From: Cyanophora paradoxa CCMP329 | Taxonomy: Eukaryota; Plantae; Glaucophyta | Direction: 5' to 3' | Assembly: GCA_004431415.1 (NCBI GenBank) | Contig: QPMI01000496.1 | Span: 310,001 to 374,000, forward strand | DNA length: 64,000 bases | Shown: positions 1 to 64,000 of the stretch, piece after piece | Layout: each line of letters begins with the position of its first letter | Position numbering within the stretch: the first letter of the stretch is position 1 | Program-made: the position numbers and the translations under genes | Notes under the pieces: model-generated | What the model was told of the DNA's origin: nothing | Database searches by the model: none | Seen by the model: only the letters and a program-made list of their open reading frames with translations

Positions 1-1
1 T

Positions 2-2308
2 TCCGATTTCGATGTAGTGAGTGGTTGGAATAGCACAGGTGTAGCATTTGTCGGAAGTTGGCAGACCGATTGGAAACCTACAACAGATAACCCAGTAGCA
101 GGATTTTATAGCACTATACAAAATGAAGAGACGAGCAGTGACTACGCGCAAGTTATAGTGCCGACAGGAATGAAAACATGTCACATCCAATATTTATGTT
201 GGACGAATGCGAGATATTTCGATATTCAGGGATACCGCAACAGTCGATGGAATCACATTATGAGAGTGAATACTTACCAGAATGTATCAAACACAGCCGA
301 TACAAATTGGCACGACAGTTTATTATGGACTTCCGTATTTTGTGGGAATTTTACACATATTCGAGTTGTTGCGAGAAAAGGACGAATTCATATCGGATAT
401 TTTGCATGGACGAAAGAGGTAGGAAGAACCGCACCAGCAAATGGTATGATAAGTTGGGATAATGTGTATAGTAAACCATCTTTTTATTCAGCCGCAGACC
501 TTCCAGGAACAGCAACATGGGCAATTGATACATGGTTAAAATCAACAGATAACTATTCACGGTTCTATTTTGCAAATGCAAATGCTACATATATTCGAGG
601 AAGACCCAATGGAGATAATGCGTGCGTTGTATTCAGAAACTCAGCAGATGCTACAATTTTACAATCATATGAAAACGGAAACCTTGCAGTTAACAATACT
701 TTGTCCGCTCCGACTCTAAGTGGAACAATCATTAATGGAGGTTCAATTAATGCTACTACAAACTATAAATTTGGCGACAAAACAATGCCCCGATGTGTAG
801 AATATGACGCATCGGTAGCAGGGAATTCCCCACATGGTTATGCAGGAAGTTGGAGTTTTGAAGGTGGAACGTATTGGGAACCCTACTATAATTACGGTGG
901 GTATGCTTACAATAATGAGAGTGGCGACACTGTTGTTAGCAGCTCATGGGTCGATTACACAATTCCAACTGATATATATACGGGAACAGCCCACTTATTA
1001 TATCTCCCTTGGGTAAATGGTCGTTACTTCGAGATTTGGGGAATCAATAGACAAGGTAATGCGGTTTTCATTGCAAGAGTAAATAGTTATCATCTACATG
1101 AAAGCGCACCAGACGGAAACCACAATGGCATACAAAATATCCCAATCATGCTTGGAAATCGCTTTATTCGCCTTCGTATTATTCCAAAGGTTGGCAGAAT
1201 TCACATTATGGGGATTGGATTTACTCGCAGTTGGACAGGAAGTAGTTATGGTGGACACACAGGTTTTGTTTCTTGGGATAACATTTATAGTAAGCCAAAT
1301 CTACTTACACCGAGTTTAGTCGGAAACATTACAGGTTTCGATACTTGGAGTGGAACAGGTAGTGGCGGTCTATCATTTAGTGGTGGTTGGACAACAGGTT
1401 GGACAGCTTCTGTTTCTAATCCTGTGGATGGATTTTACAGCAATATAGGAGATGAAACGACAAGTGGAGATTGGGCGCAAATTGAAGTTCCCGCTAATAT
1501 GAAATCATGTCACGTTCAATATCTGTGTTGGACAACAAGTAGATATTTCGATATTGGAGGTTATCGAGCGGGTAGATGGTTCCATATTATGCGTGTGAAT
1601 ACTTACCAGGCAATCTCCAATTATGGAACCACAGATTATCATGATGGTTTGGCGTGGGCTTCCTTTGCTTGTGATTATTTCACACACGTAAGATTTGTCG
1701 CAAGAAAAGGACGCTGTTACATTGGAATGGTAGGATGGACAAAAGAAAAAGGGAGAACCTCACCCGCTAATGGTATGATAAGTTGGGATAATGTTTATAG
1801 TAAAGACGCTCGCACCACATGGGCTACCGGAACTTGGATAACATCAGATGAAGGTTATCAGAGAATGTATTTCGGTTCAGCATCAACTACATATATCAGA
1901 GGTCATGCGGCAACAGTAGTAGAGTTTAGAAATGCATCGGATACAAACATAGCATATATCGAACAAAGTGGATACATGTATATTGCGGCATATTTGACAC
2001 AAGGAAGTGACAGACGGTATAAATCGGACATCAAAAGGATAACCGGCGCTCTGAAAGCTGTCGAGCAATTAGAAGGAGTAAGCTTTAAACGAATTGGAAG
2101 CGAAAAAGACGGAACCAAATTAGGTTTAATAGCGCAAGATGTTCAAAAGGTAATACCAGAAGTTGTTAATACAAAATACGATGATGGTTACCTATCTCTC
2201 GAATACACAGGATTGGTTCCAGTTCTCATTGAAGCCGTAAAAGAATTATCCCAGAAATGCAAGAGTCTACAAGATCAAATAGACCAAATTAAGCTCCAAG
2301 GAAGCTAG
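2..2308 (+). CDS. Virion fibre/spike-like protein with three repeated domains and C-terminal peptidase S74 (intramolecular chaperone); 5'-truncated by window
   Basis: Frame is open from nt 2. C-terminus SDRRYKSDIKRI...GLIAQDVQKVIPEVV...LEYTGLVPVLIEAVKEL plus coiled coil is the S74 signature. Three ~150-aa repeats each end SWDN(V/I)YSK. Confidence 0.85.
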   Translation, partial: SDFDVVSGWNSTGVAFVGSWQTDWKPTTDNPVAGFYSTIQNEETSSDYAQVIVPTGMKTCHIQYLCWTNARYFDIQGYRNSRWNHIMRVNTYQNVSNTADTNWHDSLLWTSVFCGNFTHIRVVARKGRIHIGYFAWTKEVGRTAPANGMISWDNVYSKPSFYSAADLPGTATWAIDTWLKSTDNYSRFYFANANATYIRGRPNGDNACVVFRNSADATILQSYENGNLAVNNTLSAPTLSGTIINGGSINATTNYKFGDKTMPRCVEYDASVAGNSPHGYAGSWSFEGGTYWEPYYNYGGYAYNNESGDTVVSSSWVDYTIPTDIYTGTAHLLYLPWVNGRYFEIWGINRQGNAVFIARVNSYHLHESAPDGNHNGIQNIPIMLGNRFIRLRIIPKVGRIHIMGIGFTRSWTGSSYGGHTGFVSWDNIYSKPNLLTPSLVGNITGFDTWSGTGSGGLSFSGGWTTGWTASVSNPVDGFYSNIGDETTSGDWAQIEVPANMKSCHVQYLCWTTSRYFDIGGYRAGRWFHIMRVNTYQAISNYGTTDYHDGLAWASFACDYFTHVRFVARKGRCYIGMVGWTKEKGRTSPANGMISWDNVYSKDARTTWATGTWITSDEGYQRMYFGSASTTYIRGHAATVVEFRNASDTNIAYIEQSGYMYIAAYLTQGSDRRYKSDIKRITGALKAVEQLEGVSFKRIGSEKDGTKLGLIAQDVQKVIPEVVNTKYDDGYLSLEYTGLVPVLIEAVKELSQKCKSLQDQIDQIKLQGS

Positions 2309-2406
2309 CTATAGTCATGAGCATTTGCAAGCGGCACTTTCAGAGCTCGAGTAGTCTCAATAAGATAGATAGATCTGCGTTTTTTTTCTGTGTTTAATTA
2401 GAATAA

Positions 2407-2715
2407 ATGGCGACCTATCCACTTGGTGGATCTCCTTCTACTACTACTGAACCTGTTGCTCTTGCATTCGATACCATAAAACTTGTAGCCGCACTGCAAA
2501 ACGTCGAAAAAACAATCCAGCACACTAACAAACTGTCACCAGTCGTTCATGAATATAAAAACCTCTTGGTTAATGTCCTTGCGCAATCGGCATATGGTGA
2601 CCCTGTTGCTAAATACACTGAGTGTGATAGCAATATCAAAGCAATGACAGCCAACCTTCAAACTCTTTCTGTTGCTTACCAATCCCTAGGATCGAATCTA
2701 ATCAGTTTGGCGTGA
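2407..2715 (+). CDS. Hypothetical viral protein (102 aa, helical)
   Basis: ATG preceded by AT-rich leader (ttaattagaataaATG); co-oriented with neighbours. Confidence 0.6.
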   Translation: MATYPLGGSPSTTTEPVALAFDTIKLVAALQNVEKTIQHTNKLSPVVHEYKNLLVNVLAQSAYGDPVAKYTECDSNIKAMTANLQTLSVAYQSLGSNLISLA

Positions 2716-2815
2716 ACTATGTTGAGCTGTACGAACCGTTTTTTTTTTGCTGACCGGTTTTTGCTGACTGTTTTTTTTCTGTTCTTTCGTTTTAAAGACG
2801 GGGTCTCCCTTCGCC

Positions 2816-3664
2816 ATGGCTGAATTTAATCGCGTGCAGCTGCCCATCTATAGTCTTGGGTCTCCTGCGATCCACATGAGGACGCACGAGGTAAGCGATG
2901 CAGTTATTGGTCTTGAGTCCACTGAGCGCGCTAACTCGACCAATGCTTTCGATCACAGATCGCTGATTCGCTGCAGAGAGATTCGGGCTGATAAAAATGC
3001 GGGAGCTGTGAAAACCACACGCCTGCTCGTGACAAACGCAAATTTCAATCAGCCATTGCTAGGCGGCCCAGACGCATACAGCGTAGATTTACGTACGCTG
3101 AACTATGATCAGAACAACGCTGCTCTTACAGTGCGTTCTGGGGGCGCGGCGATTTCTGGTAGCTGCAGAGTCAGTGGAGTCCACTCCTCTTCGATTTCTG
3201 TCACTGATGTGCCTGACTTTTCATTGGAGAATGCTGAGAATCGTCAACGCGTTCGCATGTACCAGCCATGCTGCGACCTGCCTTACGCACAGGCTCTGAT
3301 TGAAGTAGAGATCACGATTGCAAATGCAAGCCGGCCTGAGGGCACTGATGGTCCGTGGTTGCTTTCAAACAGAGAGATCCCGAAAGCGCTGCAGTCCATG
3401 TGCCAGGATCAAAATAACCGACTCGGCCACGTTTATACGTTCTTTGTGCAGGGACTTGGGCATGCTGGACAGGGTTACGTAGTACGTAATATTAATACGA
3501 GACATCTATTCGATCTATATGCGACTACAATAGGTCGGTACTCGCTGCTCGTCATCGGCTACAGAACCGACGGGGCTGCAAACGCAGCTTCGAGAGGGAT
3601 CAACATTGATCCGACACTCAATAACATGTACGATGAACCGAACCCCCTAGACCCTCTTCCATAG
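2816..3664 (+). CDS. Hypothetical viral protein, paralog A (possible minor virion/fibre-associated protein)
   Basis: 282 aa; N-terminal HxVSDxVxGxxSTE...E(I/L)RADKNxGxxKTTxLLVxNANxN shared with ORF 3716-4540. Confidence 0.75.
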   Translation: MAEFNRVQLPIYSLGSPAIHMRTHEVSDAVIGLESTERANSTNAFDHRSLIRCREIRADKNAGAVKTTRLLVTNANFNQPLLGGPDAYSVDLRTLNYDQNNAALTVRSGGAAISGSCRVSGVHSSSISVTDVPDFSLENAENRQRVRMYQPCCDLPYAQALIEVEITIANASRPEGTDGPWLLSNREIPKALQSMCQDQNNRLGHVYTFFVQGLGHAGQGYVVRNINTRHLFDLYATTIGRYSLLVIGYRTDGAANAASRGINIDPTLNNMYDEPNPLDPLP

Positions 3665-3715
3665 CGCGTTCTCTTTCCGGCATTCTCTTTTTTTTAAACC
3701 AGCCGTCTATAAAAA

Positions 3716-4540
3716 ATGGCTAGCGCAGTTGAAAGGATAGTGACGACGAGCCTCACTCTAGCGGCGCCAGCTGATCACGTTCTGCAGCACGCAGTCTCCG
3801 ATGATGTGCCGGGGGTGCAGTCAACGGAGCAAGCCCCTACCATGAACACCTTCCGTGAAAATCACACTTTGCGCGTTGGCGAGCTCCGTGCAGATAAAAA
3901 CGAGGGCAAAATTAAAACGACCACCCTTCTAGTATCGAATGCAAACTACAATGCTAGCTATGGGGCTGGCGACTCATGGGGCGAACCGATTCATGCATTT
4001 GTTTACGCTGATCGAAACGGAGCTGCTGTTATACGCTCTGGCGGCTGTTATATCGGCGATGGCCTACGAGTTGGGGGGCCGGTCGGTGCTCCTATTTTCC
4101 TGAACGATCAGCCAAACCCTGAGGATTCCAGCACGAGAATTCGAACGTACGTGCCCTCGTCAAACGCTCCTATGCTCATTCATATATCGTTCATGATTGT
4201 GAACGAGCAGACGTCAGACCCTGACAACATCCTCGATCTTGGTGATCACTTCAAGGTCGTTTGCGAAATTCCGCCTGATGTCTTTTTCCTGTGCCGGCGC
4301 GATGATGGGCCGCCGAAGATTACTGTGCAGGTCCTTCCGGTAGATAATTTCGGGCAAGCCTTCCACGCCCCTACAGTCGGGCTGGAGGACTACAAATTCC
4401 TGGTTCGAGCGACGAAGTATGGGACATACAAATTGATTCTCTTCGCTGAGCGCAGCGATGCCATCGCAAACGCACATCGGTTTGCGGAATATGCCGGGAC
4501 CAACCGCTATGCGCCGCCAACGCAGGACTCTGCTCCCTAG
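3716..4540 (+). CDS. Hypothetical viral protein, paralog B (possible minor virion/fibre-associated protein)
   Basis: 274 aa; colinear similarity to 2816-3664 including the C-terminal AT..G.Y.L....R.D..ANA; aaaaaATG context. Confidence 0.75.
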   Translation: MASAVERIVTTSLTLAAPADHVLQHAVSDDVPGVQSTEQAPTMNTFRENHTLRVGELRADKNEGKIKTTTLLVSNANYNASYGAGDSWGEPIHAFVYADRNGAAVIRSGGCYIGDGLRVGGPVGAPIFLNDQPNPEDSSTRIRTYVPSSNAPMLIHISFMIVNEQTSDPDNILDLGDHFKVVCEIPPDVFFLCRRDDGPPKITVQVLPVDNFGQAFHAPTVGLEDYKFLVRATKYGTYKLILFAERSDAIANAHRFAEYAGTNRYAPPTQDSAP

Positions 4541-4576
4541 CGAGATAAATATTATGTGTGTTTAATCAGATAACCA

Positions 4577-4789
4577 ATGTGCTCCTGCCTTGTGACACTG
4601 GCTAAGCTTCTCCTTCATGGGGGCCACGGTCATTTTCATAGCCGCTGCGATGCCGACCTTGATATCTCGGTCAGGTGCCCCATAACGTTGACCGAGGATC
4701 GGTCTCAGCCTTTAGAAAGGCCTTTTCAAACTCCACTAACCGAGGGCGTTTATTCTTCTCCACTCGCAGAAAGCACTTCAATTCTTTAG
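4577..4789 (+). CDS. Small hypothetical viral protein (Cys-containing hydrophobic N-terminus)
   Basis: 70 aa MCSCLVTLAKLLLH...; AT-rich leader; fills the gap between co-oriented ORFs. Confidence 0.4.
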   Translation: MCSCLVTLAKLLLHGGHGHFHSRCDADLDISVRCPITLTEDRSQPLERPFQTPLTEGVYSSPLAESTSIL

Positions 4790-4896
4790 AGGAGGGCGCA
4801 GCAAAGGAGACGGTCGAAGGGTGTCCCCTTCATCGCGACAAAAACGCGATTTTTTTTGTCGTGTTGATAATACTGTGACAAGGATCCAATTCAATA

Positions 4897-5241
4897 ATGC
4901 CAGGCAGCGGAGCAGGCAGCGGAGCCGAAGTAGACCCTCCCATGCGCAAGCGAGGCAGGAAGCGAGTTGTAGTTACGCCTGAAATTTTGGAGGCTCGACG
5001 AGCCAAGAGGGCAGAGTATCGGCGTCGGAAGTACGCCGAAGATCCTGATTTCCGACAGAAGCGTATCGCTGAAAGCACCAAGTACCAGTCAAATCACAGG
5101 GAAGAACACAACGAAGCAAACAGACGCTACCGGGGTCGCATCATGAATAAGATCGCTGTGCTTGAGGCCGCCCTGGCATATGTGTTAGCTAGCGGTCAGG
5201 GCGACTCTTTGGCTGTCGCCTCAGCGTCCTTGTGTTGCTAG
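4897..5241 (+). CDS. Basic helical putative DNA-binding protein
   Basis: RKRGRKR followed by an Arg/Lys-rich helix (EARRAKRAEYRRRKY...RQKRIAES); aataATG context. Confidence 0.6.
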   Translation: MPGSGAGSGAEVDPPMRKRGRKRVVVTPEILEARRAKRAEYRRRKYAEDPDFRQKRIAESTKYQSNHREEHNEANRRYRGRIMNKIAVLEAALAYVLASGQGDSLAVASASLCC

Positions 5242-6388
5242 GTGCTGTGTAAGAAGTGCTTGAGTTTTCGAATGACGAATACCACCTCTGCGTAGCTCCA
5301 CCTGGATTCAGCTTGTCTGTTCCTGCCGTCAGCAACTGCTTTTGTAGGCGGAGTAGCTGCTTACTTTTTTCGATCTGGGACTTGTCCAGGTTTTCCTGCA
5401 TTAGCTTCAGCTCTTGCCTACGTTTTTTCAGAGCTCTCTCTGCCGCTGAACCTGGCTGACGCACTTCGGTGTCCGACGGTATTTTCAGAAGGTACTGGTA
5501 GGTGACGGGTTTGTCGTAGCCTGAGAGGGTAAATTGCAGAAGCGGTCCAAATCCCCCTACAGATTTGATCGTGTGGACCTCTTTCGAGTATGTCGGCTTT
5601 GTTGACTTGTCAAAAGTTCTGGCAGCAAGCTTCACGCGCACCCTATCCCCAACTTTGAATTCCGCCTCTTTAAAGTAGTGCTGCTGCTCGTAAGTCTCTC
5701 TCTGATAATCATTCCTTGCTATTACCTGTGCAGGGTGCTTTGTGGCGTCGTCGGGAGTTGCTCCGATCGATCGATGCTCCGTGCTATTGTAGTTCCTGAG
5801 AAACGCAGGAAGTTTGTCAATGTACCTGTCCGTATCATTAGCTTCCATGTATCGTGCTATGATGCGCTTTAAAGTGCCGTTGAAGCGCTCTATCTTACCG
5901 TTTGCCTGGGGCCTGTGCGATCCAATTAAGTTGTGCTTGATTCCCCTTTCGGCAAGCATGTTTGTAGTTGATGCTTTGAACTCCTGATCGGTCTGAATGA
6001 TTTTCACAGAGGGCAGACTGTCCACCAGCTCGCGAAGCGTTGATAGCAGCGTTCCTTCTGATTTAGTTTTCATCGCGATACTGTACGCCTTCCTAGTGAC
6101 AACGTCGATTGCGTTCATGATAAAGTGCACGCCACGATTCGACCTGGCATATGGAGTGACATCAATCAGGTCGACCTCGTAGTACTGCTCAGGATGATCA
6201 TACACGACGCTCGTCGATGGCAACTCTTTTGGTGGCTTCACAAACCGCTGGGCAGTCGAGAGCTTTGCCAGTACTTCTCTCACTCTGGACACTGGCAGGT
6301 CGAGCTTCTTGGCGATTCGAGCTGCCGACTGAAATCCTGTTTCTGGGTCATAATAAGCATCAGCAATTGATTTCGCTTTGCCACTCAT
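5189..6388 (-). CDS. Polinton-type retroviral-like (RVE, DDE) integrase
   Basis: YYDP..GF.S N-terminus; EVDLID, IDVVTRKAY, IQTDQEF, NGKIERFNGTLK, YNSTEHRSIGATP, FKVGDRVRV...FDK....YSKE motifs; no C-terminal chromodomain seen. Confidence 0.93.
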   Translation of the reverse strand: MSGKAKSIADAYYDPETGFQSAARIAKKLDLPVSRVREVLAKLSTAQRFVKPPKELPSTSVVYDHPEQYYEVDLIDVTPYARSNRGVHFIMNAIDVVTRKAYSIAMKTKSEGTLLSTLRELVDSLPSVKIIQTDQEFKASTTNMLAERGIKHNLIGSHRPQANGKIERFNGTLKRIIARYMEANDTDRYIDKLPAFLRNYNSTEHRSIGATPDDATKHPAQVIARNDYQRETYEQQHYFKEAEFKVGDRVRVKLAARTFDKSTKPTYSKEVHTIKSVGGFGPLLQFTLSGYDKPVTYQYLLKIPSDTEVRQPGSAAERALKKRRQELKLMQENLDKSQIEKSKQLLRLQKQLLTAGTDKLNPGGATQRWYSSFENSSTSYTAPSNTRTLRRQPKSRPDR

Positions 6389-9300
6389 GGGGAACTGTGC
6401 TATAGTAGGCGTCGGGAATTATCTTCCGTTTTGTGTACTCGGTCTTGTTGAGGATGCGCGTGAATGGTGTCTGAATAATTGTGCTGAACCCGATACCTGC
6501 CGCTCGCTGCTTTTTATTAGGGCAGAAGACTCGTGAGAGCTTCGATTCGACCTTGCATTCAGGCTGATACCGGCTCTCGAGCATCTGTCTGAAATCATTC
6601 AGGGTGGTTTCTGCCGAGTGCCAATTTGTCTCGATCCAGCTCCTCGGAATGCCTTTGGCCCGCACATGTAGGCCGTGCTCGCCACTGATTTGTGCAAAGT
6701 AACAGGTACAAACTTTTGGCGCGATGAAGTACGCCTCCACAATTTTACCCTTGATGTCGTAGTCAAGTTTGCCGAGCTCCATTGCGCAGATCCGCTTGTT
6801 CTGCTCCTCTTCCATAAGCCCTTCCAGAGAGTAGGGCTATTTCATGCAGTCTGCCAACACCTCTGCGTGTTTTCTGTGCACAATCATCGAGTCTGTGTCG
6901 GTGTACCAGGGCATTGCATCTATGTTCCAGTACGACCCCATTCTAGTAAGGAAAGTGTCCATGATCTCCCGACTGTAGGACAAGATGAAAGCACCAATAA
7001 AACAAGGCTTCTTGACTTGTTCATCGCGCTCCTCTTCAGGTACTTCGTATGTTACAAACATGCGAGTGTCAGATTCGATTTCAATATCTGTAATCGTCGA
7101 GCTATTTTGGATCGATTTAAAGCACCTGTAGTTGCTTACCAGCTCTCGAGTTTCTATGATGGGGCGCTGGGCAAACTTGCCATAGAGGCCGTTCAGAAGA
7201 ATTTTTGCTGTGGCATACTTGGCCGTGCCCTTTGTAGAGCGCGCTTTCATGCCGTAGACATTTTCAACGTAGTCTTTGAAGAGGCGCTCTTTGCCGTCGA
7301 ACACATACACCTCGTGCACATCGGCGATCTGCACCCCTTTGCAGAGCGCTCTGTAGATGTCAACGGATGTGTACATCTCACGCACAACTGGCTTGAGGTT
7401 GGACCAGCCAAGATTCGATTCGTGCCGTGGTAGTGGAGATAAAGTGAGGTTCTGAGGAATCGTCGCACTAATAGTAGCAATGAATAAATGGGCTTTCTTC
7501 TTACCTGTGATCGTGTATCGATTCAAGTCGTCTCTGAACCGCTGCAAATCGTTGGGGTCGGTCATGTGCCTGAAGCTGCCCGTGGGAAAGTATTTAGAGT
7601 ACATCGCCGTTGGATACAACGACACGACATCTAGGTCGACTAAGTAATCATCAGGCCCAGTCGATTTAAACTTGCGCTTAAAAGGGAGGCAGCGACCGCC
7701 ATAGATCGCCTTGCGGAATGTCTGGTCTTCCTTGTATGTTGGCAGCTTTAATTTGGTGTTGGACGGCATCAGCTGCCTGAAAATCTGAAACGCCATAGAC
7801 GACGCTGTTGGGGTTTGAGTTGAGTTTACGTTGATTTTGAACAAGTCGAAGCTCGTTTTTGCGTAGATCATGTACAGCTCTGTCAGCGACCGCACGTCTT
7901 TCCGAAGATACTCGCTCCATTCTTCTCTATGCCTGTGCACATCAGCCCACGACGTGATCTTTCGATGGTCGAACTCACCCTTCATTGTGCTGCAATTGAA
8001 ATCCTTAGCTGCCTGCTTGAGGGAACCCTGAATGTGCAAACACGGATCGAAACTTGCAAGCTGCCCACCTGCAGAAGTTACCCACTTCATGGTTTTCAAT
8101 TTTCCGTTTGATCGCGTCACAACGACATTGCTGTCAGGTCGATTTGCGATCAGCCACCTATAAAGAAACACAAGGTCGAACCCGCTGCCGTTGTAAAACA
8201 CGATTGTAGTCTTGTCTTTCCACTCATCAAGCCACAGCATGAATTTGTTCAGAGTGTCCTCTCCTTCGAAGGCTCGACTTCCCGAGATCTTCCCATCTGC
8301 AATTATTTCAGCTGCCACTGCGTATGGAACGTGAGTGATGTGGTCGGGGGCAAATGTCTCAAAGTCCGCGCAGATGACCGAGTGCAGAGCGGTAAAGTCG
8401 GCCTCCGGCTCGCAGGCAATAATCTCACGACCGCGTGGACCCTTCATAATTGGCTTACTGCGTACGGCTTTAGCGCACTGCTTTGTGTGGTCCTTCTTCG
8501 CGCTGTACTTACAACGACACTTGGAGCAAAACCTGCAATCTATCTTGTGCTCTGCTAGGTTACTCTGGAGCTCTCCGCAGTTCGTGCAGAGCTCCATCTT
8601 CAGTGTTGCTGCCTTCTTAATCAGGTAGCAGTGAGTATTCACAATGCACAAGTGGGCACGTTGTGCGTAGCCATTTTTGGTCTCGAACAGAGGCTTGAAA
8701 GTTGGTTTTGTCCACTCGTATAGGCTCGCATCAACGCCATAGTACCTGCTCAATTTATCGATGGTTGGCACGTCGACAGCAATAAGGCCCTTCGGTAGCT
8801 TTAATGTCTTCCGTTTGGCACAGTAATCTAGTCTTGCGAGCGTCGCATGGATGGTCTCCAGTTTCGGTGGACACCTGCACATGCCATATCGCTTAGTATA
8901 CTCGAAACATTCAAGCACGCAATTATCTTCAGCGGACATAGGACAGTAAATTTTGTATTGTGTGTGCTCTTTGCCGCCGAAAGGCATCTCACGGAATGGA
9001 ACGTTTCCGAGGGCTCCTGCGTGGTTCTCGGCAATCAGCACCTCAATCTGAACGACCGGCCAGACATTGGCACTATCGTAAGGCTGTTGAGCGAACTGCC
9101 ACTCTTCAAGCTTTTCGTCCAGCTTCGAGAGTATATCTTCCAGCGTATCGTCTGCAATTGTTGCCAACTGCGTGCGGTACATATGCCCATTATCAAACCG
9201 AACGCGAATCATCACGCTAGCACCTAGTTTCTCTTGCACTCGCAGTTCATTTAGAAAACTAATTGTTATCTCACGCACACGCTCAGTGGACGTTGTAGGC

Positions 9301-9710
9301 GCGATGTCGAGCACATCTTTTGTGAAGAGTAGGTTCGGATACTCGTGGTGCTGCACATACCGCCTTTCCGGAATGGAGTCATCAAATAATTCTGAAAAAT
9401 TACTCGCCTCAAGTACGTCATCAAGAGCCTGCGCAGCCGCCGCCCGTGCTATCTGCTCTCGCTCAAAGTGTGCTTGGACGTGTGATTGGTGCAAACGCCT
9501 CGCAGGCTGCGTGGTGTTGCCCAATCGAAGCAGGGTTGCCAATCGAGCTCGCAGTGAGGTCGTCCGGGTTCTTGCCTGCGGTTCTGTTAATCGATTGAGC
9601 GTATTTCTATAGCTCCCATGAATGAACCCACGGGCGTGAAGATCTTGAGCGAGATCGCGGATTTCAGCTCGAAGGGCGTTTCTTGCCATCCTGAGAGTCG
9701 CTTGCATCAA
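6360..9710 (-). CDS. Protein-primed family B DNA polymerase (pPolB), interrupted by one in-frame TAG at 6837-6839
   Basis: Exo motifs ADFETF, FYNGSGFD, YLRKDV; Pol motifs DVVSLYPTAM, KILLNGLYGKFAQ, YTDTDS. ORF 6360-6815 (ELGKL..FIAPK..RAKGIP, thumb) is in the same frame 7 codons after the stop. Confidence 0.93.
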
Positions 9711-9795
9711 TAAGGATCAGAAAAATATTTCGAATTTAAACGCACCAAATCTCCGATTGTCATATATACTAAGCGCTGGCCTTAAGTCGAAGTGG

Positions 9796-9885
9796 GAAGG
9801 GAGACCCTTCAACCCGGCTACGAAGGGAGACCCTTCAACCCCCGCTCTGCGGCGAAGGGAGACCCTTCAACCCCCGCTCTGCGGC
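9796..9885. repeat. Three copies of palindromic GAAGGGAGACCCTTCAACC
   Basis: Copies at ~9796, 9822, 9854; GAAGGG/CCCTTC arms around a 3-nt loop; degenerate 4th copy at ~10298. Confidence 0.9.
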
Positions 9886-9888
9886 TTG

Positions 9889-10132
9889 GTTTTTGCCGAC
9901 CGTTTTTGCTGACCGTTTTTGCTGACGTCGACCTGGTTTTTGCTGACCGTTTTTGCTGACGTCGACCTGGTTTTTGCTGACGTCGACCTTGTTTTTGCTG
10001 ACCGTTTTTGCTGACGTCGACCTGGTTTTTGCTGACGTCGACCTTGTTTTTGCTGACCGTTTTTGCTGACGTCGACCTGGTTTTTGCTGACGTCGACCTG
10101 GTTTTTGCTGACGTTGACCTTGTTTTTGCTGA
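9889..10132. repeat. Subterminal tandem array of 12- and 21-bp units (core GTTTTTGCTGAC, +/- GTCGACCT(G/T))
   Basis: Directly visible mixed array of CGTTTTTGCTGA and CGTCGACCT(G/T)GTTTTTGCTGA. Confidence 0.95.
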
Positions 10133-10415
10133 GCCCGCGGGGGAACGGTCGCCCGCATAAGGACGGAAAAAATCGCGTTTTTTTTTGGGACCCGCCAGGA
10201 GTCGATCCAGTTACAAATGAAAACTGAGCGCAGCATCCTACCACCTCGGCTAATGGGGCGGAAAAAGTAGAACTATGGGGAGCCCCTCCGCAACCGCGAA
10301 AGGAGACCCTTATACCACACTCGACAGACCGCATGGGTCTTCTATGGTTTTTCTGAGTATCATCACACGCCTTTTTCTTGTTTCTTCTAAGATTGTAATT
10401 TGCTTCGTAGAACAA

Positions 10416-10588
10416 GGCCTCGGACCCAACGGAGCAACAACGATTTACACGCGAAATTGAATTACTGTAGTAGCAAATTGCACGACTGTGCAGCGAGCGC
10501 AGCGAGCTGCACTGCTGTGTGTCACATTTGCTATGCAGCGCTTCCGCTTCGTGGAAACCGCAGTTGTTGCTCCGTTGGGTCCGAGGCC
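10416..10588. mobile_element. MITE-like element, perfect 26-bp terminal inverted repeats
   Basis: GGCCTCGGACCCAACGGAGCAACAAC (10416-10441) and its reverse complement (10563-10588); no clear TSD. Confidence 0.7.
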
Positions 10589-12950
10589 ACACAACACTGG
10601 CGCCATGCCACCCTTGCTCGAATCGCCAGCGTCAGCAATGTAGAGTATGTTTTCTGCGGCAAAAGCTCACTAACCTATGATTGTGATCATGAATTCGAAT
10701 TCGAGCTCTATATACGAACCCGGAGTCGTTGCGAGAGCCACTGGGGCAAAGTATCTCGCCGTCGTTGCATTTCCGACGGCCAAACCTTCGAATACGGGCT
10801 TATGTCGCTTCCAAGGCTTTGAAACGCATATGGGAATACAATATCATAGTATAGCTTTAACTAGTAAACGAAAGCACCCACCGCGTTCTATGAGGCTGCC
10901 GTGAATAAAGGTCGAAGTGCAATCGCTGGGCCGCCGCAGTCAATGGACAGCCAAAACGTGCACGAGTGCGCATGCGTGTATATATGCATGCTGACGTTGC
11001 TCGCGATCGTGTGTATATATTTACGAACCTATCAACACGGAAGATGCCTCCACAGCCGGTTGCATTGGATGGATACGAGAAGTCGCCGCAACCAATGTAC
11101 AAATATCCTGCCGATTGCGTCGGCGATTAGCGGCCGGGGTCACAGATACCAGATGCAGTTTGCAATATTATTATACGTATATCGCATGATGGCATCATTC
11201 AGGCAGACTGCGCATGATATCATAGTATGCACGCGTACGCGTACGTGCATGCGCACCGTCGTATGACGAATAATGAATGGCTGCAACCAGATGCGTGCAG
11301 AGCAAAGTTAGCTATGAAGATGACATGTACAGCGCGTGCGCAGCTGCAGCTCCGTCCAGATTACGGATTGAAGGAAGCAAAGCTCACCTGTTATACGTTG
11401 AAAGCTTGCCAAGCTGCCTTGACCTGTGCAGAGATGCGATTAGAACCAAGAATGCAAATATCCTCCTTTGCAATTGCACTCCTAAGTATATATACACACA
11501 CGTGCGCATGCACATTACCTGCAGCGGCAGGAACATCGAGCCTTTGGCCAATGCAGAACCGAGCCGCTCCCACGGCCAGATCGTCGGGATTTCCCGGCAA
11601 ACCCCCAAGATCTGGAGCAGCCGCGGAGACCTCGCCTGCGCATGCCACGGCAAGCGGGCGTCATTTGCGGCAATTGCATGCGAGACTCTGAGAGGTTTAG
11701 CTGATCGAGGCGCCGGCGCCGGCCGCGGGCCGGCATGCGCAGACAATCGCAATTGCAAACCACAAATCTGACCGAGGATTGCAAGTACGAAGATCGCCAC
11801 ATACACGTGCACGTGCACGAATTCGAAGGCGGGGCGTCGCCGACATCCCCGCGGCGGCAGTCGGACGCGTACGTATACGTCCATTCGATGAAGACACCCA
11901 CTGGGCCAGAGCGATCGCGAACTCCGGCAGATTTGCAAGATCTAGATACCTGATCGATCACGAAGAGGACTCCGGGACCAGACAGCTGCAGGCTGCAGGC
12001 TGCCAGGCTGCAGCGCGAGTTCCTAGCTCTAGCTAGTAGCTTTCTACGTACTAACTACGCGCTGTACGGTATACACGTGCACGCAATGTTAATGTTGAAG
12101 TCCGACGGTCCGACGGTCATCGATCACTGTCAACAGTGTCAAGCGCTAGCCATATGCTGCGATGATATGCATCCTACATGAATCATAAACATGATGGCTA
12201 CATCATGGGCCGATGATTCATGGCATGTACTACGGTACAGTCCGACGGTCAAGCCATCCGGTCATAGTACGTAGTACCGTCATACTCGTGTCACGAGTCA
12301 CGACTCACGAGTCGTGTGCAGGCTATACTGTAGATTCAGTGTAGAACTAGCGCTAGCCCTGCGATGAGAATCACGCCTTCGAATCCCGTCCATTCCAAGT
12401 AGGGCACTGGCCGGCGGGTCTAGAACTTAAAGCTTGCACCGGGGCTGGCCCAAAATTCCGAAAGCTTGCACCGGGGCTGGCCCTAGCGGCTTGGCGGCTC
12501 CAAAATTTCGGCTGGCTTGCCAGCGGCTTGCCAGTTACTATGGTACCAATAGCCAGCGCGGCTTGGTCTGGCTTGGTGCAGCTCGCGCTAACTTCACGGT
12601 CTTCACCTATGCTTCGTTCGCCGGCTCGATTGCGAGCCCCGGGCTTGCTGACTTGGCTGACAAGCCGGGGGCTGACTTCTGTACACGCCCCCGCAGTGCT
12701 GGACTCCGGGAGTAGACTAGAGGCAGTGGCCGGTAATTCAATAAACAAAATAGTTAATTTCGGAGGTTTCGAAAATCAAGCTTCGGAATTTCGGTTTCGA
12801 AATTCGTTGTTCCAATTGCCTCTTCGCTCTTCACAGCTCGCCGTCGACGTCACCGTGGTCTCTTTTGTTTTTTTTTGAAAACCGTCGCCTGGATGCAGGT
12901 TCACCGTTCAAATTCGATTAACACATTAGATAAGGGCGCACTAGCGCAGT

Positions 12951-13330
12951 GCACGTGGTAAAATCGCTGGAAAACGACGGTCTGCCTTGGCCAGTGGTCT
13001 TCAAAGGCTAGGGTTCCAATCCCACCAAGTGCAATAGCGACCCACTCGCAGAAGTCCTTCAAGGCTTACAGGACAGCCCACGCGGGCCACGCCCAGTGAG
13101 GCACTGCGGCAGTATCCGCGATGGCCGCGGGGGAGTGACCCGAAAGGGTGGCGCATGGCGCCAACGCTATCAGGATCAGACAGATCGGCGCGCAAGCGCC
13201 CGATCCCATCAGGCCCCCGACCATCCCGGGTCCCTCGTGCGCATGCGGTGGGGGGGCCCGCGTCTGACCAATGGTGTACCGTACCGTGGGGACGGGCGTC
13301 CTCACCCCTCCTGGAACATTAGTATTATAA
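12951..13330 (+). mobile_element. tRNA(Leu-like)-derived SINE-like element
   Basis: Degenerate tRNA head GCACGTG...GGGTTCCAATCCCACCAAGTGCA (B-box-like, long variable arm), body with GAAA/GCAA tetraloop hairpins, AT-rich tail. Confidence 0.5.
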
Positions 13331-13415
13331 TTAATATTGATTCGTTCACGTGCACGTTGTTCCGATCGAATCTTCCGAATCGAATATCGACTTCTGGATC
13401 CGAACTTTGGAATAT

Positions 13416-13592
13416 CGACTAAATATTTCCCGTCTGCTAAAGCTGAGAATTCTGAGGGGTAGCCCCGCCGGACCGTCTCCGCCATACAAAAGCCCCGCGA
13501 AGACCGATCGCGACCTACTAGAGATTTACCAGCCGCTTAAGTGACAGTTTTGGCGAAGTACTAATTATTTTCCTGTACTAAATTAACTAGTT
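13416..13592. repeat. Dispersed repeat (MITE-family fragment), inverted homolog of ~54430-54590
   Basis: e.g. AAGTACTAATTATTTTCCTGTACTAAAT vs ATTTAGTACAGGAAAATAATTAGTACTT. Confidence 0.8.
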
Positions 13593-13796
13593 CTACAGCA
13601 CGTACATTCCTTGCACCAATCCGAGGCTCCGGATCTGGACTCCGAGGCTCTCGAGTCCGGATCGACTACTGTCAGTCTACTGATCGTCACGGCGTGATTC
13701 ATGAATCATGATCATGAGTACCATCACAGTTAGTACCAGTGTACCATTACTACTGGTCCATTAGTAGACTACCGGTACCGGTAGTGGGCCTTACTA

Positions 13797-14027
13797 CTGT
13801 AGGATGGCTATTTTAGCCGTACTTTTAAATTGCCGTATATTGCCGAGACGCCAAATTCGGCAATTTAGAGCCGCGGCAATTCTCAGGGGGTAGGGCTAAA
13901 CGGCCGCTTTTGTATGGCACCATAGGAGAAATCCAGAGTTTCGGCAATTTATCGCCACGGCAATTTCGGTTTTGGCCGAATTCGGCAATTTAACTAGACG
14001 GCAATTTAAGCCATCCGGATCCTACAG
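13797..14027. mobile_element. Tc1/mariner-type MITE (TA TSD)
   Basis: TA|CTGTAGGAT...ATCCTACAG|TA, internal CGGCAATTT repeats. Confidence 0.7.
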
Positions 14028-14098
14028 TAGTGGCAGCACTGGCAGGCACTGGCAGGCAGTGGCAGCCTGGCAGCCTGTTGCAGGCACTGGCAGCTAGG

Positions 14099-14458
14099 CA
14101 CCGATTAATCGGGGTCCTGGGGCGCAGGTGAGGAGGAGGGAGGAGGCGGAGTGGGGAGGAGGAGGCGTGGCGGAGCGGCGGCAAGGGAGGGCGGCGGACT
14201 GCGAGACATTTCACTTCCAGGGCTCATGAGGGATGGAGGAGTTGATCAAGGGGTGGGCGCGTGGGTCTGGTTACGGCTATCACCGAAAACCATGGCTCCC
14301 CCACTCAGGCGAACCTCCCATATTGAGCGACCCATGGCCGGCACCTAGCTAGCACCCTCGGCTAGATAGATGACCCGTCGGAAGGGCACGTCACGTAGAA
14401 CATTGATACATGTGCCGTGGTGTATCAATGCGACGTCCACTTTTGCAAAAAAAAAAAA
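14099..14458 (+). mobile_element. Short or 5'-truncated non-LTR retro-insertion with poly(A) tail and 18-bp TSD
   Basis: CAGGCACTGGCAGCTAGG at 14081-14098 and 14459-14476; A12 tail; 3' hairpin CATTGATACA...TGTATCAATG. Confidence 0.85.
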
Positions 14459-14795
14459 CAGGCACTGGCAGCTAGGGCTGTCGTCACTGAGTGACACTGA
14501 CTCGTCACACGGTCAGTCAGCCCCCCGCGGGCCGCGGCTGGCCCAGTCGCTCCGACGGTCAGCCCCCCTGACTGTGACTGAGTCAGTCAATCTAAGGTTC
14601 AGTCAGGCTACCGTGCAAAAGCTGTGAAAAATGACCCGGAAATCACCCAAGTGCGATCTATCTACCGTCGGGACTCGGGAGCGGCGGAGGAGACCCCCCG
14701 CGGGGGTCGTGTATTTGTTTGAACAAGCGATCCCCTATCTAAGCGACCGGGGAGGCCGACAGACAAGGGCGGTCGACGAGGCGCCGTCTTTTAAT

Positions 14796-15985
14796 TTACA
14801 GATCGACGGCCTCGCCCGAGTTCGAGAGGTACTTGGACGGGTCCAGCCACCCCACGAAGTGCTTGTCCCGCCGCCCGAACTGCGAGTGCACATGCGAGAG
14901 GCGCCCCGGCGGCCCGGCCCCGCGCGTTAGTCAGTTTACTAAGTTACACTCCCCCGGCCGCGGCAGCCGCGGCCGCGGGCCCGTGCATCTGCAGGAAAAT
15001 CAAGCGCATGCAATGCGCACGAAGTGGATGGCACGCGGGCGGATGGTGAGGAGGGTCGTCAGGTGGACGAAGCCTTTCATCGTCGGGTGCGCTTCCACAA
15101 AGGCCGCCTGGTCGATTATATATTAATATATATAAGTGATCATGAGCTCGATCTTGGAAATGGATTGGAAATAAATCCAGAGCCTCGGAGGTCGTATTAT
15201 GTTATGTTCGGCCGAGCGCGCGCGCGCGCCTCGGCGAGAGCCTTGTCGGCGGGCGGCTCCATCTCGCCGAGGATCGTGAGGCGGGGGCAGAGGGCGTCGT
15301 CGGCCAGCCCCGGCGCCACCTCCATCTCGGGGCACCGCCTCGCCGCCACCGTCAGCGACGCCCGCTTGTCCTGCGAGCTTTGCGTTGAGTCTAGATCTAG
15401 ACAATCACACGCATGCATCAGAGTGAACTGCGCACGTGCTTTAGGTTGATGAAGTCGACGGCGTTCCAGGCGAACATGACGGCCGGCAGCCCCGTCCCGT
15501 TGATGTCCGCGATATCTGCGCGTATGCAAATTAAAGCCGCCCGCAAAAAATTTCAAGCACATCTAGATATCTAGAACCGGCGAAATCTCTTCGCGAAAAT
15601 CTGCCGCATGCAGCTCGAGCTCGATCTCATGATCAGCGGCTCAGTCTTAAGATTAATATTGCCGGCGAGCAATTTTCGCACCATGAGCCATGGTGTACGG
15701 CTGGCCGGCGAGCTCCCGCGGCGCGGGCCCGGGCTCGCCGGTGCCGCTGACGTCCTCCGCGAGGAACGTCGCGAGCGTCGCCGCTTTCGCGCCGCGCATC
15801 AGCGCCCGCGCCTCCGCGTACGCGCGCAGCTCCGCGGGGTCGGGATCCGCCGACACGCGTAAGAGGGCTTCGCCGCGCGCCGCGAGATCCTCCGCGCCGC
15901 CCCACTTCGAAGCGGCCGCGAAAGTCGCCGCGAGGACGAGGAGCAGGAGGAGCCGGAGGTTGGAGATTGCCGGTGCCATGGCCAT
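14796..15985 (-). CDS. CREG-like secreted split-barrel (PNPOx-like) protein, multi-exon
   Basis: Signal peptide; ARALMRGAKAATLAT...GQPY; DKRASLTV...CPRLTILG; FVEAHPTMK exons joined by short introns; exact splicing of the last exons uncertain. Confidence 0.7.
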
Positions 15986-16417
15986 CCGCGTCGATTTTGA
16001 TCTGAAGCTGCAGCCAAGCGACGGGCGACAGTCGGCCCCAGCCGGAGAAGAAGGGGAAGGGAGAGGGGGTCAAGGGGAGGGGAGAGGGTGAAGACTGAGC
16101 TCGAGGAAGGGCCAGGCGACCCCAGGCGGAAAACTTCGGAAGAGGGGATGGTGGAAGGGAGGGGGGAGGAGGAGGGGGAGAAAGGAGCGTTGGGAGGGGA
16201 GGGGGAGGGGGAGGGGAGTGCGGGGGAGGAGGGAAACGGGGGAGGGTCAGAGAGAAGGGCGACCCAACGTCAGGCAGGCGCCGCGCGGTCGCGGATGCAA
16301 GGAAACGGAATTGAATTGGCCGCTAACACGCTCTAGAACAGTACTGATACACGCCGCAGCGCGGGCAGTGAAAACCACCGACGCGAGACCCGGCCCCGGC
16401 TCGGCCTAGCGCCGGCG

Positions 16418-19251
16418 CTACGGCTCGTCCACCCAGCGCCCGGCGGAGGCGGCGGCGTGGCCGGAGCCGGCGGGGGGCGAGGGCAGCGCGTCGGCCCCCG
16501 AGGCGCGGAGCAGCTCGTCCTCCAGCAGGATCTAAAGAGATACATTAGAAAGAACCTTGAAGGGCTCTACGAGAGAGAAGAAATGCAAAGGCGCACGTCG
16601 TCGTCGTTGCTGGCGAGGAAGGCGTCGAGGCTCTTCGTAGGGTCGTCGTCTGCGGCGGGCGGGGCGGGGCGGGGCGCCGGCGGCTCAGGGCGGAACGCGC
16701 AAGGACCCGGCGGGGGCGAGAGCGCACCCAGGCCGAGCATGGCGGCCGCCGCGATGGCCCCGCCGGCGGGGCGGCCCTTGGGCGGGAAGGTCCGGTCGTA
16801 GAGCAGGTTGATCACCCGCTCCTGCAACCAAGCCGGGTCGGCCGGGGAGCGGGACGAAAAGGGTCCCGCGGGGAATCGAACTCGGACCTGCGAGAGGAGG
16901 AGCTCCAACACCTTCTCGCGGTCCGCGGGGCCCATCTCCTGCAGCGAAACGTCCGACGCCTTCCGCTGCGCCGAAAGCGGTCGGTCGGCCGCGCCGGTGC
17001 CGCGCGGCTCGGCTACCCCCCCTCCGCCCGCGCACCTCGCCCCCCCTGGAGGCCGCGGTACCCGGGCGCCCGCCGGCGCTGCTCCCCGGCCGCACCCCGA
17101 AGGTCGACCCGGGGGCCCCGCCTGGGGCCGGCCCCTCAGGCAAGGCCGGCAGAGAGACAGAGGGGGGTACGGGGGCTCACTGAACGCGGGCGCGTCGAAC
17201 CCCCCCGAGGCCGCGGTGCCCGGGCGCGTGTGGATCGCCCCGCGCCGCTTCGCGATCTCGCCCTGGGGGCCAAGGCTTGGACCAAGGCAAGGCCGGGGGG
17301 GCGGGCGAGGGGGCGGGGGGCCCGACCTTGACGTGGTCGATGCACTGCCTGAGGAAGACCTCGAGCTCGGTGCGGGCCTGCAGCTCGGCGACGTGGGCCG
17401 TCCGCACGGCCCGCAGGTTCCGCCGCTCGACCTCCAGCAGCCTCTTCAGCCGCCGGATCACCTCCTTGTACCGCGCCTCCGCGTCCCCGCCCAGCGCCCG
17501 GCCCCCGCCCGTCGCCATCCCCGGCTGCCGCCTCGCGTTCTCGTCCATCCTGCGCGCGCGCGAGCCCCGGTTAGATTCCGGGCGGGTGCTTTACTTCTCC
17601 TCTTCCCTTCCCGCGCGGCGCGGGGTGGCGCACATGGCGGCGGTCATCGAGTTGCGCTCCGCCGTCCGCTTCTCGAGCTCCTGCTTCAGCCGCGCGTTGT
17701 CCTTCTTCAGCGTCATCAGCTGCGGCGAGAGCGGGGGCGGCGAGTCAGAGGGGGGTACGCGGTCGTGCGGGCGCGGGTCCCACCTGCCGGACGAGGAACT
17801 CGCGATCGTCCTCCTGCGTCTTGAACTGCTGCTTCAGCCGCGCGTTCTCCTCCTTGTACTGCGGCCGCAGGAACCGGTCAGAAGCCTGGGAGAGCCATCC
17901 CGAGCAAGCCGAGCTTGAGCGGGCGGGCGCACGGCCTGGTTCTGCCTGTGGAGCCGGAGCGCCTCCTCCTTGGTCCACTCCAGCTCCTTGTTCACGTTCT
18001 TCGTCTTCTCGATCCACTCCAGCGCCCCGTCCTCCTTCTGCTCCCCCCGGGCGTCAGGAAGCTGCCCAGGGGTACCGCGTTCCGAGAGAAGGGGAGGGGA
18101 GGGGTACGGGCCTTGTCGCGCTCCTTCTTGAGCTCGACCTGGACCTCGTAGAGGCGCGCCTTGAAGGCTCGCAGGAGGTCCTTCTCCTGGTCTGCGGACC
18201 CGGCCGGGTTCGAACCCGCCCACGCGGAGCGGCCTGGGGGCGCGGACCCTGGAGGGTGTTGACGGTCTTCTCCTGGAGGTGGCCGATACCCTCGAGGATC
18301 TGGCTGTGCAGCGCGCGCAGGCGGTACATGCCGCCCTGCTCGGCCTCCTGTCGCCCCAGCGTCGCCTTGTCCAGCAGGCTCTTCAAATTGTCGATCGTCT
18401 GCTTGTACTGCGCCTCCCGCCGCATGTAGCTGTCCTGCGGCGCCCGTCGGCGGCGGCGGCGGCGAGGGCGGCGGCGCGCGGGGCGGGGCGCACCTGGCGG
18501 CGCTTCATGTCGGCGAGGAGCTCGTTGTTCTCGCGCTCGAGCAGCCTCGCCCGCTCCTGCACCTCCGCGAAGCTCTCCGGCACGTCCCGCTCCTTGTCCT
18601 GCGCCCGAGCAGCGTGAGCTGCGCCCGGCCACGGGCGCCGCGGAGGGCCCGGACCTGCATCCGCATGAGCGGGCTCGTCGCCACTCCCGCCGTCGGCGTG
18701 GTTGAGATGCCACGGCTCTGCTCGCGCCCTGTGAGCCCCGGACGCCCTCGCGCCGCGCAAGCTGCGGGGGGGTGCGCACCGGCTGGTTCGCCCGCGTTCG
18801 GGACTGCGGCCGCGCCCCGCTCGTGGGCGTGGTGCCCCGGGACGGCTGCCGCGCTCCCGAAGCGCTCCCGGGCCTCGCGCCGTGCGGGAGCGACGGGCTG
18901 CTTGCTTCATTCCTGCGCCCGCCGAGTGAGGCGGCGGGACGACGACGGCGCGGCGCCCCGCTCACTGCATAGATGTCTTCAGGTCGCCCGTCAGCTCGCG
19001 CATCTTCTTCAGCGACGCTGGCGAGGTGTCCCTGCGGCCGGGCCGAGGATGCGTCTGTGCTTGCGAAGCTTAGCTACGGGGCGGGGCGCGCACGATGTCG
19101 GTGGCATCGGCTGTGAAGAGCTAGGATTGGACTGCAGTTTCTCCTGCGCGGGGGCCCAAATGAGGCCCTCCAGCCCGCAGCCGCGGACGTGTTCGAGAGC
19201 ACGCGGGCGCACCAGCCGCTCCGCTAGGGAGTCCGGCGCTGACTTCTTCAT
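16418..19251 (-). CDS. Coiled-coil protein of unknown function, multi-exon
   Basis: Exons such as RYKEVIRRLKRLLEVERRNLRAVR...ELEVFLRQCIDHVK and DREKVLELLLSQ/ERVINLLYDRTFP bounded by GT/GC-AG; boundaries inferred by eye. Confidence 0.7.
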
Positions 19252-19409
19252 CTGGCCGGTCCTGGCGCCCTGTTCGCTCGTCTTCTGGGGTTCCTCGGAA
19301 GGAGGCCGGTTTTGGTCCTGTGCTTCGATTCGCCTGTACCCGGGGCTTCAAAGACAAATCGCTGCGGGCGGGCGCAGGGACGACCCCTTTCGCTCAGCAT
19401 CGTGCCTTG

Positions 19410-20692
19410 CATGACGACGGAAGAGAGCGCGGACGCAGTGCGGCCGGGCAGCAGCGGCGAGTCAAGCTCCGATACTTCCCCAAGGCGCGTGTCGCGCATG
19501 ACGAAGCCGCTAAGGCGAAGCGCGCCCAGCCACCGCATCGACGCCTCGTCTCCCGGACCACCTCTCGACGAGAACTCGCTAGGCTCCCTGATGCTGAACG
19601 ACTCCGAGCCTCCGACGCTTCCCGCGGTACTTCTCGAGGTCGGCATCAACACACCACCCAAACCAGTAGCTACATTGGAAACTCTAAAGCGCATCTCGCC
19701 CGCTTCCCGAGTTCGCGCGGTGCGCCCGATTCAAAACCCTGGCTGGTAGACTCTTAGCCCTGACCGCGCGTCAGGCCCTCGCTTCAAGCGACTCCGAAGA
19801 GGGCTTGGATGAAAGCGCCTCGGATCGGGCGGAAACACCCAGCATTCAGACGCGGACCATCGCTCCTCGTTCGGAGTGTTCGCAGAAGCGGCACGCGCGG
19901 TGCGGGAGGGCCCTGCGCGCGGTTTCTGAGCGATCCTCATCGCCTTTCAGATCGGGAGAGACCGGCGTCGCGCGCGGGGTCGTCGGCGAACCGGAGGTCG
20001 AGGTCGAGCGGCTGCGGACGGAGCTGTCAGCCCCACCCCGCCCCCTCAGCTCGCCCCGCGCTCACGCGCGCTCCGCGCAGAGCGATGGCGCGCGCGCGGG
20101 CAGAGGACGCTGAGCGCGCATTGGCCGCGCTAGCGCTCGAGCGGGAGGCGGCCGAAGAGTCGCGGGACGCGTTGGAGACCGAGCTCACGCGCGTGTTGAA
20201 GCAGGCGAGCGCTCCCATCATCCGTCGGCGCGCTCGATAAGTGGCAGCCTGCATGACTCGACTCGGCGGCCGCAGATGCGGGATGACCGCGCGGCGGCGC
20301 GGGAACGGGAGCTGGCGCTTGCCGCGCAGCACAGCGCCGAGTGCGTGACGTTTATTTCGGACATCCACCAGTCCCTCGAGTGCCGGAGGATGGTGCGCGC
20401 GCGTCCCGCCGATCGCGGCGCCCGGCCCGCGGTGCGCCCCCTCACACAGACCGCCGCGCAGCTGGAGGCCCGCGTCTCGGAGCTGGAGGAAGCACTGCGA
20501 ACGCAGCGGGCGGCGGCGGCGGCGGCGGCGGCCGGCGGCGGCTCGCAGCTCTCGTGGTGCGCGGAGCGGCCGGAGGTGGGGTCCAGGCACGCGGGGGCCG
20601 GGGCGCCCCGGGGGGCGGGCGGGGAGGACCTCGTCGGCTGCTCCCCGGGCTGGTTCTCCACCTGCCGGCGGCCCGCCAACCCCTGCAGCTAG
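19410..20692 (+). CDS. Hypothetical coiled-coil protein, multi-exon
   Basis: MTTEESADA... start divergent from the previous gene; coiled-coil exons AEDAERALAALALERE, QLEARVSELEEALR. Confidence 0.5.
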
Positions 20693-21005
20693 CCCCCGCC
20701 TCACGCCCAGTCCCCTGCGTCCCGGCCCTCCCTTTTTCTCAGCCTCCCCATCATCGCTCAGTTTTTTTTGACGTGCTCCTTATTTTAGCCCTTTTTCTCG
20801 CTTTTTGTATGTATGATTGTGCATGTAAGGCGAAACAATGTATATACGTAAGTACTGGCTGCTGGCTTTGGCTCCTAGGGGTTCGAGATCATCTGAGCCC
20901 CTGTCTCCCTCTTTTCCCCTCCTCTCTCCCCCTGCTCTTCGTCCCTCGCCCCCCGCCTCCATCCCGCTCTCCTCTCCTCCCCTTCTCCCCTCCCCCTTCA
21001 CGCCG

Positions 21006-21036
<31 letters not shown>

Positions 21037-21361
21037 CCCCTCCCCTTCTCCTCCTCCCCTCATGATCAACCCCTCTCTTCAGCTCAGTTCAGTAATTATA
21101 ACTCTTATTGCGCATCTAGAACGGACAGCCCCTTAAGCTTGAGAACGCTTCCTCGGACCATGATTTAGAGCTCGATCGCGAGGCTCCAGTTGCAAGGCAG
21201 CTCATCCTCTAGCCCGAGGCAGCTAAACCCTTCGATTCTCCTTCCCCTAGCTCCCCTAGACCTCCCCCCCCTCCCTCCCTCCGCGTCCTTGCCCCAAGTT
21301 CATTTCAGTTCGTCGTCGTGCAGATTTAATTATAGCTGCAGCCCGCCGCCGCCGCGCAAAG

Positions 21362-22692
21362 ATGAAGTCGAAGATCCTCGCCGCGCTGCTCGTCGCCTTC
21401 TGCGGCGTCGCGCTCGCCGGCACTGCAGTGCTGACGCCAACGACTCTGAACCCGATCCCCATCGCCGAGCGAATCGTACGCGGCGCCGGCGTCGGCGCCG
21501 GCCTCTTCTTTCGCGGGGTTTTCGCTTCTTAAGCTCGCGATCACCCCGCAGGCGAATTCTGTGCACCAGACTTTGAGCGCTGACGGGATCGCGGGTGCGA
21601 TCGAATTTAGATTACCGTAGCACCTGAGCGCGGCGGCAATGGCAAGCTCGAGACGCTTATAAAAATAAGCACGCAACGCCGTGTGCGAAGACTGAATTTT
21701 CCGGCAGTCGCGAACGCCGCGACGGCCGCGGCGGGCGCTGCAGACTTGGCGCTGAACGACCAGCAAGCCGCAGCAATCGCTCTCGCCGCCGGGCAAGTGT
21801 GGGAGGCGACCTCGATCGCGGGCCGCTTCGCTGCTAACATCGCGGACGCCGCCGTGGTCGCCGCTGGGGTGCGCCGACGGCGTTGTGACCGCCTGTAAAA
21901 TTGATCGGGCTCGCAGGTTCGCCGCGGAGAGCTTCGTCAGACGATCGACACTGTCACGCGTTTCGGCGAGGTCTCGTCCCTTCGAATTCAAATTTCGCAG
22001 CCAGGCGCCGCTGCGAAATTTAATTTATCTATCTTCCGTTGATCATGAGGGGCTTCAATTTGCAGTCGATCCTCGCGGCGGTCGAGGCGGGCCAGCGCGC
22101 GACGATCGCAGCCCGCACCGAGGCATTCGCGCGCGCCACACAGGGCGAGGGCTTGACCGCAGCGCTGGTCCGAAATCGCGTGCGCTTCGAGATCTCGATC
22201 GAATTCTGATCATGAGCGCGCGCGGCGCCGCGCCGCAGGGCGAGCAAGTCGCGAACGCGACGGCGACGCAGATCGCGTACGGGGCCGGCTCGGCGGCCGC
22301 CTGGGCCACCGTCCTGGCCCTCACCCCTGAGGTCTACTCTTGCATTTGCATGAATTTAAATTGCATGAATCTAAATTTCAATTTTGCGCTCTCGATCGTG
22401 ATCGATATCATGATCATGATCTAGCGCATTTTCCTTTTGGACGTCGACCTTCCTGCGCGGCGCAGGGGCCGGGCACGGCCTAGGCATAATCCGGATTCTC
22501 GCCGCAGGGGACGGCCCCAGCGTCTGGCGGTGGAGCCCCGGCGACCGCCCCTTCAACTGGCACCGGTACCGGACCGGCACCGTCGGCAGCTCCGGCCGGA
22601 GGCACCGGCGGCGTCGGCAGCGCCCCTCCCCGCCGCCACTTCCTCTAGACTCTCGGTGGAAGGACCGCCGGCCGGGCCCGTGCAGCTCGTGA
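21362..22692 (+). CDS. Secreted Ala-rich hypothetical protein, multi-exon
   Basis: MKSKILAALLVAFCGVALA signal peptide followed by short exons with GTACGC/GTGCGA donors; 3' end uncertain. Confidence 0.55.
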
Positions 22693-22928
22693 TCAGCGCT
22701 AGCGGCTGCAGACAGACTGTCGTACAATATATATTAACATTCATAGCATCGTAAATTCAATAACGCGAAAAACAACAGACTCATGATCAATTAATTGATA
22801 TCGATTAAAGAAAGAAAGAAAGAAAGAAAGAAAGAGAGAGCGTGCAGCTCGTCACGGCGTCCTGGGTCAGAGGACGTCGACCCCCGAAGAGGGGGCCGGG
22901 GGCCCGGGCCGGCCGGTTGGGCGGGGCC

Positions 22929-23600
22929 CTAGTCGACGAGGCGGAACCCGAAGGCGCCGGCGAGGGTCGCGGAGCCGGGCGCGGTCTTCACGTAGAGGTC
23001 CAGCGTGTCCGAGCGCCGCATGCGGGCCGACGAGAGGTCCACCGTCCCCCGGAACGTCCCCGGAGCCACCTGCCGGCGCCTCAGATGGAGCAGACCCGAG
23101 CGGATCGGGGCGGATCGGAGCCTCGGAGCGCACCTGGGGGATGGGCTCGACGTCGTCGGAGCCGAGGGGCCCTTGCTCCGTCGTGAGGCTCGCCGCGTGC
23201 ACGCTCCCCTCGAACTCGTCCGTCACGACGAACTGCGAACAAAGCGGGGGGGGGGGGGGGGGGGGGGAGGGGCCCAGGGGCCGAGGGCGGAGCGGGGCAC
23301 CTCGAATGCCACGGGCCGGCGGCGCGAGAGCTCGCGGCCGAGGGGGAAGACGAGGAAGAGGCCTCTCCGGCCGGCCCTGGTTCCGGCGCCGGAGCAGCTA
23401 TCCCTCGAATTCCGCTGCATCCGATGATCATGGATGGCTGCAACGCTGGTGGCTCCAGCTCCCGACGCCCCTCAGGGCCTTCAGTTCCGATCCCGTCGCT
23501 GGTTACGACGCGGAGCAGCTCGAGCCGCACGTCGAGGCCCACTTCGGAGGCCTGGCCCCGGCCCGGCCAGCCGCGGAAGGCAAGGAGCGGCGCTCTCGCA
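22929..23600 (-). CDS. Hypothetical protein, multi-exon (start uncertain)
   Basis: Exon-like segments FVVTDEFEGSVH... and VAPGTFRGTVDL...GFRLVD* with splice signals. Confidence 0.35.
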
Positions 23601-23765
23601 ATCGGACCGCGTGTTCCTCGGTTTAAAAAGTATGAACAGGCTCGCCCTGCGTCCCCGCGAATTCGAGGCTCTCCCCCCAGTATGAGACAAGGGTGCGATC
23701 ATCAGTAGAAACAAGCATGAACAAGAAGCATGGAGACCGCCGACGGGGGACAAGGGGCGGGGCGG

Positions 23766-25097
23766 CTACGCGAGGGGGTCCTTCTTGGGGGTGGTGGCGG
23801 GGTGCGAGTCGAGGGCCCCCGTCTGAGTCAGGTGCTCGTACAGCGTCAGCGCGAACAGCGACTTCGCGTCCGGCGTCGACCTGTACCCCCTCCCCCGAGG
23901 GACAGATCAGGAAAGGCTGTACCCCGCCGGAGGCTGTACCCCCATGCTTCGTGCGCACCGCCAGAGATCGTCGAGGGGGATGATCTTGAGCGTGATCGAC
24001 TCGTTCTCGTCCAGGCAGCCTGCGTGGAGGACGGATGGTCGAGGACAGGTGGGGGGTACGCGACGAATCGCGGAGGGGGGCGGGGACGGCGTACCCGTGA
24101 GGCGCCCCTCGAGCTCAGTGATCTTGGCGCGGGGGAGGGTTTCCCGGTACAGGAACACGCGGATGAACTCGTCGCAGCCGCCGGGGCTACCGCAAACGAG
24201 TTCAGGGACGAGGGGGGTACGGCGCCGGGCCGGAGAAGAGGGCTCGCCTGGGGAAGATTCCGCTCCAGGCGCCCTTGGAGGCGAGCTTCGTCAGGTCGAT
24301 CATCTTCTCGGCGTGCACCGTGATGCCCGTCTCCTCCTGCATCCTGCGGCGGCGGCGTGGGCGCCAGGGGCGGGGCGCGCGGGTTCGAATCCAGGCGCCG
24401 CGCACTCCTTGGCCGCCACGCCGGCGAAGTTGCCGGAGCCGTCGAGCATGCCTGGGAGGGCGTACCCCTTTGGCTTTGGCGGGGGTACGCGAATCGAGGC
24501 TCGGGGGGGTACCGGCGGGGATCTCGAGGAAGTTGGCGACGCCGATGGGCACGCGGGGCTGGACGGTCATCAGGGTGTACTTCTTGCCGTCCTCGGCGCA
24601 CTTGAGAATGACGAGGATCGCCACGGAGCCGCCGCGCGCGAAGACGATGCCCGGCGCGGGCTTCCCGTTGGTCGTGTTGATGACCTCGGCCTTGAACTTG
24701 ATGAAGCTGCCGCGGGCGGCGTGAGGCGGGGCGTACGCGGGGGCGCCGACCCACAAAGGGCCGCTGGATGCCACGGGATGCCGCTCGGAGCGGCGCTGCG
24801 CCGGAGGCGGCCGCACCCGATGATGTTGTGCCCGAACACGTCGACCGACTGAATGTGCACGCTCTTCACCTCCAGGGTCTTCTCGTTCTCCATCCGCCTA
24901 ACCCAGTCCACAAGGCTTGCGGTCTCAAGGATACGCTTCGGCTCGACATCGATGCCCGGCGCTAGGGTCACAGGAACCTGCGGCGAGCTAGGTCGGCCGA
25001 GGTGGGCCGGCGGGCACGGCTCCAACCGGCCCGCTCGTACTGGCAAGCGGCGCACCTGCTTCCCACGGATTGCGACGCTCAAGGCGGAAGCCGACAT
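23766..25097 (-). CDS. Nudix hydrolase, plant NUDT14/ADP-sugar pyrophosphatase-like, multi-exon
   Basis: IQSVDVFG..IGFIKFKA..PGIVFARGGSVAIL..QPRVPIG..LEIPAGMLDGSGNFAGVAAKEMQEETG..SPGGCDEFI..DAKSL. Confidence 0.88.
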
Positions 25098-25276
25098 GGT
25101 TCGAGGCGGGAGCTTTGCTGGTGCGGTGGTAGATACTCGCGCGAATGTGCGGAGAGCGAGGCGGAACGTTGCTGCTGCGCGGGCGACCCGGTGACCCCCT
25201 GGTTTTGCCTTCGCTTCTCGTAGCTCTACCCGTCCAGAAAAAAAGAGCCGAAAGAGGACGGCAAGCAGCCGCCGCG

Positions 25277-28200
25277 ATGGCGAACATGTGAGTGGCCACA
25301 CCGCGCTAGGCAGCGCGCAGGCGGCGTCTGACCCGCGGCCGCCCGCAGAACGTACGACGTGCTATGGCGGGAGGCCATGACGGACCTGCTCGACCAGATG
25401 GAGACAGAGTCTCCGGAGGACCCGAGCCTTATCCTCACGGTGCGCCCGGGCCGCCGCCGCGCCGCCGGCTCGCGCTCTCCGCGCACGCGTAGCTAACGCA
25501 GCCGGCGGCGCGAGCAGACGCACTCCGACAAGCAGGAGGTGTTCCAGCACCTCGCCTGCCTGTACATCCGCTACATCCAGATCTTCAGCAAGCTGGAGGA
25601 GTGCTACGATCAAATCCTGCACCCGCAGAAGCGAGCGGACATCCGAAAGATCCTAGAATCCACCATGGGCCGCATCCTTGAGATCAAGGACGTGCGCGCT
25701 CTCCCTCCGCGCCCTCCCGCCGCGCCCCGCCCCGCCGCGGCGCTCCCGGCGCGGGAAGCTCACCGGGGCACGGCGGCGGGGCGCAGCAACTGGTGCAGAA
25801 CCAGAAGACGGAGTACATCAACCTGGACGACATCCTGGTGGACCTTAAGCTGCAGCCGGACGTGCTCGAGCTGCCCATCCCCCACTACTTCATCGAGGAG
25901 CGCAAGAAGGAGCTCGAGGACCGCGAGCGGCTCATGGCGCGCCCGCCCCGCCCCGCCCCGCCCCCGCGCGCTCGCTCCGCCGCTGACCGCCGCTCTGGAG
26001 CGCAGGCGGCTCTGATGACGCAGGCGGGGATACGGGACCCGACGACGGTCCCGCCGGCGCCGCGGGGCTACGTGGGGCCCGAGCTCTCCGTGGAGCAGGC
26101 GATCCGCATCATCCAGGTCAACGAGCGCGGCCGGCAGGGGCGCCAGCGCGCCAAGCTCACCCGCGAGATCCGGAGGCGAGCTCGCCCCTCTTACCCCCGC
26201 TTGCCACCCCGCCTTGACTCCTCCTTTTCCCGCAGGGAAGAGGAGCGGGAGCAGCGGCACGCGGAGATCGGCGACCTGGAGGCCGACCCCGACCTCGCCG
26301 CCATCACCATCCAGAAGAAGTGCGCCCGTACCCCTCCCGGCAGACTCCGGGGGTAGAGGCCGACGCCGGCGCCGCAGCTTCCGCGGGTTCATCGCGCGGA
26401 AGAAGGTCGACGTCATGCGCGAGGAGGAGCTCGTCTTCCTCGGTGCGGCGTACCCCCCTGCCCCCGCGCCGTTCCGCCCCGGAAGCGTACCCCGACGCCC
26501 CTCGTCCCCCCAAGGGATGGCGCCGCCGAAGCGGCCGGAGCCGGAGCACGACCCGATACTCAAGATGGAGAAGAACAAGGTGAGGGGGTGGTCGTCCAGG
26601 GGTACGGCCCGCCGCGGGCCGCCCGCCTGACGCGTGCCGGGGGGTACAGTCGAGGAGGAAACACGACCAGGAGCAGCACGGGAGGGAGTTCGACGACGGG
26701 ATCAACGCCCTGCGGCGCAAGTGCGGGCGCCCTCCTCCTCACCCCGCCCCCCGCCCCCCGCCCCCCGCCTCGCCCCGCCCAACGCGGGCAGGATGTACGA
26801 GCTGGAGGGCCCGGACATCCGCGACGCGATGCAGGACAAGATCCGCCAGTGGTTCATCGCCACCCGCGAGGCCCGCCCCCGGCCCCGGCCCCCTCGGCCC
26901 GCTCCCTTGCTCCTTCGCCTCGCCTGAGAGGCCGCCCCCGGGGGCGCGCCGCGCAGGCGACGGGCCAGTTCCCGGAGTACCCGCCGCGGGAGGAGGGCGG
27001 CTCGCTGGAGATCCTGCACCCCCCTCCGCCCCTGACAGCCGAGGAGCTTGCCGACCTCGCCCGCAAGAAGGAGGAGGGTGCCTCTTCCCTCCCCCCTTCC
27101 TCCCCTGCCCCCAGAGCCCGTCTCACGCCCCGCCCCGCCCCGCCCCGCCTTTTTGCCTGCAGAGGAGCTGGCGGCGAAGGGCAAGGGCAAGGGCGGCGCC
27201 AAGGGCGACTCGAAGGGCAAGGGTTCGCCCCCCTTCCCGCGCCGCCGCACCCGCCGCCGCCTCCAAAGATCGCTTCTTCGCTACCGCCGCCTCCGATGCC
27301 GACACGGGGCGGGGCGGGGCGGGCAGGCAAGGGGAAGGGCAAGGGCAAGGGGAAGGGCAAGGGGGAGCCGGAGGAGGAGGACACGGGGCCGAAGCCCCTC
27401 CCCGCCTTCTGGGTCCCCTTCGTCCAGCAGGGGTGCGCCCACGCCACCCCGCCCCGCCCCGCCCTCCTCGGCGTCTGACGGGGGCGCTCTGCGGCGGGCA
27501 GGATCACGCAGTACTGCAAGGTGTGGCAGGACCGGGACGAGTCGTGGAACGTGGCGCAGAAGCACGACCCCGAGCTCGTCAAGGAGGGCCTCCGCCCCGA
27601 GCTCGAGGAGGAGGTCCCCGGGGCGGGGGGGGGTACAGGGCGACGAGGGGGGCTGACGCCGGGGCCCGCACACGCACCGCAGATCCGGCTCCAGGTGGAC
27701 GAGGCGATGCGCGTCGAGCTCGAGAACCTCAAGCTCGCCGTCGTGCGCACCACCGCCCCCCACTGACCCGCCCCGCCCCGCTGTCTCACGGGGGCGGCAG
27801 GAGCGGGCCAAGGCGCGGGCCTCGGGGAAGAAGGGCAAGAAGGGCAAGCCCAAGAAGAAGAAGGTCCGTCCGCTGCTCGGACCCCTTACTTCGATGGGAG
27901 CGGGTCCTGATGGGGACGGCGTGCCGGGCGGGGCAGGACAAGAAGAAGAAGGAGAAGGGGAAGAAGGGGAAGAAGGACCCGACGGCGAACCGCTCCATCG
28001 AATCCCTCTTCGCGGAGCTCATCGGCAACGGCATCGTCCAGAAGGCGCGGCCGTGCCCCCGCCCGCCCCAGCAAGGTCCCCGCTCGCCTCACCTTCGTTC
28101 TCCCGCCCCCCGCAGCACCCGCGGGTGTTCCTGAAGGAGCTCGTCGGCGAGTTCAACTACCTCGGCTCCACCCTCGAGAAGGTCCTTTCCGTTTCCCGGC

Positions 28201-30190
28201 AGAAGAGTGTCTCGACGTAGGCGCGGCGCGCGGCTAGCTGCACTCCCGGGCGCTGCTGCTCCTGGAAGCAAGGCATAGAAACGGGGGTGTGTGGGGGGGG
28301 GGGGGGGGAGGGGGGGGGGGGGGGGAAGGAAGACCTCGAGCTGTGGGGCCGCGCCCGCCGCTCCTGTCCGAGGCCTCCTGTCCTCCTGCCTGACGCCGCG
28401 GCGCCCCGGGCCGCTCCCCCGCGCAGGCGAAGATCACGCCGGACCCCTCCATCGCCCAGATCCGCCAGGTCGCCTCCGAGTTCGCCATCCTGCCCCTCGG
28501 CTCCCAGGTCCGCACCCGTACCCCTCGCGGTGCCCGCCCCCTCTTCTCTTCATCTCATCCTGCCCCCCCTTCCTTTCCTCCCCCCAGTTCGTGCACGAGA
28601 ACACGCCGCTTATCAACTCTGTCCTCCTCTACGGCGCGAGGTGCTCCAACCCACCTGAGCCCCGATCCCGAGCCCCCCGCCTCACCTGAGCGGATTCCTC
28701 CCCCCAAAAATACAGCGGGACGGGTAAGACGATGCTGGCGCACTCGGTGGCGACGGAGACGGGGTCCGTCTTCATGAACCTGAGCCCCAAGGCGCGCCCC
28801 CGTACCCCCTCCCGGCCGCCTCTACCCCCATCCAGCCGTCCCTCGGCCGTCCTGGTCCGCTTCCCTATCTCATCCGGGCCCGGGCAGAACACGGACGGGA
28901 AGTACCCCGGGAAGCAGGCCTCCCTCATGCTCCACATCGTCTTCAAGGCGCGGCGCACCTCTCTCCGCTCCCGTGCCCCCGGCCCCGATCGAGCGCGTAC
29001 CCCCCGCAGGTGGCGAAGGCGATGGCGCCGGCGGTCATCTACATCGACGACTGCGAGGCGAGCGGGGCGGGGGCGAAGCCGAGCCGAGCCGCGGGGAGCG
29101 TCTGGCTGACCCGCGCGGCCCTGGCAGATGGTGTTCAGCTCGGAGAAGAAGAAGAAGGGGGGCGCGGCGGGGGGCCTCACGGAGCCGGCGAACCGCATCA
29201 AGAAGGAGCTCCTCGCCCAGATGAAGGACCTCACCAAGGTGCGGCGCGGGGCGGGCCGCGCGGGGCAGGGCGGGATAGGCTGCGGAGGGGCCTGGAGGGG
29301 CCAGCAGCTTGCCCTGCGGGCGGAAGCCACGCGTGTGCGAGGGCGCCCTGCCGACGACGGCTTCCTCCCCCCCGCGCAGGAGCACCGGGTGCTGGTGCTG
29401 GGGAACACCCGCGAGCCCTGGAACCTCTCCGCCTCCGACACCAAGGTACCCCTCCCCGGCACCCGTACCCGGGGCCGCCGGTGCTGCGCTAACGCCGTAC
29501 CCCCCCCCCGGCAGGCGGTCGTGAACTTCTTCGGGAAGATCATATTCCTCCCCCGGCCCGACTACGCCTCCCGGCAGCTCCTCTGGCGGGTCCGTCCGTT
29601 CGTTCGCTCGTTCGCGCGCGTACCCCCCTGACTTGGTTCATGGCTTGACTCGGTTTGGCGGCGGCAGACGCTCATTGAGAAGGCGGGGGCGCCTGTCGGG
29701 GACAAGTTGGACCTGGAGACCCTGGCCCACATTTCGGAGGGGTACTCCGCAGGCTGCGTGCGCCAGCGCCCGAACCCGAGCCCCAGCGACTTCTCCCCCC
29801 GCCCCCCGAACTCACGGGGGTACCCAGATATCCGACGCGGTTCGGATGGTCCTAACGAAGCGGCGCCTGCAGACGGCGCGCCCGCGCCCGCCTCCCTACC
29901 CCCACCGCCTCGCCTTCCCGATACCCCCCGCAGGCCGCCAAGCGACCGCTGACCTGCACCGAGTTCCTATACCCCCTGGCCAAGATGGAGCCGATCTACG
30001 CGAAGGAGGACGAGCAGTTCCGGGTACGACGCTCGAGCCGCCGGGCTTTGGTACCCCGCCCGCCGGCCTCTGAGGCGCGCCGCAGAATTGGACGAACTCG
30101 CTTAAGCCGCCCCCGGTGGACCCCGCGGCCGCGGCGGAGGCGGCCAAGGGCAAGGGCAAGGGCAAGGGTAAGGGCAAGGCGAAGAAGTGA
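25277..30190 (+). CDS. IQCA1: IQ and AAA domain-containing protein / dynein regulatory complex subunit 11 (~29 introns)
   Basis: [13 protein letters not shown]..., [28 protein letters not shown] motifs, [12 protein letters not shown], Walker [26 protein letters not shown]. Confidence 0.93.
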
Positions 30191-30631
30191 GGAGTGCGCG
30201 TAGGCTCTCGACCCCCGGCACGGCGTCCCGCCTTCGGCCGCCGCACCAGCCCCGACCCCACCCGTCCCACGCGCCGCGATCCCTCGCCGCAGCCCGCTAG
30301 CCGTAGTACAGGACTCTGCTACTTGTCAGAACCGATGAACGCGTCGATGCGCCTCTGCACCGCAGTACTGCGCGAGCTCGCGATCGAGCACTGCACCTCG
30401 AACTGAGTGCATCACTAGTACTGTGCATGTGATTGCTGCAGCTCGAATTCGAACTTGTCCTCAAGCTTAAGTTGGCGAACGAAGGCTTGAAAGGGGTACA
30501 GCGCTTCGCAAGGCCAGCCGGCGAGGAAGATGAGCTAGGTTGGCAGCGCAGCTGCGTTTCAAGCTCGCCTATCGTGTGGCAGTACCTATTGAGGAGCACA
30601 GCGATCGCCTGGCCGCCCCCCCGGAGTCGCC

Positions 30632-33600
30632 ATGAACAGCTCGAAGAAGGCGAAAAAACCGGGGAGCGGCGGGTCTAAGAAAGCGTCGAGTAGCAAGAAG
30701 ACGCAGGTTCGCGCTACCGCAGGTCGCGCGCGCGGCCCCCTGCCGCCCCCATCGTGCGGCCGAGCGAGTCGGCGTTCGCACTGACCGTGGGCGGTCCCCA
30801 GGATGGCGCGCTTCTGTACAACCCTGCCGCAACCACAGCACTTGATTCGGGCGCGCCCACTCCCGGATTCGACGGGCAGATTGGCGGGGCGTGGCTGCAG
30901 CAAGTCGTCGTCTTCCCAGGCAGCGTCTACATCCCGCAGGCGAGTATTGCGCAGTTGTGACCGGCTGAAAGTGAAGGGACACCTCCTGCCCGCCGGCGAT
31001 ACCGCCGGCCCGAATGTCGTCCTGCGTCGGCGAGCTGATGGCCCGCGCGGCGCCGCAGGTCGGAGATGTCGTAATGTACATGCGACAGGGCCACGAATGG
31101 CACCTGAAGACCTTCCCCGACAAGGAGTTGCCCCGCCCGTCGAAGCTTAACCTGCCTTACGAGCTGGAGTGTCGCGTGTCCGGTGCGAACGCGAGCGCTC
31201 GCTCGCCCCGCGCGCCGCCGGCAGCGCCGTCCCCGCCGATGCGATCCTTCGTCTCCAGACATGTCTTTCAAGCCCGACTTGAGCAAGAAGCTGACTTACG
31301 TGCACATCCGCCTTGACTACCTCGGTCCGAACTACGAGCCCGGCGATCGGGTGAGCGCGCCGGGGCGCCCGCCTCGCTCGCACGGCGAACCTCCCCTGCA
31401 GTTCTTCCCGTATCCGCCCCCCAACCCCAACGACCCCAACCAAGATCCCAGTCACTTCTCGTTCACGGTGCGCCCCGGCCGCCCGTGGCCGCCCGCGGCG
31501 GCGCGCCCCGCCGCTCAGCGCGCCCCGCGCAGGTGGCGTACCACTTCACGTCGCTCGCGGACTTCCTGATCCTAAAGAGCAAGTACGACTCGAGCATCAA
31601 CAAGTGGCGCGCGGGGATGCGATTCAGGTCCGCGCCGGCCCGCGCCGCCCTCCCCGCGGCGCGCGTCGAGTCCCGCGCAGCCAACCGTTCGACGTCGGCA
31701 CTTCGGAGGCGTCCTGGTACTCCGGAGTGGTATCCGCGTACCCCCCGCGCCGCCCCCGCCGCCGCCAACCGGCCGCAGGTCATGGAACGCTCCCCAACCG
31801 TCCCGAACAGCAGCTGGGAGTGCCTCAAGGTCCAGTGGTGCGCTCGCGCGTACCCCGATACGGCCTCGTACCCCGGGGGGCGAGCGGGCGGGGCGCAGGG
31901 ATGAGCCTCAGGCGGGCGACTACGAGCTGGCGCGCGTGAGCCCCTGGGAGATCGTGCCCTGGAGCGCGGAGCGAGTCGGCCCGTTCTACGCTCACGAGGC
32001 GAGCCGCGGACGCGCTCCTCCCCCTTGCGGCCCGGCCCGGCCCGCCCGCGTGAGTGACCGGCCGTGCCCCCCGCAGGAGCTCAAGCGGCGGGAGAAGTAC
32101 GACCCGCCCCCGCGCATGCACCCCGAGGGTGCGGCGATGCCTACCCCCCTTCGCCCTCCCCTCCCCCCTCCCCGCCCGACGCCGTACCCCCCGCAGACGA
32201 GGCGATCGCGATGGAGGTGATCGAGGACCTGCTGCAGCAGGCGCAGGCCGGGCCCTTCCTCGAGAAGGTCCGCCCGCGTACCCCTCCCCCGCCGGCCCAA
32301 TCCCCCCCTCCAAGAAGCTGATCGCGGGGCGCCCGCCGGAGCGCAGGTGGAGCTGCCGCTGTACCGGCAGACGATCGCGTGCCCGCTGGACCTCGGCATC
32401 GTCCGCCAGCGCCTCGCCGCCCACTACTACCGCCAGATCGACGTGCGCGCGTACCCCGCCTCCTCCCTCCCCCCCGCCCCCCTTCGAGCCGGGCGGCGGC
32501 GCGCAGGCCCTCCTCTTCGACCTCCACCACATCTTCATGCTCAACTGCCGGGCGGTGCGCGCGGGCCCCCCGACCCGCCCCGCGCCGCGCCCACTCCCCC
32601 CGCACCCGCCTCGCCGACTCGGGCGCCCGCCCGCGCAGTTCAACGACCACGCGTCCCTCATCGTGAAGGACGCCGAGCAGCTCTTCACCCACGTGCGCGG
32701 CTCTAGGGAAGGGGGGCGGGAGGGGTGGGGCGCGGGCGCTGAGCGCGGGGGCGGGGCGCAGTACAAGCGGACGCTGTGCACGCGGATATGGGCGAGGCGG
32801 CACAACAAGCAGGTCCAGATCGCGCCCTTCGCGGGGCGCCTCGCCGGCTCGCCCCGGCTGCCCCTCCCGCCCCTCCCCCAGATCGACTTCGCCCCCTCCT
32901 TCGCTGCCGCCCAGCAGTACGCCCCGCCGGCCGCCCCCGCCGGCCGCGCAGGCGGCAAGGCATCCTCCTCCAAGCTCTCCGGCGCCGCCGCCGCCTCCGC
33001 CGCCGCCGCCGCCAGCCGCAAGCGCGGCCGCCCCGGCAGCGGCCCGCCAAGCCCAGCAGCGCCTCTCCGCGCCCCGCGCCGGCGGCGGCGGCGGCGGGTA
33101 CCCGCCGCAGCCCTCGGCCGGGGGTACGGCGAGGACCTGGACGACGAGGCGGAGCTGGGGGAGGAGAGCCTGCGGGAGGTGCAGAGCCTCTTCGGGGCCG
33201 CCCCGGCCGGCCCGCCCTCGCACGGGCAGGGCCAGGGGCGGGGGGCGCGCCCGCCCTCCCCGCCCCCCAGCGACGAGGAGGCCTACGTCCAGTGGCTGGG
33301 GCGCCGCGACCGCCCCTGGGACCGGAGCCTACCCCCCGAGATCTTCGCCCCCGTGGGGGACGAGCCCAAGCGCGAGTACGTCGACGAGGACGACGACGAC
33401 GGATACGTACCCCCCGCCCGGCCCGGGCCCCGGCCCCGGCCCCGGCGCCCCGGGCACCCCCGGCCCCCGCCCCGGCCCCCGCCCCGGCCCGGCCGCCCGC
33501 CGCCCGGCCCCGGACCGCCCGCCGCCCGCCCCCGGGCCCGCCCGCCCTTCCCCGGCCGGCCCCGCGCGGCCCCCGCCGGCCGCGCCGGCGCACCCGCCGG

Positions 33601-34141
33601 CGCCGAAGCGCCCGCCGCCGGCGGCGGCAGCAGGGCGGGGGCGGGCAGTCGCAGCGGTCGCAGCGGGCGGCGCGGCACAAGTCGCAGCGGGAGGAGGAGG
33701 AGGATTGGGACGAGGAGGAGTCGGAGGCGGACAGCGACGACTCGGACTACCGCCCGAGAAGAAGAAGAAGAAGACCAAGGGCAAGGCCGCGCCCGGCTCG
33801 GCCCGCGGCCGCGGCCGCCCGCGCAAGGGCCCCGGCGGGCCGCCCCCGGGGCCCTCCCCTGGGCCACCAGGCGGCCCCTCGTACGCGCCGGCGCCCCGGG
33901 CGGCCACGGACACCTCGCCGCCGCCGCCCCGGGCCAGGCCTACCGCCCCGCCGCCCCCGGGGGGTACCACCAGCACCACCACCACCAGCAGCCGCAGCAC
34001 CAGCACCGGCCGGCCGGCGGCTACGGGGCCGCCCCCGCCTACGCGGCGCCGGGGGGGTACGGGGCCGCCGCCGCCGCGGGCAGCTACAACAGCGACGACG
34101 ACCTCAGCGATGACTACGACGATGACGTCAACATCATGTGA
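30632..34141 (+). CDS. BRWD/PHIP-like protein: ancillary domain plus bromodomain plus low-complexity tail, multi-exon
   Basis: YIPQ/VGDVVMYMRQGH, DFLILKSKYD, SSWECLKVQW, RVSPWEI; bromodomain AGPFLE..YRQTIACPLDL..RL...YYR..NC..FN. Confidence 0.82.
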
Positions 34142-34809
34142 GCTCGGCCGGGCCCGGCCGAGCGGCCTTTTTGAGCGATGCTCCGCTTTTTGGTGTGCCA
34201 GGCCCCAGCGGCCCGCCACAGGATCCATATCGCACTCTCACGATTCACCTAGTACAGCATACGCGTCTCAGATAGTCGAGGTGTTGCGCGCCCCGGCGCC
34301 CGTGCGCTGATCGATATATTGCAACGCGGAAATGAGATCAGAGTCTGCCGAGTGCTAGCTGTGCTGCACGTGCACGTGCACAGGCAAACAGACTGGCCCC
34401 TGTTTGCTGCACTAATCATGATGCAGAGATCTAGACAACGTTAAATATAACCTCAGATAGATTCACACACGCTTCGCATTACAAGTTACTAAACGCAGGC
34501 GGTACTAGAACAAGCAGGAGGCCCGATCGCGAGGAGGGGCAGAGATGCCATGATGGGAGAGGTAGGAGTGGCGGGGCGGGCGCCAGACCCCGCCCGACGC
34601 CGTCGAGGCCCATCGAAGACCCCGAGCATGCTGCAATCGTCTCGGCGCGGAGCCGCCGGCCCCTTCAGGGCCGCGCCCCCCCCTCGCCGCGACACCCGAG
34701 CGGGGCCTCGCCCGAGGCGCTGGCGCCCCCGGCAGCGCCGAGATTGCCGCCCGAGCCTCCCCCGCGGGCGGCCGGGGCCGCATCTCTCGGCCTCCCGGGC
34801 GGGGCGCGG

Positions 34810-36081
34810 CTAGAGCCTGGCCTCCATGCGGATGCCCTCGAGGATCTTGAGGAAGACGGGCGCCATGGCCGCCGTCGACGCCGTGATCACGAAGGGCCGC
34901 AGCTTCCCCTGCGGCCCCGGCGGCGGCGGCGGCGGCGAGCGTGAGAGGAGGACGAAGAAGAGGAAGAGGGCTAGACGAGGTGATTGATAAGGGCGCGCCT
35001 GCTCCTTGTAGTACTCGCGGATGGGCCCGGCGATCTCGCCCGCCACTTTCAGCCGTGCACGCGCCACCTCCTCCCTGTCGTCGTCCCTCTGCGAAGGAGT
35101 CTCGGGATCGAATTCGATCCGGGTTAAAAGTGGGAGGGGTACGCGCGCGCGCCTGGATGAGCTTCGCGCCGCAGCCGTCGCAGAGGCCCTCGCGCTTGGG
35201 GAGCATCGGGGGCATGTCCATGCCCGCCAGCTTGACGTGCGCCACGTTGTAGTTGTTCCCGCACGACGGGCACACCCTGCGCAAGGTCAAGGGGACGGAG
35301 GGCGCGGCGGGTTCGGCGGCGCGGGCGGGCGAGCGAGCCTGCGGCCCGCGATCTTCGCCATGATGACCTCTGCGGAGTGCGGCGGGCGGGCGGGCGACGG
35401 TCACAGCGCGCGGGGCGCGCAGCGGGAGGGGCGGAGGGGCGCGCCTTCGTTCAGAATGAACTCTACGGCAGCGTCGATGGGGATGCGCTGGTCCAGGAAG
35501 CGCGCCTGCGAGACCCTGCCGAGGCCGCCGCGCGGGGGCCGGGCGGGTCAGGGAGTGCGGCGCGAGCGCCGCGAGGCTCCGCCGGAGCGGACGCGCGCAC
35601 GCAGGGCCGCGCACTTGCGGGGGTACCCGTCGAAGATGAAGCCGCCCCGCTGGGCCGCGTCGGGCGGGAGGCGCTTGAATAGGACCTCGTTGACCATCTC
35701 GTCGTCGACCAGTCCTCCGGCCGCGTACGCCGCGCGCATACGCTGCCCCAGATCGCTGTTGCTCTTCAGCTCCTCCCGAACTGCGCGCCGAGGGATGAGT
35801 GGCGGGCATGTGTAAGTTCGCGGGATGGCTCGCGCCGCCCACCGAAGTCGCCGGTGGAGATGGCCGTCAGACCGAACGCCGGCACTGCAAGAGCTGCGCG
35901 CGCACGCAGACGTCAGCCTCGGCGTGCGCTCTGTGCGGAGCCGCGGACCGGCGTAGGTCCCCTTGCCCGATCCCGGCGCGCCCAGGAACACGAGGTTCAG
36001 CTTTCGCCTCGGGAGGACGCCCTGCGCCGCCGTGGCGGTCGCGTGGGCCCGCCGGAGGAGGCTTGTGCCGACAGCGGCCAT
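34810..36081 (-). CDS. adk: Adenylate kinase (probably organelle-targeted), multi-exon
   Basis: LVFLGAPGSGKGTYA, GGLVDDEMV, GFIFDGYPR, LID CPSCG..YN....PP...GLCDGCG; Arg/Ala-rich N-terminal extension. Confidence 0.9.
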
Positions 36082-36102
36082 CCCGGGTACTGCGAAACCT
36101 CC

Positions 36103-36903
36103 ATGTCGCTGCGGTTCCTGGCTCCGTTCCGGGGCGTCGCGGCGAGTTTCGTCGCTCCGCGGCGAGATACGCATAGTATCCCGGGTGCCGTGACGCTCCG
36201 GTGGGCCCGCAGCGTGACGATAGCGCCGTGGCCGGTGCCGGCGTTGCTCTGGCGCGGTCACCGGCCCGCAAGCAGCCCCGTACGCGGCTACGCAGCGGGA
36301 CCCGTCTCCCACGGTCCGCCGAAGCCCGCCGCCGGCGCTGCAGCGGCGCAGGCCGCGCCAGCCAAGGCGGAGGAGGACGAGGATGACATCACGGAGGACG
36401 ACGATCTGCTCGAGGACGAAGAAGATGAGGACGACGACGACGATGCGCCGCCCGTGCACACGAAGAAGCCGGAGAAGCCGGCGGGCCAGCCCCGCGAGAT
36501 GGACAAGAAGCCCAAGTTCGCGGCACGCAAGCTCAAAGTGGTGCGCTCGCGCGCCCGGCCCCGATCCGATCCGGGCCTTCGCGTCCGCGCCCACGCCCCC
36601 GGCGGCAGGACGACTCGGACCGGCCGCCCATGAACCGCGAGATCCGCGCGGCCAAGGTCATGCTGGTCGACCCGACTGGCGCGAGCAAGGGCGTCGTGGC
36701 GATCGCAGACGCGCTCGCGCAAGCCAAGGTCCGCCGCGCCCCCTGCCTGTCTCCCCGCGGCCCGCCCCTCACGCCCCCTTCAGGAGGTGGAGGAGGACCT
36801 GGTGCAGGTGGGGATGAGCGGCGAGGGGGTGCCCGTTTGCAAGATCATGGACTACGCCAAGTCCGTGTACGAGCGGGTGCGCGCGCGTACCCCGCCCCGG
36901 ACG

Positions 36904-36934
<31 letters not shown>

Positions 36935-37676
36935 ACGCCCCCGGGTGCCACAGGAGAGGAGGGAGCGCAAGCAGAAGGCGGCGGGCGGCAAGGAGATGAA
37001 GGTCGCCCTTTTCCCTCTGCGTGTACCCCTCGAATGCGACCCGTGCCCCCTCCCAGAGCGTTGCCTTCACGGAGAAGTCGGACCAGCACGACATCGCCCG
37101 CAAGGTGCGGTACCCGTACCCCCCGGCATCCCCGCCCAGGCGAGCTGCCGAGCGGCCGAGCAGATCGACACCTGCAAGCGGTTCCTTGAGAAGGGCCACC
37201 CCGTCAAGATCCAGATCAAGCCCGCCGCCCAGTCCGTCGCCGCCGTGGGGGGTACCCGGTCCGCCCGCCCGCCCGCCCGCCCGCCGCGACGTACCCCTCC
37301 CCCTCGGCCTCGCGCTCGGCGATTGAACAGTACCCCCACCCCGCAGGCAGCTGCTCCTGCTTGTGGTCCGGGAGCTCCACGGGGTGGGTACAGCGGACCT
37401 CAGCGACAAGGCGGCCCTCACCCAGGCGCGGCGGGGGTACACCAGCTCGCGCGCGCCCGGCGCTGACCTTCACTTTCGGCGCAGCGGATGCCGGTTGCGG
37501 TGGTGGCGCCGCGGCAGGCGGGCGCGTCGGCGGGCGAGCCGCTGCCCACGCTTCCGGACCTGCCGGAGGCGCAGCGGCCGCCCCAGTTCCAGCAGCACCA
37601 CAAGCCGGGGCACAGGCCCGGCCAGAACAAGGGCAGCCAGCAGCACAGGGGCGCCAAGCCCCGCCCCAAGAAGTAG
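36103..37676 (+). CDS. infC: Organellar translation initiation factor IF-3, multi-exon
   Basis: NREIRAAKVMLVDPTG..GVV...AL..A....DLVQV...PVCKIMDY, HDIARK...RFLEKGHPVKI; transit-like N-terminus MSLRFLAPFR. Confidence 0.88.
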
Positions 37677-37729
37677 GCCGCGGCACTCAGACGGCAGCTT
37701 AGAACTAGATTATTTCAATAGAGGTTCTG

Positions 37730-39131
37730 TCAGTAGAAGCTGACGAGGGGCTCGGCTTCCGCGCCGCCTCCGCATGCTCGCTCCTGGAGCAGGTAGACGT
37801 CGGCCAGGGGGGTACCCAGATCCTCCTCGTAGACCGTCCGGCCCTGCGGGGCGCGTGGGCGGGCCGGGGCGGGCCGGGACGGGGCTGCGCGGGGCCGAGC
37901 GGGCCGGGCGCGGGGGTACGCGCCTCGAGGGCGTACGGGTGGAGGAGGCGCTCGTGGAGCGGCGTACCCTCCCCCACGTCGAGGCACCAGAGGGACCCGG
38001 CGTCCGGCGCGGGTTCGGCTCCGCCGGGTTCCGTCTCCGATTCCGATCCCAGAAGCCAGAGGAAGTTACGTCGATCGAATCGGGCCGGGACGAATTCCAG
38101 GTCGCTCCCCTCCTGGCATCTGCCCGTGCTCTCCACTTAGATCGGTACCCTGAGTCCGGGCGGGGGGTACGGCAAACCGGCCAAGGTAGAAGGGGAAAGA
38201 GGTGGGGTCCTCCTCGTCGTGCCGGGGGTACTCCTGCGAAGCGTGTGGGGGGTACGGGCGCGGCGGAGACCGCGCATGTGCGCGGTGCACCTGGGAGTGG
38301 AGGAGCAGGCCGAGGGCGGGGGGGTACGGGGATGCAAATAGGTGCCCGTGATGCAGGTCGAAGCGCGAGAGCTGAGGGCGGGGTCTAAGCGCGGTATCCC
38401 TCCTGCTCGCCCGCCCTACCCTCCCCGCACACCCGGACGGGGTACAGGGGGTTGGCAGCGACGTCGCGGAAAAGGAGTGCGAAGAAGGAGGCCAGGAGGG
38501 GATCCCTAAAAGGGTGGCTGGGTACGCGAACGGTCTTCAAAGAAGCCCGGGGTACCGCGAAACGGATCGAGGCGCGCGCACCAGATCGGGGACTTGGTGA
38601 GGCAGCAGCCGGGGGAGGGCGACGGGGCGGGGAGCGGTCGGCGGGCGTCCGCGAAGCGTTCGAAGAGTTCAGCGTTTGTGGCGCAGCGCGCCGCCGCCCG
38701 CGCGAGCTGGTGGAGGCTCGGCGGCGCCTGCGCGGGGGATTCACATGGCGGTCAGGACGCACTCCGGCGCGAACCGGATCCTCAAGCGAAGGACGCGCCC
38801 GCGAACAGCTCAGTTCGATTCGCGTTGCGTACGCATGCGACCATGCTCGGCGCGTATGCCGGTCGAGAAGCGAGTCAATGAGGAAGCCGCCCCGCCGCGC
38901 GCCGCCGGCCGTCTCCGCGCGGCCTATCGATGCTGAAGGCTGATTGGAGATTGTATCTTCGCCTGCTGCTGCTGGGCGCCTGCTGGCAGGCTGGCGCCAC
39001 GAGGGCTCGATCCGACAAGAGCGCTCTCGGACCGACGGTCGAGTTCGACGGCGAACGTACGTACGTAGCGAAGAGCTTGTAGCCCACAAGGACGACCTGA
39101 GGGGCAAAGGGCCCGTGAACGCGGGGCCCAT
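37730..39131 (-). CDS. Hypothetical protein, multi-exon
   Basis: Exon-like segments (LLASFFALLFRDVAANPLYP; EYPRHDEEDPTSFPFYLGRF; VYEEDLGTPLADVYLLQE) with donor/acceptor signals; start uncertain. Confidence 0.4.
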
Positions 39132-39836
39132 CGCTTATCGGCGCGGGTGCATGCGCGCATGCGTAGCTGTACCCGTCAGCGCTGCATGCGGCATGCGGGC
39201 CCGGCGCTCGGCATGCCGCACGTAGCTCGAGCTTAAAAGTTCGCGAGCGAACGTCAGCGTTGACGGCCGGCAGCTAGCTACAGGGCTGCTCGCTCGCGAT
39301 CGCCGCCATTGTTAACGTTAACGTTATAAAAGCACTTATACGCGCGCGCGCGCAGCTCGATGCTCAATTTTGCAATTGCGTAAAATGACAAAATGACAAG
39401 CTAAGGCTACACGTACGCGCGCCCGGCGCCGCGGATCGCGGCGATCCCGTACGCGTCGAACTCGAGCTCGCGGAAGCGGCCGCGGACGGTGCGTGGCCGC
39501 GCGCGCGCGGCTGCAGCTGCGCCGGCGCCGATCGCGAGCTCGTGCGCATGCGCATGCGGGGCTGATCATGAGCGAGCCCGACCCCGCGGCTGGACCCCGA
39601 TCGCGCGCGAGCGCAGCCGCGACGCCGCTGATGATCATGACGGTGCCGACTCGAGCTCTAGATCTAGCTATAGATCTAGATCTAGATCTCTAGATCTGCT
39701 TCACGTCGGCCTTCCGTACTACTGTAACCGTAGTACAGCAGGGCCGACCCTCTGCTTGACTGCTCGTGCTCTGCTGCTTGACCGACCCCCATGATGGGCC
39801 CCATCTCGGCTAGCGCTGATGTAGAATGCACTACTA

Positions 39837-40000
39837 CCGTAACACACAATATTATGTCATGCAAATTTATGTCGTTTTAAAACCTGAGCCTTCTCAATGC
39901 GAAATATGACGTCCCCAAATTATGTCGTTCTGTCAAGTTTTAGGCGACATAATTTCGGGACGACATAATAAAGTACAGACCTTAATATTCTGCATTACGG
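39837..40000. mobile_element. Tc1/pogo-type MITE (TA TSD)
   Basis: TA|CCGTAACACACAATATTA...TAATATTCTGCATTACGG|TA; internal ATTATGTC repeats. Confidence 0.65.
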
Positions 40001-41559
40001 TACTGCTAGCTATAGCCTATAGGCTAATACTTCCTGCTCCGCGGCCGTTAGAATTTCGGCTGAAGCTAAAGAGGCTGATATCGATGCGATATGGATCGGA
40101 TCTGCTGTGATGAAATTAAATATGAATAAATAAATAAGCTTCTTATAATTAGCTGACTTTCTTGATGCCATGATGTCGCGCAGCCCTTCGAATTCCGGCT
40201 TCATGGCGGCCGATGTCGACGATCATCGGATGGCGTGCGCTGTTCCCCCATGGCCAGCTGCAGGCAGCGCTAGCTATAGCTCTGCCAGAGTGCGTGACTC
40301 ATATGCATGATCAGTGAAATCTGCAGCTGGCTGTACATTTTCCGAAGTTCGATCCGTCTGCAGCGCTAGCTGATCATGAGAGGGAGCCTCGGAGCACTGC
40401 GGCAGTCGGCACTGCCGATCCCGTCGATATCCCACGGATCATCGATATAGCGGATCAAGGAAGCGATCGCAAGTGCGAGAAAATTTTAAACAAGCCTCGG
40501 CGACGTCGGCGCCGGCGGGCCCGGCCCGTCAAATTCGAAGATGCAGTCGCGCGCGCGGATCATCCGCGCGGGGCCGGCGGGGGGCATGATCATGAGGGCG
40601 ATATCGCGATATCGGGGGGGGGGGGGGGGGGGGGGGGGACGGAAGGCGAGGCCCGGCGCGCTGCTAGCGCTGCTGCTTGAACTGCGCCCAGAATCCCCAG
40701 ATCTAGAGGCGCCCCGTCGGACTCGGAGGCCCGGGCCGCCCGGCCCGCGGCCGTCCCCGCCGATATATATATCGATATCGATGACCGTCGCGATCGGACA
40801 CGTGCACGTGCACTGCCAGTGTGACAGCTTCTTGCAATTGAGGTCCCGACTCGAGCTCCCGAGCTCGAGTCCCGATCGATTCCTTCGATCCGGCACGTCG
40901 CCGGCACGCGGCCGTCGACGTCCTCCGACGGTCCTTGTCACCAAATTGGCCAACTGAGGTTCTCTCAGTCCCATACAACGTTAACACCCTTCTGGGAGGC
41001 TGTGTCCAGGCTGTGGGCTTTTCCTATCTAAAGCTTGACGTGGGTCACCGGGTCTACCTAAAAAAGACCTTCGAATTCTGTCCTCTTATACTAGTATAAA
41101 TTACTAAGCTAAGTTGCCTTCAGAAAAACAACAAAATCTGAACAAAAGCGCCCGCGCTAACGAGGCTAACGGCGTCCGTACCGTACTAGTACTACTAGTA
41201 GCCTACTAGCTAGGCTAGCTGCTAGCGGCGCCTAGCGCTGCAGCCTGCACTGCGGCAGTCTGCAGACTCCCGAGTCCCGAGTCCGAGGCTCAGCGGCTCT
41301 GAGCTCGCAGGCTCGAGAGGCGCGGCGGGCCCAGGCGGCACTGGCATCACAGTGGCATGCATCACAGTGGCAAACAGCCAGGGTAGCGTCCGTAGCGATG
41401 TCTACCAAGGTATGCCGACCACTCTCTCCAAACCGCCCAGCCCCAGTACCTGCGCCACCCGGGAGTCCCTGGGTGATGTAACTGCAAGCAGTTACCGCGT
41501 GGGCCTCGCGTCCCGCACTCCCTGGACCGCCCTCTCGATCGTGAAATCTTTCCCCCGCA

Positions 41560-44239
41560 TGACCTCAACCGGCCCCAAGACCGGCTCCCCGCGTTCGCCT
41601 CCCCCCGACTTGACGCCCCCCGAAAATACTAGACCCACAGCTTCCATAGAGTCGCGGCAAGCCGCGAAAGCTGGGTCGGCCGCCGTGCACACCTCCAGAA
41701 CGCGCGCCGAGGCAGCACGCCCGCCAAAGTCTGACACGCCTCCCGGTCCGCAGAAGTCAGAGAAGGCCAAAGACCCGCGCCGGCATACCGAAGACGCGGA
41801 TGGCGCCCCTAGCCGGGCTCAGAAGTCCCCGGCTCTGGCCGAGTCCCTCCAGAACCTGAACCTCGCCTCGGCCCCGAAGATCGTCCAGAACCTCCTCGCC
41901 GAAATCCGGTCGAAGTTCCCCACTCCAGACGGCTCGCCGGCGGACCTGGACCAGATTCACTCGGCCCTATGCACCTCCCGTCTGGTGACTGCCTCTCAAT
42001 CCTGCGGCACGCAACCTGACCGAGTTCGCGACTCACACGGGCGCCCGCAGTACTGCCAGCAACTGCCGGCAGGAGCGCTAAAGCCGATCCCGCTCGATGA
42101 CCCGTACTGGGATTCGCCGGAGAACGCCCTGCGCTCAATCGTAGCGAACTGGATCTTCCACGCGGAAGGCACCATCCGGCGGCATGAAGAATATGAAAAC
42201 GCCCGGCTCGCTGAGGCGGCGGCCCGCAACCAGCAGCACGCGCAACAACAGCAGCAGCAGCAGCTGCAGCAGCAGCTGCAGCAGCAGCAGCAGCAGCAGC
42301 AACAGCTCAATCAGAACGCGGACCCGGCCGCCGAGGAACGCCGCCGCGCCCTCGAAGCCGCCGCCCTCGCCGCCGAAAACGATCTGACAGATGAGGAGCT
42401 CGGTGCCGCCCGGCGCCTCCAGTTCCGCGCCGAAATCGATGCGGAACAGCTACTTCAGATCGCCGATTCCCCGGTGGACGCCAACTCGCCGGAAGGTCGA
42501 GCGGAAGCTGAAAAGCTTCTCAATGCCGCGCTCGGAGACCTCGCCCTGCTGCGAGAGGCGCCCGCTGACTACCGCTCGATCGGCCGCACCGGCGAACGGC
42601 TCATGCTCCGCGTCGGCTTCACGTCGCGCGAGGCTCAGCGGGCGTTCTGCAGTGCCAAGCTCCCATGCGTGCGCCTGGGCTGCGCGCCACCCGGGACGGC
42701 CGCTGATTCGCCCCGCCAGTTTCTCTTGGACGCGGCCACGGAGACATACCTCGCTCGTCGGCCTTTCTACAAAGAAGAGCGTATGGACGACGAAGACGTC
42801 AAAAACCGAACCTTCCAGGCCCTTGACATACCCCTAGACGCGCGCACGAACGAAATCATAGACGGGCTCGAAGAGCTCATGAAAGAGGCGAGCCTCGCCT
42901 GCCATCGCGTCGGCGGACGGCTGATCCTCGCCCCGCCGCGCCAGATCCTGGGAGACAGCGCCGCGGAAGTCTACGACGAACACCCAACGCTGCTCGGAGA
43001 CCTCAAGATCGACTACGTGCAGAAGAAACAACGCATCGCGGATAACAACGCCAAACGTGTACGCAGTTGCCTGCCGCGGCTAGCGCGCTGGGCCCCTCCC
43101 GCGCCCCACTTCACGAGCCCGGCAGGCCGTGTTCACAGTCCCGCCGGCCCCCAAGCTCATTGCGGCCCTCCCGCGCCTCCACTCTTGGGTAAAGCTGCGG
43201 ACCCTTGTCCGCATCCGACCGGGCCGCGATCTCCCCCCGGAGATGACGCCAGCGAACGCGCTGACGCTAGCGGGGGTGCCGCCCGAAGCCAAGATCAGCG
43301 GACTTGCCAAGCTCCTGGCCTCGCTCGAAGTGGACCGTGTGGTCTGGTACAGCAAGGCGATCCCCGAGACCGGGGCAGGCCGCACAGTCGGGACCGCGGA
43401 CGTGCAGCGCTGGCAGGAGTCCCACTCCGCCTTCGACCCCGACCCCCTGCTCGCCTGGACGGCCTTCAGCCGCGTGCCGTTTGTCCACCTCGTCTTCCGG
43501 ACGGCCGACGCGCTTGCCGCAACCAAGCAGATCTATCTCGGCCCGGCGGCGGACCCGATGCACGACGACGAGGACGACATCCCGCCCAGCGAGGCGTACC
43601 CCGCCCGCCACGGCCGCAAGTTCGCGGGTCGCTATATAGTCGTCCCCTTCGAGGTTCCCCCTCGCCCGCCCGGCCCCGCCCTCCCCTGGCGCGCCTAAGG
43701 GTCTGCAGCGCTACATGTGCCCTGACTGCGCGGCCCCGGAGGCCCTGGACACGCTCGCTGGCCTTCTCAAGGAAGGGCGGGCGCTGGATGACGTGTCCCA
43801 TTCGCCGCCGGAGCGGGACGGCGACCGCAAGTGCAAGCCCCGCCACGACGAACGCCGCAAGGCCATCGCGGATGCCCGCGAAGCCGACCGCCGCCAGCGC
43901 GAAGAGCAGCGCCGGCAGGCCCAGTCCGGCGCCACCAAGCAGCGCCTGGAGGAGAGGCAGCGCCGAGCGGAGGCGCAGCGGGAGCAGGCGGCCGAGGCGG
44001 CGGCGACCTCTCAGGAGGTTCTCGCCGCGATGGGGGAGGCTCCGGCGCTCGGCCCAACACCTACATGGAGGCGGCCGCCAGGGGCGCGGCGCGAGCCGCG
44101 GGACGAGCCGCGGGCTGGGCCGCGGAGCCGGCCGGGGAGCGGGGCGCGGCGCCAGTCTGGGCGGCGGTGGGGCGAACCGGGGCGGGGCGCAGACGGGCCC
44201 ACCCCATGCCGGGCGCCCGCAGTCGACGGGCCCGTCTAA
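41560..44239 (+). pseudogene. Retrotransposon ORF1 (poly-Q, coiled coil), broken by frameshifts
   Basis: Successive frames 41352-, 43129-, 43715- read as one protein; CAG tract ~42234-42306; CPDC motif near 43715. Confidence 0.55.
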
Positions 44240-45276
44240 GCGCCCGCGAAACGCCTAGACTAGAGCTTCTCTTTCGTCAGCTAGTTCGACTGCAGCTGTG
44301 CGCATGTGTTGCAGTAGTACGTGAACGGAGGTGGCAGAACTACGCCCCGCCCGAGTACTGGTATCAGAGAGTCGGCGCGCGAAGACGGTGGCGGCTGTGC
44401 CTGCGCCACCCGCACTCGCAAGCCGACGCCGGCGCCGCGCCACGCGTGAGCCCAGCGCTAGCTTGGCTGACCCGGGCCGGGCTAGCCCCGGATCCGGAGT
44501 CCGGACTCCGGAGGCGTTGCCGGGTCGGCTGCCGCGCAATTAACAATCCTTATGACTAGGATCCGGACCATGCATATACACATGTACACGAGTCCCGGAG
44601 AATGGACCACACGTACCCCCACCAGAATCCACCCCGCCATGGCGACGCCGGAGCCGGCGCCCCGCCCGACCCTCGCGCAACTCATGGCGACCGGCGAATA
44701 CAATGACGTTACATACGAAGTAGCCGTCGACGACCCGGCCATCCGCGTCTTGCAAAGCGTCCTCGGCCTACACCACGCACTCTTCCACCCTAGTCACGGG
44801 TTGCTAGTGCTGCCGGGTACTTTCGAAACCATAGAAGCGGTCAGCTCAAACTGCCGCGGCCACGAGCTCTGGATCAAAGCTCGGGACCTCGCTCCTTGGA
44901 CGAAAGGCGGGCCGCGCCGCCGCGGACGCATTGGCATTCAATGGTCGGGCCTCGTGGGCCACCTGGACGCCCGGTGCGGAGGTGCACCGCCAGGGAACAG
45001 CCCCTCATCCCGTGCCCTTGCCGCCCGCACCCTCACTGCCTCGCACCGTCGCAGACACACCAGTACCGGCTGGAAGAGACCCGTGACTGCGCAACGCTGG
45101 GCAGTAAGCTGCGCGCCCTGCGCCCCAGACGCCGCGGAGGCGTCGACGGCGCCCCCTGAAAGACACGCAGGCCGCCACCCGTCCCCCACGCCGGCTCCAG
45201 AAAGGAGGCAGGACCGCCCGACATGCCCCCGCACACACTTGCTATCGGTAGATCTCCACCCCCTGGCTATCCCGCC

Positions 45277-48200
45277 ATGAGTGTGACAACAGCGGAACCA
45301 CCAATAACACTACGTGATATCTTCCCACCTGCCCACTACGCCCGAGACAGCCCGCTTGTGGGCCCGTCACCCTCGCTTATGCGCAACAAGCCCGCGGGGC
45401 ACCTAAGGGTGGTAACATTTAACGTGCGGGGCACGTCCGAGGGCCGGCTCCAGCAGGCCGAAGACTTCGCCGTGAAGTGGGGGGTCGACGTGATGGCTCT
45501 CCAAGAGCTCTCAGTCACGCGCGCTGAACTGCACTCGGCGCTCTTCACCCCGGCAGCGGAACCCGGCAAGCCCCCCACGAGCTCGATCACGCGAGGCCGC
45601 CTAATCCACTCAATTAAGAAAACAAAACCGAAAGGAAACGGAGCGGCGCTATGGGTGGCGGCGCCCTGGGCGCGGCACATTGCGCGTCACTATAGCTACC
45701 CGGGCCGGCTTGCCGGCTGTGAAATGCGCTTCAAGGGAAACCGCCAGCTCTTCGTAGTGAGCGTCTACATGCCGGCCACCCAACGGAAGCCTGAGCACAA
45801 GACCGATCAGGCGGCGCTCATCGAATGCATCGAGCGCATCTACGCGGACTTCCGATCGCGCTCGTCCGCGCACCTCATCCTTCTCGGCGACTGGAACTCC
45901 GTGAAGACGCCGGCCACGTCCCGCATCCGCGCGGGACGATTCGTCCAGTCCTGGACGCCTGAACGCGAGTGGTGGGGAAAGCTGTCCGGCACCTGGGCGC
46001 TAGTTGACGCGGCGTCACAGAAAGGCCACGAACACGAAGTTACCTTCATCAGGCGCGGCCCGAACCCGCACGGCGCCGAAGAGGGAGGCGGGGACGACGA
46101 CGCCGACGACTCGGATTCGGAACAGGACCAGCAAATGGACGGGCCCGCCGTCGCCGAAGACGCCGCGGCCCTCTCGGCAGGACGTATCGATGCGGTGTTA
46201 CACTCTGCAGGTCTCGCGCCAGCGCTCCTGGCGGTGCACCCGCTGCCGCCAGAGGTGGCGCTACCGCACCCCTCTGACCACTTCCCGGTCATGGCCGACT
46301 ACGATCTGCTCAAAGCCGAACTCGTCAGGCCGCCGAGGGCGAGGCCCGCCCGGCGCACCCGCCGCCGCTCTTCGCACCGCACTTGCTGGAGAAGGAGAAG
46401 CTGCCGGCCTTCCGAAAGGCTGTAGAAGACCGTCTGCAAGCTCTGGAAAACGATCTTGAGAAAGCGCTGGGCGCGGCGGGCACGGAACATGAGCGCAGGG
46501 ACCGGGTCAGCTCTCTCTACCGACAGGCCACGGAGGCGGTGCTGGCGCTCGCTAAGGAACACAAATGCTTGAAAGCCCGAGGATCGCGCCCGCCCACTCG
46601 CAGAACGGTGCCGTGGCAGCTGGTCATGTCCAAGAAAGTGGAGCGCCTGATCGCTGGATGGTCTGTTGAAGCGCCCGGAGGTTTGCCGTCGGCCCCGCTG
46701 GTCGCCCGGATCGAGAAACTGGAGGCTCTCATCAAAGGGCTCGTCCCCGGACCCGAACCCATGCCCCGCCGCCCCGTACGCGACGCTGACGACGAGGCGC
46801 CGTTCCCGGGGCGCTACGTAGCGTGGCGGCTATACTTCCGGTCGCTGAACGCGTGGCGCAACCGCGTCCGCCGGCGCCACCAACACGAGACGCGCGCAGA
46901 AAAGCAGCGACAGATCCAGGAATTCGTTACTGCGCGCCAGGCCCGGTTTGCAGACCCGCGCAAACTGCGCAGCTATCTAGACTCCATTCTGGAGCGGTCC
47001 AGGGGGGAGCCGATCATGCACGTCACCCGCCTCGCGCGCGAAGGCAACTTCTATGAAATTTACACGGCACCCGAGGAGGTGAAGGCAGTGATGGCGGAGC
47101 ACTGGCGTCAGTGGTGTGCGAAGAGAAACCCCCTGGTAGGGGGCACAGCGGACTCAATACCCGACTCCCAGCTAGCTTTCCTGCCCCCTGACTTCTGGCG
47201 CGCGCTCTACCGCCCCCTCGGGACGCACGTGGTGACCGCGGAAGCCTTCGCGGGTGTCATGACTGAACCTACGTACGAAGAACTAGGGGCACACGTGCGC
47301 TCGCTCACGGACGGAGCGGGAGGGCCCTCCAACTGCACGAACGCGATCCTGAAGACGCTCTGGAACCTCGACCTGCCGGACGCCATGGATCCAGAGGCGT
47401 ACCCCCCCCGCGGTCGTCGGCTCCTGATGGCCATCGTCTGCGAGGCCCTCCGCCTGCGCGACCTGCCCGCCGAGATGTGTGAGAGCAATATCTTCGGGAT
47501 CCCCAAGAACGGGAGCTGGGACGGAGACATTGAAGGAACCTCCGCCCGATCACGCTGCAGGAAGTTGGCCTCAAGCTAACGACGGGCCTCGTCACGAAAC
47601 GGCTAGCCGAGGCCATCGAGAAGCACGGAATCCTTAAGGGGGTAAATTATGGCTTCAGGAAAGCTAAGGCGACAGACGATGCCCTTCACCTAATGGTCGC
47701 TATTCTAGAGGACGCTAAGGAGCACCGCAAGCCCATCTACCTCTTGCTACAGGATATCAGGCGGGCGTACGATTCAGTTTCCTGGGCCAGCATGGAGCTC
47801 TCCCTCCGACGCATTGGGGCCCCGAGACGTACATCGACCTGCACCGCAACATATTCGAACGACGCCGGGCGCGAGCTATCACGGGCCACGGACTGTCAGA
47901 CGTGTTTGAACTCGAATGTGGGCTCCCGCAGGGCGGCATCGAATCCCCGCTCCACTGGCTCATCTTCTACGATGCCTTGCTCTGCGCTCAACAAGAATTG
48001 GACAGGCTCGAGCAGGAAAAGGGGGGCGCGGGGTCGCGTACGTCATGGGCGTGGGCGAAGACGACGCGGACTTCGCCCCGCACGGGTGACCGGGAGCGCC
48101 TACGCGGACGACACGCAGTGGATGAGCGGATCGGCCGAAGGGATCCAGATGCTCGCGGACGTGGCGTCTGAATTCTTCCGCCTGCACGACATCGCAGTCA

Positions 48201-51200
48201 ACGCGCGGAAAACAGAGTTTGCGTACAACAACGTCTCACCGGAGCCTGAACCCCCGCTACTCGGCAACCCCCGCGTCCCGGTCGGCAAGAAGCTGAAACC
48301 GGGCGAGCATTTCAAGCTGCTCGGCGTCTATCTGACCGCGAACCTGTCGTGGAAGGAGCAGATCAGACAGATGGAAGCGCAGGCTCGCGAGACGGTGGCG
48401 GTCATAGCTCGTAAGCAGCTGACCGCGCAAGAGGCCTGCTACGTTGTCGAGGCCGTCGTGCAGGCGCGGATCGCCTACGGGCTCAAAGTGACGCCGCTCA
48501 CAGAGAAGCAGTGCGATCGCCTAGATGCCATCTGGATGCGCGTGGTTAAGCACCATGGGGGCCTGGCGGCATCGACTTCCAACTACGCGCTCTGGAGCCA
48601 CGGCACGTACAGCCTGCCGCGCACAGCGCACCTGATGGCCAAGAACCAAATCACGGATCTGCTCGTGCGGCTCTGTGGAGAACCGGAAGAGCTGCTATCC
48701 CAGGTGATGTTGCACCGCATCCGAGACCTCCAGCGAAAGCTAGGCGTCCCGCTGCTGCCGACCGAGTTCCTGAACGCCCAGTGTCACGCCAGCTTGCTCG
48801 ATCGAACGCAATCGCCGCAGTGATGCCGCTCCTGCAGCGCCGGCTCTACCGGATCCAGTCCAACCACGCCCGCTTCCTGTTTACGCCGTACCCCCCGCAG
48901 CCACTTGGCCCGACCCCGCGGAACTGCGCCGGGAATTCGTGCTTGCCTCACACATTCCCCGGGAAGTGTTCAGCACGGCCGCGCCCGCCCTCCACCGCGC
49001 ACGGCTCTACTGGATGTCCGACGTCACGGCGCGCGATGGGGAACGCCTCTGCACCTGGCGAGACCTGCACCTCCGCGCCCCTGCGGCACGCTCCTTGGGC
49101 AGCGCCCGCCTGGTGGAAGGCGGTGGCCAAGGCCTCACGATCGACGGGCGCGGTTCGGGCGCCCTCCGATACCCCATGCGGCAACCGCCCGGTACCCCTT
49201 CCTCGGCCATGGTACAGCTTCCGGGCGGGGCAAGGAAGTTAATTCACCAACCGGGAGACTTCGTCTGCTACTACGACCTCGCAACGATTCACGAGACGGA
49301 TGCGGTACCGGAAATCGGCCGGGTCCGCTCCGCCGAGGCTGAGGCCGGCAGCCTAGTAGCGACGGAGTGCCGGCTGGAGCACTGGGTCCCCGTCCCAGAA
49401 GAGGCCGACGACGAGGCCGACGGAGCCTACTGCCGCTGCGATGGCCACTGTCAGCTCGGACCCCGCGAAGGGCCGCCCGCCCCAGCTGCGCGCCGCTTTA
49501 ATATCGTACCGGGAGAGGGCCGCCGCCACTGGCACGACGACCACGTCTGCCCTCAAGGCGCCGGCGCGGCCTGCCGGGCGACGAGCACCTGCGATGACGA
49601 GGGCAAGTACGGGACGGCGGTGGGAGGATGGGTAGAGCACGCGTCCGCACTCTGCACGATCCCCGGCACGGTGGAGCTAGTAGAAGTGTCGGGCGCCCCG
49701 TGGAAGAATGCGAGGGGCAGGTACAGACGCGCTCGGGGCGCGCCAGTCGCCAGGTCCTGCGCCAAGCCCGTCTTGAATACTTCAAGCCCTCCAGGCAGGC
49801 GGCCGCGACCATCACTGCGCACCGATGGCGGATGCTGCTGCAGGCAAAGCAGGAGGGCGATGAGCGGGTCAACTGGCACCTCCTCTCCGAGCCCGACGCC
49901 GCTCACCTCGCCACGCTCGAGGCGAACCCGCCCGACTTGCCCCCCCTGCCGCAAGATGAAGCGCCCCCGGTCAGCTCCAACAAGGAGGCGCGCGAGCTAT
50001 ATTACTATCAGGCCGACCCGTACAGTTGGGTTGCATACCTGGAGACCTGGAAGGGCCTCGAAGCCCGCTACCGCAAAGAGCACCTGGAGGCCGAGGCGGC
50101 GCCTGGCGGCTCATACGTGGCCGACGCCCCAGCGTACGCCTGGACGGACGGGAGCCTGAAAGAGGGCCAGACGGTTAACGCTCGCGCGGGCTACGCAGTA
50201 CACTGGCCGGAAACGGACCTCAGAACTGGCGCAAGCCTGCACCCGCCGGGTATCCTCACGGACTTCTTTGCCCGGCTCCGGGGCCTGCAGGAGATCAACA
50301 AGGCGGAACTCCAGGCGGCGCTTATGGCTGACCTGCTCTCGCCTTTCGGAGCGGTTCTACACGTCGACAACATGAACGCGATCCGCTGGTACTCCGATTT
50401 CGTCCAGCACGCGAGCTGCCGCAGCCCGCGGGAATACATCCGGCACGCCTGCTCCGCGGAACTGTACGCATGGAGCAAGCTCAGGACAATGCTAGAGGAG
50501 CGCGGGCGGCCGCTCAAACTCGTCAAAGTCAAAGCGCACGCAAAGGGCGACGCCCGCGACCCCACAACGACGTCGCGGACGCCGGAGCGAACGTGGCGGC
50601 CGACCTGGAGCTGGCGGACGAACACCGGCATGAGCCTCTCTTTCTGCCGCCGGCCTTCAGCATGCCTGCGGTGCTCACCATCAGCGACCCCGACGGGCGC
50701 ACACGACGGGTGGAAGGGGACCCCAAGGCACACATGGACGCACTTCACGAACACCAGACGCACTTTGCCTGGACCCAACAACCGCTGGCTGGCGCGCTCC
50801 TGCGCCGAGGCGCCGACGGCGCAGACATAGCAGGGCTATATGCGGAAACGAGCGTAGGTTCCCGATTCCAAGGCGCCAATGGAGCCCGCAACGCGCTATT
50901 CAAGTTTCGGACGCAGCTGCTCTGTAGCTCGCTACCAGCGAACGAAGTCCGGGTACGTGACCAGAAGGAACTCTACGCCGCCTGCAACCCTGGGGACGCT
51001 GTGCGGGCTGCGCCACCAGAACGCCGCTCCCTCGTGCAGAGACTAGCGGCCCGACAGCCTCACAGAACAGCCAGACTGCAACAGAGGCCTCGCATGCTCA
51101 ACCAGCAGCGGGCGCCAGCCGCCCGATCCGGGCACCGACGGCTCTCACCGCAGGCCCGACTGAAACTTTCCCGCACGTCTTCCTGTGCCCGGGTCCGCAT

Positions 51201-51600
51201 GCGGTCGCGCACCGCGCGGAGACTGCTCGCGAACTGAACCGACTTCTGCTCTGCGCATACAGAGAGGCCCACGGCCTCACAGCGCCGCCAGCAGGAGCCC
51301 TCCTTGCTCCCGACCTGGTCCCAATCTTCCTCCGCGTCGCGGACGACGACACCGAGGCGCGCAGCTACGATGGTAGGCCGTACGCGTATCCGCGCCTCTG
51401 GGTGCTCCAGGGCCTTGCTCCGCAGAGTCTAGAAAGCGCCCTCACACGCTGCCTGAACCTTGCACCCCGGTACGCGGCACGCGCAGCTAAACGCGTTCGG
51501 CAAACGCTTCTGGAACGGGCCGACGCCTCTGGTCACGTCGCTGCGAAATCAACGCGGAGTGGGAACGCGACTGCCGCGTCTCCCAGGCCTCAAAGAAGCG
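45277..51600 (+). pseudogene. Retrotransposon ORF2: AP-endonuclease, reverse transcriptase, RNase H, C-terminal Cys/His motif; multiple frameshifts
   Basis: APE: VTFNVRG, ALQE, ILLGDWN, RIDAV, SDHFPV. RT: RPITL, QDIRRAYDSV, GLPQGGIESP, AYADDT, FKLLGV. RNase H: AWTDGS, INKAELQA, HVDN, KVKAH, NDVAD. ETFPHVFLCP near 51165. Confidence 0.9.
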
Positions 51601-53639
51601 ACCGCGCCCGCCCCGCACGGGCGCCCGCGCCCGAGAGCGGGCCCGCGGCCCCCGGACCTGTAAGGAAGTCTGCGCCGCCTGCGACGGGCCGATTCGCCTT
51701 CACAATCTACTCAACGCCGCTCGGAACGCAGACTGCCCACCGGAGTACGCGGGCTGGAAGGCGGCGCTCCGCGCCCAAGAGCTCTACGATTGCGTCAAGG
51801 TACGCCCTTGGGAGTCACATCCTAGCCCGCTCTAAACGGTACCCCGAGCCGCGCGAAAGGGGGGGGGGGGGGGGGGGGCTACGTCGGGAGGAGACTCTCG
51901 ACACCACCTACCTACTACTTCACCATACCTAGTCCTCGAGAAACTTACCTGATCTACTCTTAGCCTCGCACACACTAGATATAGCCGCCCCGACCGACTC
52001 GCTGGGCCCCGCCCAAGCGAGCGCCTGCCTTGCCTCCCTCTCCCGCTCTGCCCTCCCGCTCGCTCTCTTGGCCCTGCCTCCCATTCACGACCTCGCCCGC
52101 GCTCCTCGCGCCTCGACAGGGAGGGAACGATGGATCGGAAGGCTTGGCGGAAGGCTTCGGCTGGTCGTTGCACCCACCAGATACCCGGCCATCGTGCCAG
52201 GACCGTGGGTTGAAGGACCGCCGCGGAGGGGGCTCGCAATTGCCCGCGGCGGGGGTGCGGCGGCTGGTTCGAGGCTGGAAGCCCTGCTGACCGAGAAATC
52301 CGACCCTCCCCTCCCCGCCACGGCCGGCGCCGACCTTCTCCGTCCCGCCCCACTTCTTCCCGCAACGTCCCCCCTCGCCTCATTCCCCTCGCCCCTCTAC
52401 GCCGACGTGCTTCCACCCGCGCTTCGGGCGAGCGGCCCCCTCGACGCGGAGCCCGCCGCGCTAGCTGTAGTCGCGGCCGCGTCGAGAGTAGGCAGATTAG
52501 ACCGCGGGTCCGTCCTGGCTTTCCTACCGTACAGTAGAACAGCCCGCGAGCTCCGGACGTCCCGACGGTCCCTAGGCAGGCAGCACTAGCAGTAGTAGTG
52601 TTTTAATTTACCTCCCTCTCGTAGACCCTGGGTAGTCCTCTCGGTAGCCTAGTCCTAAGCTAGGCTAGATGTATAGGTAGTAGCTCTCTGCTCTGGGTTA
52701 GCTTTGCTTTAGTTTACGTCTCCTTGACTAGCTCCACCCTGTCCGATGGCTGATAGGTTCCCTACCCGGCGTAACCAGTAGGCTCATCTTTCGACTTGAC
52801 ACTTTACGGACTCCTCAGTTCTATCATTAGCCGTATTGTCTCGGTGTGTGCGAATTCACTAATGGGTTCGCAGGCTCGAGAGGCGCGGCGGGCCCAGGCG
52901 GCACTGGCATCACAGTGGCATGCATATATATGCGCAGAGTGCCAGAGTCCCCTGGCCCAGTGGGCCGCGGGGGCCGGCCCGGCCGGGCGGCCCGGGCGGG
53001 CCGGGCGGCCCGGGGCCCGGGCCCCGCGGCCGGGCCGGCGGGCCCCGGCCCCCGAGTCCCATTCGGTATTTTTCTAAAAGAGTCCTTTCGCGGAGCCAAA
53101 CTTTTTGTTTTTTGAAACGAGAATCGAATGGCTCCGGGATTAATTTCGAAAGAGTTACCCACGACTCAGTGACTTACCGTAGACGTCGACTGGTCCGTAC
53201 TACTCGTGAATCGTGATCCTTATATAATTAGCTCCTATGCATCATGGCATGCTATGTGTCTTGCGATCTCGATTGCATTGCTTTGTCGCCCAGGGGCCAG
53301 GACTCGCCCTTCCGTAGTCTCTCAAAAAATTAAACAAAAACACGCCCAATATTAACAATATTAATTGACATGTACATATGTACACGTGCACCTCGATCTG
53401 CCCTTTGGATATTTTTTGATACTCGCAAATATCACTGAGTCACTCATGCAATTCCATGATTATTCCATCTAGAGGGTTTGTATCAAGCTTTTGAGCTTTT
53501 GTATCAAGAGGGTTACTACCAACTTACTACCAGAACACTTAAGTAATGCGCGCACTTAATTAATGCGCCCCCGAATAAATGCGTTTTCCGGCAGCAAAAC
53601 GCATTAATTCGGGGGCGCATGCATTATGCATATGAATAT

Positions 53640-54087
53640 CACAGCGGAACGGCGTTGTATGGCGCCATATACGCTGAAGGAAAAAAGTCCTCTATGTAAA
53701 TCGTTAACTTAAATCGCGTGTTCGCGTTACTGCAAAACTGGGCGAACTCGACTTGAACAATTACGTACCCCCCTTTTGGACTTGGTCGCGGCGCCGCGCG
53801 GCGCAACGAGCTCGCTCATTCTACAAAATCCAGCGCCACCATACAAAACTACGGTAGAGCAGCTGATTGGTAGGCCAATGGCGCGCCGGCGCGCGATTCG
53901 GTCTGGCCGTTTTCGATTTGCTCTGGAGCGAAGTTCGAACGACTTTTTTCCCAACGGCACCCGACTTCACCCCCCCGGTTAATTTTTCAAGTTGAATATG
54001 TTTCAAATATATATTAAGCTCTAATAGACTTGACTTGAAAAATTAAACTTGAGCGTATAGGGCGCCATACAACGCCGTTCCGCTGTG
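53640..54087. mobile_element. MITE with CAC...GTG ends, ~36-bp TIR, 3-bp TSD (TAT); CMC/EnSpm-like
   Basis: TAT|CACAGCGGAACGGCGTTGTATGGCGCC...GGCGCCATACAACGCCGTTCCGCTGTG|TAT. Confidence 0.85.
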
Positions 54088-54613
54088 TATTGAAGCGCTA
54101 AGAAAACTACGTACGGTCTGTACCCCCCCATACGAAGCCAAAAGGCCTCAAAAGTTAGAGTCAAAACGCATTAATTTGGTGCCGCATTAGAGTCAAAGCC
54201 GCTCAGGCGGCTCAGCGGCTGAGTCGTCTAGATCTATGGCGACTCATTGGCGAGTCATTGGCGACTCGATCATTGGAATCAAGTCGTCTGAATCAAGACG
54301 CTGGAGGACTAGTACTAACGTAATTTTCACCAGGATTTTCGGGTTTTGGCGAAATAAAGTGCTGGCGGATATCCGTAATTTCGTATGTTTACAGTACCGT
54401 AGCAGGAAAATAATTAGTACTTTGCCAAACTAGTTTATTTAGTACAGGAAAATAATTAGTACTTTGCCAAATCTGCCACTTTAGCAGCTGGTAAATCTTT
54501 AGTAGGTCGGTCTTCGCAGGGCTTTTGTTTGGCGGAGAGAGGACGACCCCTACAAATTCTCGGCTTTAGCAGGTGAGAAATATTTAGTAGATCGCCCAAA
54601 AACTTTTAGTACT

Positions 54614-57539
54614 TTTTTTTTCAGGATAGCCCAATTCTTGGGCGATGATGTTATTTTCAGTTAGCTAACTTCATCGTATGCACTACCGGTTCGGACTGGG
54701 CCGAACTCTGGGTCAGCTCATAACCTGTGGCCGCTACACAGGGATAGGCGCTTCGACGCTAGCTCGGAGCGTTCAGAGTGGCCTTGGGGGAGAACTTGGG
54801 CGGGGTGTCCTTCTTGGGCTCGCGTTGGCGATACGTAGTCGGTAGGGGGGGTGGGGGGGGGTGGGTGGGGTGGGGGGTAGTACATGCCTAGGGCGTTTGC
54901 ACATCCCCCTATCTTTTGGGCGTGAGGGGCGCGGGGCGGGTGTCCCGGGGAGCCGGGATGGGGCGGGGTACGTGGGGGAGGGGTGGGCGCAGGCTAGGTG
55001 GGGGCCCAGCTGGGCCGGGGCGAGGGTACGGGGCGAGTGATCGGGGATGGTGAGCACTCGCCTGGCATTGCTTCACTGAGCATACATGACAGCTGTGATT
55101 CTCGCCCGTGGGGGCAGCTAGGCCTTAAGGCCGCTCAGGTAAGAAGAAAAAAGAAAGAGAGAAAGAAAGGGGTGGCCGGGGGCCCCAGCTCTAGGGGGGA
55201 CCTAGAGAGTCTGCGCCGCTGCGTTGTCCGCCGCCGCGGCGCGGCGGCCGGCGAGGTAGGTCTCTACGGCGGCGGGGCCGCCGATGGCCGCTGTGAGCTC
55301 GGCGAGGAGCTTCTGGGTGGCCTGGTAGTTGGCGAGCGTGATGTTGGCCGGGGCGGGGCCGGAGGCGGGGGCCGGGCCCGGGGCGGGCGCGGGGGCGGCG
55401 ATCGGCGCGGGGCGACGGCGGCGGCTGCCGCGGCAGCGGCAGCGGTGGGGTGGGGCGCGGGGGCAGCCGGGGCGGCGGGGGCGGTGGCGCCGCCTTTGCT
55501 CTTCTTGCGCGCGTCGGGCCCGAAGCGCTCGGTCGCGCGCTTGCGGGACTGGGCGGCGATCTCCGCCGCGATCTTGGCTGCCTCCTCGTTGGTCTTGCCC
55601 TCGTTGAGGGCGCTGAGGCGGTTGAGCCGGCGGGCCGTGGTGGAGTGGCCTGGGCGGTACGAGGCGCGGCCGCCCACCCCGTTGGGGTAGTGGATATCGA
55701 TGCGGTGCTCCGTGACGACCTTCGCGCTGGTCTCGGAGGCCGCCAGGGCCAGCGAGTCGGGGTAGAGCGACATGCCTTGCCGATCCGCATGCGCATGACG
55801 GATAACAGCTTAACTTGCATCTGCCAGACATTGTCCGAGCCGCAGCGGTCCTGCATAAAGCCCGTCTGCACTGAGCTGATCGTGTGCTGGCACGCGGGTG
55901 CAATGCGCTTGGCTAGGACCGCCCCGAATAGGCGGCGGTCGATTTGCAGGAGGGTGATCGGGCGCCAGTTCTGTATCTGATCGCGGTCGCCCTTCTTATA
56001 GAGCAGTTGGAGCAGGCCCGTGCGCTGGCGCTCGGAGAGGGTGCCCAGGGCCCGTGCGCAGTTATAACTCTCCGTGACTATCGGGCCGAGGATGTCCCAG
56101 AACGTTAGATAGAATTTAACGGTGATGCCGTCCTCGCCCGGCGCCGTTGACTTATTCATGACTTTAAGGCATGTCTCGACTTCGCCGACCGTATAGGGGG
56201 CGCGCATCGGGGGACACAAGTGCGGGGGCGCTGTGTCAGTGCAGCGGGAGAGGAGCTCCGCCTCATCGTGGGAGAGGGGGTCCTCAGGCGTAAGGAGGTA
56301 GGCCGCGCAGAGCTTGGCCACCACCTCCGGGAAGGCCTCGGCGGCTTCCGGGGTCACGTCCACCGGGCCCGAGGGCCCTGTGTTCGTTCTCGGGCGAGCG
56401 TCGTCCGGCTCAGACCCCGATTCATGCGAGCGAGCGCCGTCTGGCTCAGACCCCGCGGTGGTAGCTGGGCGAGCGTTTGATTGCTCATGCGCCCGGGTAT
56501 GCGTAGGGGTCGTCGGCTTGCATGCCGGCCGGCGGCTTGCATGCCGGCGCCAGCGGTGCCAGCAGAGGCGGCGTCGCAGCGGGGCGGGGGAGCGGGGCTC
56601 GGGGCTCTGTCCACCGCCGCGTCTTGGGGCGCTTGCTCCGCGTCCCGCCGGAGGCCTGCGAGCGTCGTGCACGTGTCACAGAGAGCCAAGTGAGCGGGGG
56701 GATGCGGCCCCGTGGTTCTTGAGTGTCGTGCTGGCGCGGGCGGCCCCGTGCACGGGCCGCCGGCGCCGGCGTGCTCTGCGGCAGTACGGGGCCGGCGTCA
56801 GAGTTCATAGGGGAGGGGCGCGGGCGGTGGGCGTGAGCGACGGGCGCGGGGAGGGTCCGCAGGATCCCCCGTGGTGCTTGGATGTCGTGCTGGCTCTGAC
56901 GGCCCTGCGCGCGCGCCGCCGGCGCCGGCGTACTCTGTGGCGGTGCGAGGCAGGCGTCAGAGCGCATACTGGAAGGGCGCGAGCGAAAGGCGTGAGCGAG
57001 GGCGCGGGGGGGGTTCTGCTACGACGGAGTCCGGTGCGTTGGCGGAGCCGCGTGTCCGACTGTACGGAGTTGAGTCGGGTCGTGCGTCGTGCGCTGTGGG
57101 CCGGGCGTGGGCTCAGGCGGGCCGCGCATGCGCGGAGGGCATGCGTTGGCGGGAAGGCGGGCGGAGCGAGGACGGGAGCTTAAGCGAGCACATATTGGCT
57201 CTAGATGTTGTGTGGCGGCTCTCGGGCGCGCTCGGAGCGGCAGGGGAGGGCGGCGGGAACCGGCCCATTCAAACACGTTACCGCGGGAGCCGGCGACGGT
57301 CGCGGCGCTGCTAGGGGCGCAGCTGCTCTTCTAGGTGTCTGCGGTGTCGCCGCGGCTGTCGGTGCCCGCCCGGCTGACCTACTTTGCGCGTTCGGGCTGT
57401 GCTGGACTACGGAGCGTCGGCCGCGCGAGTTTTGGGACCAGCCACGTGCAGTGCTAACAGGCACCCGCGTTGGGGAAGCCCCACTGCGCCGGCTTACTCG
57501 CTCGCGGGCCTTCGCTCAATTTTCCGGGGTACCGGAATC
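54614..57539 (-). mobile_element. Internally deleted L1/Tx1-like LINE with poly(A) tail and 13-bp TSD
   Basis: AACTTTTAGTACT at 54601-54613 and 57540-57552; T-run at 54613-54621; RT N-part APGEDG...LLYKKGDR...NWRPITLL...QTGF (~55790-56300) ends abruptly. Confidence 0.85.
56709..57000. repeat. Two diverged ~158-bp tandem copies inside the deleted LINE
   Basis: CCCCGTGGT...TGTCGTGCTGGC...GCCGCCGGCGCCGGCGT...GGCGTCAGAG...GGCGTGAGCGA at ~56709 and ~56867. Confidence 0.75.
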
Positions 57540-57936
57540 AACTTTTAGTACTATAAATATGCAGCCCACTAAATATTTCTAGTTCTACGTGTACAGTAGT
57601 ACGAATATCCGCCGCGAACCGTTTTGAACCGCCGGCACGTTACCAAAACCCGGCCGGAAATCCTGGGGAAAATTAATCCGCCAGCGTCTTAAGCTTGCAA
57701 ATTGATTTCGCCGCGGCGCCGCCTCGCGATCGAGGCTCGAGCTCGCGACTTTGCCATAGAAGGATCAGCCGCCGGTACCCCTCTCTCCATGCCATGATGC
57801 AAAGGCTTAATTCGCCGGCGTCGACCGTTGGACGTCAAATATATATATTCGCCAGCGCGAGGGTCTGGCGAATATTGTCGAAATTAAACGCTGGCGGATA
57901 CTCGTACGTTTACAGACAAATTACTAAGTTACAGTA

Positions 57937-58613
57937 CTGTAAGCTTAAGGCGGGGTATTTAGTTAGACGTTTGCCCACCCACCACGATAGACGTGGACAA
58001 ATTTTAAAGTTAGACGAGCTGCTAGCTGGGCCGGTTTTCAAAGTTTCGCTGTCGCGTAGCTTCCGTAATTTGGCGGAGTAGATATTGAAAAAGTCACTCG
58101 GCCTTTGGAGTGTAAGAGTCGTCGACGTCGACTCGACGATCGCCTAAGCTACGTCAACGGGACCCTTAGCTCCATGAGAATCCTGTAGCCGGGCAGGGCA
58201 TCGAAGGTGATTGGAGGCGCCGTACGTATACCGCCGGTAGCCCGCTAGCGCCCGCCCCCCTCGCCTCGGCGACGTGCCGTAGCGCTCGTCGACGAGGCTT
58301 AGATCCGAAGGCGGGACACTAATTGCTCAAATAGTGTCCCGCGCTAGCTACGAAATTATTTCGGCTAGCTTACGAATTAACATTTCCTTAATGAAGTTTT
58401 AACGTAAGCCTAAGCGTAAGCCGGACGCGGAGCCCGTCATCATACAAAGTCGCGACAGCGAAAACCCCCCCTGGTCGCTCCATACAAGCGTTACTATGTT
58501 ATACCGAGTTAGACGGGGATTAAGTTAGACGAGTGGGTTATCTCGTCTATCCGCGCCTAACTTTATACCCGTCTAACATATATAAGTTTGGCTCTCAGTA
58601 GTAAGTTTTACAG
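57937..58613. mobile_element. TA-flanked MITE-like element
   Basis: TA|CTGTAAGCTTA...TAAGTTTTACAG|TA; internal AGTTAGACG repeats. Confidence 0.55.
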
Positions 58614-58855
58614 TACAGTAAGTTTGGCTCTCAGTAGAAAAAAACGATTTACTCAGGAGAAAAAATCGACTCACTCAGGGCGTACGTTTTTCGGACGGAT
58701 GGGGCCGCTCACTGAGTCAACGGGTGGGGCCGCCGGGCCGCACTGGGGCGGCACTGGCCGGGGCCGGGGGCCGAGGGCCCGCGAGATCGACTCCGCCCGG
58801 CGGCCGCCGACTCGAGTCCCGTCACGGCGTGATCATCCGATCTTCCGTACTACTA

Positions 58856-59099
58856 CCGTAAGTTCGCGCATAATATTAGTTCGGTACCAAATTAGTGCGT
58901 TTTTTGCCGTAAAAACGCACTAATTTGAGACCGCACTAATTACAGGACGCTAAGAAAATGCTGTAGGGGTACAGCGTGTACCCCCCGCCCCATACACTGG
59001 AAACGAATAAACGCACTAATTTGAGACCGAACTAATTACTATGGTCGGGGTCCGGGTCTTAAAACGAACTAATATCGTGCGAATTATTGTGTTTTACGG
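58856..59099. mobile_element. Tc1/pogo-type MITE (TA TSD)
   Basis: TA|CCGTAA...TTACGG|TA; internal AAACGCACTAATTTGAGACCG repeats; related to the element around 53540-54190. Confidence 0.7.
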
Positions 59100-59209
59100 T
59101 ACTAGCTATAGGCTACTAGACTACTACTAGCCTATATAGCTAGTACTACGGTAGCCTACTTACTACTTAGTACTAGTTAGTAGTAGCCTACTCAGGCTAT
59201 ACTAGTATA

Positions 59210-59450
59210 CTGTAAAACGAGAAATGTCCGGCGTCACTTTATTTCGGCAAAATCTGAAAAATGCGCCGAAATTGTGGTTCGCCAGCATCATATTTTCGGC
59301 AATACAGCCAGTCCGCTTAGGGGGCGGGTACATTGATCCCTCTTCTGCCATACATCTGCACAATTCTAGCAGTTTCAAATATTCGGCGCCGTAAGCCTAT
59401 GCCGAATAGCGCCGAATATTAAGCGCCGCCGGAGATTTCACGTTTTACAG
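59210..59450. mobile_element. Tc1/mariner-type MITE (TA TSD)
   Basis: TA|CTGTAAAACGAGAAATGTCCGGCG...CGCCGGAGATTTCACGTTTTACAG|TA. Confidence 0.75.
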
Positions 59451-60273
59451 TATATAGTGTCACCTGGACTGGCTGTCACAGTGCACGTGTCACAGTGTAC
59501 AGCATGCGCACTGCGGCAGCGAGTAACTTATATTAGTAGTAACCGTAACGTATAACACTCAAACTTGAAACTTGAAACACAGTACTACGGTACTAACAGT
59601 CTAACACTGACTCGGACGGAGTCGGAGTCTGTCGGACCGTCGGACGGGGCCGCCGGTGCATGTACAGTGATGTACTAGTGTATGCCGTCACTTTGCCGTG
59701 TGACGTGCACGTGCCGCCGCCCGCGGCCGGGCGCCGCGCGCGCGCGCCGCGGGCGGGCCGGCAATGCCCGGCATGCGCGCGGCGCGCGCATGCCATGATG
59801 CTTACTAAGTTAGTGCACGGTTAGTGCGCATGCGCAGTGCGCATGCCGCATGCGCCGCCGGCCCGCCGCTATCATAGTATGTACATGTGCGCGTATACGT
59901 ACCAGTACCGTGGCGCACGTACGTTGTGCTGACCGTCGGACGTCGACTCGGACTCCGGGATTGTACCGTACTACGGTAGTACCGTGCATGCGCATATCAT
60001 AGTATGTACACGAGCCTCGGAGCTGTCACCATGCCGCAGTGCACGCACTCCGAGGCTCATGATCAGTGCGGCAGCGCGCGCGCATGCGCATGACCAGCTG
60101 CAGCTGCAGGCTGCAGCCTTAAGCTTAGTACTAGTAAGCTATGAAAGTTAGACCAGCGCGGGCAGCGCCGCCTCGCTAGTCCGGTGACCTATATTCGCAT
60201 TGGCGCCAGCTAAAGGCTACAGCTGCAGCTTCTATAGCTAGCCCTTGCAATTGGCGGCAGCTGCACGCGCAGT

Positions 60274-63200
60274 ATGCGTAGGTCACCGGTGGTCAAGGGC
60301 GCGCATGCGCATCAGAAACTTCCGCTGCGCGCCCACCTTTCCGATCTGCAGCTTCAATGGGCGACCGCGCCGCTGCAGCCCGCGCGGGGAACGGCGATCC
60401 GCTTCTTCGCCGCTGGGGTCCTTGTCGACGTGTCGGGCGGCTCGTCCGCAGCCGATCGCTTCGCGATGTCGGCCGCGGCATGTTCGCCCGGAACTGCCGC
60501 CCGGAAAGCGGCCGCCGCCCTCGACACAGCCCTCAACGGGACTTTCGCTCGGATCGTCCAACGGGCCCAGGCCTTTGGTGGCGACTGCGTGCAGAGCCTC
60601 GGGGACGCCATTTTGATCCTTGTCTACGCTTCGAGCGAGGATGCGCTAGAGGGCGCAATGCGGGCGGCGGTCAAGATCGCAATGTCCGTCGTCGGGATGG
60701 AGTATACGTATGATCAAGAGGCGGACAATATCGCGGGTCCAGATATGGATTCGTACAGTTGCGTCGAGGCATGCGCAGATCCGGAGCAGCTGCAGGGCGG
60801 GGCTATCGCTGCGGACTTTGAATTTGAGGAAGGGACGTCGTCGACGTCGCGATCGATGCGCTCGCGGGGCCGATCGATATTGCGATCCGAGCGACTCGAT
60901 TGTGGCGTCAGCCAAGCTAGCCCTGCGGGCATCTTTCCGAAGCACACCGCTGATTCGGAGCCTAGACCTGAAGGCGACCCTTCTAAACATAGTTTCGCCG
61001 ACCAAGAGGACAGGTGCGCACATTCATGCAGCCTTGCGAATCAGCTTTCCGATTTTCGCATGTTCGGTGCTTTAAACATTTTCGCGCAGCCTGCGGCTCC
61101 ATGTCGCCGTCTCTGCCGGCCGCTTCTTCGCGTTGCGGCTTGGGGAAGACATCGGTGGGGCTAGCGCTGAGAGGGACGGCCGCGTCACCATCCTCGGCGC
61201 GCCGCTTGCGCGCCTCGCCGCCGGAATCCGCCTCGCCGGCGCGCAGCAGATCTGCTTCGCCCCCGAGGTCCGGCAAAGATGGTTGATCTTTCAATCTGGG
61301 CTGCATACGAAAGTTTTATTTCCGAACGGGCGCCGGCAGGTCGCAATCGATTGTGCAGCCAGCTGTGCTCCCGCCCAGCTGCTCCGCCGTACGCGGGAGG
61401 GTTACGGTGTGTTCGGGGCGGCACCCGCGGCCGCCTCGATTTCAACATCGACCACAAAACCGCGTCACGAACAATTGCAAGCGCACGGTCGATCGACCAC
61501 AGCATCATTGTTGACCCCGCGGGCGGCCGATGCCGATCGCGACGATTGGGGCGCTCGAGCTTCGTCCCCAGTGTCTTCGAATTCCCCCAACAACGTATGC
61601 ATGTTTATAAGTTTGCAGTACACAATGTATGCTCAATTATTCATCGCCCGGCTCGCAGGTGAGATCTAGAGGGAATTCGAACAGCGGCCGGTTCCGAGAG
61701 GCATTTCGCGCCCTCCGCTCCTCCTTCCGAATCCGGGCCTCGCCCGGCGCAGTGGCGCCTGCCTCACAAGAGCCGGCGGAATTCGAAGAGGAAGCGGCTG
61801 AGGCGGATATCGATCCATTGTCCGGAGAGGCGCCCGGTCCCCTGCGGACAGCCCTTCTCCAATGCCTCCCAAGAGATCTCCGCGCTGCTATTGAGCTCGG
61901 GAATCGGTGCGCATACACACGCGGCGCGGCGCCGGCTGATCAAAATCTATATACATATATAATGGGAAGCAGTCTGATTGTCGAATGTCTTCCCGTGCAG
62001 GCTCTCGATGGAGCTGCGGAGGGTGACTTTCGTCTATGTTCGCATCGACGGCTTCTCCTCAACTGCGCTCGAGTCGCTAGCTATAGGCGACGAGCTCCCC
62101 CGCGAAATGGCGCGCGCGCAATGTCACGATTCACATATGCATTGTTAATGGTTGATTTATCTCGCAAAACTATTACTAACTGTGATTGTCCGACAGCTTC
62201 AATACTTGTTGCGGTGCACGCGGATCGTGCATAATGCAGTCGAGGGAGCCGGCGGCGTCATTCGCGGCCGCTTCGTTGAGCAAGGAGACCTCTGCGTGCG
62301 TCGATTTGCGCGTCTTGCATCTCTAGCTAGATCTGGATCCGGATCTGATCGTACGCGCGCGTTTACATTAATATGCGTCCCTCTACTACGAATACGTATG
62401 TTTGTCCACGCAGTGTTTGTGCACGGTTCGCATACGATGCACTTCTTTAAATCATTTTTGAATTCTCGCCGTTGCAAAATCTTCGGTTACAACTGTTCGT
62501 AAATTTGATATGCGGTCCTATCTGCTGCAGTGGGGCGCAATCGGGTTGGAGGCGAGCGACGAGGATATCTGCCGGGCAGCCTTGGCGGCGCTGCGCATAC
62601 GGGACAGCTTTGCCGCCGACAGGCTGGGGAACGCGTCCATCGGCATCGCTACAGGCCCTGTATTCGTGGGCCTGGTGGGGGATCCTTCACGTGCTGAGTT
62701 CACTTGCGTGGGGCGGTGCGTGCACCTCGCCACATCAATTATATTCGTTTGCATATATATACATATGCATACGCATGCATATGCAAGTTTCGTACATGCG
62801 CTATATATATACATGCATGCGCATATCATACTAGCTATAGTATGCATGCACCGGTAGCCCCGTACGCGTGGCTCACGTGTGAATTCGCACAGAGCGTGCA
62901 CCTTCGCTTCTCGCCTGATGCGGGCCGCGGGCGGCGCCGTGTGGGTCGACGCCGAGACCGCTCGCGCTCTCGCGACATCGACGAATAAGCGTCTTGCTAC
63001 GGAGGTGCTTTCCGAGTTCTAAATGACCTATTTCAATGTTGTTTTATAATGAAACATTTTCGCGAAGGAGGTGGAAGTACCAGCAGATCTAGATCTCGAT
63101 CGCGACTTCGAATTCGAATTCCAAGGACAATCTAGGCCTGGCCCTACCCTGTCGCAGTGTTTCCGCTTGCTTGACGACTCGGCGCAATCGCTGCGGCTTC

Positions 63201-64000
63201 GAACCCACTGCCCCAACTCCCGGATTCTTTCAAACCTCCTGTCTGCCCTCGTTGAGCGCTCGTCGGCATCATCAGAAGCAGCGGCGTCTTCGGGGAGCGA
63301 ATGCCCTAGGTCTGCCGCGATTTCGAACGTAAACTCGACTGGCTTTGCATGCGGTGTCGAACACGATGACAGCGAGACCCGCGAGGCTCTGCAGGTGCTC
63401 GTTATTATGAATTATACATACTATAGCTACCAATAACACAATAAAAGAATCCGTTTACGCGCTTTGCGAACACCCAATCGCAAAGTATCGATAAATACGT
63501 ATAGATCAACTCAGCTTCAGCTGCAGGTGGCTGCCGCTTCACCCGAGAGTCTCGTCTCTGGGCGGCGGGAGGCCCTCAAGAATATAGTCGATTTGCTCGT
63601 AGCTGCGCGCGGTAGGGCCGAGGGCTTCACTGTCTTTCTCGAGGGCGGCCCTGGCCAAGGGTGCGTGCCGCACTGCGGCAGGGAATTTCTGCAGCTGCTT
63701 TTCCGCTATACCTCGAGCTCGTTATCACTTCGCGACTTGTTGACGAATTGCATTGCTGACAGAAAAACGGTGCTCATGCACGAGGCGGAACGGCTGGCTG
63801 CAATCGCCAGCGTGCCAATTCTGAGCGTGAAGGTGGATCCTAAGGAGCTGTTCCCTTTCGAGGCAATCCGACAGGTCAGCACCATCCGTCCACTCGCCGA
63901 GCGAAGTTAACATCGCGAGCGCAGCTGCTGCTGCTGCTCGTGCAATCGGGAAGACCCAAGGAGGCGGAAGCCAAGGCCGCAACAGAGATGGAAACAAACA
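60274..64000 (+). CDS. Soluble adenylyl cyclase (ADCY10)-like class III cyclase plus STAND/AAA ATPase, multi-exon, runs off window; start uncertain
   Basis: C1: VDVSG...FGGDCVQSLGDAIL, LRLHVAVSAG. C2: ASIGIATGPVFVGLVG..SRAEFTCVG..ASRLM..VWVDAET. Then GRRE..FLEGGPGQG/KT Walker A. Confidence 0.82.

Follow-up and report, generated by a model that had tools for sequence, protein, structure and literature searches.

What is the element that occupies the first ~10.6 kb of this stretch of DNA? An earlier note on the 64,000 nucleotides analysed here (the window) had read it as an integrating dsDNA Polinton-like virus (PLV) with a phage-style fibre, and as an undescribed system. The first part of that claim is still the best reading, and we assign a probability of roughly 0.8 to an explanation in which the visible part represents the right-hand ~10.6 kb of a PLV integrated in the genome of an alga, probably a glaucophyte. 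The second part does not hold, since S74-capped fibres are reported to be ubiquitous across PLVs and 156 glaucophyte elements have been tabulated (PMC12220804). The element is, for the most part, an ordinary further example of the catalogued fibre-bearing PLVs of glaucophytes.

Gene content and probable right end of the element

The Pfam scan and the ORF list confirm a protein-primed family B polymerase (pPolB) and an RVE integrase beside an S74 gene of more than 760 aa and two paralogous ORFs, and the ORFs are continuous, as the description 'intronless' implied, apart from a TAG in the polymerase gene. The N-terminal part of the polymerase (6837..9707, reverse strand; 956 aa) matches DNA_pol_B_2 (PF03175, E 2e-61) and the phi29 polymerase (E 2.7e-8), and the exonuclease motifs and polymerase motifs A, B and C are present. 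It is thus a protein-primed polymerase of the kind found in PLVs and Maverick/Polintons, though its gene is interrupted by the one in-frame stop. The retroviral-type integrase (5189..6388, reverse strand; 399 aa) is intact and matches rve_3 (E 1.1e-8), which supplies the rve integrase or tyrosine recombinase by which such elements are recognised; D73, D134 and E167 are its candidate DDE residues. A Pfam scan of the eight window proteins turned up no capsid, ATPase or protease gene. The window begins inside the fibre gene, and the capsid genes for this copy are likely to lie upstream, beyond the window edge.

The fibre-like gene (2..2308, forward strand) is open at its 5' end at the window edge, with 768 aa visible. 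A Peptidase_S74 intramolecular chaperone domain (PF13884, E 6.9e-16; aa 669-722, 2006..2167, forward strand) lies at the C-terminal end, as in S74-chaperoned trimeric fibres, where a short helical tail follows the domain, and aa 663-764 match the phage long-tail-fibre chain 6f45. Three repeats of ~140 aa precede this domain on the same strand: repeat 1 at 53..478 (aa 18-159), repeat 2 at 845..1303 (aa 282-434; found by alignment and by BLASTP to P0003-P0005) and repeat 3 at 1397..1804 (aa 466-601; family D15), which is 62% identical to repeat 1. The repeat matches no Pfam family and an Atlas search with it gave only leads below 0.9, while P0006, another S74 protein, has the same domain.

An AF2 model of repeat 1 (mean pLDDT 60, core 57-89) is a beta-sandwich (jelly-roll) of the galactose-binding or carbohydrate-binding-module (CBM) type, at moderate confidence. 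A fold search with this model using VIA-align gave a best Z of 9.6 (rmsd 3.5, 117 aligned) and 18 chains with Z of at least 8, mostly CBMs and MAM domains; the best 50 matches were mostly CBM, MAM or ephrin-type sandwiches. Foldseek returned no PDB match at E<=0.001, and the fold is also common to non-lectin domains (MAM, ephrin-binding, IFT25). From this fold similarity the repeats are predicted to be carbohydrate-binding modules, and the triple repeat is a candidate for the domain with which a virus of glaucophytes would bind its receptor.

What is known of these protein families suggests how such an element would work. The integrase would insert the linear genome via terminal inverted repeats (TIRs), and after excision pPolB would carry out protein-primed replication. 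As in other members of the S74 family, the fibre would trimerise, with the S74 domain folding the trimer and then cleaving itself off. Displayed at the vertices of a capsid whose genes probably lie upstream, the virion-borne fibre would grip surface glycans through its three predicted carbohydrate-binding repeats and so would allow independent entry into the alga.

Between the fibre gene and the integrase lie four smaller forward-strand ORFs. Those at 2407-2715 and 4897-5241 were absent from the earlier note: ORF2 (2407..2715; 102 aa) has no family above the cut-off, and ORF5 (4897..5241; 114 aa) has no Pfam family, is rich in Arg and Lys and, from this composition, is possibly DNA-binding. 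ORF3 (2816..3664; 282 aa) and ORF4 (3716..4540; 274 aa) are indeed paralogues, with 32% identity over 250 aa (E 4e-32). Diverged multicopy pieces of ORF3 exist at 3347-3543, and ORF4 is 70% and 62% identical to two relatives. For this pair the best Atlas score was 0.81 and a PDB sequence search gave no notable match; a single-sequence fold model of ORF4 was unusable (pLDDT 30). A 12-nt motif (2801..2812, forward strand) stands just upstream of ORF3, with three repeats of it upstream of the polymerase. It has six matches with at most one mismatch in the 64 kb, five of them in the element, against 0.44 expected for a motif picked post hoc, and is a candidate promoter element.

Beyond the polymerase gene are subterminal tandem repeats (9781..10132) consisting of a 32-nt unit and then a 13/21/55-nt array, and the core motif of the array recurs at 2744-2776. 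They run into a candidate right TIR (10114..10597), which contains a perfect 26-nt inverted repeat (10416-10441 / 10563-10588). Its depth is 1.44-1.79x that of the flank and 1.09-1.63x that of the inner contig, the contig branches at 10597, and a one-base indel at 10177 occurs in two of four runs. The raised depth, the branch and the one-base variant all fit two copies, so this segment is probably two-copy and the right end of the element probably lies near 10597; one X1 contig carries a further 515 letters past that point that find no place on this stretch. An end at 10321, as proposed before, is not supported, since a single contig runs unbroken through 10114-10597 in all four DNA-type runs examined. 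Two runs that are possibly RNA gave no contig here, a result that says nothing about expression.

The stop codon in the polymerase gene

The polymerase had been taken to be one ORF. An in-frame TAG (6837..6839, reverse strand; codon 957) instead splits the 956-aa part from a separate C-terminal ORF of 151 aa (6360..6815, reverse strand), whose own ATG comes 21 nt after the TAG and whose end is overlapped by the start of the integrase ORF. The TAG was present in contigs of all four DNA-type runs examined (20 runs had matching contigs; X1 and X13 come from a single sample, and every run may derive from the same strain), and a sequencing error was rejected on this ground. It lies, with a 6-bp hairpin adjoining, within a 19-residue stretch that close homologues lack. 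This lineage-specific stretch is the only long insertion in the polymerase (19 of 985 aligned residues). When the 151-aa ORF is compared with a diverged copy, 13 of the 16 listed differences fall at third codon positions.

A stop in the only long insertion, followed so closely by an ATG, has the anatomy of a gene fission. We give a natural split into two subunits and a nonsense mutation the same weight, each at a little under even odds. An intron across the stop is unlikely: eleven in-frame GT-AG pairs span the TAG, and we keep this explanation at low odds because the best-sized pairs have a weak donor and would delete a helix that aligns with the homologues. Bypass of the stop by readthrough is more improbable still.

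If the split is natural, the separately started 151-aa subunit would complete the palm and supply the thumb, and would be encoded in tandem with the integrase. Narrow literature searches found no report of a split polymerase in Polintons. A natural two-subunit pPolB would, if true, give these elements a polymerase architecture that is new for them, and reactivation might be controlled at this point. That the lineage has both a naturally split pPolB (956-aa exonuclease/palm subunit plus 151-aa subunit) and a fibre built from a non-Pfam glycan-binding repeat is a tentative proposal.

Relatives, copy number and alternative origins

The polymerase is closest to two Cyanophora paradoxa proteins, with which it shares 62-64% identity over ~140 aa; the probable glaucophyte host is thus read from a gene of the element rather than from one of the host. 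The two best-scoring metagenomic relatives, loci L002 and L004, have the same polymerase-then-integrase order, and the integrase of the window is 31% identical to the rve integrase of L002. Locus L002 also encodes an A32 ATPase (E 3e-6), a penton-like protein (DUF5901) and a protein of 398 aa that weakly matches the PBCV-1 capsid (E 0.015). In L004 a fibre-like gene is present together with a weak match to Capsid_N (E 0.079), and A32 is also found in L001 and L031, which belong to the same 35-row clade. No profile match was found between ORF3 or ORF4 and the penton, capsid and fibre candidates of L002. In a FastTree phylogeny of 74 rows (the window, 35 of 77 related loci, and 38 of the best 40 of 150 proteins) the window polymerase forms a long branch, sister to neither L002 nor L004. 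An integrase homologue occurs in only 7 of the 77 loci, and homologues of the fibre or ORF2-5 in none. The long-branch placement, these two counts and the weakness of the L002 and L004 capsid matches count against the PLV reading. Scans of viral contigs with the polymerase, the ORF4 alignment and the fibre gave no confirmed relative; the polymerase alignment returned one locus.

The element itself consists of two unlike blocks. GC content rises from 40% at 1-2800 to 50% at 2801-9780, and stands at 70% at 14001-40000. The summed depth of the fibre block is 6-77x that of the single-copy contig, which marks a multicopy family, and the polymerase-integrase block is single-copy by read depth. Contigs from three runs extend from inside ORF2 through the single-copy block (2600-9362 or 2600-9848) with no differences and so link ORF2 to the polymerase, and the adjacency of fibre gene and ORF2 recurs in other copies, where a joint 2292->2402 gives a shorter spacer. 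The organism also has diverged members of the family, among them an integrase-like contig at 9.2-10x depth, a 16.6-kb contig and a subfamily at ~5-7x. An AT-richer multicopy fibre block beside a 50%-GC single-copy replication block fits the module exchange reported as common for PLVs in section 11 of PMC12220804.

The same step could instead mark a chimeric or defective remnant, in which the single-copy block (about 2.8-10.6 kb) became joined, by insertion or recombination, to a copy of a different, AT-richer multicopy element and the two were never one virion-making unit. The change in GC near 2800, the fall in depth to 1x at the same place, the stop in the polymerase, the second occurrence (2744-2776) of the subterminal motif and an inverted match of 15 nt (2801-2815 / 9851-9865) are all consistent with such a junction. 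The shared motifs, however, are of mixed orientation and lie upstream of genes, which is more promoter-like than expected of a terminal repeat. Moreover, ORF3-, integrase- and polymerase-like pieces also exist as multicopy diverged relatives, every ORF other than the polymerase is intact, and exchange of modules is reportedly common in PLVs. We consider a remnant improbable.

A Mavirus-like virophage, dependent on a giant virus and using its fibre to bind the giant-virus particle, appears less probable again. The fibre repeat also occurs in three proteins with an N-terminal hydrophobic segment, on contigs whose lengths reach 8.5-41 kb, which proteins we take to resemble giant-virus proteins. 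Mavirus, moreover, has a pPolB, an rve integrase and an S74-bearing gene, MV19 (PMC3671162, PMC8547959). Against this, the capsid candidates in related loci look PLV/NCLDV-type, and none of the 156 glaucophyte elements has a virophage-type capsid, penton, ATPase or cysteine protease (PMC12220804). By this indirect count the virophage-like reading suggested earlier is weakly disfavoured; the count is compatible with giant-virus dependence, since some PLVs behave as virophages.

The assembly artefact that the earlier note had warned of, a Polinton wrongly joined to the tail-fibre contig of a phage, is scarcely credible. Many phage tail-fibre PHROGs match the C-terminal part of the fibre (only aa ~510-766), and its GC is unlike that of the polymerase block. 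But no match to aa 1-633 turned up among 50,697 phage records, the short-read contigs and the recurring fibre-ORF2 adjacency described above argue against a misjoin, and S74 fibres are normal in PLVs (PMC12220804).

Comparison with known systems

Like canonical Polinton/Mavericks, the PLV described here combines pPolB with an RVE integrase, and its candidate right TIR would correspond to theirs of hundreds of bases; it differs in having no adenain-like protease in the window and in its interrupted polymerase gene. With Mavirus and the mavirus-like elements endogenous to Cafeteria it shares pPolB, rve, an S74 gene, intronless genes and, through its candidate TIR, probably terminal repeats (PMC3671162, PMC8547959). 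What defines those elements is a capsid, penton, ATPase and protease of the virophage type, which are absent from the glaucophyte catalogue.

The endogenous PLVs of Glaucocystophyceae, Cyanophora paradoxa included, are more alike, in likely host group, pPolB, rve, S74 fibre and a GC content unlike that of the host, and this locus may itself be among the 156 (PMC12220804). In Table S6 of that source 139 of the 156 elements have an A32 ATPase, 85 rve, 49 pPolB and 37 S74, counts that are given per gene and not as co-occurrence within one element; only two match the table's PLV capsid model, and none has an adenain-like protease. Adintovirus-like contigs of Cyanophora paradoxa have also been mentioned (PMC8502044). 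As a fibre-bearing PLV the element is one more in a class with thousands of counted members, of which glaucophytes account for 156.

The fibre modules named for glaucophyte PLVs in the consulted part of PMC12220804 are discoidin and phage-tail-repeat/H-lectin, rather than a Pfam-negative triple repeat, and a split polymerase is likewise not among the features named there. PLV fibres with a chaperone of endosialidase (Laminin_G_3, collagen and BppL_N types) are similarly modular, with tandem predicted glycan-binding domains and a terminal S74 (PMC12220804). The Ltf of Gezel-14T, likewise long and modular with predicted glycan-binding domains in tandem, has been detected in purified virions (bioRxiv 2022.07.28.501842). 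Compared with these PLV fibres, the repeat described here is Pfam-negative, and its predicted fold, from a model of moderate confidence, is that of a galactose-binding CBM rather than Laminin G3.

Gene content and continuity of the element

Eight uninterrupted open reading frames lie within the first 9.7 kb of the window. Pfam places Peptidase_S74 (E 6.9e-16) at residues 669-722 of the 5'-open 768-aa fibre gene (2-2308, +), rve_3 (E 1.1e-8) in the integrase (5189-6388, -) and DNA_pol_B_2 (E 2e-61) in the polymerase (6837-9707, -); the remaining five frames matched no Pfam family above the cut-off. ORF3 (2816-3664, +) and ORF4 (3716-4540, +) share 32% identity across 250 aa (E 4e-32). Hence the inventory of the earlier note, comprising an S74 domain, an rve integrase, a polymerase and two paralogous frames, was right, with additions. 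GC content is 40% over 1-2800, 50% over 2801-9780 and 70% over 14001-40000. A 12-nt motif, picked post hoc, occurs once directly upstream of ORF3 and three times upstream of the polymerase, with 6 matches in 64 kb at no more than one mismatch against 0.44 expected.

Between 82 and 86% of sampled words were present in the 20 listed sequencing runs, all from one organism. We compared contigs from six runs, four DNA-type (X1, X2, X13 and X20) and two possibly RNA, the latter pair yielding 0 contigs. One contig covers 2600-9362 in X1, 2600-9848 in X2 and X20, and 2716-9848 in X13, with 0 letters differing throughout. Contigs begin within ORF2 (2407-2715, +), which is therefore joined to the polymerase block (~2.8-10.6 kb), and joints 2292->2402 place the fibre gene before ORF2 in other copies too. 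Fibre residues 1-633 had 0 matches among 50,697 phage records. With these links in place, the misjoined phage contig raised in the earlier note is an unlikely source of the fibre gene. Because X1 and X13 come from a single sample and the runs could all represent one strain, the comparison tests the assembly rather than the spread of the element.

Over 1-2688, where many variants occur, the summed depth, which is not equivalent to copy number, is 6-77x the value for the single-copy contig, whereas depth over 2600-9848 approximates that of the right flank; the contrast is clear. A comparison at 80% likeness also brought up diverged relatives of the integrase (1,928-nt contig, depth 9.2-10x), of ORF3 and of the polymerase (one 16.6-kb contig and a multicopy subfamily). 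Thus the organism carries a family of elements, and the replication block of the present copy is divergent.

The right end and the polymerase stop

An element end had been proposed at 10321; a contig spanning 10114-10597 runs continuously across that position in 4/4 DNA-type runs, which argues against an end there. Depth over 10114-10597 is 1.44-1.79x that of the flank and 1.09-1.63x that of the inner contig, a one-base indel is present at 10177 in two of the four runs, and the contig branches at 10597, past which one X1 contig continues for 515 letters that were not placed on the window. These data fit a candidate two-copy terminal repeat at 10114-10597 with the element ending near 10597, although its depth stays below 2x and only a right-hand copy lies in the window.

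The polymerase frame continues for 158 codons beyond a TAG at 6837-6839 (codon 957), and those codons align to homologue C-termini. We judge a natural split of the polymerase and a nonsense mutation in this copy to have about equal odds. In an alignment with 12 homologues, residues 955-973 are the sole query-specific insertion of at least 10 aa (19/985 residues), a target that a random nonsense change would hit only about 2% of the time, which favours a split. An ATG lies 21 nt past the stop with a 6-bp hairpin between them, and third codon positions account for 13 of the 16 differences, among those listed, between the C-terminal frame (6360-6815, -) and a diverged copy. However, none of 145 motif-C-bearing homologues ends within 90 aa of motif C, none of the four stops near 74 motif-C matches in related loci falls at the same place, and the match to the diverged copy stops at 6812, just before reaching the ATG. 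An assembly error, often behind stops in such elements according to a portion of PMC10120064 (section 7), was rejected for this TAG, which contigs of all four DNA-type runs carry. Another related polymerase, at L036:1874-4271, has a break between motif C and the thumb too, though the site differs and the frame changes.

Related loci and neighbouring sequences

Among polymerase matches, only P0034, at 62%, stands far above 39% identity; its cluster mate P0157 gave 64% over 138 aa, and both are Cyanophora paradoxa proteins in EukProt, which makes C. paradoxa or another closely related glaucophyte the likely host. Read by eye, the P0157 gene model joins sequence resembling retrotransposon RT/RNase H to part of the related polymerase, an arrangement suggesting that a retrotransposon had entered one copy of the family.

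No capsid gene was found within the window. Among 77 related loci (76 metagenomic and one viral), an integrase homologue is present in just 7 and homologues of the fibre or ORF2-5 in none. In the two best-scoring, L002 and L004, an rve integrase comes after the polymerase, in the order seen in the window. These genes are accompanied in L002 by an A32 ATPase, a 398-aa protein weakly matching the PBCV-1 capsid (E 0.015) and a DUF5901 gene, and in L004 by a fibre-like gene together with a Capsid_N match below the threshold. In a FastTree phylogeny the window polymerase sits on a long branch within a clade of 35 rows, and L002 and L004 are not its sisters. L002:844-14087 and L004:1-10217 are themselves compact, unannotated Polinton-like contigs with a polymerase-integrase tandem and capsid and fibre candidates.

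Elsewhere in the window, a non-LTR retrotransposon-like element (41226-52000, +; Exo_endo_phos E 1.7e-12, RVT_1 E 8.4e-13) has its endonuclease and reverse transcriptase spread across several frames and is therefore probably frameshifted. At 55191-56675 (-) there is another, partial reverse-transcriptase fragment, whose RVT_1 match misses the cut-off (E 7.3e-5). An AT-rich dispersed repeat, present as two inverted copies (13406-13592 and 54428-54600; 82 nt at 91%, 60 nt at 78%), is probably a non-autonomous host repeat, and a MITE-like 40-nt inverted repeat (95%, arms 368 nt apart) sits in AT-rich surroundings at 53640-54087. Intron-rich host genes occupy 24000-38000, where an adenylate kinase lid domain was confirmed (E 1.4e-9); by eye, we take further genes there to resemble a Nudix hydrolase, an IQ/AAA protein, a bromodomain protein and initiation factor 3.

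The fibre and known Polinton-like viruses

Three repeats of ~140 aa precede the S74 domain in the fibre. A search with residues 1-600 turned up 3 relatives in 6,298 candidates; when longer proteins were scanned with a profile, one of 5,322 matched, P0006, a 1,798-aa protein that is likewise S74-capped. The AF2 model of repeat 1 (mean pLDDT 60) gave galactose-binding-type sandwiches as its top structural matches (Z 9.6, rmsd 3.5, 117 aligned), with 18 chains reaching a Z of at least 8; at E<=0.001, Foldseek returned 0 matches in the PDB and two in BFVD. Because non-lectin domains have the same fold, glycan binding by the repeats can only be predicted from this model.

Of six features that define Polinton-like viruses (PLVs), two, the protein-primed polymerase and the rve integrase, were found in the window, and the element most likely is, and works like, an endogenous PLV, as the earlier note proposed. 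Its fibre module, put forward there as part of a candidate undescribed system, belongs to biology already known: passages of PMC12220804 describe S74 genes as ubiquitous across PLVs, C-terminal in modular fibres with repeated binding domains. Table S6 of that source, as far as drawn on here, lists 156 glaucophyte elements, with A32 in 139, rve in 85, pPolB in 49 and S74 in 37, the virophage capsid in 0 and the PLV capsid model in 2. Given 2/156 for the capsid model against 139/156 for the A32 ATPase, these elements probably have a capsid protein that has diverged beyond the reach of the table's PLV major-capsid model. Adintovirus-like contigs of C. paradoxa are mentioned in part of PMC8502044, and portions of PMC8547959 and PMC10120064 give the general picture. 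From extracts of the respective reports, Mavirus MV19 carries S74 (PMC3671162), PLV virions contain a fibre-like protein (bioRxiv 2022.07.28.501842), and Tetraselmis PLVs have tail-fibre genes and swapped replication modules (bioRxiv 2025.10.09.676808).

What the first reader, a model, noticed from the sequence alone, without database searches (positions are those of the whole stretch)
2..2308. Fibre built from a triplicated ~150-aa aromatic-rich domain, with distinct AT-rich composition
Seen: three units with the pattern ...IxYLxW...RYFxIxG...IxRVN(T/S)Y....HxG/HD...F..(I/L/V)R....GR..I...GW/F...SWDN(V/I)YSK. Units 1 and 3 are followed by a shared W.....S.(D/E)...R.YF....TYIRG...FRN..D linker. 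The gene is visibly more AT-rich than pPolB/integrase. Inference: tandem beta-sandwich (carbohydrate-binding-like) receptor modules on a fibre acquired or swapped horizontally; unit number could vary and set host range.
Basis: partly seen in the sequence, partly recalled or inferred. Interest (0 to 1): 0.7.

Follow-up and report, generated by a model that had tools for sequence, protein, structure and literature searches.

The report
Protist virus fibre, repeated lectin-like modules
A virus-like element in a microbe's genome carries a gene with three copies of an unnamed protein module, predicted to fold like a sugar-binding domain, ending in a chaperone domain of the self-cleaving kind; it likely makes the virus's attachment fibre, a known design with a newly recognised part.

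Summary
Observation confirmed; interpretation half right. Unit 2 models as one confident domain (pLDDT 89) with a CBM6/CBM35-like beta-sandwich (Z 12), and a unit-2 trimer is supported (0.36 vs best control 0.13). The unit has no Pfam, NCBIfam or PHROG family, yet 201 cluster representatives carry it: giant-virus, phage-like and bacterial fibre or adhesin proteins, one copy in 143 of 150. Units 1 and 3 are a duplicate pair; unit 2 is a distant paralogue. The AT-richness is real but not fibre-specific: the step lies at about 2796, past the next ORF. Fibre plus that ORF form a many-variant family in host runs, while the pPolB-integrase block is one unique contig bracketed by repeats. So the replication block is the likelier newcomer. 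S74 fibres with lectin arrays are already described in Polinton-like viruses. Sugar binding, capsid genes and copy-number variation are not shown.

The parts
2..2308 (+). Fibre-type ORF, open at the 5' end (768 aa visible, P0001)
2..478 (+). Unit 1 (aa 1-159), member of the unnamed beta-sandwich family; 56% identical to unit 3 with its linker
479..793 (+). Linker 1 (aa 160-264): W..S.D..R.YF..TYIRG..FRN motif, then a Gly/Asn/Thr-rich stretch; likely beta-shaft
   Evidence: shaft role inferred from PHROG tail-fibre matches to the paralogous linker 2
794..1297 (+). Unit 2 (aa 265-432): predicted CBM6/CBM35-like jelly-roll, predicted homotrimer
1328..1807 (+). Unit 3 (aa 443-602), directly after unit 2 with a 10-aa spacer
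1808..2005 (+). Linker 2 (aa 603-668), paralogue of linker 1, in front of the chaperone; lies inside matches to phage tail-fibre families
2006..2305 (+). Peptidase S74 intramolecular chaperone (aa 669-722) with Ser669/Lys674 and a C-terminal helix
   Evidence: spacing as T5 pb1 Ser1264/Lys1269
2407..2715 (+). 102-aa ORF of no known family; same AT-rich composition; linked to the fibre end in other copies through a shorter spacer
2741..2815 (.). Composition step (best change point 2796, range 2748-2838; GC 0.40 to 0.50) with GTTTTTGCTGAC and GGGTCTCCCTTCGCC motifs that recur at the far end of the block
2816..4540 (+). Two paralogous ORFs (282 and 274 aa, 32% identical) of no known family, in the 50%-GC block
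5189..6388 (-). rve-type (DDE) integrase
   Evidence: rve_3, E 1e-8, above cut-off
6837..9707 (-). Protein-primed-type DNA polymerase B
   Evidence: DNA_pol_B_2, E 2e-61
9797..10133 (.). Right-hand repeats: three inverted copies of the GGGTCTCCCTT motif and an array of 12 GTTTTTGCTGAC copies

Best explanation
The ORF is the 3' end of a gene with three copies of one ~165-aa module and a terminal S74 chaperone domain, and it likely encodes the trimeric attachment fibre of an endogenous Polinton-like virus of a protist. How it likely works: three chains are brought into register by the C-terminal S74 domain, which would then cut itself off at Ser669 with Lys674 as base (domain and residues shown; cleavage inferred from T5 pb1 and K1F). 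Beta-shaft linkers alternate with the modules; each module is predicted to fold as a CBM6/CBM35-like jelly-roll (model shown for unit 2) and predicted to trimerise through part of its conserved motifs (RYF, F.KRVN, H.G), leaving other conserved residues (W284, W292, W337, R399, H401 in unit 2) free for a ligand, most likely a surface glycan (inferred from fold). Two kinds of module (1/3 type and 2 type) would give avidity and possibly two specificities. The AT-rich composition is likely the native signature of a multi-copy element family to which the fibre and the 102-aa ORF belong; the 50%-GC pPolB-integrase block next to it is likely a swapped-in or tandem-inserted replication module.
For: S74: Pfam E 7e-16, 58.7 bits vs cut-off 22; PDB 6f45 long tail fibre distal subunit E 8.5e-4; 29 PHROG families, best 6e-28; Ser/Lys at i, i+5 as in T5. 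Domain: AF2 with 74 sequences pLDDT 89.1, pTM 0.86, five models 87.5-89.1; VIA-align top rows Z 12.0-11.1, rmsd 2.2-3.2 A, 115-127 aligned, carbohydrate-active enzymes and CBM35; Foldseek CBM6/CBM29 E 3e-4 to 1e-3, TMq about 0.5. Trimer of unit 2: score 0.36, best of 3 controls 0.13; runs 0.36/0.04/0.65, at least 25% shared contacts, pLDDT at least 68; mark reached by 21 of 30 solved pairs and 0 of 23 single chains, calibration made for two copies, not three. Family context: 201 representatives; of the 150 listed, 35 end in an S74-like domain, 30 have collagen runs, 28 VGIGT repeats, 76 at least one of these, and the unit is at the very C-terminus in only 3; Pfam S74 confirmed in 13 of 30 scanned; in P0085 the unit follows a stretch matching phage small distal tail-fibre subunits. 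Mosaic: change point 2796; 362 of the 393 contigs of run X2 laid on 1-11500 fall on 1-2700, whereas one contig with 0 differences spans 2600-9848 in X2 and X20 and 2600-9362 in X1, so the junction is not an assembly chimera; a fibre-to-ORF102 joint with a shorter spacer has depth 132/760/588 against 12.6/90.4/22.3 for the unique contig. One variant over unit 2: 13 synonymous, 12 non-synonymous codons, no stop, rough pN/pS 0.25, none in the 19 most conserved columns. Precedent: PMC12220804 section 13; bioRxiv 10.64898/2026.10.13.758929 sections 11, 13.
Against: No capsid, penton or packaging ATPase gene is in the window, and no genome is held, so the Polinton-like-virus label of the AT-rich side is inferred. 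The same fold is used for protein binding: MAM Z 10.7 and Eph ligand-binding domains Z 10.5 are within about 1.5 of the top rows. Unit 3 has Tyr where the family has His (82%) at the H401 position. One of three trimer runs scored 0.04. Only unit 2 was modelled with an alignment; the single-sequence model of the whole ORF failed (pLDDT 32). Contig depths are summed and, by the tool's own warning, are not copy numbers; the ratios differ between runs. The closest relatives of the unit (33-43% identity) come from giant-virus-like proteins with N-terminal membrane anchors, not from recognised Polinton-like viruses.
Confidence: 0.65

Rival explanations
1. The protein is a fibre, but the modules are structural beads or bind a protein, or bind the glycosylated surface of a helper giant virus, rather than a host glycan.
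For: MAM and Eph ligand-binding domains score Z 10-10.7; 5 of the 19 most conserved columns lie in the predicted trimer interface; the module is internal in nearly all relatives (median 259 residues follow it), and several carriers have another head domain (PAN, TLDc, fibrinogen-like); the nearest relatives are giant-virus-like.
Against: Three Trp, an Arg and a His conserved in 82-94% of 177 units are not named in the interface (unnamed means uncertain); the best structural matches are carbohydrate-binding modules; carriers also hold laminin G and F5/8 type C domains.
Confidence: 0.2
2. One reading: the fibre gene itself was recently acquired by an otherwise 50%-GC element, and unit number varies between copies.
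For: Fibre is significantly AT-richer than 6 of the 7 other ORFs compared; the module is mobile across giant-virus, phage-like and bacterial proteins; joints 474-to-1322 (run X19) and 1804-to-1322 (run X13) could be unit skipping or gain. A fibre-plus-ORF102 cassette sweeping through different elements would also give many close variants.
Against: The AT-rich block includes ORF102 and both spacers and ends at about 2796; that block is the many-variant side and the pPolB side the unique side; no close donor exists among 174 other units (best identity 33-43%, long branches); both joints can be explained by a unit-2 end resembling the unit-1/3 end (side only 21 letters in X19).
Confidence: 0.1
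3. The AT-rich block is a piece of an endogenous giant virus (or a host-adopted adhesin), and the pPolB-integrase block is a capsid-less mobile element that landed beside it.
For: Closest relatives are in giant-virus contexts (L009 is a GVMAG contig, L006 has RNase III and an SNF2 helicase); no capsid gene is visible; the pPolB block is bracketed by its own repeats.
Against: Hundreds of divergent contigs with a conserved fibre-ORF102 link fit a small multi-copy element; S74 fibres are described as ubiquitous in Polinton-like viruses; the ORF has no intron and differs sharply from the ~70% GC host genes.
Confidence: 0.05

Closest known systems
Polinton-like-virus fibres with C-terminal Peptidase_S74 (PF13884) and arrays of laminin G_3, collagen or discoidin domains (PMC12220804, section 13, part 1 of 2 read)
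   Same: Long modular protein, repeated lectin-type beta-sandwich domains, single terminal S74 chaperone, in an integrated element of a protist.
   Different: The repeated domain here is none of the Pfam domains named there (no Pfam match); it is CBM6/CBM35-like by fold only. That paper's Supplementary Fig. S6 and Table S6 were not seen.
Phage tail fibres with intramolecular chaperone: T5 pb1 (PMC4690869, passages read), PDB 6f45 long tail fibre distal subunit
   Same: Ser at i and Lys at i+5 at the start of the chaperone, C-terminal helix, preceding shaft-like segment.
   Different: Eukaryotic host, pPolB/integrase neighbours, CBM-like beads in the shaft; cleavage not tested.
CBM6/CBM35 carbohydrate-binding modules (e.g. 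PDB 3wnk, 5x7o, 2wz8, 2cdo)
   Same: Jelly-roll topology, Z 10-12, 115-127 residues aligned.
   Different: 6-15% identity, no profile match; extra C-terminal segment (model 152-171) outside the CBM core; predicted to trimerise; found in fibres rather than enzymes.
Gezel-14T (PgVV) Ltf fibre-like virion protein (bioRxiv 10.1101/2022.07.28.501842, passages read)
   Same: Repeat-built, phage-fibre-like protein of a Polinton-like virus, found in particles there.
   Different: Repeats there are T4 gp36-like; the term S74 does not occur in that text; no sequence comparison made.
Repeat-bracketed pPolB + DDE replication modules ('transpoviron-like'; bioRxiv 10.64898/2026.10.13.758929, abstract and sections 11, 13 read) and the recombinant EMALE02 (PMC8547959, passages read)
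   Same: pPolB paired with a DDE integrase, set off from the rest of the element by repeats and, here, by a composition step.
   Different: Here the left half of the element is unseen, so replacement, second replicase and tandem integration cannot be told apart; the block also holds two unknown paralogous ORFs.

Membership tests
Peptidase S74 intramolecular-chaperone fibres | PF13884 match above the curated cut-off, at the C-terminus | tested here: met
   58.7 bits vs 22, aa 669-722 of 768
Peptidase S74 intramolecular-chaperone fibres | Catalytic Ser with Lys five residues on | tested here: met
   S669/K674 in SDRRYK; T5 Ser1264/Lys1269
Peptidase S74 intramolecular-chaperone fibres | Trimerisation-dependent self-cleavage | not testable with these tools
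   needs expression; only a unit-2 trimer was modelled
CBM6/CBM35 carbohydrate-binding modules | Galactose-binding-domain-like beta-sandwich fold | tested here: met
   unit 2 model, Z 11-12; units 1 and 3 by homology
CBM6/CBM35 carbohydrate-binding modules | Sequence match to the family profile | tested here: not met
   0 of 11 units match a CBM profile in Pfam at E up to 10; no CBM in PDB profile searches. It works like a CBM by fold but is not filed as CBM6/35.
CBM6/CBM35 carbohydrate-binding modules | Binds carbohydrate; structural calcium site (feature recalled, not from a call) | not testable with these tools
Polinton / Polinton-like virus | pPolB and rve-type integrase | tested here: met
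   but these lie in the 50%-GC block, which may have another origin than the fibre
Polinton / Polinton-like virus | Double-jelly-roll capsid, penton, packaging ATPase | tested here: inconclusive
   none among 9 ORFs scanned; element runs off the window start, no genome held
Polinton / Polinton-like virus | Terminal inverted repeats | tested here: inconclusive
   left end unseen; only short internal inverted motifs
Polinton / Polinton-like virus | Integrated in a eukaryotic genome with a GC contrast | tested here: met
   GC 0.40-0.52 over 1-14 kb against 0.6-0.8 in host DNA with ADK, IF3 and LINE-type genes
Mobile pPolB-DDE replication module | Repeats other than the element's TIRs bracket the module | tested here: inconclusive
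   GCTGAC arrays at 2741-2775 and 9887-10112 (direct) and a 15/15 inverted motif at 2801-2815 / 9851-9865; the inverted motif may be a promoter, since a degenerate copy also precedes the ORF at 4897
Mobile pPolB-DDE replication module | Target-site duplication or an empty site in other copies | not tested
   contigs too short; not examined

The most novel reading that the evidence does not exclude
The unit defines an undescribed family of trimer-forming lectin modules traded among phage tail fibres, giant-virus surface proteins, bacterial adhesins and Polinton-like viruses; in this host a multi-copy virus family shuffles two module types by recombination at their conserved SWDNxYSK ends and, with a giant-virus-type module, targets the same glycan as its helper giant virus, while its replication module is exchanged independently.
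Probability: 0.2. Interest if true: 0.7.

Novelty: new variant of a known kind. Interest (0 to 1): 0.42.

Why it matters
What Polinton-like viruses and giant viruses bind on protist cells is largely unknown. This gives a compact, confidently modelled ~165-aa module, absent from Pfam, NCBIfam and PHROGs, with at least 201 sequence clusters and named candidate binding residues, that can be expressed and put on a glycan array. The locus also shows, in one genome, a sharp and assembly-verified seam between a many-variant structural side and a unique replication side, a direct example of the module exchange recently proposed for these viruses. The overall architecture is already known, which limits the surprise.

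Tried and rejected
No genome held, so other copies could not be read whole. Single-sequence AF2 of the whole ORF failed (pLDDT 32) and was not used for fold search. Word-based searches with single sequences found almost nothing: viral contigs with unit 3, A1, P0005, pPolB, ORF102 and the 282/274 pair gave 0 loci; GenBank phages 0 with units 2-3; homologue searches gave 1 protein each, so no full-length version of this fibre was found. ESM Atlas: no usable hit for unit 3, only rows under 0.8 for a relative. Weak PDB profile hit to NECAP1 (E 0.011-0.019, 40 residues) rejected: the modelled fold is a jelly-roll matched by CBMs. Weak Pfam/NCBIfam/PHROG rows for single units (pth, NQR C, DUF6710; 1 of 11 members each) treated as chance. 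No RNA holder listed; two runs guessed to be RNA gave 0 and 1 contigs: no evidence either way on expression. The careful tree did not finish; the quick tree's base is unresolved, so no donor is named. Earlier findings: three look-ups, nothing. Paper searches for the module: all five of giant virus/Polinton-like/carbohydrate-binding module/fiber/AlphaFold gave 0 papers; one search gave one paper on fibre-head folds (listing only, not read); one search gave nothing usable on CBM binding sites. These searches cannot match an unnamed domain well, and supplements were not read. The 51 representatives beyond the best 150 were not inspected.

Full report
1. Observation. Frame +2 is open from base 2 to 2308 with no upstream stop, so the gene is cut by the window start and three units is a minimum. 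Local alignment scores between units (651, 190, 167) are far above 300 shuffles each (maxima 62, 60, 67). Units 1 and 3 with their linkers are 56% identical over 216 aa; unit 2 is 32-34% identical to both. Unit limits by profile: aa 1-159, 265-432, 443-602. GC is 0.404 against 0.495 (pPolB) and 0.499 (integrase); four-fold-site GC 0.25 against 0.53 and 0.49 (p 1e-14, 5e-8). The next ORF (2407-2715) is not different from the fibre (0.28, p 0.74).

2. It is a chaperone-ended fibre. Pfam finds Peptidase_S74 at aa 669-722 (E 7e-16), PHROGs 29 families, mostly tail fibres, over the C-terminal 100-260 residues, and the PDB a long tail fibre distal subunit (6f45, E 8.5e-4). Ser669 and Lys674 have the spacing of the catalytic Ser1264 and Lys1269 of T5 pb1 (PMC4690869, passages). 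Neighbours are an rve integrase and a pPolB; host DNA from about 14 kb on is 60-80% GC with intron-broken ADK and IF3 genes and LINE-type elements. No capsid gene is among the 9 ORFs scanned and no genome is held. I read the host as a protist from these features; I did not identify it.

3. The unit is an unnamed, widespread domain. One homologue led to nine, and a profile of 11 units scored 201 of 1.84 billion cluster representatives at E up to 0.001. Of the 150 listed, 143 have one unit, 6 have two and one 5217-aa protein with a signal-peptide-like start has 11 (P0125, given two stretches, has one at my threshold). 35 of 150 end in an S74-like domain by my own profile, 30 have collagen runs, 28 VGIGT repeats, 76 at least one; Pfam confirms S74 in 13 of 30 scanned and shows laminin G, F5/8 type C, PAN and phage-fibre domains as partners. 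Contexts: 5 of 183 metagenome and 4 of 222 viral pattern hits were confirmed (L004 = L009, L002 and L007 nearly the same); L009 is a giant-virus MAG contig and L006 carries RNase III and an SNF2 helicase. P0085 places the unit behind a stretch matching phage small distal tail-fibre subunits. P0077 is a secreted-looking protein on a GC-rich bacterial MAG contig. A profile built without the window units finds all three (E 3e-27, 3e-35, 2e-26 at library size); their best identities to any of the other 174 units are 33-43%. No Pfam, NCBIfam or PHROG family covers the unit. In a quick ML tree of 177 units, units 1 and 3 form a clade (SH-aLRT 100, stem 1.06), unit 2 is a long separate branch, and the base is open: one duplication plus an older paralogue, donor unknown.

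4. Fold and assembly. With 74 sequences AF2 gives unit 2 pLDDT 89.1, pTM 0.86, eleven strands. VIA-align against 48,161 chains ranks CBM35/CBM6-type domains first (Z 12.0, 12.0, 11.9; rmsd 2.2-2.9 A; CBM35 2wz8 Z 11.1), with MAM (10.7) and Eph ligand-binding domains (10.5) close behind; Foldseek agrees (CBM6, CBM29, Cry domain; E 3e-4 and up) and finds phage tail and receptor-binding proteins in BFVD at similar weak levels. Three copies of unit 2 in ESMFold2 scored 0.36 against a best control of 0.13 (runs 0.36, 0.04, 0.65; at least 25% shared contacts; pLDDT at least 68; mark met by 21 of 30 solved pairs and 0 of 23 single chains; calibration was for two copies; my alignment was not used). 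This supports but does not show a trimer. Five of 19 columns conserved at 80% or more lie in the named interface (model 79, 93, 96, 98, 113); W21, W29, W74, R136, H138 (W284, W292, W337, R399, H401) are not named, which leaves them as candidate core or ligand residues. That CBM6/35 bind sugars at a loop site with aromatic and polar residues is recalled, not from a call.

5. The composition claim turns round. The best single GC change point in 1-9800 is 2796 (2748-2838), 0.403 to 0.504, after ORF102. It coincides with GTTTTTGCTGAC (12 more copies at 9902-10112) and GGGTCTCCCTTCGCC (inverted at 9851-9865); the latter may be a promoter. Twenty DNA-type runs of one organism hold 69-77% of the words of 1-6000. 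Laid on 1-11500, a single contig with 0 differences covers 2600-9848 in X2 and X20 (2600-9362 in X1) at depth 90.4, 22.3, 12.6, bridging the step; bins over 1-2688 sum to 588-3933, 359-2054, 117-369. In X2, 362 of 393 laid contigs fall on 1-2700, 243 of them under 95% alike. Other copies join the fibre end to ORF102 by a shorter spacer (joint 2292 to 2402, depth 760, 588, 132). These depths are not copy numbers, but they show many variants on the AT-rich side and one on the pPolB side. For one variant contig over unit 2, 29 of its 40 differences were listed and usable (one more, inside a compensated indel pair, was dropped): 13 synonymous and 12 non-synonymous codons, no stop, rough pN/pS 0.25, consistent with purifying selection. 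Two joints (474 to 1322 in X19, side 21; 1804 to 1322 in X13) may be unit loss or gain, or only variant unit-2 ends: inconclusive.

6. Mechanism. Shown: domain order, S74 with its Ser/Lys, family membership of all three units, composition step, variant-rich versus unique sides. Predicted: jelly-roll fold and trimer of unit 2. Inferred: trimeric fibre, chaperone-led folding and self-cleavage, beta-shaft linkers, glycan binding with avidity and perhaps two specificities, attachment to a capsid encoded upstream, and exchange of the replication block. Confidence 0.65 for the whole; rivals are non-glycan or structural modules (0.2), fibre-only transfer (0.1) and a giant-virus fragment (0.05).

7. 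Comparison with what is known. PMC12220804 (passages and section 13, part 1 of 2) reports S74 as ubiquitous in Polinton-like viruses, at the end of modular fibres with arrays of up to seven laminin G domains, and already proposes avidity and host specificity; its supplements were not seen and may show this domain unnamed. Gezel-14T Ltf is a virion component (bioRxiv 10.1101/2022.07.28.501842, passages). Module exchange and repeat-bracketed pPolB-DDE blocks are described in bioRxiv 10.64898/2026.10.13.758929 (abstract, sections 11 and 13; no mention of fibre or S74) and for EMALE02 (PMC8547959, passages); GC contrast of such insertions in PMC10120064 (passages). I found no paper naming this module, with the limits given above.

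8. Verdict. A new variant of a known kind: the known S74-ended, lectin-array fibre, built from a domain family that has no name yet, beside a probable module seam. Interest 0.42; boldest reading 0.2 likely, 0.7 if true.

Noticed in passing
window 2741-2815 and 9797-10133: The 50%-GC block is bracketed by a direct GTTTTTGCTGAC array (1 exact copy left, 12 right) and an inverted 15-base motif; expected chance counts 0.002 and 0.0002 per 10.4 kb. Fits a separately mobile pPolB-integrase module, or promoter motifs.
   Followed up: partly
window 2816-3664 and 3716-4540: Two paralogous ORFs (32% identity, E 4e-32) with no Pfam, PHROG, PDB or viral-contig match; a GGxxIxG/VxG stretch suggests short fibre-like proteins (impression only). 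Parts of them have extra depth in the runs.
   Followed up: partly
window 2407-2715: 102-aa ORF of no known family, always next to the fibre end in the joints seen and the deepest-covered part of the region; candidate conserved virion or assembly protein.
   Followed up: partly
window 4812-4858 and 10162-10187: A GAAGGG-nnn-CCCTTC hairpin-like motif and an AAAAACGCGATTTTTT motif occur upstream of both the 114-aa ORF (+) and pPolB (-): likely shared promoter elements.
   Followed up: no
window 6385-6812 (run X2 record 13, X20 record 20): A 16.6-kb single-depth contig matches the integrase/pPolB region only in patches at about 80%: a second, divergent element of the same kind in the host.
   Followed up: no
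window 10416-10588; 13850-14100: A perfect 26-nt inverted repeat with a 121-nt spacer, and CGGCAATT and CAGGCACTGG repeat clusters near the point where GC rises to host level.
   Followed up: no
window 41226-51900 and 55191-56675: A long non-LTR retrotransposon (endonuclease, reverse transcriptase, RNase H-like end by eye) broken into several frames, and a second RT fragment.
   Followed up: partly
P0014 (5217 aa); L010 3832-8073: Secreted-looking proteins with 11 and 1 copies of the module, cysteine-rich spacers and shufflon-N/fibrinogen-like parts; the L010 record title says Enterobacteriaceae but the GC-rich, cysteine-repeat context looks myxobacteria-like (recalled, untested).
   Followed up: partly
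L002 1019-10747: Two tandem giant fibre-like ORFs (1426 and 1670 aa) with VGIGT repeats; the first ends in a C1q domain, the second carries the module shortly before its end.
   Followed up: no
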